Position numbers and translations under genes: made by a program | Origin: Trichoplax adhaerens | Taxonomy: Eukaryota > Animalia > Placozoa | Assembly (NCBI RefSeq): GCF_000150275.1 | Contig: NW_002060946.1 | Location: 220,678 to 284,677 of the forward strand | Direction of reading: 5' to 3' | DNA: 64,000 bases | Notes under the pieces: generated by a model | Database searches by the model: none | The model's input: only the letters and a program-made list of their open reading frames with translations | What the model was told of the DNA's origin: nothing | Shown: piece after piece, positions 1 to 64,000 of the stretch | Layout: the number at the start of each line of letters is the position of its first letter | How positions within the stretch are numbered: the first letter of the stretch is position 1

Positions 1-345
1 TTAGACAGTTTATACAAAATATAAATAGATTGATTTTAAGTATTACAGTAAGCTAGTGACTCATAAACTACTCGATAGTTTGTATAAAGCATGCATATGG
101 CAAATTGATTTTTAGACTCTATTAACTACGAACTAGTACGAAGCTACGCTTATTTCTAATTAATATTTAGATTCTACTTTCTGTCAGCTGTAATGAACTA
201 TTGGATAGTTGATACAAAATATAAGCAGATTGATTTTACGTATTAAGTAAGCTAGAGATTTGTAAACTACTCAATAGCTTATATAAAGTATGCATACGGG
301 TAGATTGATTTTTAGACTCTATTGACTACGAACTAGTCCGAATTA
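1..345. repeat. Direct duplication, ~200-bp period (intronic), built from shorter degenerate subunits
   Basis: Near-identical blocks start at 1 and 201 (..tacaaaatataa..agattgatttta..; ..ttgatttttagactctatt.actacgaactagt). Confidence 0.85.
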
Positions 346-630
346 GTTAAAAGTTTAAACCATTTCTATCGACATATACGCGTGAAGAGGAAGAAAGATT
401 AACTTCATATTCTACTTTCCGCATGATGCGACAATTTCTATATAAGTATGAACAGATTGACTTCCTTACTCTACTTTCTGTTGGTCAGTATGGCTAATTT
501 AAAACTAGTAGGCAGTTTATCTACAAAAGACAGGAATAGATTCATTTTGATCTACAGTCCAGTAATTGACCTGAAGTGCAAATAGCGAATAATACTAATG
601 CACATGATTTGTGATATATATGTACGACAG

Positions 631-3600
631 ATCACTGGGATGCTAGCAATCAGGGTTCGCCGTTTTTAGCACTATTACTAGCCAATACAGAAATTCCTAT
701 GGAAAGTTGTTTAGCAGAAGCCGATATTTGCTTGGTTCGTTATGGCACTGACAAGAAACTAATTCTAGCACCTTATAGTAATAGCTTGGATGAGAGTCCT
801 CGAGACAAGAAGCGTTATCAAAGTCTAGTTTGTGAACTAGATGATTACCAATCCTTCGAAGAACAAGCGTGCTATTACTTGCAACGTTATCGTGGTGAAA
901 ATAAATTCAACTTAATTGAAATAGAATGGCCGCTACCTTCTTTAAAGGTGCATTAACAACATGCAAAGTAATAAGTTTCGTGCGACTATTATAGCTTAAA
1001 ATTTTATCTCACATCTTATCGCGCAATATTAATTATCATTACATTACTCTAAATTAGACCCTAGAACATATTGGTAAGCAACAAAACTTGTATAACGAGA
1101 TAGAATAGATACTATATCAGCATCGCTCTCACAACGTTAGATAATCATCAACAACATAAACAAAAAAATATTTAGTATGTGATTTTATCACAACTTAGAA
1201 TCTAACTTCAAATCTATACAGTAGCATGCGTTATTTCCATATTGCTTTAAATCTCAATTTTAAAACTAGAGCAGGAAAATAAAATTTTTTACGATAATAT
1301 AGGATATTCATCAGCATTACACATTAAAAAACGAAAAATTACCTACAATAATTTCTGCCGATTGTCAATTTTATTGTAGGACTCTTGCCAAATCGTCAAC
1401 ATTAATGGATTCGCGTATAATGGAGAAACGAAAAGCTCGATTCTAGATTGGTTACAATCCTCTATCCTTCGAATTCATATTGTCCGAGACATTGCCAGAC
1501 TAAATCATGAGGTATTGTGCTTGCAAATCTATTGCAAATCTACTGTTTCCTTAAGTAATTCATTTCGTTTGCCACAAAGAAATCTATTAAACAGTCGTTT
1601 AACCTCCAATTTATATCAGTACATGGTTCTAATGCTTTATGTACAATAATTTATAAAATGGCTGGTTCACTTATAAAATTAGTGATAATTTTATAAAGTA
1701 GTTTATTACTTTGAACAATTATTGTTTTAGTAGACTTGATCTACCATATATAAAGAGAGAGAAATTTAATTTGCATGCTGTAATAGCCTTTTTCCTTCTA
1801 TAGATGAGCCAGTTAACACAAGGTTTCCATTCAATCGGTGATATGAAAACATTAGCGCTTTGGTCTAATTCATCTGTATTCGTTTATAATATCGACACGG
1901 AAAATGATACTAATTCTTGCCTAGACGATAAAAAGATTACATCCATATTACAAAATATTTGGCCGGAATGGAAAACCATACCAATTTATTCCATTAATAT
2001 TCATCAAGAAAAGACTAATATAATTCACCATCAATTGACGGATATTTTTTATCAAGTATTGCATCAGTTCAAGAAAACTATCCAAGATCACTGTAAGCTA
2101 CAATTGGAAATCTATTACAGGTAATATCACAACTATTGCTATGATTTTACATCATTATATTCATCTAACACGAACATAAATACTGGTAGAGTGTATTAAT
2201 TGTTGTTTTGTTTTTTACAAGATGGCTACAGAAATTGTTGAACTATGCCGAATTCGCTGATCATTTTCGTCAGTACTGTGAAAAATTGCCTCTTGAAGAG
2301 AGGAAGCTCCACCAAAGCCAATTACAAATTAAGCTCATTGATATCGCGCGCTTTCTACGTAAGATTCATGCTAAACGTGAACCAACAATGCTACCCGAAA
2401 CGGTTAAAATTAATACTCAAGATTTTCTACAATTACTAAACTTAAAATTACTACGACTCATCAATGAGACTAATTCAACTTTTCTCGATAAATATAGCTT
2501 ACTTTGCAATCAAACTGTAACTGATTTTCGAGATATTCTATCTATGGTCATAGATCAACTTGACTTGCAAGTAACACAGTTTGAAATTGAGAATAGATTA
2601 CTATTAGTAGCGAAACAAAACTATATCAAAGATTTACTATCATCTCATGACGAAAGTAAAGTATTAATTGATTATTTTGAAGGTTTAATGCTTGGTTTTA
2701 ATGATCTTCAAGACAACATTAGTTTGTTAACATTAAACAATTTCATTCCAAGCCAGTGCATCATTACGAATACTACAAGTAAAATTAATCTTTTCTTGAA
2801 TCATCCAATCCTGCTGAAAGCTAATTATCCAACAAGTTTAGGTTTATTTAATGCTCAACATCAGCATTTTATCCAAGTCTTACAAGAAAGTATGGATGGG
2901 CAACCTGCTTCCAATAGAATAAAAGTTTGTATTACTAAAGTTCTTCATCACTTCACTGATGATAACATTCAGCGAGAAATGATTAATCATGAACTTCGCC
3001 CGATCGGTTATCACTTTCATGAATGGTTGGAAGATTTCGTTAAGCTAACTGAATATTATGCTTGGTTAATACAAGAACAAGACTATTCTGCTACTAGCAA
3101 CCAAGGCAATCGAGACCATTTAATTACACCAAATGCCAATATTAAAAATTTGCAACGTTCTTTGGCCTATTGTTTCGTTCTATCGATTGAAAATGATGTT
3201 CATAGATATGGTCGAAATGATCTCGACACCATTGCTGTCGATACTGTTATTGGTACTGGTATTATTGGCCAATGCCATCATGGTACAGGTAGGATTGATC
3301 AATCAAATTCACAGCCACTATTAATCAAAAGATTATACGACGATATTAGCAAGGATAATGCCTTTGAGTATTTCATTGAAATCGACGCTTTAAGGTAAAT
3401 TAGAGAGAATGATTCTAAAATAATTAGATCATAGCTTGGCAAAGGTGAATGTTGAATCAATTTCTTCTACTAGCTGTGTATAGCTCAACTAGTATTTATT
3501 TCATTTTGCAGTTAGCGATTATTGTTGCCAAATTATGATAAATTATGCAACACATTCTCTAGTTTCGGTTTTTCGTTAATCAACACAGTCAAAAATGGTC

Positions 3601-5457
3601 AATAGTGCTTGAACATCGCGACTAAAATATAGAATGGCATCGTATTCACCTGTTAACAGATACAGAAATATATTGTTCACACTTATTTTGGTGCTTCTCC
3701 ACCATCGTTGAACAATTGCAAACAGTCTAAATAAAGTATTTATCTGGTGCAACTAAATACTAATACTTCTCCGTACATTCTGCAGCAATAAATATTTAAA
3801 TGGCGTCAATAAATTGGATTTAGATATCACGACCAAACTAGATAGCAATATTCCTTCGTAGTCTTAAATTTTGACCTACTGCTAAATTTTATAATTGGAA
3901 ATAGTTCTAGCAATGCCATAGTTCTACGCTGCTAAGATTAATCGGCATTCTCAGCATACACATTTTGAGCATTTTACCACGGAATTATTAAATATTGATC
4001 GCTTTTATCTTGAATATTATGCTACACATATTTCAAAATATGCACCTTTCAGCATTAGAAAGATTTTAGTAGATATTAGAAAGGTGATGAGGGAAAATAA
4101 ATTTCATACACTCTTTTGCGTAGTTAACCCGATATTTATGGTATCTCATTTCAGCAAGTTAAAGTCTTAAGATTCATTAAAAATTCATTGTTATTTTATT
4201 ACTCTAATCAGTATAAAAATCTATTTCTGTGCTAATCTTTTACGTTCTTTCTATACCGTATATTTAGAAAATTGAAACATAAAAATATCATCCAATATTA
4301 TGGAAGTATTCGTCGATATGGCATTAAATTACAAATCGATATGCTCCTAGAAAGTTGTCGAAATAATTTGAGATTTCTTTTGGAAAGCAATCATCAATTA
4401 ATACCGTCCCATTTCACGATCACGGGCTATCCTAAATATCGGGCCCGCCTCTTATTTTTTAATTTAGCAAGTCAAATTATTAATGGTTTACAATTTCTAC
4501 ATCGTAACGGATACCTCCATCGAGACTTGAAGCTCGATAATGTGTTGGTGAGTGGTTATAGTCCTACAGGCAAATATTCCGTTGCATACTTTACTTATTA
4601 TAATTTAGATCATCATACATATTATCCGTTAAAGTTATAGTCTCTGATCTCATATCTACGCCTAATTTCATCTGACATATATCTATCTAGCTGTCAGGAT
4701 AAATTATATAGTGAGAGTGTCTGTTGGACAGGGCAACAATGAAAGTTTTAGATTTCTACTTAATTTACGCCACTTGTTACGCTCAGATAGTCAAAAGTAT
4801 TCTTATGTCACATCTAAGGCATAAATCTGTCATGTTAGCAGATATAAAAATTCGTATTCTTTAGCTTTAGCTCGATATGACATCAAAGGATAATTATATT
4901 TTTCGTTTAGAGCACAAAAAGTATTAGTAACCCGTATTTTTTTATCCTATGGTAACTTTTAGATTAACGAAGATTTCATCGTCAAGTTAACTGAAATTGG
5001 CCAAGCAAATTTAGCTAAAACAACGGCTAGCAATGTTATCAGTAACAGTATTATTTATAGCGCGCCAGAAATATTTAAAAAGCAATTCATTAATCACAAA
5101 GCCGATATTTATAGCTTTAGCTTAATGCTATGGGAAATGTGGTATGGCAAGAGGGCATTCAATCAAGATTTCGAGATCAAATTTATCCTTAATGGTCATA
5201 GACCATCGATGGATGCTGAATGCCAACCTGAAACCCATTTAAAAGACTTGATCCAATCCTGTTGGGATAATAATCCAAAATGTAGGCCATCAAGCGAAAA
5301 ATGCTTTCGTATTTTGCGTGGCTGTTTTGAAGAGCTTGCCATGCTAGAAACTGATGACTTATTACCACAGTTAAGGGGGCGTAAAATCAGTCGATCCATC
5401 GGATATACACCTAAAAAAATATCAACTTCAAATGAAAGTATTATTTACAGAGTATAG
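631..5457 (+). CDS. Dynamin-like (degenerate GTPase) domain + helical region + C-terminal protein kinase-like domain (DSTYK-like), probable pseudokinase; 5'-truncated by the window
   Basis: GT-AG exons 631-947, 1380-1511, 1804-2120, 2222-3394, 4268-4547 and 4963-5457 join in frame (~904 aa). Kinase motifs: IGTGIIG, LLIK, alphaC Glu, HRDLKLDN, KLTEIG (in place of DFG), YSAPE, ADIYSF, LWEMWYG, CW..NP..RP. The N-terminal part has dynamin-like signatures (CLVRYG, IEIEWPLPSLK, SVFVYN). The first exon opens in phase 1, so an upstream exon lies outside the window. Confidence 0.85.
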
Positions 5458-5740
5458 GATCAAATAATGTTGGCTAGAAATTGATGGCATATAGCTATAG
5501 TTATGAGAGCGTAAAATCAATCAACCTGACAGATACATCTTTAAAAATATTTATTTTAATTGAGGATAATATCAATGAAGCTTGAAAATCAAAATAGGTT
5601 GGCTAGAAGCACACTGCCTAGGTCGAGATATCCTAAAAATTCATCGACCTGATGGATAAACGCCTAAAAAATATTCATCTCTGTTGAAGATAGTATTCTA
5701 TGAGCAGAGCTTAAAAATAAATTTACTGGCTAGAAATGTA
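5343..5740. repeat. Degenerate ~130-bp tandem repeat x3 overlapping the kinase gene C-terminus and 3'UTR
   Basis: gctagaa recurs at ~5343, 5473, 5602 and 5728, with taaaa.t..tc.ac...gata..c.taaaaa in each unit. Confidence 0.7.
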
Positions 5741-6629
5741 ACAGTTGAATCTATTTTATTTATTACTTTTTGAGTATAGAATCAAAGTTTTATTATATAC
5801 GTAGTCAATCATAGACAGTAGCCAGTTGAGGAAAATGTCTATAAAGTAGTTACTAATAGTGTTTTTAAGATTAGAATGCGTCTTTTGTATATTATGATTT
5901 TGTAAGCTATTTGAGAAATATTTCTAGAAGACCGGGTTACGCTATATATAATCTCATATTCTATGCCTGGAATAACCAATTCAATTTAGGTCAAATCGTA
6001 ATTTTAGTTGCAATCATTCAAGGTATCCAAATACTTTAAGAAAATGTCATATTCTGATGCTATATCGAGATTTTTAATGGAATTGTATTCTGATATAAAA
6101 CAGAAATAAATATCTAACGATAATAATGTATTTTAACTATGAAATAGTATAATCAGGCACTATAAATGACGGGAGATGTTTTGCGTAAATTTTGGTGAAC
6201 AAATTGAAATAATTTGAATAGAGAATAGTCAAAAGTAACAACTTTAATTTAACAATTAATTAAAGTCTCATGTTACTGGGTCTAGCCAAAAATTCGTAAT
6301 AATAAAAATTCTTAGTACCTATGAATATCCGTATCTGCCACTGCAACAGACGTATGAAGCGTGAAGCAAATTATTCTAATTCGCTTTGATTTACTGTGAG
6401 ATAAAGTGCGAATTTGCATTGCATATTTAAATGACAGATATTAGTATTAACTTTATACTCAGAAATTGTATTATTTGAACCGGATAAAATCCTAATTAAT
6501 AAAAAGTTATAAAATTTATGATCGTACATTACTAAACAATTACAATCATGTACAATATTAATTAAATAATCGATAATGAAGTTAAGGTTTCATTTATATC
6601 AAAGAAATGACAACATCGTATTTATGACA

Positions 6630-6980
6630 GAATGTACTTTATCCTGATGACACAATCCTATTTAAATTATTAAATAAGGATAAGCATACATAATATTAAT
6701 TATAAGACTAGTTTAATTAATATTAAAGCTAGAATATAATTTTTTGTCAAAGAATTTCGGTCATTCTTAAATAATCGATTTTAAGGTTACTATTTCATTC
6801 GTGCCAAAGAAATTACGATATCGCACTCATGGCAAAATGTGCTATACCTGGATGATACCATCCTATTTTTAATTATTAATGAATAAGGATAAGCGTGTAG
6901 AATATTAATTATATGACTTGCTAAATTAATATCGGAGCTAGTATTGAATTGTTGGCAAAAAATTTTAATGTCATTCTGAT
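6630..6980. repeat. Direct duplication, ~205-bp period, between the convergent kinase genes
   Basis: atcctattt..aattatta..aataaggataagc..aatattaattata.gact..aattaatat..agctag..gtcattct occurs twice. Confidence 0.8.
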
Positions 6981-7386
6981 TTAAAGTACTATTGTAGATC
7001 CTTACAGGGCTATTAAACCTGCTTCGATTTTTAAATCTTGATTCTTGTGATCACGCTTCAATAAAATTTTTATTATCATTTTATGAGAATATTTTGGTAG
7101 TATTCAGTATCGTAGCTGACACATGAATATTTCAGCTACAGTAAAGAATAAGAATACTCTAAATTATATCAACAAATAGATCTTTAAAGATGTCCAGGAG
7201 ATTGAATTACTTGGCGGTATTCAATCGCTGCTATATAACTTGTTCACTTATAGGTCGTTAAAAAAACTAGTATCTTGATGATAATAATTCAATTTATTTC
7301 GGCAGTGTTAAATGATTAATAGATGAAGATATGAGACAGTAGGGAAAATTCCAATAAGAAAAGTATCCATTTCCAAATTTTCCTAA

Positions 7387-10300
7387 CTAGCAGATGATTG
7401 GAGAGGTCGTTTCTTCGGGATCTTCATAATCGCTACGATATTGTAATGCTTTATAGCATTCACTAGACGATAACCGCTCATTAGGATCAAATTGAAGGCA
7501 TTTAGTAATGATGTATTGCCATAAATCAGGAGGTGGAGGATAAATACTAAAATCGGGATTAACACCTTGAAGTAGCTTGTCTACAGTATCTTTCGATAGA
7601 CTAGCCGAATTGGATAAGTCTATCAATGGTTTGTTGTACCACATTTCATGTAGTATTAAGCCATAATGGTACATATCGCATTTATGGTTATATACGTTAC
7701 CAGCTAAATATTCTGGAGCTGGATAGATTGGTAGTTGACTATTCTTGATCGAATCGATAGATGCAGATTGAAAAACTACGCTTGGATCACATAACTTGAT
7801 AGTGTTATCGATGCTTAGCTATTAAGCAAAGTGAGCAGATTTGAGTACAAATAGTTATGAACTAAATATCCAAGATTAACTAATTCAATATCACAAACAA
7901 ATAGTACTCATATTTATTATACGTATTTGTATCGTTTGCTATGCAATTCTGCCAATCCAATTCATATTTTACGTAAATATCTAGATTAGTAGACTAGGCT
8001 TTTATAAAATTAACTAGCGATTAACAAGATACAGTATGAAATAACAAGCTTAATTAGGAATAGGTCATTACTATACTACTATTAAAAAATTAGCTAGACT
8101 AATTTACACTTTGCTATACAAAAGTAGATAAGCTTCAATCATCTTTCTGATTAAAATAAATATTACTGTATTTCCAAATAGGATCTATAACAAGTCAGTA
8201 ATGGTACTTACTTAAAAATTACATTCTTTGATAACTTACTAAATTAGATTAGTAGACTACGATTTTCAGTAAGATATGATGTAAGAAACTAAGCTTGATT
8301 AGGAACTGGTCATTGCTATACTGCTGTCAAAAACAAGCTGGACTAATTTAAAAATTGATATCAAATGGAATAGGAGATAAATTTTAATCATCTTCTGATC
8401 GATAAAAATGTTACTGTATTTCCATTAATCCCAGATAAAATTCTCCAAATAGGATCTATAACAAGTCAATAGTAATATTTACTTGATAAATATATTCTCG
8501 GATTACTTACCAGAATATTATCCAAGTACAGATCCGGATGGACATAGCACGCATTATGGATATAGCACAAACCAGCTGCTATTTGTAATGCAAAAATTTT
8601 AATTTTCCTGTAGGCACATTGTTGTTTATTATATCGGAAGGGAAAATCTGCAGGGATGCAATCATTTTGGAAATCGAAGAATTTCTTCAACGAACAGTGA
8701 CAAATCTCACAAGCCATCGTAAAGTTGTTGACACGATCTTCCAATGATACAAGGCCATAAAATGTTAAAATATTTTTATGATTTAGCTTTCTAAAAAATG
8801 TTAAAAATATGTCATTTGTCGATAAATTAGCCATATGATTTTTTTAGATTTGGAGGCTGTAGCAATAAAAAATCTCTCCAATTTTTTTTTATTTATTAAA
8901 GGTACTTTTGACAATAGAATATAATTTAATCACTTTATTAGATATACATCTTTCTACTTCGCTCTAGGCTAGCTTAATAATGCTAGGAAACATTTATAAC
9001 TTGTAAAATTGGATTAAAAATAGGCAATTCAATTTTAAATTACTCGATTCAGCTCTAAAGTTATTGATTCAATATTATCCTAAGCTTACCGTAAAGCTTC
9101 TTCTTCACTTAATAGTTTAATAATATTTCTGCTTGATACCTTGCGATTAAATATCTTCAATGTTATAGGCAGGAACTGAACATCCTTATTCCGTAATTGA
9201 CAAGTAGAATAAGCAGCTGTAGAATTATGATCAAATGAATAATTTTCATCATAACCAACTAATTGATTAGGATTGAATTCAGCTTGTCGTACATATCTGA
9301 CATTAAATAGCATGACAAGCCTTGATAGATGCTGATTGATTGTTAGTAATTGATTGGATGAATCATTTCCGTTAGGAACATTTTCGGTATGATTATCATC
9401 CGATAGTATATGCTGAAGTAAGTTGCGATAGAATTGGAATAACGTTGGTAAAATACTGAAATAATTATCAAACGAATCAATGACAGGTTTCATCATCATA
9501 GTCATAGCCTCAATAACTTTAGATCGCTGGAACGAATCTTCCATAATGGAGATAACTTTAGCCTTGAACCATACTATTAATTTTTCTTTAATCAATTTTT
9601 CACTATCAAAATGTTGACAATAATTGGCTATAATTTCATTGACTTCATCATCATCTATTTCTTCTATTGACTGAATTAAATTGGTGGAAAAACGGCTAGG
9701 TACCCATAATGGAGATATTAGATCAAAGATAACCTTCTCTTGAGTCGTATATTGATCATCATAGAGAAATTTGTTTTCGTCATAATCCTGTAAGATATCT
9801 AAATTACATAATGAGCCTCGTTCAAAATTCTCTAGTAAAGATTGCATACGAAATAATTTCTTCTTGTACTGTTGGATTAAGTAATAGCCTAATTGATTGA
9901 AGTAATCTTGTATATCTTCCCTTCCTATAATGATCGATGTCATTGTGGTCTTGGCAAGCTGAATTAACTCATGATACGTTATATTTTCGTCACTTGTAAT
10001 CTTGTCTGTTAACGATTCTTGTAGTATATAAGTAATATCATCGTCAGATTGAATAAATTTCCAAAGGTCACGTAAAACTTCTTCTTGTCGAAATACTATA
10101 TTAGTGTTTAATTGCCTTATTATATCGTCTTTGCTGGTCATCATCTCAATGTTATTTAATCGAGCTTGTAGTTCACTAGCAATTAACTTCCTTGATTCCA
10201 ATGATTTCCTGCTCATGACATACTGAAAGTGGTAATTATACGAAATTCTACTCAACAGATATTGTAGCCATCTAAAAGGAGAAAAAAATATTATACCATC

Positions 10301-12671
10301 AGATAATACGATGACAAGAAGAGTTTGTTACTGTACATAGATTATAAGTACTAATAATTAAGTATTTATATATATATATATATGAGTAGAGTATGTTAAT
10401 TGCAGTTTAAAGATATTTGAAATATTTTAAGCCACAGTAATTTAGAGCGATTTCTAATATAAGTGATGATTGATGCATATTAACTTTAATCTGATTAACA
10501 TTATAGAAATAAAATGTATCCATCATCGTACGCGATACATTTAACTAGTCAAGATAGAATATCTAATGTTACGGCCGCATCGATAACTATTTGATGGAGA
10601 TTACTGAGTAATATTATATACTGTACTTACATATCAGTCTTTATTAAATAGTAGCAATACTTAATGGGAAGTCTCATATCCAATGATTATCTCACTTAAT
10701 CATAGGCAATAGGTATATTATACAAAAAGCATCATTAATGGTATAAGACGTTTAATTCTACGTAGAGTTATATACGATATTATGCATATCTTGGTATATT
10801 ATGCATAAATCAACATAGTTTTCTTATGATTTTGGGGTATGCGATATAGCTAATATTTGATCTTATATTATCGTGGCATTTTTATGTTGTCAAGTGTAAG
10901 ATGTTGTATTAGGTAATAATGTAATGGCATGGCAATATGGTATCTGCACGAAGCCTACTCAATATTCTAAAAATAGGATAACAAAATAAATGACTAGGTA
11001 CCCTATGGCATCTAGAATTATTATTATGATGGTGTGGCAATACTGTATGTGCATGAAATCTATCCAATTTTCTACTAAGACCATAACAAAATAAATGACT
11101 AGCTTCCCTATGGCATCTAGAAATATTATTATGAAGATCTGGCAATGTTGTATTTGTACGAAAACGACTCAATTTCCCACTAATAGCATAACAAAATAAA
11201 TGACTAGATTCCATGTGGAATCTAGAAACATTATTACGATGGTCTAGCAATAATGTATATGCACAAAAATGACTCAATTTCCTACTGATAGCATAGCAAA
11301 ATGAATAACTAGGCTCCTTATAGCATCTAAAGATATTATTAATATTAACCGGTGACGACATACCTACTGAAAAGCTCAAGTTTATACGTTAAATTATACG
11401 GAAGAAAGACTTGTAGTTGCATTATAATATCGTGATATTCTTGGCTGACAATTCCCAGATGATAATCTTGTACAGCATTAGTTATATTAACCACTAGAAA
11501 TTGTTGTAATGAACAATTAGGCCAATAATGATCCATTTTTTGATAGAAGCAATCTTTTTTAGCTTTTATATCATGTCCCTCCAAACCTTCTGCCTTAGTG
11601 TTACATATAAATATAGTTGAATCAGGTAAAAAGTATCCTAGTGTTGCTTTCTCTCGATGCCATACTTGCTGTAGGATTTTATTGACCTATTTTAAAAGAG
11701 AAATAGTATTATTAATAATTAGTATATCCTATCTTCAATGCCATTTTATAACCATCAAATAGCATTCCAATATCATGATTTTAGAATACTTTTGTTATGT
11801 CCACGATTATATTTTGATCAATTTGTAGCACAAAAATGACACCGAAAGCATTAGAAAGGCACTTTATAAAGAGATCGGAAACGACAGGTAAACTAATGGA
11901 CCAGGGAAATGAAACATATTGAATACCACGCTTTAATGCATCTATCGGCCAATAAATTTTAATAATAGCAATATCCTTTTCATATTTTGTCATATATTGA
12001 TCAATTTGTTGAAGAAACCTTTCATCGTCGTCATCTTCATTGTCTAAAAAGATATTGGTGGCTGTAGTTTCAACTTCTTTTTCGATCCATCGCTCGATTT
12101 GTACATATCTTTCAGAATTATAACTTAGTAAATAACAAAATCTGCGGTCATAAATTTGATTCAGTGCAGCACATTTGCAGTGGATTAATAATTCGATTAG
12201 ATCTTTCTTGCCTTGACAATCATCGCCTACGATAAGTAATTTATTAATTAAATTGTATTTGCTTTTGGCATCTGAAGAGTGAATCAGTTTTGGCTAACAT
12301 TACAGTCATTACTTTAATTATACAAGCATCTCATATCAACAGTACAAATATTCACCTATAGAAGGGTACATGATGTTATCGATCACATTTATTAATTCAT
12401 TCCAGCAAAAATATTACGGCTATCAATTAAATCATGTCTACTTCTATAAGTTTAGTCAGAATAAATACTTACCAATAAGAAGTACAGGATGCTGATGATT
12501 TTGCAAAGAAGTAATATGCCCTTGTAGTATTGCACGATAATCGCCTAAATTTTCTAGTAGTTGTGTTTGCTCAAATTCACTCATTTTACTAATAAATTGA
12601 AGAGTTTGTTCGAATAATCCTTTAAGAAAAGTCTTCCTCTTTTCAAAATTATACAATAGCTGTTCCATCAT
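7387..12671 (-). CDS. Paralogous dynamin-like domain + helical region + pseudokinase (DSTYK-like), ~965 aa
   Basis: Exons (minus) 12671-12473, 12271-11790, 11686-11364, 10271-9090, 8790-8511 and 7818-7387 total 2898 nt in frame. P-loop-like LLIVGDDCQGKKDLI, IKIYWPIDALKRGIQYV, IFICN. Kinase: ITLK, EEEALRKLNHKNI, HPDLYLDN, KLCDPS, YPAPE, CDMYHYG, LHEMWY. Shares intron positions/phases and a 280-nt kinase exon with the 631-5457 gene. Confidence 0.85.
7981..8467. repeat. Intronic direct duplication, ~265-bp period
   Basis: tagattagtagacta at ~7982 and ~8245; ccaaataggatctataacaagtca at ~8175 and ~8445. Confidence 0.8.
10920..11340. repeat. Intronic 105-bp tandem repeat x4
   Basis: ata(a/g)caaaat.aat.actag at 10978, 11083, 11188 and 11293 (exact 105-bp spacing). 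Confidence 0.9.
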
Positions 12672-12770
12672 TTCTTCTGTCCTTCAAGCTAGAGTGTAGT
12701 ATATTAGGTGAGAATATTATTTCTTATATATCCTTGAAATCGAGTATCAAAGCGGTAAATGTAGTGATTG

Positions 12771-13330
12771 CCGAAATTTCCGTTGCAGGAAACTCTTACG
12801 GTAAAAGTTTCTGAAATTGCTATCAAGTGTGTAATTATAACAGTATATAATTAAGCTTGATCTATCGTAACTTGAAGAGTCGATTACAATTATGCTGATC
12901 TACCATATAAAGCTGATATTACAGGATTGCCATCCAAAGCTGAACGATAGATAGTTTTCATACTAATTAAACTACTTTAGCCTTTTTGGTTCGCATAAGT
13001 TGAAAATATATAAAGCAGGAGAGTGTACTATCCAAGTGTGAACTATCCAAAGCGGTACATTGCATGACTACCGGAATTTCTATTGAAGAAAACTCTTACG
13101 GCAAAAAGTTTCTGAAACTGCTATCAAATATGAAATTATGACAAGATAAAGTTAAGTAAGCTTGATCTATCGTAATTTAAAATGTCGGTTACAACTATGC
13201 TGATCTATAAAACAAAGCTAATATACAAGATTAGCATCTATAGCCGAGCGATAGATTGATTTTTATATTACTTAAACTGCTTTAGCTTTTTTAATTCGCA
13301 TAAATTGGGAATATATAAAGCAGAAGAGTA
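12771..13330. repeat. Direct duplication, 300-bp period, immediately upstream of the minus-strand pseudokinase gene
   Basis: aaactcttacgg.aaaagtttctgaaa.tgctatcaa..aagcttgatctatcgtaa..ttcgcataa..aatatataaagcag in blocks starting at 12771 and 13071. Confidence 0.88.
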
Positions 13331-15841
13331 TATTTGGAGCAGTAAAATTTTTAATGTTATATATGTGTTGAACGTGATAAAATATGACTTGTGCAATTTA
13401 AAGAGTTAATTTAAAAGCCTTATGCTACACGTACAACCGTAGACATTGTTTGATGGCGAGTAGAAGATACTGGAATACTAATTTACTTGCTGTTAGCTAC
13501 TTTGATCTTCTTAGTATTGGATAATTCATAAACTATGAAGGTAGAACAGTGCTGTGTATTTGAAGTAACGAAATTTTACCTTAATTTCTTCAATGTTTCT
13601 GGCAAATATTCTAGTCGCGCAACGACCGAAACTTTTCTCAGGTTTATGATGCTGGTAGACCACTTTAATGTGAAGTTTTTACATTAAACTTATTACATAT
13701 ATATGGTAAATGAGAAAACTGTAAAAAAAATTTAAGTAAAATGATATAGGATAATTAATTATTGATAAAGAAGCTCGTATTGGATCGAAAGATATCAATT
13801 GTGCTTATGCTTGAACAGTTTCCAAGAAGTGGCTACCATTCATTGTATGCTTGAATAACGGACATAAAACAAGTTTACTTGAAGGATTTTGATACACAAT
13901 TTGATTCACTGTTGAATAGGATCGCCTCAAGTAAAATATTTATTATTAATGATACCGTTGGTTAATCGTAAAAGAAGTCTTTATCTCCTAGTTTCTATTT
14001 AGGACCCATGTAAAATAAAAAGGAAGCCATGAAATCTAGAGTTATATTCTTCAACGTACAAATTAACGCATAAGAAGAATACAGAATCGTCTTGCATTAC
14101 TTAGACCATTCACAAGTAATATGGCTAGCTATAACATATGCTTGATAAATTAATCTTTTGTCAATCAGCAGCTACCTCGGACAGACGGTAAAGGAATTTT
14201 ATAAAGAGAACTGCAAATTCAATTTATCTTAATCGTACTTCGACAATTAATATGTAAGAATATTATGTAATAAATGTAATTGAATCATTATTTTATGAAA
14301 TTTTAACATGTAATACGAGTTGTAGAATTTACCTTGAGGGTATAGATCAATATTCCTTTGAGGATTATCTTTACTATTGTTTTTCTGATTTAGTTACGGC
14401 AATTCGACCTAAAGATATGTTCTTTAAGAGTTTATTCTCTTCTGATAAGTTATGGAAATGAATTCATCATTAATGATGAAATAGACAAGATATTTGTCTT
14501 TTCTGAATGAAATCCGGTTGATAGTTGTAATAGGTAATAGTTAAAATTTATTTAAGTACGGTATAACCCATAGCTAGTCTGTAGAGCTTAACTTTGATCT
14601 TATAAAACCTGAATCTTACTTGCAAAACTGATCAAATTTTTAATACTCAGTTGGTAAAAGGAATTTTAAGAGTCAAATAACGTTCGTATAGGTATTTTCC
14701 AGCTAATAGGATTATTCAGACTAGTGCAATTTTTCTATACGTGTGTATTGGATAGCACTAAATTAAATCAATTTCCTATATCCCTCAACAATCTTCGGTT
14801 ATTCGTACTAAGTATAGTGTTACCATAATTTGTGAGTTAATTAAATGAAGCATCTAGTTGTGTGCTATTACAAATCTCACAATCTATGAAATAACGATCA
14901 TTTTAAAAATAGCGCCATTGTAAAATGTTGGAGGTAATTCATTAATGCTACGTTAAGTGTTAAATCAACTCATCACAAGCAATATAAAAAATACGGCGTA
15001 ATTCACCCATAAATTTTAACAGAATCTATACCTCTGCAAGGCACAACATTAGCGATTAGACTTTATCGAGTAAGGATTTTAGCGATGCCTAAAGTTTTCG
15101 ATATCCATAAAGCGATTAGGTCCAATACTTTGAAACAAGTCTTACTAGCTAATTTATTACATTTGTAACAATCTTTTAACTTAAAGGATTACTGCAAACA
15201 AGCAATGAACTTACGGCCTTTTACGATGAACTATTTTGTTCATCATCCGATGAGGTATAAAACTGAAGAATCTTATTAATTGGTTCGAATTAGATATTTG
15301 CAAAAGCCTTTTGAGCCTTCTACGTAGTACTGCAATCTCTACACACTGAATTCACTCACTCCTATAATGTATTTCCAGTCATCATGTTAGGCTAATTAAT
15401 TTACTAGGTTGGTAAACCTGAGCTCTACTAGTTACGATCCAATTCACTATAGAGTAAGTGCATAAAACCATTAGTGTAAATAAAGTTGTCCGAAACGTTT
15501 TATTTCATATTAGCATATTCTATAAAATAATGATCCAATATCTGTATAAATTAAAGCTTGATACTGTACATAATTGAATTGATCGAATATAATGTAAATT
15601 AAAAAAACTTGCAAATACAGCATATCCATTATATGAGTGTATATATAACATATATATACAAATACGAGCATACAACGTCTTATAGATACAGGCAATGCAG
15701 TATTTTTATCCCCTACGGTAGCGTAATATGTACAATCTTTGTACATTAGCTAAGTGATGAGTAAGGTCTGCGTATAACTTTACAGCATGTGTCACGATAG
15801 GCACATGATGTCGATTATTTGTATTAGATAAATGATTTGCT

Positions 15842-18344
<2,503 letters not shown>

Positions 18345-19247
18345 GACATGTGGCAGAATGAGAGGCCGCATCGTACAGTATGCTTGAGCACCGCTACTAC
18401 AGTACTTTGTTACAGTAATAAGTACTGTCGAAGTGTACTGTACACTGTACTAGTTGGAACACAGACACTACGGACGGAACTCTATAACCGTCACGTGTCA
18501 GTGGGGGTTTGCTTTCTATAGCCAATGTATTTACGGTAAAAGAATTTCAGTATATTCTATATTGTACAGTCTACAGCATGAACCACTGGACTGGGGTTTG
18601 TCTGCGTCAAATGATGTCACCCCTTGTAGCATCCTTTCTTTCAGTTTGTACTGTATATCGGAGTTAAGATAAGGTGTGATTGCCAGTTCTTTTACAGTAC
18701 ATAGTCTATTGCTACAGTACAAACCTAGCTAAGAGGTGACATTATTTCACGTACAGACTACTGTATACAGTACAGTACAGTAGTACGCAGTAGAATACCT
18801 TACACAGTACAGTGCAGTAGAGTGACAAGGGGCCCGGGGGGATACTGTACACTGTACTGTACAGTACAGAGGAGGTCAAGCGTCACCAACCGATCCAATC
18901 ATCCCCCCCCCCCTACTCTCAGAGTCCTCAGCGGGCTCTACCCCAGCCCCTGCTGGGCTGTCACAGTGTCCGGCCGTAAGCCTGAGGTAAAAGCTAGTCC
19001 AAGTGGATTACAGTAAACATACGCGTTCATCGACTAGATTAGATTATTAAGATTAAGTGGATGTAAGCCCAATCTGCTGCAGGCGGCCATCATACAATCA
19101 TTAATTAGAAGACGGCTATTAATTAAAGGTCATCTCTATCGATAGAAGACAGTCGTTGCCATTAAACTCACAATCTTGATTCTTACTATTGCGTTGAAGG
19201 ACAATTTCAACTAGTTTTGGCCTAATAAACATCGCTGTCGATCGATC
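18345..19247. promoter_or_regulatory. Putative bidirectional promoter GPATCH4/CETN3
   Basis: Divergent ATGs are ~900 bp apart; local GC elevation, G/C tracts and dense TACTGTAC/GTACAGTA motifs. Confidence 0.6.
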
Positions 19248-22200
19248 ATGTCGTTGCGTACTGATTACGCCTTAGATAAAGGCGGTAAGCGTCGTGGTAA
19301 AAGGCGCGAGTTAACTGAAGAGCAAAAACAAGAAATTAAAGAAGCTTTCGAATTATTTGATACCGACAAAGATCGAGCCATCGACTATCATGAATTAAAG
19401 GTAACTGTCCTCTTTTCAAGGTTTACAACTTTAGTTCCTGTGTACATGGTTAGTTGTGACTGGATTGGATAGCTTTTGTATGATCGTTAACGCGATCGTA
19501 GTCAGTTGATCTCGCGGTAATAGACGATCATGCAAAGCTTTGCATATTTTATCATGCAGTGAGACCAGCGCTCCTACGTCTTTCTCTCTCTTCTTTTTAG
19601 TATTCCCTGTAGACAACTTACCATTGTATTGTACATTGGAGACTCTAAAAAGATCTCTACAAGTATATTACGTTATCTAAATACGGTAAATGACAGTTAT
19701 GATGTATGATAGGATATTTTCCATACACTTACGATTGGACAAAAATCAGCCGACTGCGCCACTTCACGATACTGTACACTCGATGGCTCATCATAGATTA
19801 TAATACCATTAATCAATAATCCAGGATGGGATTATATAGGATAGAATCAGTTAAGCTAGCAAGATTGCAGTACTTTGATGCTTGAATCAAATGGGAAAAT
19901 TTGAAAGCGACAACGAATCATCAATAATTAACGGTATTCGCTTGTTTGAATTTAGGAAACAATTGACACCCTATTCTGTAAGTTGTGTACTCGGATTGTT
20001 GATAGCTTATAGCTCACTGGATGTCGCTGCTATAACATTTCACCGATCCAGATAGTAGTCAATTGGAAAAGGTGCCCGTATTCCAACACATAGTATATCG
20101 TAGAATGGTATTGATGAATTATTGTGATACTTGAATCTTGCCAACATGCAATGGTCATACAATATTGCGGCGATTGACTGTAATAAAGTAAATGATAAAA
20201 GTGAAAGTTCAAGACCAGTAAATTACACTGAATTCAATGTATATCGTTGACTATTTTAAAGCTGTCATGCTTTAGAGGACTACAATTGAAGAAACTTTTA
20301 AAATGTTCCATTCAAGAAAACATCGGATCCATTACTATCCATTCAAAATAACATTGTCACTAAAGTACGCATTATTGAACTCCTTGACTGACTGCTTTGA
20401 TATTCCGTTATGCCATCTTGTGAAGCATGCAAAGATGGATCTTAATACGGATGGTTTTACAATGAACTTACTACTTTAACACTATTGTAGTTAGTAATTT
20501 GGACAAATTTGTTTGGATAGGAACGCCATGCTCTAATCTAAAGACTAGTAGTCATAGGAATATTTATTGACACAATCATTTTATACAATCACTATAGCAA
20601 GGTCTCGTAATTGCTTTCAGGTATTCACTTATATTGAGCAACACTACTGTCCTGTATTATTATTATCGACGCTATAGATTCGCATAATACGTTCTAATGG
20701 GAATAGTTGGATTACTTTGAGTAATCATGGTACTAAATTAGTGTCGGTATCGCTTTTTCGATAGCTTCTAGCCTTCACATTGAATATCTATTACAAAACT
20801 CGTAATGATCCATGCATAGCGTTGTAGAATGCCTCTATAAGCGAATAATGGTGTGTATGCACTCTTATTTTCAATATTGACTTATGTATGTGTTTGGCAT
20901 TGAAAAAACGAACATACTGACATCCAACTGCAACATATTGACAGATTGACAAACGCCGTATTGATGATTTTTGACCCTTGAGTGTAAAATTCAATATGCC
21001 TACAATACTAGCTGTTAACGGCGTTGCCATTAGGCTAATCATGCTACTATACTATACCTGTACAAGTCATTACTGCAAGTGAACGATTCGTTTTATGGCA
21101 CAACATAAACCGTTGTATAAAATTTCTATTATTCTAATACTATGTAATGCTGCAATTGATTATAATTATATTATGATGCTTTTAAAGACTTATAGAATAT
21201 CTAGGAGGAGTATAATTAATTAATTAATAATGTAAATTCTTGATCGTTCGTAGAACATAGAATAGGTACAATTCAGTACTGTAAAGGATGAGTAATACAA
21301 TCAATTTACATGCTTATTATTATGATAGAGTCATTGCATCATTGGTGAAGGCATGCATGATACGACGTAGCAAATTAATAATTAATAGGGCGATTGTATT
21401 CTCTGCTTGAAGAATAAATTCATGTAATTCTAAAATACATCCACTTTTATTATAATGTACTCAGAATCACTCTATAGTATTGTCTTAAGTTATGTATCTG
21501 CACAACGGTACACATCTTAAGTTAACAACAAAGTGTATCTAGAGCTAATGTAATAATATTCACATGTCTCTTTGATAGGTAGCAATGAGAGCTTTGGGCT
21601 TTGACGTTAAGAAAGCAGATGTTTTAAAAGTTTTACGTGACTATGATCGTGAAGGCACAAATAAGATTACTTTTGAGGACTTTTTCGAAGTCAGTAAGTA
21701 ACCAACGGAATTATTATTGCTATACTCGTTGCGTTGTCGACGCATGGTCCAGTTTCAAGTATTCTGTCTTCGTTACATAGTACCAGGAAATAAATTTATT
21801 TGCATTTAATTTATACACGTATGATTGATTATAGTTACTATGCATTTTAAGAAAAATTCCCAACTATTCCGTACAGTATAATAATAGAAATAAATCGTAG
21901 TACGTTAGTATCGCTCTCATAATAGCAATTTAACTAATTAATGCTAGAATGGACACAAGAACAAAATCAATACTTGTTTAGAAATTTTTTATTAATACAG
22001 ATAATTAAGGAGACGATCCGATAGGAAAGTACTTTATCACTTGTATTTTCGATTAGTACTATTGAATTACTGAATTATTAATGAAATTATTTAATGGTAG
22101 AGTCCCTTTTAAAAATAGCGATTCATTCATAAAGTTGTACAGTTATTCACTGAAACTAGCAAGTACAAATTTAATGACTAATTTCTTGACATAGTTTGTA

Positions 22201-22711
22201 ATGGTAAATAGACATTGCTGAATAGATTTACGTCTGTTTTGGTTTTGCGGTGCATGCAAATCGCTTTATGTAATCAGAGCGAATTCCTAGTTATCTACAA
22301 ACTTTAAAAAGTGCTTCAAGTAGAACTGCAAGGAGTTAACACGCTCAATTAATTTTAAGTGACAGACTGGATGCTTGATAGAGATCCACATGAGGAAGTT
22401 TTTAAGGCTTTCAAATTATTCGATGATGATGGTACGGGCAAGATTAGCTTAAGAAATTTAAGACGTGTTGCTAGGGAATTAGGAGAGAATATGGCTGATG
22501 AAGAGCTGCGAGCAATGATAGATGAATTTGACAAGGACGGAGATGGAGAAAGTAAGCAGTAAAAGTACTGATGAGAGTAATGAGCAATTGAGTATGCATA
22601 CCTACCAATAAAATGATCTGATTAAGTGCATTGACCACTATGTTTGATTTTTTGTCATGCTGTTTAGTTAACGAAGAGGAATTCTCGGCGATCATGACTG
22701 GTGATACGTAA
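19248..22711 (+). CDS. CETN3: Centrin-3 (EF-hand, CDC31 subfamily), 167 aa
   Basis: Exons 19248-19400, 21579-21693, 22360-22551 and 22668-22711 total 504 nt. [70 protein letters not shown] is diagnostic of centrin-3. Confidence 0.96.
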
Positions 22712-24202
22712 TTTTACACTGCTAATAGCTTGATATGTTGTAGCTTTATACGTATCGTGTATAACATTCCACTACTAAAGCCATGATTATGATTATTATG
22801 CAAAGTGGTAGCTGTCTACTTACTGCTACACTGATAGTAACGATATTGTATTTGTAAAAACATACTCCACTACGACGTTATCACTGTCACAGCTATTTCT
22901 TAACTTATCATTACATCTCAAGGAAATGAATCTACTGTAACTTTAATGATCATTAGCAATGAAGTTCTTATTATATTTGCAGTTTATTGAAAGAATTTCT
23001 CTCTCCTTACTACTGATTACGACAACAACTTTCTTTAGTTTCCTCAAGTCCTTCCGATGTGTTTTTTGATGTAAACTATATTATTATAAATGTGTACATT
23101 GCATATTTAGTACTGTAGATCTTGTCATATGTTGTAAGATATCTTTACGAAACCTGCTACAAGAGTAAAGTCTTCAGAATTAAAATAAAGTTTGGCAGTT
23201 TTATTCGTCGAGTACAAGTTGATCTAAATAATCATTTTCAGTCGTTTAAATTCAACTGAAGAATAGTTATACCTGGCACTATAAAAGGCACGCTGCTAGA
23301 CAAGTCAAGTCTTGCTTGATATTGAACTAATATTAATTTTAAACACTGATTTTAATCATTTAGTTAAGTCGACTGTAGATAAATCCATTGTTAGGATTTT
23401 CTAGCCCAGTAAGTATAGTTTATGCAAAGCGACATGACAGCGGCAATTCAAAGACATTAGATAGATTTGATCATGGCAAAATTAATAACCACCGCTATAT
23501 CTGTACAACTTTTCAGAGACTTACCGCATTTGCACTATTCAAGTTGTAGTATGTTATGCGTTAGTAAACAAGTATACGTAAGGCGAATGTCACAATCGCG
23601 TAAAATTTTTCCAAGAACATGTGCATACAATCATCAATTTTAAAAATACTAAACCATTACGGCCAAATGTTAAATGGAAAATTAATAAAGCACTGAAAAT
23701 TACTGCGAATGGCAAATCGATTTAAATGCGCAAAAGTTTGTTAACGTTAAGAGAATTATTGAAGCAACGCTTTACAGCGACGAAATGATTACATTCTCTT
23801 AAGAAATTATTCATGTATGGTTCTAAAGCGTCTAACTGTACTATAATAGTCTACGTGTTATGCATTCTACATCAATAGTAATTCGCATTACAGCACTTTT
23901 AATTATATCCCTAGAAGATTGTATTTTAAGTATGGTTGTAATTCGATATCTATTTCATTACAGCACCTTTATTGGCGAATGGTGCAAAAATGTACCTAGA
24001 TATTATATATAGACTTAATTACGTAGATGTATTGTTATAATTACGCCGCAAAATAACGTTATTACCAACAGTAGAAATCTATATATATATTTTAGCGAAA
24101 ATTTTGCACAAATTTTGGTGAATTAATTCACTAATTTTCATATTTGAAATCTACCGATTTTAAATTTGATGTTATTAGCATAGAACGGTAGCAGAGATGC
24201 AA

Positions 24203-27200
24203 TCACAGCAGCGTACACCAGCTAAAGGAGCGATTTGCATTAGCCTTCTTATCTTTACCACCTTGTGATCCGACATGAACATTCGGGCTACTGTGTGAGC
24301 CACCACCATTATTGTTTTCTTGCTATAATGGTCACATATTAAATCGTAGGTTAATAAATTTGAACTTGAGCGGAAATAAAAACAAGTCATAAAATAAGTT
24401 ACCTGCTTCCGATCCATCTTAGCCTTAATATCTTTTGCTAACGTCATGAATGCCTGTAAAATGTTGATATCATTAATATATTTGCATTATATCGTGACTT
24501 TAGACGATGGCGATTCAAACATCTAAGCTCGATCCGATAATGCTAGATAACGGTAGTTGAACAAAATTTACCTCCTCTACATTGTGACCATCTTTTGCGC
24601 TCGTTTCAGAAAACTTAACGCCATATTCTGCTGCAAGCTAAATGAATTGATTTAAGAAATAACCAACGTACTCTATTAACGATATAATACGCGCTATAAA
24701 TTGCAATCAATCTGTAGTACCTGTTGTGCTTGTTCTTTCGAAACCTGACGCTTGTCAACTACGTCACACTTATTTCCTAAAATCATCTTTTCTACATCAC
24801 TGGCTGCATGCTCTTCAATATTCCTTATCCAAGTCTTGATATTTTCGAACGATCTTTCGTTTGTGATATCAAAAACGAGCATAATGCCCTATAAGTAGCA
24901 ATAACAATTATTAGCAGACTTTTACACTCGTTTGAGGCTTGATCTTACGCTTTGTAACATTGCACACAGCATTGATTCAATTGATACAAGATAGCCTAAA
25001 ATAGATTACTATAGCTGAAAGAGCAATTACACGCGTATAAGATTACTTTCACTATAGGTTACGTACCATAGCACCGCGATAGTAGGCAGTAGTGATTGTT
25101 CTAAATCTCTCTTGTCCTGCAGTATCCCTATCAAATTAAAACGATATTGTTCGTAGTAAGCAAGGATGGCTAGAATGATCTTTTCCTTTGGCTATAACCT
25201 AGAATTATCATCTTTTATGTTATAATGCTTAGGCCTATTGTCGTACTATGTTACAGCTATTATAAGCAGTGTGTATGCTGTTCCTATTTATATCTTTTAG
25301 TGTAATAGTTGCATCTTTTAATAATATACTTTACACTTTTTAAAGTAACATTATTTACGGTGTTAACAGCGGTAAAGTACAGTAGAAGAAATGATAGCAA
25401 CAATAGCGAGGCCACTATCAAATATAATTTTAGACATGTACTTCCAAGTATTAATTTACGATAGCATACCATATTTGCAATTTAATTTTCTTTCCATCGA
25501 GTTCAATGGTCCTAATTTTGAAGTCAATGCCTGAATGTAGTATAAATATTAAATTAAAAATTCTCTCATAAATGAAAAATTTAGTAAATTCTTTAATTAA
25601 GCTTTCGAGATTGCTTCATCAAATAAGTCCAATAATAAAAATCGATTAAAATCGAGTTTTTATTATCTTTTAATGACAATTTACGGAATTTTCAGACTCG
25701 GCATTGATTAATGCGGCAATTGTCAGCAATGCGGTTAGTGAGTCCGTTGAGTAGTAGTTTGCAACTACAGTCTACAGTAATGCAGTAGCAACAGATAGGA
25801 AAAATCTACATGTGTCAACATAGTGGTTTGAACTATATTATCAAAGCGTAATGCTCCTTTTGAGGCAATGATACTAATTTAAGGCAATCATAATGGAAAA
25901 ATACATATTGTACTCGTGTTCCATTAACATTAATGAGGAATGCAATATTAGCAACAAACAGGTCTTAAAAGACATTGGAATGAGTGTTTATTTCCGCGTT
26001 ATTCTCTGGTTCTGGTTAATTAATGTTCAAACTTGAACTTACATATATACCAGAATTGCGAGAATGAACCGAAAGGGATATGTGCGATGAATTTATTCAA
26101 ACATATGACGGTATCAGGATACGCGTGTAGGAAGGTCACGATGACAATGTCTATGATTTTACAATGTAACAGAACGATGTCGAACAAGAATGTAACTGTG
26201 TAACAGTAGAGTTCCGTAAGTAAATACGACGAGCTGCCGCATTAGCTGAAGCCAAAATATACCGGCAAGGCAGGATCGACAGAGGAATAATAATATATAA
26301 TATACGGTAGCATGATAATTAATCAAAACAAGTATAGAAGATTTCCAATCGCTGGGCTAGAAATGATGTTGTCAAATTTCACCGGATTCCATACGGTTGC
26401 AGTGCATCAGTAGTAAAAGTATTGGATCCATTATGGCCGATTGGAAACAATGTCCAGGTAAGATAGGCGGCGTATAATTCGAACGAAGTAGAATTTCAAA
26501 GTGTAGAATGGACAGCTAAGGGATTTACTAAACTACCTATTATTATTCAGGGTGCCATAGTGCGTTACTACTGTATTCCACTTCGGCGGTACTGTATGAA
26601 GTCTTGCAAGAGAGAGAGAGAGAGAAAAGACCTCCGGCAGCGCTAGTGAAATCAATTCAAACTGTCTTCGTCATTGCCGAAAAAAAACCAACCGGATAGG
26701 TTGGCATAAGGAAATACAATAATGTGATGGATTACTCGAAGAAAAGGCTTTGGACGTAATGAAGAATCGGACCCAGTCGAGAAAAAGCTACAAAATTTGT
26801 TACTATTTACACAACTCATGATATTACAGTATATTGTGGGTTTTCATGCCCATATGATCAAAGATCATATCCAAATTTGAGTGGGCATAAGACGGAGGTT
26901 GAGGATTTGATTGGAAAATATGCAAAGGTACACCATACTGTACTGCAAAAATAGAAACATCAGACTACAGCAGAATACCCAATTCATCATAATAAAACTG
27001 TACCGTACTAGAAGTGGGAATGCTTTGTTTAACTTTCTTTCCTTTTCCGTTGAACTACGTCACCGTCCTCCATGTAGCCTATCTACCGTATAATATTAGG
27101 TGATGACATGTTGGAAAGAAAAGGTACTAAACTATACCCGTAATCCAATGATTAATCTACCATCGATGGATCTACTTCCACTACCATAGTTTGTGTGTCA

Positions 27201-28820
27201 AGCTATAGACTGTGATATCCATTTTTACAGTACGATATTAACTATTCTTACTAAGTAAGGAGTACTTGCAATATGCTGTGTAGGAATATTTGAAACAAAA
27301 TCAAAGATGAAGTGTTAACTTGAAACTTTCAAGTCAAAAAGGGTCATGGGAGACAGTACAGTAATATGTTTTTGAAAGATATACAATCAGTTACGATATG
27401 GGCAAAATGAGGATTTGCTGGACAAGCAATTTATGTGCTTGCCCCTACGATAGTTGACTAACAACATCTTGATCATTATGACGATCGTTAGTGGCATGTA
27501 AAATTGTGTTGGAAATTGTAAATAAATCATGTCTTGATACTAGAAAATAAATAAAAAGTTCACTGATATTATGGATCAAGTTAAGACTAAGGATAAGCAC
27601 TAGTTACGATAGGCAATCTTCAGAATTAGTCATCAAAAATTGAATAGATAGTGGACATCATGGGCATGTTGTATTAGTCATTGGATCAAAACATGCAAAC
27701 CCCAACGGTGCACCGAGTCCTTTGCCATTGTGGTAGATATTCTTCTTTATAAGCAATAGCCAAGCGAGCAATGAAATAAAGACACTAGCACTGTCGATAA
27801 GATTCTATGGTCTACAGTAGAGTACAATACTTTGGACTAGTCCAAGTTTTCTTTTTCTCCATTCTATCGTCGTTCTTTCAACATGGATATACAGTCAAGT
27901 AATGGATAAGTTGTGATCCAGCAGGCTGGATGGTGATGACATCACGACTAATCAATCCTCCACCATTAGAGAGTAGGATAGCAATTAGCAGGGTAAGATT
28001 CCCTATCCACTGGGATAGAGAAAGACGGCAGACATCTCTAAATTACTAATATGTTTGCTCTATCACGACTACCATTGGACAAAGTTTAAAGTGGCAGATA
28101 GCCGCCCGCCTAGAGTGCTAAAATGATCGCCACAAGTTCTTATTCCATCCATTCAAGATGGTATGACAAAGTGTAAAAAAAAAAATGGGGTTGCTTCATC
28201 GATGGGAGCGATCCATCTGAATGAGGGATGTATGTATACAGTACTGTAGGATGGGCTACGTTTGGTAGTGCCTAGATGATGATGATGATCAACGACTATG
28301 CAAGTGATTCTGCTTACTAGGTGAAATTGATGCAGTCCAAGTGTGTGATGGGAAGCTTTGATGATCAAGTCTTGGAGATATGTCATCTTTTAGCACTATG
28401 GGAGTTGATGAAGGGAAAAATGGGCATGGGGAATCCTATCGTCCAAGCAATAACATACCAAAAAGTGCCTGGACATACGTACGTCTAGGCGTTTCCAGTA
28501 GACAAGAATATGGATAAAAAGACAATCATGACTATAAATGCATTTCTTGGACAAGGGTGGATGATAACAATTAGCCTGAATATCATCATCGTCTTCTTGT
28601 CCTTTCTATTTTGGAGTGTAACATGGCATCCATGTTATTGTAGCAGAGGCTATGACAAGGAAATACTAGCAAGTTGCGATCCTGCATAATACATACCAAT
28701 CGTTGAGATGAAAGTTGAATTGAAAGCGTCTTCGGAAAATCGGAATAATACACACGTCTTGCCCACGCCGCTATCACCAATTAATAGCAATTTGAATAGA
28801 TAGTCGTATGATTTAGCCAT
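24203..28820 (-). CDS. RAB8: Ras-related protein Rab8, 216 aa
   Basis: Exons 28820-28697, 25530-25470, 25127-25067, 24888-24721, 24637-24572, 24453-24403 and 24322-24203. [83 protein letters not shown]; C-terminal CaaX CTLL, as in Rab8. Confidence 0.96.
26609..26625. repeat. (GA)n microsatellite
   Basis: agagagagagagagaga in Rab8 intron 1. Confidence 0.8.
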
Positions 28821-29130
28821 GATACAATCTGTATCTGCTTTTTACTAGCCACTAAAGTATTGCTAAACTATCAAGAGAAGAATGATTGGAGTACTAAAAG
28901 AAGGTCCCAAAGTGAGTCCTTTCTTGGATGAGTAGAGAGCAAACACTGCTATGTCGTGGCTTGAATGTTGCACAATGAATGTTCACCGGGTAATATGGAA
29001 CGGGTGTCAACGATGCCCAACCACCTGGAGTATTAGGTTGACTATAGGACGAGGGTCGACGTAAGCGTAGTCTACCCTAACTTCATAGTCTGTCTACTTT
29101 CAGCCGTGGCCGTCTGGTCGATCCACCACT

Positions 29131-29478
29131 CAGTGTGGATCGACGCTTGGCCGGACCGGGTAGGGTACGACACTTCACTATTCAGTCCAGTACGCTGATA
29201 AGAAAAGATGGCATTGCCTGGTGTGAGTCACTACGGTACTCAACTGTAAGGGATTACGTAGTACTGTATACGTACGTGCAGTACTACGTCTACTACTCAG
29301 ATCAACAGCTCAGTGTGGATCGCCGCTTGGCCGGACCGGGCCAGGCACGAGTAGATCTTGGCTTGGCCGGACCGGGTAGGGTACGAGTGTACGACACTTC
29401 ATCGCACGGTCTGACTATTCAGTCCAGTAAGCTGATAAGAAAAGATGGCATTGCCTGGTGTGAGACAGTACGGTACTA
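29131..29478. repeat. GC-rich local duplication (~110-170 bp, 2 copies with an internal sub-duplication)
   Basis: cagtgtggatcg.cgcttggccggaccggg and actattcagtccagta.gctgataagaaaagatggcattgcctggtgtgag each occur twice. Confidence 0.9.
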
Positions 29479-29829
29479 AGACAGACTTTGCACTGTGACA
29501 CATCAGACAGATCTCTTCACAAATTACAGTACAGTATTGTACAGTACTGTAGAATGGGAACAATCAAAATACTGTACTGTACTGTACGGTGTACAGTACA
29601 CTGTACACCGTACAATAGTACATTGTACCCTATACCATGCACTGTACACTGTGCAGTCATCAAAATCTGATGGCAGTCGTTTTCACCCAGTGATGTCACC
29701 CAGCGGGGCGCGATGACCTGCCAATGTGTACAACAGCGGCAGCTCTTGACGTTGTATGGGTGACATTGATTTTGCTATGGATTTGCCCTATCAAGAGCAA
29801 GGTAAACTATTGTACTGTACTGTACATTA

Positions 29830-30240
29830 GGACATACGGTACTGTATCAGCGATCCTATAGACTACTGATCTTTTTCTGGTAGTTTATGCAATAATCAGG
29901 TATCATGTATCAGTAGGCCTCACATTGTTACAGTAGCTAGACATACTGTATCAGCGATCCTATGGACTTACTTATTTTTTTCTAGTAGTTTATGCAACAA
30001 TCACACCCTGGAATGGCAAGCAATTCAGGCCACAGTAGGGTAAAAAGACTCAGGTATCATGTATCAGTAGGCCTCATATTGCTACAGTAGCTAGACATAC
30101 TGTATCAGCGATCCTATGGACTACTGATCTTTTTCTAGTAGTTTATGCAATAATCACACCCTGGAATGGCAAGCAATTCAGGCCACAGTAGGGTAAAAAG
30201 ACTTAGGTATCATGTATCAGTAGGCCTCATATTGCTACAC
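29830..30240. repeat. 153-bp tandem repeat (~2.7 copies)
   Basis: aggtatcatgtatcagtaggcctca at ~29899, 30052 and 30205; tactgtatcagcgatcctat x3. Confidence 0.9.
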
Positions 30241-30870
30241 TACTGTAGCTAGACTTGCAACGTAGTGTACAGTATACATGTGTACATGGACTATTTCACT
30301 TGGGGTGGGCGATTAATCCACAATCTCTCCCGAAAGGCTGCAGTAGGCTTGCAACATACAGTATGCCTCCAATCATACACCGATTGTCAGCCAAATAAGC
30401 TACTACAGTAGGTTGGCTTTTACTTAGGGTCTCTAGCTTTTGACCACTTCAGTACTTGCAGCGATGACAAGAGAAACGATCAGTGCTTATGTGTCTACAC
30501 TAGTATTAGCCATGTAGGGTAAAGGACATTGCTTGTAGGTAGACAAAGTGTGAATTGACTGTCGTAAGCGGCTTTTACTCCATGATGCAATGTTATCCCT
30601 ACTCTACTGCACCAATACAATTCTTAGCCCTGATGAGTGTTGACCCTCATTAACAGCCCATGCATAATCTTACTAACGTAAGCATACAGTATGTGTTTTA
30701 CGACTCTACATCATAAAGCTGAAATGGACATCTTATAACTTATAGCATACCAAAACAGGTAAAAAGGCAGTTATACTACCACAATTCCAACAAAATTGAG
30801 GACTGTTGACAGCACAGCAGATACTACATTTACAAGCTTTTAAGCTTTTCATTTATTTTGATAGATCGCA

Positions 30871-32070
30871 ATGCTACTGGATTACGTTGCCACGGTTGGC
30901 TTAGGTATATTTTGCTACCTAGCCGATGCATTAATGGATGTCTCCTTTATTCGTCAGAATACAATACTAAGAGCAATCACGGATAATGCTGCTCATGGCA
31001 TTATCGCTGCATGGTCGTGGGCAATCGCTATAGGTTTATCTATCAATTGGAAAACAGCATCGGAAATTTTTCTATGTTTCATTTGCTCATCCGGCCTTGA
31101 TGTGGATCATTTCATTGCAGCAAGATCAATAAAGCTAAAGGTTAGCATACGATCTCAAGATGCGATAACAAAAACTTGAATAGTTTACTCATGCAGATCA
31201 TACGTTGTTGGTAAATTCAGAATTTATGCAATTTGCACAACGAATTAAAATACATCGTGCATGTTATTGCGACGCTAATTTCTCTTATCAAAAGGCTAAT
31301 TTTTTGTAAAATTTAGAAAACACTGCATCAATCTTCTTACAATAATTTGGCAATATTTTATATTAAACATTTAAACTTTATGCATCTATCAGCATTTAAT
31401 ATTATTAACGCAATCTTACAATTGACTGCTTAACTGAAAATGAATAGCATGTGGTTTAATCATTCCTACTTTGCGCTACATATCGCATGAGCCTTAACCA
31501 GAACGAAAATTTAGTCTGCTGCCGTTAGTAATGAACAAAACGCTGTACACTACTTTGAAATATGCTAGCCAGACGCACACAATGCATATGACACCATACT
31601 TCATTTTGAAAGTACAGATAGTAGACTCCCCCAACTTTAAATGATAACGTCATTTGTATTATATCCTTTCCATGATTTAAGACTATGACATACTAGCACC
31701 TGATGTGCATAATTGTTCTATTTCATTTTAGGATGCTCTAGCACTGAACAGAAGGCCATTTCTCCATGCCACTTCACTAATACTCTTTCTATTTTTTGTC
31801 ACCGTTATCGTTGTTCGATATATGCCTTTATCGGTATATCATAAAATGAAATATTTACCATATATATTTCTAGCAGCATCACTATCGCATCATTTTCGGG
31901 ATGGATATCGTCGAGGCCTATGGTTTGCACCATTTGGGAGTTCTAGACCTTTACCGTATACATTGTACGTATCATTAACTATGGTACTACCATGGATTTT
32001 GATTTATCTAATGTGGATAACTGAGAGCGAAAGAAAGATAAAAAAATCAAAAATATTACTGAATGTATGA
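30871..32070 (+). CDS. TMEM267: Transmembrane protein 267 (C5orf28 family)
   Basis: Exons 30871-31140 and 31732-32070. Motifs DNAAHGIIAAWSW, LDVDHFIAARSIKLKDAL..RPFLH, SHHFRDGYRRGLWFAPFG. An acceptor-like tttgatag just before the ATG suggests an upstream 5' exon. Confidence 0.9.
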
Positions 32071-33069
32071 AATGAAATTTGAAAATTTATCTGTCTGTAC
32101 TGTATGTCAGCACCTACGTTCATCGTCCACGAGTAAATGAACTATTGACCTCTACTAATTAGCTCAGCCTAGACGAAAGCCTTATGGAATCAAATGTATT
32201 ATATTTTATTACTTGAATATTTCATATGCGATATTGTAATTTTCGCATAAATGAAAGTATGATCGCTATTATTATTATAAGTAGAAAATAGAACAATATT
32301 TGATTGGAAGTAAAGGATGTAAAGATCTTATCCAGATTATGCACCATTTACAGACAATCTTTAATATTCTCAATTAGCAATTTAAAATTACGCATGTAAC
32401 ATAATCTTCTCTAATTTAATATGTTGGAGATTATAATTTATGACACTATTAATATCAAAATAATGGAAGATATGGTAGTAACCGTGTGAAAATGCAATTA
32501 CAGAAACTTATATTAACACTGATATACTGCTATCTTTGCCAAAATAGCAATAATGATGAATACCTTGCAAAGTGGATACAACTTATCAACGGTTATAATA
32601 ATAATAAAATCTAATCTATAGAACTAATTTATCCATGATATCAATGCAAATATAGTGTACATTCGAGTTGAACCTATTCATGCAGTAATACTATACTGGT
32701 TTAACTACAAATTAAACGACACTAAAGCAACATTTTGCCCACTGCAGACTTATTAGTCATGTACTTACTGTAACGATTTATTGCCTCTAGCGCGCTTATA
32801 GAAGCCCAATATATAGCAAAAAAACTACTCAGTGCTGTAGCAACAGATCATGTTTGCTCATTTACTTGTCCAGTCTAATGGAGCAGACTGCTGGTTGCTG
32901 TCATGCATTGTGTACACATTTCTACTCTACGTGATAGTAAATAATTGACGCCTATGGTCCTATACAGCATATACTGCACTCCCCAGTATGGCATGATACA
33001 TAGTATCATTTGCTCTACCGAGCGCGCTATCTACACTATAACGGTCAATATGGCACATTGGTGTATTCT

Positions 33070-33082
33070 GTATCCTGGAGAC
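33070..33082. promoter_or_regulatory. X-box-like (RFX) motif GTATCCTGGAGAC upstream of TEX9
   Basis: Resembles the imperfect palindrome GTNRCC-N(0-3)-RGYAAC; lies ~550 bp upstream of the TEX9 ATG. Confidence 0.4.
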
Positions 33083-33273
33083 GAGATTTGGACGGGCAAT
33101 TTAATACCTTACTAACAATTCTAATTTATAATACGTAATAAGGTACCTACCACTTCGCATCGACGTTAGCACGTTCATGAGGTAACAAATTGCAACCATA
33201 TTTGCGTTCAGATACTGTAAATCACCGATTGGCGTAGAAGCCTTACAAAATAGAAGGTAGTAGTTCGTTGCAT

Positions 33274-33301
33274 TATATATATGTATATATATATATATAT
33301 A
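33274..33301. repeat. (TA)n microsatellite
   Basis: tatatatatgtatatatatatatatata upstream of TEX9. Confidence 0.8.
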
Positions 33302-33636
33302 GTAGCACTATTAATAGCTATATCTATATGTATATAATAGCATTATTAATGACTGTTAGACCTTGACGTTAGCTTCTCTCTAAATTGTAAATTGGCGTAG
33401 ATTGTAAGCTACTTCTGCAACGTATCCCTAATAGTCAATATTTTGTTCATGTTTATTGGTAAATCAGTGAATTATCCGTTAGCTGTACCTCCCAATCGGT
33501 TAAGCATTGGTTCCCTAAAATAACTATTATCAATCTGAAAGACATACTTCAAGAATAAAGAATAGATATCATTAGTACACTATTCTACTAGTTGGTGCTA
33601 CATACAATTGATCTCCGCTCTCTATAAAGTCTAGCC

Positions 33637-37905
<4,269 letters not shown>

Positions 37906-40121
37906 TATGCACTGGTAAATTTAGCTGCAATTGATAGTATGCTCTTATACCTATAGCTCTCATATCGCAATAAATTGAAAATTTTCAATTAAAACGTTAT
38001 AAAATAAGCTTTTATAATAACAAGGATGAAATGTTATTACAGGTAAAATAAATCTACTTAACCATACTACAGCAATTCCGGTACTGATTGTAACTTCCAA
38101 TTTTGCCAATTTATCGCAATATCTACCATCTGCAAGAAATATATTTACGTATGCCTTCAAACTGTTCAACTTTTAGTGAGAAAAAACTAAAGACGAGATG
38201 TTAGATTTAATTCGTATCTAGTGGAACTGTGAATTATTATAATTCATTATATTGTACTTTTATTTTTATGATGAACACTATTTATTAGCATCGCTTGCAA
38301 TTTTAGTTCTAATAGGTGTCACATTAGCAATTCTAAAGTAATGTATGTTGAATTGGTGACATATCGTAATGCTGTGATCGAGGTCGAAATACTGTATAAA
38401 CAATCATCATTGCGTTATACACGATTATTCGTACAAGTACCTAACTTCATCTTCAAGAAATTAGCTTCTATTTATTGCCGATCTTTTTGAGATTGTATTG
38501 CTAGTTACTACACCCTAGAACGTTATTTTGAAGTATGTTTGTGATAGAATAATGTACATAATATTTATTACTGCTTTTAATGGCATTGACTACCGAGCGA
38601 TTGTTCTTAATTCCATCAGTAATTCTATTTTATTTCAAGTACGTTAACAGAACTACTCGTACATATTCTTCGTGTTTACCGTATCATATATCATTTGTGT
38701 ACTCCTTCTATTTGAACGACTCAAATTAACATGAATATATGCTAGCCAAACTTGAAATGTATAAACAAATAAGTAAAAGTATATCTTTTTGTAAACAGCT
38801 TATAGAGGAATAAATATGCTCTCATCTGTTACGCAGTTGATTCTTAAGAGATAATTATAAATTGTAGATCATCTTGCTCAGTTGAACAGATGCGGTGGAG
38901 CGCTAGATTACTTTTAGACCAATTACTATGATGAATTATGGTCTATAATACAGTATTTCAAATTTGAATTTCCGTGTGAAAAATTATTAGTCTACGATGT
39001 AATGTATAGTAGGTACTTTTTATTATTCAGTGACATTGACTGAGAGGCAATTTTAAATACTAATTACTATCTAATACTACCGCATCATTCAATCTTAGCA
39101 CTCTACAATCTACCCATTGCTATATCGTAGCCGAAATCGGGTAATAAAGCGTACACCACATAATAGCCTTTTTAAGTATCGACAATGTATCAATCTAAAA
39201 TTCGCTTGAAATTAAGTAACACTAATGCTTTATTAATTTAGTAGCTGTACACTCATTCTTTATAGTTCATATTCAATCGCAAATTTCGTTGATTAAGAGA
39301 TCAATATGATCACTATATGTCTATCTAATCAGTACTCTTACCGTACTTAATACGATATGAGTAATAAAGTCATTACATAGCAGAGCATGTATGGTTGAAT
39401 TATAAACGAAGGTATCTAGGGTAAAATAGATCAGCAGCGCGTTTTCTCTAGCAGAATCGGTAGACCTGAATTATTGCGGTATACCCTTTAAGCTAGAAAA
39501 TTATTTCAAATTTTATTTCCGTAACTTTAAGTAGTTTATCGAGCGAATGTATAAGATATTTTATCCCATATCATCATAGAAATGAATTTCACTTTCGTAG
39601 AATAGTCTTGTTCGTTTTCCTTGCATAAGTATATTGGTGTTAAATTACTATTATTTATATGAAAAGCTGTATAACCCTGAAATTTTGCTTAGCAGCTTTT
39701 CACATTAAGAAATAGATTAGGAGCACGCTATGCCAAGCAGTAAAATACATATCAAATCAAAATGTTGTATCATATACCGAATTCTGCATACATAGATGAT
39801 AGCTAGATTACTAGCATATTAATTATCATTATTATTAGATTATCTTGATGATTTCAACACTCTTCTGCTATATCAATGTTAGAATAAAAATTATTCATTA
39901 AATAATTGTAGGTTTATCAATTTATACAGCAATGATATTACACTTCGCTATTATGATCGATGACAAGGTAAAGGGTTTTATTGTCCCTTCAATTTGTCAA
40001 TTATTTAGCGCAATATGAAAGATCCGATCTTATATATTACAATATAAAGCAGCATGGTAATATAAAACATAAACAGGACTACCAACTGAAACAATTGTAC
40101 TTATACAGAGCTACTGTCAAG

Positions 40122-41216
40122 CTATCTTCGAGGTTCTACCCATGCTTCGACATGTCGCCGAGGACGAGATGGATTATTGACGGGAGCAGATACGGCTCTA
40201 CCTGGCCTGTTGATATTCCGATTTCGCCTACAGTAAAATGCTATTCGTAAGTTAGCCCACATAGCTTGTCGAAATCGAGGATTTTGAATACCATATAACA
40301 TTGGATTATATAATGATGTTAAACAAGTTACTAAAATGGTCATTAGAATAACAGTAAAAGTAGGAAAGTTAGTTTCTAGGTAGAGGGCGGTAAAATTTTT
40401 ACCGGTTATTCCCATGCTAAGCAAGACAACAAAGTAAGGCCAAGAAGCTAGCATAAATACAGCTGTTGCTATAATTAAGACACGCACTGCAGCATAACGT
40501 CGATCATCAAATAAAACCGTACTATGATATTCTTGATCAAGACGAGCTTGACGATTATATGTTGCTCTTATTTTGAATATGATTCTACCATATAAAGAGA
40601 CCATTAAAAATAATGGAATAACGTAAGAGATTAACGTTACGATAACAATCGTTACTGTAAAACTACGATAATATTTAAGATCTAAATCACAAATGTATGA
40701 AAAATTAGCCGAAACATCGGCAAAAAGGATAAAAGGCGCCGAGCACATAAGGCCTGATAGCCAAGTAAAAACAATCACTGACATTAATTTCCACCTTTCA
40801 TTAATTAAGGTAGAAACACGATTAGATATTATTACATAATAACGATCAATACAAATAACTGAGAGGGATTGCGTTGTTGTCACTAAGGATAACATTAATG
40901 GAAAGATAACTAATTTACATACTGTGGCTAAGGTACTGATGGAAGCAGCTTGAGACAAACATAACGCTTGAGCAATTGTGAACAGAATTTGGCATATACC
41001 GCATAACAAATCTGATACTGCCATATTGGCGATAAGTATAAAAGGTGCTGAGTGCATACGGCGTACACGATAAACAGTATAAATTACTAGTAGATTACTG
41101 CATACAACAGCTAATGCGTTGAAACATAGAAAACCGGATAATATTGTATAAGATTTAATTAATGGTTTAGTTGGAATGGGTGTACTTGTAACATTGGCCA
41201 GGCGAAAAAGATCCAT
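40122..41216 (-). CDS. Intronless class A (rhodopsin-like) GPCR, orphan/peptide-receptor-like
   Basis: Single ORF with 7 hydrophobic segments: SNLLVI, NMAVSDLL, C..IDRYY, TWLSG..P, YVIPL, WPYF, YNPMLY and helix 8 (NPRFR). First in-frame ATG at 41216. Confidence 0.93.
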   Translation of the reverse strand: MDLFRLANVTSTPIPTKPLIKSYTILSGFLCFNALAVVCSNLLVIYTVYRVRRMHSAPFILIANMAVSDLLCGICQILFTIAQALCLSQAASISTLATVCKLVIFPLMLSLVTTTQSLSVICIDRYYVIISNRVSTLINERWKLMSVIVFTWLSGLMCSAPFILFADVSANFSYICDLDLKYYRSFTVTIVIVTLISYVIPLFLMVSLYGRIIFKIRATYNRQARLDQEYHSTVLFDDRRYAAVRVLIIATAVFMLASWPYFVVLLSMGITGKNFTALYLETNFPTFTVILMTILVTCLTSLYNPMLYGIQNPRFRQAMWANLRIAFYCRRNRNINRPGRAVSAPVNNPSRPRRHVEAWVEPRR

Positions 41217-44200
41217 TCGTAATATTGACAAGCGGCATGAAATGATATTGATGATTTGATGTGTTAGACGGCAAGAAAAACTAGTATTTGTCTATTGCAG
41301 TTTTGAATAGAGTATCTGATCTGATGGTAGAGCCAGTTAAAGTTAAAATTTGAAGAGCAATATATCGTTTCTTTTTAGAATAAATTAGCTTATATTACTT
41401 TTCAAAACACAAACATTAAATTAACGTTATTAATGTAGAAGATTCTAGATAATTAAATTGATTCTATATAGCTTATATTTGGCTTAAAAAATGTAGTGAT
41501 AAGTGGTAATGACTTCAATGATTGATATTAGTTTCATAATAGCTACACATAATGTCTGCTTTACTGTTGGAGTCAATTACGTAATTTAATCTTAGTTTTT
41601 TATTAATTAATTAATAAATGAAGGTTATTTAATCGATACGATAATCCTCTATACTATTAATCCTTGCTTGATTCCAGCTTTCCTTGATCCATTCTAGTAT
41701 TATCTTTTTATCTTATCCCCCATTTTATTGACGAATTCTCAATTTCATAATCGTTCCAATTGAGATGACTGTAAATATTCCAATATTGAGATCAATAGAT
41801 GATATCTTTATAATAACAAACATTTATAAATGAAAATCTTGAAGATCGATGTCATTATCGTCAGAAATACGTACGTTGTAAAATGATGAATGTTTTCTTA
41901 ATAATAGAGTTAAAGTATAAATAAATGGTCGTAACCTATTTATACGAATTGTAAAATTAAATTAAGAACCTATTCAATACCAGTATTGAAATAAAACGTG
42001 CTTTTATTTTTAATTTAAAATATATTAAACCATTACGTTTATCTTCAGTATTAATAGATAAGATCCAGTCGAGTTAATCATAACAACCTGATACAAATCA
42101 TATAGATAGCAATCAATTATGTTATTTGTTTGCATTTTACGTTATAAATTATCTATTGCATACCATATTTGCTCAGCTATTTTGTAAGAAGAGTTAATCT
42201 GGGTTTTAATGACGATCAGTTTGATTAAGGTAGCAACACTTCAACCCTATAGTATTTCATCTATCTATTCCCTACATCCACTCAAAATTTACGTCAAGGT
42301 CATCGATACCTTTTACACCCTATTTATTTACTTTTTCCATTGCATTGCATTAAGTGTTGACTCAAAAGTACTTTATATATCTATATATATACAGTATATA
42401 TATATGTTATATATATATACTATCACTATGGCGTATGGCAATACAACAGCTTCTTGACGTTTACTGTATACTCTGATAGTATTTAGTAAACTGATATATT
42501 TAATTATCAATACTTGTTAGGTGTGGTGTTATCACATTCAATAAACGATAATGTGAAATAAAGTTGATAATAACTTATTTATATCATTTCATTAATTTAA
42601 AATGATGTTGATTTATTTTTTGTAATAAATATCTATTGAAGACCAAAATATTATTTCATTAGCAATGATGACCTTGACATTTACACTATTTCATAACATG
42701 ATCGACCACTTCAATTTCTCGCCACTATTCCTTAAATGGAAATTGTCTGTATAGTGGTTCAAAAATCGTTACGAGCTAGTTATGATGTGACTTAGGATAT
42801 AGATGATAATAGTAACTGTAAAAATTCAAAAATACATGAATTGGAATCATGTAGCATATGCCTTAAAGCATCGTTTAAACAGTTGTGGAAGGGTAATTAC
42901 TAATATATACATATTATTACGATATAAGTTTAAATGTTCGTAATGATAAATGGTTGCCAAAAGATTTTATTAGCCCCGATATGGTAAAAGATACAGATAT
43001 ATGATTAATAGCTACTGTCTTGTATTATCTGCTAGGATACAATTTTTTGTCGGATGTAATAAAAATATGAAAAGAGTAGTGAAAATTTCAGAATAATTAA
43101 TCCTGTTAATTTTCAACTAATCCAAACTGTGGATTTATAATAATTAGTCCTTTACATAAACCCAGCTTAGCATCATAACTTTATATTATTTATATTTTTA
43201 CGTATTATATAACAGAAGAGATTAATTTGAACTTTACTATTGTTTTCGTTTGTGTCGTGTAAAGTTTGATATATTAAGTAGATAGAGAAGAGTTGATATA
43301 ATATTGCGCTTTTGTTGTATATGTGATTTGAACGATTTCTATAGACTGTAGATATATCTGATTATGGTATTATTTCAACTATTAAGATACCATAACTGAA
43401 ACGGTAGACAACTTTCAAAGTTCGATTAAACTGCATATTTGTTATCATTGAATTGTTGAATGACTGATAATATTACATCTCATATCATTTATCAATTAAG
43501 GGAATAGTACGGAAGGAATGTTACATGTATCCTTAATTATTGCATAGTGTATACATATTAAAACGACCATAAATGAATTTTAAGTATCAAAATTATTGCA
43601 TTATGCTATTCCATTACCACTCATTTACAAAGATATGGATAGTTAAAATGGGATTTTCTTACTATATATTTTCACTCATGCAGTGGTACAACTGATACTA
43701 GAAGAATAAAGAGAAGTTTACTCTAGATACAAGAAATCAACGAGTTTCATTTTAAAGATATAAATGTTGTGCGCTATAATAAACTTAGGACGGGATCTTA
43801 GATAATTGTAAGAGAATTGATGAGCTATATTCATTGCTATATAATTCTTGACGTTGGTGAAATCATGATATGGGTAAACTACTTCCTAATGTCAAGGGTA
43901 ATATCTGCTATTTGAGTTACAGAACCTGAAAGACTAGAGCTATTCCAGCGTAATTGAATGATGAGGTTTCAAATTAGATGCATTTTGCTAAGACATGTTG
44001 AAGTAAAAGTACAGCATATCTTGCATTCAGCACAATTTATTGATAGTATAGTATCCGATGCTGGCTATATTCGGCTTAAATTTTTATAGGCAATAGAATA
44101 TATTCGTATAGTAACTATTACGTTACATGATAAATTGTAAATGTTGGTTATGAAGTAAACTACAGTATCTCAGTTCCTTAGATATAAGCAGTGGTGGCTT

Positions 44201-46729
44201 AAGCAGCTTAAGACTATTTTCTATAAATTATTTTGCTAGTTAGAGCAAGTAGTTTAAATTATAGCAAGTATCTCTATGCCATGCAGATAGCAATCCGCTC
44301 TTACGTATAAGGAATAATCGGCTTATATAAAACGGGATGGTGTGATACTCAGGACTTTCTGTACGTGACTACAGTTAGAGCCTAGCAACAAATTGCTTAT
44401 AAAAGAATAAAAGTTAGATTAATTACTAAGGCACGATCGATGTGAATGCTGCTATTAACAGATGTTCTATATGCAGATTTTTTGCGCTTGATGTTATGCA
44501 TATGCTAATGATGAGACGTAAATCAATTGAAAGCGAACTAGATTTCCCGAAGTCATTCTACTGTACTTTAAGTAAATGAAATCTTGTGTAATATTATTTT
44601 TAATAGTCAATATTAAAGTGCAGTATAATAGAGAAGAGATATCCGCAGTTAAGTTAGACCACTCAGGTATGCAGTAAAACGTAGAACCTTTCATGATATT
44701 AAGAAAATAGTAGAGATGACTTTGTTAAAATAGACTGATAGAGTATACAGTAAAGCGTAGAATTTTTATCACGGATAGATTTATCTTTAGAATATCGTTA
44801 AAATAAAATGGAAATGGCTTAGTAGGCTGTTACAGTGTTAAATACTGTATTACAGTAGAAATAACTATGTTAGGATAATTCTGTTAGACTATCCTTATTT
44901 AGTTAACTTCTAATTTGGATATGCTGTATTTTAATATAGCACTGACTTTTTATGACAGTGACACTTATACACATACTGAAATTAATAGTTATAATAGGGA
45001 ATGCAAATCATCTGCTTACAGTTCGAATCATTGTGATTGTAATTTACTTATGGTAGACTGTAAATTATGGTGGAAATGTTCCGTGATAGGACATATCGTA
45101 ATCTGACTATTCTGTATTAGTCATTACATGCCTATGTTCGTAAATACTGTTGTCTGCATTAAGGGAGCTGTAGCTAAAATTAATATCTAATTCAGTAAAT
45201 GATTCTAATGTTAATTGTATTAACTATGACTCATGAACTATTGAGGAATAGTATATAAATGCAGTATATCGTGAAATAAAGAAGAATTGTCCAACTTAGT
45301 GTTTAACGTAAAATACGAGGCGTTTAAGTCTTTGTGTAGTCTGCTAGTAGAGCAAAAGTGTTTGTGATAGTGCAGATATCGTTCCTTGATACGTGGTTCA
45401 AGGAATTGACTTATTGATCGTATATTGCGTTATCTTGTTGCAAAGCTGTTTTGTGACATAGGCACTGAGTTAATCTTAACTTTGGAGATACCCAATTAAC
45501 AATTCTTGCCCTACAGTAGAACTGAGGGCAGTTGTTTAATCGAGAATTAATCGTCAAAGTTGAAAGTCATTAAGGATTGTATAAATATGTTAATCATTAT
45601 TCAGTAAAGTAGCGTAGTGGTTTAGGTATTTAATTCAGAATTAAGAGTGTTTCTTAGATACAGCTTAGGAATTATTTGTTGCCATGGGGACAATCATTGC
45701 AGTAGCCTACTACTTAGATTATTAAGTTTGGCCTTGTGGATAATTGATTATATATTACAATAAAGCAAGAAAATTTGTATCAAGTGTGATTCAATACCAA
45801 TTTTAAATCTGCATTTCTAATTCATGAGGTATTTACTGGACAGAAAATAGTTTGAAATATTCGATTAGATACCATTTTATCAATTGAATAGGCCTTATTG
45901 TCAAAGCTGTGATAATATAGATATTGGTTGGGGTTGAAGATATGGATTCTAATGTTCCCTAGAGTAAAGTATTTACAAAATTTTTAAATTATAAATTTTT
46001 AATGCGACACGACGTTCCATTTATTCGTGAATTATACCTAATTTTAAAGATACATATCGAATGTTATCAACGATGATGAGGGCTTTGTTATTAAAATTGA
46101 TGAAGGGGCTAGATCAATTTACGTTTTGTCGTTAGTTACCGAATTAATTATTGATGGCAGATAGTTTTGTGCTCAGATTATTTTATTGAAATTATAAAAT
46201 ATTAATATGCAGTATTTGCAAAGCATGCCACATCAGAAATAATGCGATGCAATACCTTAGTCAAAATTTTCTTACTGTTGATCTATCGTAGACTGGGTGT
46301 AATCGATGGTATCCGAGTTACTATCTTGCTTATTTAGTCACGCTAGACGCGTATGGAATTTACGATGGAATATAAGAAGTTAGATATATAGGATTTTGGC
46401 CATGATATGTGAAATAAATTGCCTGTATTCCTAAAAGTATACAGATAAGTTACCAGCAGTAAGTATCAAGAATAATCATTAAAGTCGAGATGAATAACAA
46501 TATATTAAAATTGAAAATGTCGTTTTCTATAAGATATAAATCGATTTTAGGAACGCTAATGATAGTTTATTCGTATTAGTTAATTTAATGCGTTACACGC
46601 AGAATTAAGGATAGACTTTGCTGCTTATTAGCAGACATAGCCGCGGTTGAGATCGACGATATTCAAACAATTCTTTACTATTTCAGCGTTCATTGGAAAT
46701 GATCATGGAATTTCGCAATGGCAATCAAT

Positions 46730-47300
46730 AGTAGTAGATATGCCGATGGCAGTGTTACATAATGGATCATATTCATGTTCCGTTTGTCAATCGTTTCTTA
46801 AGGCAACAGCACCAGATATGCCGATGGTAATGTTGCACAATATTCCAACTCCATTTATATATTTGTCTCTTAACTCAATCGTGGCAGACATGTCGATGAT
46901 TGTACTGCGTAGTACATAATAATATTTAAGCTACTTTTATTCCTTGTTTCTAAACTGCATTAGACATGCGATAATAGTATTTAAAAGGACATGATTTTCA
47001 AGCTACTTTTACTAGTTGCCTCTTAACTTAACAGTAGTCGACATGCCGAGACCAGTATTACATCGTGCCTAATATTCAAGTTGCTTTTACTACTCCTTTC
47101 TTAACTCAACAGTAGTAGACATACCGATGGCCGTATTACAAAATATTCAAGTTACATTTTATGATTCCTCTTTGATTCAATGGTAGATGACATGCCGATA
47201 TCCCTATTGCATAGTATTCAATTTTTTTGGTACTTGTCTCTTCACTCAATAGGCTTGCTGTAGTCTTTACAACTCTTGCCGAGCTAGTCAACATGCCAGT
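46730..47300. repeat. Degenerate ~75-bp minisatellite, ~7-8 copies
   Basis: ga(c/t)atgccgat..gt(a/g)tt.ca...atattcaag..tcttaactcaa recurs about every 75 bp. Confidence 0.8.
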
Positions 47301-48394
47301 TATTAATCATATTCAAGTTATGTCTATATTATCTCATCATTTAGGTAAAAGCTATCTTTGCCACTTTTGGGATTGCTGGTGAAGCAGTACTCATGCTAGT
47401 TAGAGCAAGAGTTACTTTTAACTGCATCGATGGCGGTACAAGATGCAGTGTAATACCTTACTGTAGTACAGCATGCTAGCCGAGAAGATTTCGCTAGCCA
47501 TACGTTTCTGCCAACAGCCATACTGTTATGGTAATACAGAAATTAAAAGAAAAGTACAAGAATGCATCATTATGCTGTATTTGCAGTTCTAATAAATATG
47601 GGAAATTTTTGTTTGTTTTGCTGGCAAACCAGTATCGTCTTGTCTCATGGTCAGCAGCGCTAAGCATCAATACACAGTGATTTACAAACTTTTAAAATGA
47701 ATGATGATAACGTGCTGAGTGCTTTGCGTAGTATTTACTAATTATGCCACTAGAGTGCAATCATGGAGCAGTACATCAAAATAAGCTATAAAAGATATCT
47801 TCCACTTGATGTACCTATTGTAACTTATATTGCTCTACACAGTAGTTGTATTTTAATCAGCGACGAGCATTTCCTTGCTACTTGCTAACAAGGCGATGGA
47901 TATGACCTGATAAAATAAAGCAGTGGTACAGCCTATCCATAAAATCAATTCCAAGTAGACATACTGTAGAATAGTAGTCATGAAGATCTGTATCAGGAGA
48001 TGATTGATTTTTACTCTTTAGAATCAGCAATCTACAATAGCATCGGGATCGAATGCATACTTGGACTTTATCCTTTATTCAAAATAAGTAGTGCGATATG
48101 ATAATAATATCCTGAAAGCGGCAGAGCGGATACTGGCTAATTACTCGTAGAATTAATGATTACTGTACACGAAACAACTTAGGTGAAATCGATCAAGATG
48201 TTGAGCTGACAAATAAAGCTACTACCGCTATCATTTCCTAGTCAATGTTGAACAGTCCAATCTTTAAAATGCGTTTCGATCCAACCTATTTAAGCTGTCA
48301 TCAATAGGCTATCGAACGTCCAATCTATGCCAATGATAATTATAATTTAAGAGCTGTATTTGATTACGCTAAGGATTGCAAATACGCCAGACTG

Positions 48395-48600
48395 AGGCAG
48401 AGGAATAGCCATGACAGCTGCATGTGGATGATAGGGTAATACCTACGGAGTGATCTAGCTTTAGCAGCCATCAAGAGGCTATAGAATATCTGAATCATGC
48501 CCATGATCATTTAAGAGCTGAGCTTGATACTGCTAGCTTACTATAAATATGGCAGAGTCAGTTCGAGAAATAGCCATGGCTGTACCATGTGGATGATCGA
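48395..48600. repeat. Short direct duplication, ~155-bp period, upstream of the Rab8-like gene
   Basis: ggcagag..aatagccatg..catgtggatgat occurs twice. Confidence 0.6.
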
Positions 48601-48896
48601 GTATTAATTATGCCTACACTGCACTGTTTAGACAGCACGATGGGTGGGTGGAATGAGAAAAAAACATTTTGCTAAAAGCTTCTTTCTGTATAAAGCCTGC
48701 AATCTGTTGGGCTGTTTGCTACCATGCTTTTGCTACTAATCCACTACGCGCAAACGCCGCAACGAAGCAATACCTAACAGACAGACTGAAAAGACCTGAC
48801 CAATAATTCATACTCTATAGAATCCAAGAAACAACTATACGACAAGGAAAGTAGCAGCAAGGCGAATTTTTGGTCAGTCTATCTCCATCGTTCACC

Positions 48897-51800
48897 ATGC
48901 CGCAGCCATTAGAGACTTTTGACCATAATTATAAAGTATTAATAGTTGGTGATAGTGGCGTTGGTAAAACGTGCGTCCTCTTAAGGTTTAAAGACAATGA
49001 TTTTCAGTCAACGCTTTTAAGCACCATAGGTAAGTCTTGTGATTATTCTTATTAGCAATCTATTCTAGGCTGATTAATTGATAGGACATACTAATGTAAA
49101 TGATACAGTGATTGCCATCCATTACGTCCATGATGAGTGCCAATAGAGCGGAAAATGGACTCTGTAACATTCATTAATTAATTATAGATCGTCTAGTATC
49201 ACATTTGTTGATCGTGATCAATGGCGAGTAGTGTATGGATGTTGTATCCAAGTTTCCATCACCGGTTATAAAGTAAAGGAATAGCAACACGTTGTAGCTC
49301 ATCTTGTCAATCATCGCTCTCGATCATAATCCTTAGCAACTCAATAGAGTTGTCCATTAAGAGCAATAGATTATGAGATTGCCTTCAAAATTCATCGGTA
49401 GAGTGTAGATTCTACTGTAGAACCACTGTCTACATTACCTTGATGATCATCATTATTGCAATGGATAGAAATGATTATTCGGCTACTGATGAATTTACAT
49501 AGTAATACATGTCCAATTCTTGACAGTGCTGTCCATACCGTATCATGGCTAAATTTGCAATCGCTAGAAATGGATTTGACATCAGTTCAACTGGCAATGA
49601 CTATGCTTTATTTGGCATTAACCATTCGATAGCGATGTCCACGATTAGAGCAATACCTTATAAAAGCTATTCCTATCACGATAATAACGGATTGCAATCG
49701 ATCTGATGATGTCATTTTATATAGTATCGAAGTACTGGCTATTAGATGGCGTAGGACTTTTACGATTACGATTAGAACTCATTCCAGTTGATGTGAATTC
49801 AATTATTTAACACTAGTATGACCAGTGGCGATTGCTTGATATGGTATTGATCGTCAGATGTCGATTTCTGCCACTGTTGATGATTATGATAATAATTCAT
49901 TCTCATCGATATGAATTATTTGGTATGGTATTGAGTATCCCATGTCGATTGCGAGAATAACTTATTCCAATCGATATGAATTACTGGACGCTAGTTAGTC
50001 ATGATTATTAGTCATGGTATTGGCTATCCGATTTCTTCGACTGCTAGTAATAACTCATTCCAATCGACAGGCATCAAGGATACTAGTTAGTGATGTGATT
50101 GGGATAGGGTATTGATCATCCGATATTGATTTATATAGTGATAATCACTCATTCAAATCGATATGATCTCTTTGACACTAGTTAGTCTGCTAGTGATGAT
50201 TCTATAGGGTATATATTTTAGAGGATGCAAAGGTCATATGAATGGTCCCCAAATGTTTACCATCAACACTGAATCGTTCCGATAATAATTTTACTACTGG
50301 AGCATGAATTATTTCACATAGTATTGATCATCCGATGCCGACTTTGATGACTACTACCTACATATACCGTATAATGGATAGCCATCGATCGATGAATTTT
50401 CCAAATCTATTGGATCCATCATTCTTATTTATCATGGTTTTAATCCTCATCCGATGTCGATTTCTATCACTACGGCAATCGGACTAATGACTAGTAGCAA
50501 TCGGTATGAAATAGTTGACACTAGTTAGACTAGTGGTAAATATTATTTTGACTGCTGCAAATACCGTATAATGGATAGCCATCGATGGATGTATTTTCGA
50601 CATCCGTTTGATCCATCATTCTTATTTGATATGGTTTTGATCATCCAATATCGATTTCTACCTCTGCGGCAATGAGCCTAATGACTAGTAACAATCGATA
50701 TGAAATAGTTGACACTAGTTAGACGATTGGTAATTATATATTTATATTTTGACTACTGACTGTAATACTGTATAATGGATAGCCATCGATCGATAAATTT
50801 TCCACATCCGTTTGATTCATTAGTCTTACTTGACATGATTTTAATTATCAGATGTCCATTTCTACTACTGCGGCAATGAGACTAAGGACTAGTGGCAATC
50901 GATATGAAATAGTAACGCACACGAGTTAGACGATTGGTAGTTATTTTCATTATACCTACTGCAATATCGTATAATAGAAAAGCATCGATCGAGGATTTTT
51001 CAACATCCGTTTGATTCATCATTCTTATTTGACATGGTTTTAATCATCAGATGTTGATTTTTACCAATACAGCAATGAGACTAGTAACTAGTAGCAATCG
51101 ATACGAAATGGTTGATACTAGGTAGACTAGTGGCAATTAATTATTTTATATGGTATTGGTGATCCCGTGTCGATTTTTAGGACGACTGATTGCTATCGAT
51201 ATGTAATTGACACCGGTTTGATTCATGATGATTATATATAATTATTTTATTGGGTATTGACGTACGGGTAGCCGGTTTTATCATTACCAATAAAATTGCA
51301 GTCGATATCAAATCTTTGGCGCTAGTTGGACTTGTAATGATTAATTACTTACATCGATAGTATTGGCCATCACATGTCGAGTTTTACATCGACAGTAATA
51401 AACGGATTGCTATCGACATGCATTATTTAACGCTAATTTGACTAATGATGATTATTTTCCATCGATAGTAATAACGGATAGCTATCGACCTGAATTATTT
51501 GACGCTAGTTTGATTAGTGATGATGTTTTTAATCGAAACTATTGCCTATCAGCTATCGATTTTTACCACTACTGTAATAACTGATTGCTAATGACTTTAC
51601 GGTAATTATTTTGACGTTTGACTAATGATGCTTATTTTACATCGATAATATTGCCATCAGATGTCGATTTTTACCACTGCTATAATACCTGATTGCTATC
51701 GTGATGAATTGATTAGTTTAAATACTGTACATATTCGTATACTCGTATTTATTTAACTTTGATCCAGTGTCAGTTTTCACCATGACTGTAATAACTGGCA

Positions 51801-54083
51801 GCTATCGAAAGGGGTGAATGAACAGTTGCATACTAAACATGCACTTTCCGCTGCACGCTAGACTGCATAGTCAATTAGTAACTGCTGTGGATTTTAATCG
51901 ATTCGATATGCCGGGCTATCTTTTAAAGATAACGTAGAGAGAATTACTTCCTAATGAATAGCCTGAAAATAACATACAGGAACATTGATGAAAGTATTCT
52001 AAAAATGTAATTACGCTCCTAATTTATAAACGATGGAATGGCTATTATTCTATGAAAATTGTACAGTACTTCTTGATAGAAAATTCACTCTCGGTATTGT
52101 TATTCATTTATAGTTATAGAGTTATGATATATCTTGGTTATAATTGACATAGTGCTTATGGTTAAGGAAATGTTTCATTATATCTTTGAAATACGTAATA
52201 ATTTTCATCATAAACCTCTCCACAAATTTTTTTAGTAAAAATAATTTGACAATATAATAAGTTTATAACATGGATTTATTGAAGCAGAGTTGTCCCTAAA
52301 TTGAGTGACTAAATTCTGCGTAACATGGACCAAATGTGATACAAAAAATAAATCTGTTGCATTTTTATTTTATTTTTTGTATCTAGCAAGACATTTTAAA
52401 ATACGGGTAATTTGTATAAAATGAATCAGCCTAACTTCGTTAATGATACACTACCGATGCTGAACAATATGCATACTGTAAACCTAGGATAAGTTAACAA
52501 ACTGAATAATGACTTATCGTGGATATTATTTGTAATGTCCGCATAAATATTGAACCTGTTTAATTGCATTGGCCATTATCCAAGATACGGCCATAATTAC
52601 TTTCAACGAATTATGTACCATCTGTAGGTATTGATCTAGTCAACAAACAAGTCGTCGTTGATGATAAGAAAATTATGTTACAGATATGGTAAGATTTTGA
52701 TTTCTTGTTGAATCTCGTTTTTCATATTAATAACTCGTATTCGATGGTGTTAAAGAATTTGATCAGATCGTATCCGTACTGTGTTACTATAAATTTACTC
52801 TGTAGGGATACTGCCGGTCAAGAAAGGTACAAAACTCTTACTAAAGCTTTCTATCGTGGTACTTCGGTAAGGAAAGAATATCATTATAATCAATCACGCA
52901 GCTAATGAAAGTAATTTCAATCAAGAATATGCTATAGTGACCAAAAATTTCGCTAAGTATCTGAATGTAAAATTTCTCTTAGGGCATACTACTTGTTTAT
53001 GATATTACAAAGAAGAAGTCATTTGATAATATCCGTTACTGGATGAAATGTATTGCTGATGTTAGTATATGTGATAAAAATTTTGTTAACAATTATTCTA
53101 AATAAATTGACGGTATTCTTGAGTACGGAATAGGCTGATAAAGATACGCTTATCAAAATATGAATAAATTGCCTAACGTAGTATAAACTCTAACTTTGAA
53201 GTGTTATAAGATCTTATTTAATGCTAAATACTGAAACAGTGTCTTAATTCTTTATCATTGTTTTAGTGTTACGATGGCGATTTAGAAAATGCACCGATAC
53301 TCTTTATAGTTGGTAACAAGAATGATTTACCCAGAGAACGGAAAATCAAATACGATGATGGACAATTAGTGAGTAATCCGCACATCAATTTCAATTACAG
53401 CTAACCAACCTATAGCAATTTTCTTATTGATATATTCACATAAACACTTTTCACTGAAATTAATAACGAAGCTCATCAGAATTTTACCTTTATAACCCTT
53501 AATATGCTCAGTAAGAAAAAAATATTGACTCTGTTCTATTAATAAATTTTTACAGTTAGCTATAAAATACAGTGTCAAGTTCTTTGAAACAAGCGCTTAC
53601 ACAAACTGCAATGTCAACGATGTAAGTCTTTTGATCTATGTAATCATAATCTAATAACTGTAAAATAGTCTTGTCTTACGCTTACTTACTTAAATTAGTC
53701 TTAAAAATGACAGTGCAATGTGTTTGTTTAAAGTTAATGGCCATTAAACAAATATTGATGATTATTATTAGGTATTTTACAGGCTGGCGGAAGATATGTA
53801 TTATAATGTAAGTTCATGGCAGTGCAATCAAATTACGGCTTTATATTAATGCTATAACATTTAACATATCTTCGTTCATTCTCATTATTTTAAAGATATA
53901 ATAATATCGAATTATATAATTCATAGTAGCGTTGGTAAATTATAAAATTTATAAATCTTTGTGTTGTTTTAGTCAACTGGTAAAAGACACGTAACAGGTC
54001 CTGTGTTTAATGGCACTATCAAAGTTGATAGGAAAAAATCGACTCAAAGGAAAGAAAGTGACGGTGGACATAGTTGTTGTTAG
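48897..54083 (+). CDS. Divergent Rab8/10/13-family small GTPase, 215 aa, CC prenylation motif
   Basis: Exons 48897-49029, 52628-52688, 52806-52866, 52983-53060, 53267-53368, 53556-53621, 53772-53807 and 53973-54083 total 648 nt. [35 protein letters not shown]; ends HSCC. Confidence 0.92.
49560..51800. repeat. Long degenerate satellite in intron 1 of the Rab8-like gene (~200-bp period in the core, shorter subunits at the edges)
   Basis: gtataatggatagccatcgat-like blocks at ~50369, 50566, 50770 and 50969; recurrent caatcgatatgaa..gacactagttag and tggtattgatc.tc.gatgtcgattt. Confidence 0.8.
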
Positions 54084-56382
54084 CCTCGAGTTATTTCAAA
54101 GTAATTTAACATATCCCTGAATTATCAATATTGAATAGTAGCTTTCACGACAATTTGCACGTCATGAAGTACATTTACTATATGAAATTGAAACGGTATA
54201 GTGTACATTACATTATGTGCATTATACTATGGAGATGCATGTATATATAGCGGTAATACAAGAGCAGAATAAACTCAAATGCCATACTCTGTATAGAACT
54301 ACTTTTTATAATCTATTTTGTTTATTAATCCTTGTGGCAAGTGCTAACAGTAGTATACTTTCCGTGACGAATCTCACAAGGTTTTGATATTTCAATGATA
54401 ACTTATTGTTACATAAATCGCTTTTTACGTATTATGATTCTAGAAAGTATACGGATATTTTAAAACGGCCTATAAGGATAAGTTGTTATAGCAAGTGATT
54501 CTAGTAAAATCATGATTTGATCTAAATACAGTTTTGAGATACGAGTGGTATCAGTGACAAGCAAACGTTGGGTATCACTGTATTTATGTCTTATGATTAA
54601 TTCGTAAAGCCTGACATAATTTCTCGTCTGGTATTAACCATATAATTATTTTAACTTTCAAGTTATTTAATAAGCTGCAGTTCTATAAGAAGATAAATCA
54701 TATCAAAGGTATTTCTAGTATTATATTAACGGATCTAGTTTATTTATTAAGCAGTAATATTTCGACTTAAAACCATATATAACGGAAGTGATAAAAAATA
54801 ACAAATGTATTAGCGATAGAATCAGTTTTAACCTATGTATTAATAACTTCATAACCAGAGTTGTTTTATTTTGACCATATTATTTGATTGATAAATGCTA
54901 CAAAGATAAAATTCAGTAACCAACTTGTATAAGAATTTGTATCAAAATGTATCATTAAGCATCGCAATAAATTGGTAGTAATGTTTGGAACTTGAAATAC
55001 ATTAAGCTGTTAATTGTTGCAAAATTGTTATACAGATATATATCTTAAGAAATAGAATACGTATTTTATAAACTTCAAGGTAATGACAATAAATTTGCTA
55101 AAGTTAACCAAGTGAGATATTGCCAACAACTATAATTTGTTTTTCATATTAGTGGTGCAGATGTTATACGCGTAAATATCGCTAGCTAAATTATAAGCTA
55201 ACACACGGGTCAGGCCAACTTATTCTAGAGCAAAAATATAGTCTCTCGTTGCCCCCTTCGCTGAACCTGAAGTTCAAAATATTGATTATGAATAAGTTCG
55301 AAACTATTTATTATAATTATGGGAAATGATCTGTAAGATAGAAACCTAACTATCAGTTTGCTCATTACAATGCTAGCGTAAAGAATCTGAACGTGTTGTG
55401 CAGGATAAATATCTCCGTTCAGTCATTACCTTAAGTCAACAATCTATTCGATTTTGATGAAATCTTGGATCATATCCCAGCTACTACTTGTTCAAGTTTT
55501 CGCGAAATTAGATTTAAGAAGAGGGTCTAAAGTACTTTACTGCCAATAATGAACGGGAATTTATTCAAAATCTTAGCCATATTAGGATTTTAACTGCATA
55601 TATATCTCACTAATTTATTTTCTAATCGAGTTTTAAAACAAATTTATGGCCTCCACAACTTAATTTACGGGAAGCTAACAACCGCAACACAATAAACCTT
55701 TTAAATTATTCTGACATCTCGAAAATATTTCTGCATAATCTAATTCTACCTTACTATAAATATGACAGCGATTCAATTAATTTAGAATTAAGCACAACCT
55801 AAACAAGTCATGCGAAATTGAAGGCATATGAATCTTGTTACTGCCAGATATTACCATTGTACATAGTACGAAATCAACACTAGTTAAAATGAGTAGGTTT
55901 AAAATTCAATCGGATAAACTATGCAAAAAATATCCCATAAGAATATAACACGTGATTTTAAAAATTATAAATTTACATTATTAAGCTCCGTTGAAGAGTT
56001 ATAAATATTATGTAGTCGCTACCTCATGCTATAATAGCAATTTAATAGACATACGGTCAGGGTATCAGTAACAACTTCAAAATGGAACTTCATGTTAAAC
56101 ATGAAAGTACGTAAACTCATATAATTTGGATTACGATACACTATATACATGTGTTGAAAGATGATATCATCACAAAAAATGATCCTTTTTCTTAATTAAA
56201 GGTTGCTGATTCTTTCTAGAAATTAGTTCACATTGCCACAACAGCCAATATTGTACCGATTAACTGTAAATACCAGTACACCTTTATAGTAATTAGAATA
56301 CGTTAAAATTACGATAGCTCTTCTATTGTAATAACTGCTATCTCTATATACAGATACATGGACTCTTTCTCCAAACAAAGCC

Positions 56383-59300
56383 TCAACAAGAGCATGAATT
56401 TGCTTCTTTCGAGTCATTCGTAACAGAATTTAATCGGCTAGATCCATCGATTTTATCGTTGCTATTTGATAATCCATCGATTACATGCTTATTACCAAGA
56501 GAATATTCCCTTGCTATCGCGAAGCAAACTTCTAAGAAAATTTCTGAAATGCCTGCGAAACGATATCGGAAAATAAGCTATCAGATTTAGTATATGTTAT
56601 TACACCTCTATTTCTTAATAAGATTCCTAGCTTTACCTTCGCCGGTAGCTGCAGAAGTTTCCATATATATGGCTGAATTATCATGGGCTAGTTCCAATCC
56701 ATCTTCTTTACTGACAACCCGTTGATCAGCTAAATCAGATTTGTTTCCAACAATGCCTAAAACTATTTGACGAACCCATAATTATCAGTTCATGTCAGTA
56801 AAATAACTTGTACATTATCATTTAAATTAATTTGAAAACTTACTCAAGGATTTATCAGACGTGTTTTTATGCAATTCTTTAGGTGATAAAATTAGAGGTA
56901 GTGTTTAGTTGATCACTTTTAAAGCATAAGTCACTTTAGATTTATTTTTGCAGCATAGGTTTATACTGCAAATATAAGTATATGCCTGTTTGCGATAGTG
57001 TTAGCATTATATTAGCAATACCTTCAATCCATCCTTTGGTAGCTTCAAAAGTACTAGAGTCAGTAATATCATAAACAATTATCGCCGCTTGTGCTTTGCG
57101 ATAGTAGAGTGGCGTCTATTGAAATAAACGATATATCAAATTATAGGCAGGTCAGCAACTATGATGAGAAAGGGTGTCAGAGAAATTTTAGACATAAATG
57201 TGACTATACAAAGCTACTCATGCACTATATTTTTTGCGTTAAAATTCTTACCATAGATCTAAACCTAAACGTGGAAAAAAGTATGCAGTTAGGTATGAGA
57301 AATGAAATTGTTATCATACTAGTAGTTATGTTACCTTTCTTGTCCAGCAGTATCCCAAATTTGTAAATGAAATTTGATGTTGTCAACGTGTCTGCAATTT
57401 ACAAACATTGAACAAATTACTTTAACGAATCTACAATTTAAAAGTAGTTCGTATTATTGTGATCAGTTAAGAAACTACTACAGCGATGTAGCTTGTTGCG
57501 ATCAGTCTTTTACTTTGGTCAAAGCCAATACACATCTAATTCTTTTCTGGTATTAGATTCAATTATTAGTGTTGTAGGAATTTCAATTCTATTTACTGTG
57601 AATGCATATTCAGTATACAGTATACACCTATCTAATGGATGAATATTTGCTACAGGCTGATCTTAAAAATGTTATCGGATCTAGTTGAAACTAAACAATT
57701 CAATATATCTGTGAAAAAGGATAGTATTATATTTGACTTACACAATATTTGTAAAAAAGGATGCTCCGATTGTGGAATTACAGGCTAAAGGATTCCTTCG
57801 TTTCAGGTAGCGCAGAACGATCGAGCTTTTCCCGACATCTTTTTTGAAAAAGATTTAATGTACAGTTAAATCAACTATTCATGTCATATGTTAATAACAC
57901 TGGACTCTTTGGCATGCTATATACAGTAAACCTACATCTCTACAGATACTACCACTATGTGAACTATTGCTGCCTTCAGCCTGCAAACCTTTCATAATTA
58001 CAATCGACTACTCTATACGTATAAAAAATAATATATGCCTGCATATATAAGTGATGTTGTAATCTAGATATTTAGGGCAATACTGCATTACTTCTAATTG
58101 AGTGAATATTGGTTGGTATACTATGGTTGAAATAATAATGGCATTCTTCAAAACTATCATTTTTACGTCATCGAGAGGACGATAATTTTATTTAGCTGAG
58201 TTATTCTATCGCACTACATTGTCTGTCCTTTCAATTTTGTTTATATTGGCAATCTTGCAGGTTACGTGTATCGATGTACGGGGATAATTTCCATATGTGG
58301 CATAAAATACTGCGATCTCAATACTGTACTATATGATGATGATTTTTATCCAAAGTGGTAGCAAAGTAGTTTGCATACATTGCTGTACTAAATGATGATG
58401 ATTTTTATCCAAACTGGTAGCAAAGTAGCTTGATACGTATTGTTGTACTATATGATGATAATTTTATCCAAACTGGTTTAGCAAAGTAGTTTGCATACAT
58501 TGTTCTTCCTATTTCGCTTGTACAGGGCATAAAATACTATAATATCTGGTGATAATTTCCATGCAAACCGGTAGCTAAGCAGATGTAATAAATTCTACAT
58601 GGCTAGGAAATGGAAGCGACAACATTACACTGTCTTACTCATGTTGATCTCAATCATAGGTGCAAATATTGACATGATTGCGACGCTGTACCACCATGAT
58701 AACAATACAGTGATAAAAATGGATCAATAAATTGACCGTCTGCTTATGGTTTGAAGGGATTTCAAGCATTCGCTGTCATCGTAAAATTTGATGTAAAGGC
58801 AGTAGTGGTTATTAGCTGTATGTGAGGTTCTTTCAAGCAAGCATCATTTTTTTTTTGATCACGTCATCATCAATGTTTGTTTTTACATATACTATTACGA
58901 AGCCTTGTATAGCAAGAATAGCTTCAAAATATTGGCAGTAAGCATCGTATTCCAATCTAGCATATTCGCAAGCATTCATCTAGTATTGATCCTTTTCATT
59001 CAATCCTTCTTAATCAGTGTTAATGGGATTGTTATGTTAAATTAGAATCGGCTTTTGACATGCTCTATTATCGAATTCCTAAACATTTGACTTAGAATTG
59101 ATTATACGCCCATGGTTCTACTGTCAGATCACCGAATTTATGTAAAAAAGAACTTGTCCATATAGTACAGTACGGCGATGTCAGCACTCAGCAGGACATC
59201 AATAAGATACTATTCACCAAATTTATGTGAATATAGAAGATGCTAGTAAGTTTTGTGTATCTTTCATCAGCATTTCTCTTTGCCGTAGAAACGCAGTTCA

Positions 59301-60931
59301 TGTACCCGTACGAGGCATAACTTCAATTAAGCAGTCAAAATGAACCAAAAATCTTGCATTGAATTGACTTTGTCGATATTCTAATACCAATCAATATATT
59401 CCATAGATTAAGAATAGATCGGACAGGAATGAGTTGTACTGTACTGTACAGATAGCGATTTGGCAGTTATTCATATCATACTTCAGATAACGATTCCATT
59501 CTACAATATTTGTAAACTATCGAGAAGGATTTACAAGAATTTTCCTTGTGTTAATGAGAGCGAAATAGACACAAGAAAGATTGATTATGTTGATATGCTA
59601 GTGCACAATCGTTCTTGCGTAGGCAATACGTAGACAAAGGGTATATGGGACAATTGCAAAGTCCAAACGTTTGGACTGTAATTAAAAGACAAGTAAAGTA
59701 GTAAAGACGAGTCCGAGTCTTATGACCATCACATGGGATCAATTGATAGGTGGTATCTCGATCGCTTGCCGATGTAATCGATCAAGTAGTGACATGAATT
59801 GATATGATGAGCTCAGCTATTAAAGCACTAGTTCACGGGCGAAGCGAGCTTTCTCTACCCGTTGAAAGCTGTTCATTCGTGTTTAGCAATAGTGGTGCAC
59901 TAACGAGTTCTTCGAAGTAACCAAGGGATTTACTTTCAATTTGGCTACGATTTTTACGTCAATAGATCCATACAAGCTTGTAAGGTTTATGTAAAAGTCA
60001 AGGGGTAATCGTGGTCTATTGAAATGGTCAAGAAATTCTAAGCAGCTTCATGAGTGTGTAGCAGATTCATGTACTGTACAGTAAGTAATCGGTATATTAG
60101 TTAGAATCTTCATTTTGGTTTGCAAATAGATCGATAGCTCATTACGAAATGTAGGTAAGCTAAAACTTGCCACGTGTACAAGTTGGAGACAGTATTGTAA
60201 AGGGAAGTTAGCTAGGCAATGCCTACAGTTTTGCTGATATCACGAAAGGAGTAGAAATTATCAGTTTATGGATCATCTCTCAATTATAGCAGCAAGGAAA
60301 AGATAGTGGCCACTTTCATGTTATTTTAATGATGCCTTCGTAGTTCATTATGCACTGCGCGTAGGCTTGAAATTGTCAACAGACAAGTACTGTACTGAAT
60401 GCCTATCCTCTTCTCATAGATAATTGAGTGTATTTTTCAGACATTGTCTACCTTTTACCTACTCTCCTCTATTCTATAAAGTATCGTTAAGCAATCTTGA
60501 AGGCAATGTTGGGATATACTGGGTCTCAGGCCTGCATTTTGCTGACGAGCGTATATACAGTACAATCGATCAAGAGGCGGTAGAAACCCAATCCATCGTT
60601 GAGCCATTGCTCACCGATTGGCTCGTCTATGGTATATCGATCGATAGAACCGCACTTTTGCTGTCCATTTCTGATTCAATTGAACAATTCAACAGTACAC
60701 TAAGTTATTTTTACACTAATTATATTATCAATAGTAGCTGATTCGATGGCTAACTTGTAGTTGATGTCATTATAAGAAGCTCCAAGCAAGCCTAAACTTT
60801 ATCTACAGTCACGAATGTTATCGTTATGATAAGATGGCAAGTAGACAGTAAGTTGATATGATGAAATCAGTGCATCACCTACCTTGACTTCCTAACATCA
60901 CAACCTTGGGCTCCATGACAGTTAAAGCCAT
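56383..60931 (-). CDS. Rab5-superfamily GTPase, RabX1/Rab50-like, 212 aa, CXC prenylation motif
   Basis: Exons 60931-60883, 57838-57742, 57391-57335, 57264-57252, 57115-57022, 56876-56844, 56762-56637 and 56552-56383 total 639 nt. [80 protein letters not shown]; ends CSC. The gene is absent from the ORF track because its exons are short. Confidence 0.88.
58322..58505. repeat. ~59-bp tandem repeat x3 in intron 1 of the RabX1-like gene
   Basis: tgtacta.atgatgat.atttt.atccaaa.tggt..agcaaagtag.ttg x3. Confidence 0.9.
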
Positions 60932-61724
60932 GCCTATTTACGCTCTCCTTCGAAGAAAGATTCTTCTTGTCAAGACTTTCACAGCTTTCAACTTGTTATC
61001 ACACTTGATAGCTTATTTTGCAACGACAAGGCCTAGCTTGAAATGAAAAAGTGCCGATGATGGAGACTACACTCACTATAATGATGTCTTGTACTTTATT
61101 CATGCAGTGTAGACCATAGTAAAGCATGCAGTGTATTATCATTCGATTAAACTACCGTAAAACAACCTATCGAATGATGGCATCGCATTCAAAATGGAAA
61201 TGGAGGCAAGCGATGATGAATTTTTCGACTCTTTTCCACAGTCTTGGCCTGATATTCAGAAATAAATTTAAACTTTTGCAAACCTCATACTACAAGAGTA
61301 GATAGTCTACAACAGTCTTTCTTGCCTTATAGGTTATTATGGAGGAGTTGCTATTGGAAACCTATCCTGGTCCAGTCTTGAGTTGCGTCCAATGGTCAAG
61401 GCTTGAATTCATACTGTACACTATTCATACTGACTACTGTATGGGGATTTACCTATTTCACCATCTGAAATCCCTATGCAACTATTCTTTTCAGCTCGAG
61501 CTCTCATACTTTGCTCTATACGACACACTACCTTATCCTACAGTATATTAAGGCATTCCTGTCACTAGCCCACTCTACGTGACCGCAATAGTGGCAATAG
61601 ACAAATCGATCGATGATGCATAATCATTTATACATAAATAAATAGAAATACTCTAGGATAAAGGCGGTGATGATGTCATGGAGTCGAAAATTCTTTCTTA
61701 TTCCGCACCGGTATTTACTGTGCA

Positions 61725-62265
61725 AGTGCATCGATCAATCGCATTCTCGATTTGCTGCACAGGTACATCGATCACAATCAATCCAATCAGTATTCTCCAT
61801 TTGCTGTACAACTGTATTAATCACAATCAATCAATCGTATTCGCGATTTGCTGCACAGGTACATCGATCACAATCAATCCAATCAGTCAGTATTCTCCAT
61901 TTGCTTTACATGTGCATCGATCAATCGAACCAGTATTCTCCATTTGCTGTACAAGTGCATCGATCACAATCAATCAATCGTATTCGCGATTTGCTGTACA
62001 GATGCATCGATCACAATCAATCCAACCAGTATTCTCCATTTGCTGTACAGTACAAGTGCATCGATCACAATCAATCAATCGTATTCGCGATTTGCTGTAC
62101 AGATGCATCGATCACAATCAATCCAACCAGTATTCTCCATTTGCTGTACAAGTGCATCGATCACAATCAATCAATCCCATTCTCGATTTGCTATACAGTA
62201 CAAGTGCATCGATCACAATCAATCTAACCAATATTCTCCATTTGCTGTACAAGTGCATCGATCGC
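61725..62265. repeat. ~45-50-bp minisatellite, ~12 units, alternating A/B variants
   Basis: Core tgcatcgatcacaatcaatc followed by either aatcgtattcgcgatttgctg (A) or caaccagtattctccatttgctg (B). Confidence 0.95.
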
Positions 62266-64000
62266 TACAATTTTTGAGTAGGAATCTCCGTTCAGGCTGG
62301 GAATGCAGCCATCCATGTGAATGGATTTCTATTGCTAAATTGCCGAAAGCTACAACTTAGCTGAAATCGGACAGCATAAGCTGGCGTGAGACGCACTATC
62401 GAGCCTGGACAGACTAGTGGATACTCTCACAACAGTAGCTCAATAAATCCTCTTACAATTTAGTAATCCATGACTGTACTGTACTGTATACAGATTAATC
62501 AATCTTGGTGAATTAAGTTGTCAGTCTAACAATCATAAAGATGACTAAAATCTTTCTGGTAGACGTGTATTGAATAATTAATTAATCCATGATTATGTAC
62601 ACTGCCAGTTCATCGTCCGATCCACTGCACAGTGCACAAGAATGAGCTAAGGGATCAGGCTTAGACCTGAGAAAGGCCCGGTTTATAAACACTAAACTAA
62701 AATTAGACCTCGTCTTTCCACTCCACACTGAAATACTTCACAACTAACTCACCATTTTACTCCATGACTGAATAGTACTGTCATCAACCGCTAGAAGAAG
62801 ATTTCAAGTGGTCATAGAGCAGCACACCTGAGGCATGATGAGCTAAGCGATCAAACTTAAAAGGTGCAAAACTAAAAGTCAAGATTCGATCTGGTCTCCC
62901 CACACTAGTAGACAGTAGTTCAAGCATTGTTCATCAGTACAGTACAAGTATATCGATTGCCTTGAGCTAAACAATCAGACTTGAGGGGATATAAACAAGA
63001 AAATACCAAGTTTAATTCGATTTGATCTTTCAATTCTACTTGAATATATGGTTTATATGGAAAATTGCTCAACGGGCCATGGCAACATTGACCAGTTAGC
63101 TCTGTTTAGACTGAACATGCGTACACTATCGCTAAAAGTTTACTGTATTAGGTTACCATAGCGACCATGCACAGTAAAGTAAAATAGGACAAGAGAAGTG
63201 TAAAAAAGACTTGGATTCAAATTCTTCTTCTATAGTCTACACTATAAGCAAGGGTTATGCTTTCAACCTAATATCACCGGGTGGGGAGAGTTGTACTGTA
63301 GATATGTGCGCCTTATTTTATTATCAAACCACAGCAGAATTTGATCTAGTGTTGAAATAAGTACTCGACTGAATATTACCATATTAGCGCTTTGCTTAGT
63401 GTTCTAGTCAAGAGTGACAAGTCGATGGTTCTCTTATTCCGATACATTTTAAAATAAAACAATCTTCTTTCTTGACATTGGACATTTTTATCCCTAATCG
63501 ATATTCACTACAACGACAGCCTAATTGAAAGTGACACCATAACCACCGTAGGCCTTCGTTAAATAATATTCGATCAACTTTACCACAAGTCTCATCAATC
63601 TATCTCCAAAATGGTAACATCAAACGAAATTCAATTATTAAAAATTATAAACCAATTCCATTTCAGTTCAATATATTATTCTATTCTTGACAGAAGAAAT
63701 AGTTTTACGAGCACAACTGGAAACTATCCTAGCGTAGTAAAATACTATATAGATACAGTGTATATACAGTACTTACTAAAATTTTATAATTATTCATCGA
63801 AGCGGTTATCATTATTTCGGATTATAGTATTTAGTGCGTTGACTACTATCTACTATGCACTAGACAGCAATTATTGATATGAATCCTTTATATTCCAATG
63901 GTGCCAATGATGCCATAGTTAGTCGCTGTTTATGAATATTAACCAATTTAATTTTAACTGTCACTTTAAAGTAATAGGATTGTGTTGTGTATTAAATGTC

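What the first reader, a model, noticed from the sequence alone, without database searches (positions are those of the whole stretch)
631..12671. Tail-to-tail pair of dynamin-like pseudo-GTPase-pseudokinase genes: candidate two-component membrane/immune signalling module
Seen: two convergent paralogs of ~900-965 aa with the same layout (P-loop-type N-terminal domain, ~350 aa predicted helical region, C-terminal kinase fold). They share intron positions (R|WLQ, ALR|KL.H.NI, DN.L|) yet are very divergent in sequence, and both reading frames are intact. Established: bacterial dynamin-like proteins often work as adjacent gene pairs forming hetero-oligomers (e.g. DLP1/DLP2, IniA/IniC), some in anti-phage defence. 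Animal dynamin-superfamily GTPases (Mx, GBP) and pseudokinases (MLKL) act in cell-autonomous immunity. DSTYK-like proteins have a long N-terminus before the kinase. Inference: the pair may encode a heteromeric, catalytically impaired scaffold/sensor from a lineage-expanded family that I do not recognise as functionally described in early animals.
Basis: partly seen in the sequence, partly recalled or inferred. Interest (0 to 1): 0.8.

Follow-up and report, generated by a model that had tools for sequence, protein, structure and literature searches.

The report
Dead-GTPase dynamin–kinase fusion gene pair
Two neighbouring Trichoplax genes encode mitofusin/bacterial-dynamin-like proteins fused to a kinase; both have lost the GTP-binding and membrane-anchor motifs yet are conserved, which makes them the odd members of an undescribed 14-gene animal family whose other copies keep the GTPase and have a dead kinase or none.

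Summary
Gene A (+) starts about 1.9 kb before the window: 8 exons, 1030 codons. Gene B (-) has 6 exons and 965 codons. All 12 introns are GT-AG and in phase.

Both genes belong to a family with a Dynamin_N domain, a BDLP-like stalk and paddle, and an RIPK-like kinase. It occurs in amphioxus, hemichordates, corals, bivalves, Lingula and a nemertean. I found no paper describing it.

Trichoplax has 14 paralogs in two clusters. Only A and B have lost G1, G3, G4 and the hydrophobic paddle, and only they keep the kinase beta3 lysine. A alone keeps HRDLKLDN, with DFG changed to EIG. Every GTPase-intact paralog has a dead kinase or none.

Orthologs in other placozoan data give dN/dS of about 0.1, so these are not decaying copies. 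B looks like a true double pseudoenzyme. A may be an atypical active kinase.

The "two-component A-B module" idea has no specific support. My favoured, unproven reading is a division of labour with the GTPase-competent paralogs.

The scan had already noted this family elsewhere in this genome (gene V and the C1412 cluster). The link to DSTYK could not be tested.

The parts
631..947 (+). Gene A exon 3, first half of the G domain. It starts in phase 1 inside the codon that is the first P-loop Gly in the paralogs; here that codon is GAT (Asp). The P-loop equivalent reads D-HWDASNQGSP, with no GK[ST]. Exons 1 and 2 lie upstream of the window at C1411:218827-218997 and 219768-219975.
   Evidence: Splice sites. 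Mapping of TRIADDRAFT_55131. Family profile built without A, positions 141-230, E 1.1e-4. Intron/codon comparison.
1380..1511 (+). Gene A exon 4, holding the G3 position. It reads IVNINGFAY where the family has IVDSPGIGE, so DxxG is lost.
1804..2120 (+). Gene A exon 5, end of the G domain. The G4 position reads FVYN-ID where the family has FVCNKWD, so NKxD is lost. The exon ends in phase 2 at R|WLQ.
2222..3394 (+). Gene A exon 6. It encodes the helical stalk, the non-hydrophobic remnant of the paddle, and the kinase N-lobe: Gly-loop GTGIIGQ, beta3 Lys in LLIK at about 3327-3329, and alphaC Glu.
   Evidence: The ortholog fragment is 65% identical and keeps these motifs.
4268..4547 (+). Gene A exon 7, from the kinase hinge to the catalytic loop. 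HRDLKLDN is intact at about 4518-4541.
   Evidence: Pfam Pkinase 7.8e-13. Family profile E 2.4e-25. Ortholog 74% identical with HRDLRLDN.
4963..5457 (+). Gene A exon 8, the kinase C-lobe through the stop codon. DFG is replaced by EIG at 4993-5001. APE is intact.
12473..12671 (-). Gene B exon 1, with ATG at 12671. It corresponds to family profile positions 67-134. The roughly 60-aa N-terminal exon present in A, U and the family was not found for B.
   Evidence: E 8.4e-5.
11790..12271 (-). Gene B exon 2, first two thirds of the G domain. The P-loop equivalent is D-AKSKYNL, with the first Gly codon again GAT. The G3 position reads YVSFPWSIS. The GDDCQGKK stretch is a chance P-loop look-alike after helix alpha1.
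   Evidence: Family profile E 1.9e-7. No Pfam Dynamin_N hit.
11364..11686 (-). Gene B exon 3, end of the G domain. The G4 position reads FICNTKA, so the Asp of NKxD is lost.
   Evidence: E 1.4e-9. The ortholog reads FICNTKI.
9090..10271 (-). Gene B exon 4. It encodes the stalk, the paddle remnant (SPLWVPSRFSTNLIQSIEEIDDD, not hydrophobic) and the kinase N-lobe. The Gly-loop is lost (NSTAAYS). The beta3 Lys (ITLK) and alphaC Glu are kept.
   Evidence: Ortholog 63% identical, open frame, pN 0.21 and pS 0.69.
8511..8790 (-). Gene B exon 5, from the kinase hinge to the catalytic loop. It reads HPDLYLDN at about 8540-8517.
   Evidence: Ortholog 73% identical, reading HPDLQLDY, so the catalytic Asn is not conserved.
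7387..7818 (-). Gene B exon 6, the kinase C-lobe through the stop codon. DFG is replaced by DPS at 7788-7780. APE is intact.
   Evidence: The ortholog reads DPC.

Best explanation
SHOWN (confidence about 0.9). A and B are two functional, conserved, probably sister paralogs in Trichoplax adhaerens. They belong to a metazoan family in which a mitofusin/BDLP-type dynamin is fused to a C-terminal RIPK/TKL-like kinase. The dynamin part has a G domain, helical neck and trunk, and a hydrophobic paddle.

Within the 14-member Trichoplax family, A and B alone have lost G1, G3, G4 and the paddle, while keeping more of the kinase catalytic core than any other copy. A keeps all of it except DFG changed to EIG. 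B keeps the beta3 Lys, the catalytic Asp and the DFG Asp, but lacks the Gly-loop. The other 12 copies keep an intact GTPase and paddle and have a dead kinase or no kinase.

INFERRED (about 0.4). The ancestral bifunctional protein has been subfunctionalised. A and B no longer bind GTP or insert into membranes. They act as soluble kinase or ATP-binding output and scaffold subunits. A is a possible atypical active kinase and B a double pseudoenzyme. They work in trans, through the retained stalk and G-like surface, with the membrane-anchored, GTPase-competent but kinase-dead paralogs (U, V, K1-K4, D1-D6). GTP-driven assembly on a membrane would thus be coupled to phosphorylation by a different polypeptide. 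The cellular role is most likely organelle or pathogen-membrane surveillance, but this is only circumstantial.
For: Identity:
- Relatives carry Dynamin_N (E 1e-13 to 1e-25) plus Pkinase.
- The exons of A and B map collinearly onto the family profile.
- The Atlas model of A is nearest to the mollusc dynamin-kinase cluster (TM 0.58) and to bacterial dynamins.

Reciprocal pattern:
- The motif table covers all 14 paralogs.
- Paddle hydropathy is 0.60 (A) and 0.84 (B), against 1.4-2.7 in eight other paralogs. K2 scored -0.29, which is probably a misalignment.
- Among 126 fully scorable full-length relatives from other animals plus A, 90 have both activities intact, 30 have an intact GTPase with a dead kinase, and only 3 have a dead GTPase, A included.

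Functionality:
- All 12 introns are GT-AG and in phase.
- For B against its ortholog, pN is 0.205, pS 0.70, dN/dS about 0.12, with no stop in 736 codons and the degenerate motifs conserved.
- For A's kinase part against its ortholog, dN/dS is about 0.11, and GTGIFG, the Lys, HRD and EIG are conserved.

Sister status: tree support is 90/80, and both genes share the Gly-to-Asp (GAT) change in the intron-split P-loop codon.
Against: - No interaction, expression or localisation data were available.
- Dynamin G-G dimerisation depends on nucleotide, and A and B lack nucleotide motifs.
- A's stalk is extremely diverged. Its branch length is 3.1, and only its last third is seen by the family profile. 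That argues against a conserved assembly interface.
- The A+B+V grouping may owe something to long-branch attraction.
- A's DFG Asp-to-Glu change may abolish catalysis. B's ortholog has lost the catalytic Asn. Possibly neither protein phosphorylates anything.
- In the only A ortholog contig, the 290 nt upstream of the conserved part carry in-frame stops.
Confidence: 0.4

Rival explanations
1. Stand-alone DSTYK-like proteins. A and B each work alone, or as homo-oligomers, as a kinase or pseudokinase. The fossil dynamin region serves only as an intramolecular scaffold or regulatory module. There is no functional tie to each other or to the GTPase-competent paralogs, and adjacency merely reflects tandem duplication.
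For: - Convergent genes share no promoter.
- Sister paralogs arising by local duplication explain the adjacency.
- A's stalk is too diverged to suggest a shared interface.
- DSTYK is a membrane-associated RIPK-family kinase that acts through its own kinase activity (PMC11933320).
Against: It does not explain why loss of the GTPase and paddle coincides exactly with retention of the kinase core in a genome where every other paralog shows the reverse. Homology to DSTYK could not be tested.
Confidence: 0.3
2. A and B form an exclusive heteromer, a two-component catalytically impaired sensor or scaffold. One version has B as the pseudokinase that allosterically activates its sister kinase A, as KSR does for RAF or HER3 for EGFR.
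For: - They are the only two GTPase-dead, paddle-less copies, they are adjacent, and they are probably sisters.
- Their kinase defects are complementary in kind. A lacks the DFG Asp. B lacks the Gly-loop and the catalytic-loop Lys.
- Bacterial DLP pairs are among the structural matches (5OWV/5OXF).
Against: - There is no direct evidence.
- Complementary defects cannot be pooled across two separate active sites.
- Bacterial DLP pairs are co-oriented operon partners with working GTPases, unlike A and B.
- The recurring pairing in this genome is head-to-head between kinase-less and kinase-bearing copies, not tail-to-tail.
- No trace of A was found downstream of B in the B-ortholog contig, although only 890 bp were available.
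Confidence: 0.15
3. Decaying duplicates. A and/or B are young or old pseudogenes whose motif losses reflect relaxed selection.
For: - All nucleotide-binding motifs are lost.
- A has a very long branch.
- No full-length A ortholog was retrieved.
- There are in-frame stops in the 5' 290 nt of the A-ortholog contig.
Against: - The reading frames of 1030 and 965 codons are intact in a 31% GC genome, where about 8% of random codons are stops.
- All splice sites are canonical.
- dN/dS is about 0.1 against orthologs, with the degenerate motifs themselves conserved.
Confidence: 0.03

Closest known systems
Bacterial dynamin-like protein BDLP (Nostoc, 2J68/2J69) and mitofusins MFN1/MFN2/Fzo1
   Different: A and B lack G1, G3, G4 and the hydrophobic paddle, and they carry a C-terminal protein kinase. 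Pfam Dynamin_N does not detect them.
[quoted passage not shown]
   Same: Similar size (about 930 aa) and layout: a long non-kinase N-terminus before an RIPK-like kinase. NCBI auto-names several family members 'DSTYK-like'. RIPK1 is the best structural match of A's kinase. DSTYK sits on late-endosome membranes and phosphorylates STING (PMC11933320). From memory only, DSTYK's N-terminus carries a degenerate P-loop-like stretch resembling the family consensus.
   Different: No DSTYK sequence could be obtained through the tools, so homology of the N-termini is untested. DSTYK clusters did not appear among the nearest Atlas structures for the N-terminal parts. DSTYK is reported to be an active kinase with a normal DFG.
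ROCO proteins (LRRK2 type): a GTPase and a kinase in one polypeptide
   Same: The same logic of a G domain coupled in cis to a TKL-type kinase. Pseudo-variants of either module are known in such families.
   Different: The G domain here is dynamin/mitofusin type with a stalk and paddle, not Roc-COR. There are no LRR, ankyrin or WD40 repeats.
Paired bacterial dynamins (Campylobacter DLP1/DLP2, 5OWV; IniA/IniC)
   Same: They are structural relatives, they are adjacent paralogs, and they are known to hetero-oligomerise.
   Different: Those pairs are co-oriented operon genes with working GTPases and no kinase. A and B are convergent eukaryotic genes with dead G domains.
Pseudoenzyme partners of active paralogs (KSR-RAF, HER3-EGFR, JAK JH2-JH1) and dynamin-related pseudoenzymes
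   Same: B is a conserved protein whose catalytic motifs are lost in both modules. A and B are sister paralogs. A DRP-like pseudoenzyme has been described in mitochondria (bioRxiv 10.1101/2023.10.03.560745, listed, not read).
   Different: No evidence of an A-B interaction. Two pseudo-domains in one chain is unusual.

Membership tests
Dynamin superfamily, mitofusin/BDLP clade | Dynamin-type G-domain fold followed by helical bundles | tested here: met
Dynamin superfamily, mitofusin/BDLP clade | Match to Pfam Dynamin_N (PF00350) | tested here: not met
   No hit for any A or B exon or for P0001. Paralog U hits at 1.1e-9 and relatives at 1e-13 to 1e-25.
Dynamin superfamily, mitofusin/BDLP clade | GTP-binding motifs G1 (GxxxxGK[ST]), G3 (DxxG) and G4 ([NT]KxD) | tested here: not met
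   A reads DHWDASNQGSP / NING / YN-ID. B reads DAKSKYNL / SFPW / NTKA. All three motifs were read intact in ten of the other twelve paralogs. In V only G1 and G4 were read, and in the fragment D4 only G1, which has Ile at the Ser/Thr position.
Dynamin superfamily, mitofusin/BDLP clade | Hydrophobic paddle or TM segment for membrane insertion | tested here: not met
   The maximum 19-residue Kyte-Doolittle mean is 0.60 (A) and 0.84 (B), against 1.4-2.7 in U, V, K1, K3, K4, D1 and D5.
Eukaryotic protein kinase superfamily (TKL/RIPK-like) | Pkinase / PK_Tyr_Ser-Thr fold | tested here: met
Eukaryotic protein kinase superfamily (TKL/RIPK-like) | Complete catalytic motif set (Gly-loop, beta3 Lys, alphaC Glu, HRD Asp, catalytic Asn, DFG Asp) | tested here: inconclusive
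   A has all of them except the DFG Asp, which is Glu (EIG) and is conserved in the ortholog. B lacks the Gly-loop and the catalytic-loop Arg and Lys, and its ortholog lacks the Asn. Activity cannot be read from sequence.
Metazoan dynamin-kinase fusion family (unnamed; 'uncharacterized protein' in amphioxus, corals, bivalves and others) | Collinear Dynamin_N, stalk, paddle and kinase architecture with shared intron positions | tested here: met
   The profile search returned 66 relatives, with the architecture confirmed. A and B exons map in order onto profile positions 8-986 and 67-988. Intron phases are shared among A, B, U and V.
DSTYK (RIPK5) orthology group | Kinase-domain orthology and a homologous N-terminal region | not testable with these tools
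   No DSTYK sequence was returned by any search. The only links are automatic 'DSTYK-like' names for relatives and my memory of the sequence.
Bacterial DLP1/DLP2-type hetero-oligomeric pair | Two adjacent, co-transcribed paralogs with active GTPases that co-assemble | tested here: not met
   A and B are convergent, with 1.9 kb between their stop codons, and both G domains are dead. Co-assembly is not testable here.

The most novel reading that the evidence does not exclude
In placozoans an ancestral bifunctional membrane-remodelling GTPase-kinase has been split among paralogs. Twelve copies are membrane-anchored GTP switches with dead or absent kinases. One soluble copy, A, supplies the only kinase activity, with its sister double-pseudoenzyme B as its regulator. 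Together they form a trans-acting dynamin-kinase signalling machine for organelle or pathogen-membrane surveillance. Vertebrate DSTYK would then be the lone surviving GTPase-dead member of the same family, which would reveal its unexplained N-terminus as a fossil bacterial-type dynamin.
Probability: 0.15. Interest if true: 0.85.

Novelty: new variant of a known kind. Interest (0 to 1): 0.62.

Why it matters
Fusions of a dynamin to a kinase are present in many marine invertebrate genomes and are strongly expanded in amphioxus, corals, bivalves and placozoans. That pattern is typical of innate-immunity genes. I found no paper that describes them.

Trichoplax offers a natural dissection of the family. 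No single paralog keeps both activities. A and B are the only copies that dropped the GTPase and membrane anchor while conserving the kinase core. This makes a clear hypothesis directly testable: that GTP-driven membrane assembly and phosphorylation are coupled in trans.

If DSTYK proves to be a relative, it would also give a structural and evolutionary explanation for the uncharacterised 650-residue N-terminus of a human disease gene.

Tried and rejected
- Pfam on every N-terminal and stalk exon of A and B gave nothing usable. Identity had to come from paralog U, the family profile and structure.
- The word-based homolog search with A's big exon found nothing. An ortholog fragment, P0020, turned up only by re-screening the hits.
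- I tried to reach true DSTYK three ways: a search with the N-terminal 730 residues of an amphioxus member, a search with the kinase domain of a 'DSTYK-like' member, and a PDB profile search. None returned a DSTYK sequence. The Atlas searches showed no DSTYK cluster. Peng et al. 2006 is not held.
- Seven literature searches found no description of the family or of TRIADDRAFT_55131.
- I first took GDDCQGKK in B as the P-loop. I rejected this once the conserved phase-1 intron fixed the register.
- A short ORF at 423-494 resembling B's N-terminus looks like chance (E 0.2).
- No first exon was found for B up to 17.5 kb.
- Contigs L031 and L033 did not help. L031 is too short, and L033 comes from an unrelated 43% GC animal.
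- I did not use the second structure job.


Full report
**Source and setting**

The window is C1411:220678-284677 of a 105.6-Mb, 1414-contig, roughly 31% GC assembly. The database protein that maps onto gene A is TRIADDRAFT_55131 / XP_002111302 of Trichoplax adhaerens, so the organism is a placozoan. Nothing here is human.

**Gene models**

Six-frame reading plus a family profile placed every exon.

- Gene A (+ strand) has eight exons. Two lie upstream of the window, at C1411:218827-218997 and 219768-219975. The other six are at 631-947, 1380-1511, 1804-2120, 2222-3394, 4268-4547 and 4963-5457.
- Every junction in gene A is GT-AG. Exon lengths and phases add up to 3093 nt, or 1030 codons.
- The JGI model (942 aa) skips most of the kinase N-lobe and the hinge, and it adds a doubtful 3' exon.
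- Gene B (- strand) has six exons: 12671-12473, 12271-11790, 11686-11364, 10271-9090, 8790-8511 and 7818-7387. All junctions are GT-AG, and the total is 2898 nt, or 965 aa.
- B has no counterpart of the first roughly 60-aa exon.
A fourth shared intron, phase 1, splits the codon of the first P-loop glycine in U and V. In both A and B that codon is GAT, Asp.

I checked frame continuity by exon arithmetic only. Searches were done exon by exon by reference, and whole-protein steps used the database protein P0001. Gene B was therefore never folded or searched as a whole. That step is left out.

**What the proteins are**

- Pfam sees only the kinase in A and B.
- The upstream paralog U has a textbook dynamin G domain, with GESGAGKSS, DTPG and THKD. 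Its Dynamin_N hit is E 1.1e-9.
- A profile of the three big exons, searched against 1.84 billion representative proteins, found 66 relatives.
- The full-length relatives come from Branchiostoma, Ptychodera, Tubulanus and Mytilus. Further searches added Saccoglossus, Glandiceps, many corals, many bivalves and Lingula.
- The full-length relatives tested carry Dynamin_N (1e-13 to 1e-25) and Pkinase.
- With A left out of the profile, A's exons still map in order onto positions 8-986. The fit is weak in the G domain and stalk (E 1e-4 to 0.06) and strong in the kinase (1e-25 and 1e-31). B's exons map to positions 67-988 at 8e-5 to 4e-24.
- An AlphaFold model of P0001 (mean pLDDT 57) matches BDLP at Foldseek E 2.4e-11. 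It also matches Cj-DLP1/2, IniA, MFN1/2, SynDLP and EHD4.
- The Atlas's own models of P0001 and of a hemichordate relative agree with this.
- The large 'helical' exon also encodes the kinase Gly-loop, beta3 strand and alphaC helix.

**The family in this genome**

Exon-wise searches of the assembly found four fusion genes on C1411 and a second cluster on C1412 at 8.205-8.29 Mb.

- On C1411 the genes are V at about 138.5-144.4 kb, then U, A and B.
- The C1412 cluster has four kinase-bearing copies (K1-K4) and five or six kinase-less copies (D1-D6). They are often arranged head-to-head.

Reading the motif columns of the profile alignment gives a sharp pattern:

| Paralogs | G1 / G3 / G4 | Kinase |
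|---|---|---|
| U, K1-K4, D1-D3, D5, D6 | all three read intact (U has THKD at G4) | dead, or absent in the D copies |
| V, D4 | incompletely read: V shows G1 and G4 (NKMD); the fragment D4 shows only G1, with Ile at the Ser/Thr position | dead (V); no kinase exons found (D4) |
| A, B | all three lost | most of the core kept |

- U, V and K1-K4 all lack the beta3 Lys (it is N, R or Q) and the HRD Asp (YKN, HCH, HAH).
- A has GTGIIG, the Lys, the alphaC Glu, HRDLKLDN and APE, and only DFG is changed, to EIG.
- B has the Lys, HPD...N and DPS, but no Gly-loop.
- The paddle is hydrophobic in U, V, K1, K3, K4, D1 and D5, with a maximum 19-residue hydropathy of 1.4-2.7. It is not hydrophobic in A (0.60) or B (0.84).
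- Among 126 fully scorable full-length relatives fetched, 90 have both modules intact, 30 have an intact GTPase and a dead kinase, and only 3 have a dead GTPase. A is one of those three. The sample is not random.

**Are the genes alive?**

- A contig from another placozoan (L030) carries B exons 3-6 at 55-73% identity with no stop in 736 codons. pN is 0.205 and pS 0.70 (saturated), so dN/dS is about 0.12.
- B's degenerate motifs are themselves conserved in that ortholog: NTK, HPD and DP[SC]. The catalytic Asn, however, is Tyr there, which marks B as a true pseudokinase.
- For A, a 2.4-kb contig (L032) carries the N-lobe part of exon 6, exon 7 and the start of exon 8 at 65-87% identity. GTGIFG, the Lys, HRDLRLDN and EIG are conserved, and dN/dS is about 0.11.
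- The first 290 nt of L032 have stops in all frames. This could be an extra intron, an assembly fault, or decay of the stalk in that lineage. It is unresolved.
- A sits on a very long branch (3.1 substitutions per site) yet keeps a 391-codon open exon in a genome where about 8% of random codons are stops. That argues for fast evolution under coding constraint, not for decay (and the composition).

**Relationships**

A maximum-likelihood tree of the big exon groups A with B and B's ortholog at 90/80 support, with V next at 87/88. A and V are long branches, so the grouping is provisional. The shared Gly-to-Asp change in the intron-split P-loop codon independently suggests a single loss of the GTPase in the A-B ancestor.

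**Interpretation**

Three things are shown:
- the identity of the proteins;
- the reciprocal motif pattern across the paralogs;
- purifying selection on both genes.

The rest is inferred. The family has been subfunctionalised in Trichoplax. Because dynamins work as oligomers, a kinase-retaining, GTP-independent, paddle-less subunit could be recruited in trans by GTPase-competent, membrane-anchored, kinase-dead paralogs. I put this at about 0.4.

| Reading | My odds |
|---|---|
| Trans division of labour with the GTPase-competent paralogs | about 0.4 |
| Stand-alone, DSTYK-like action | 0.3 |
| Decaying duplicates | about 0.03 |

An immune or surveillance role is suggested only by three indirect points: the expansion pattern in amphioxus, corals, bivalves and placozoans; the tandem clusters; and the report that DSTYK phosphorylates STING on late endosomes (PMC11933320).

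**Comparison with known systems and limits**

- The fold and the domain order up to the paddle are those of BDLP and mitofusin. The GTPase-plus-kinase logic recalls ROCO proteins, but the G domain is of another class.
- DSTYK is the closest characterised protein by automatic naming and overall layout. I could not obtain a DSTYK sequence from any tool, so membership is untested. My recollection of a degenerate P-loop-like stretch in DSTYK is only a lead.
- Expression, interaction and localisation were not testable here.
- The scan has already flagged this family on other DNA of the same genome: gene V, with a follow-up calling it a dynamin-like GTPase fused to a dead kinase, and the C1412 head-to-head cluster. 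My own searches reproduce both.

Noticed in passing
window 1-342: Intron 2 of gene A holds a tandem duplication with a period of about 200 nt. Positions 1-145 match 201-342 at 83-91% identity.
   Followed up: partly
window 423-494 (+): A short ORF beginning MMRQFLYKYEQ, inside intron 2 of gene A, resembles the start of gene B (MMEQLLYNFEK). The tblastn E-value is only 0.2, so it is probably chance or a relic of the duplication.
   Followed up: partly
window 2222-5457 versus protein TRIADDRAFT_55131: The public gene model for A jumps from the middle of the kinase Gly-loop region to the alphaE helix. It omits the beta3 Lys, alphaC and the hinge, and it adds a 3' exon at 5597-5656. The corrected model has 1030 codons and a complete kinase domain.
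   Followed up: yes
window 40122-41231 (-): A single-exon 369-aa ORF encodes a rhodopsin-family GPCR (Pfam 7tm_1, E 2.6e-29).
   Followed up: partly
G000:C1412:8205000-8290000 (L021-L029): A second cluster holds about ten family members. Kinase-less, strongly hydrophobic-paddle copies on the - strand alternate with kinase-bearing (dead-kinase) copies on the + strand. Three divergent head-to-head pairs are present: D1/K1, D4/K3 and D6/K4. D4 is a fragment with stops.
   Followed up: partly
L032:1-294: In the only contig carrying an ortholog of gene A, the stretch upstream of the conserved kinase N-lobe has stop codons in all three frames. In T. adhaerens the same exon is open for 391 codons.
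   Followed up: partly
L030:2579-2857: The ortholog of gene B reads HPDLQLDY where T. adhaerens has HPDLYLDN. The catalytic-loop Asn is therefore not conserved between placozoan lineages.
   Followed up: yes
window 18000-20000, 28000-30000 and 48000-50000: These are islands of higher GC (0.38-0.43, against about 0.31 for the rest), presumably exon-rich genes. I did not examine them.
   Followed up: no
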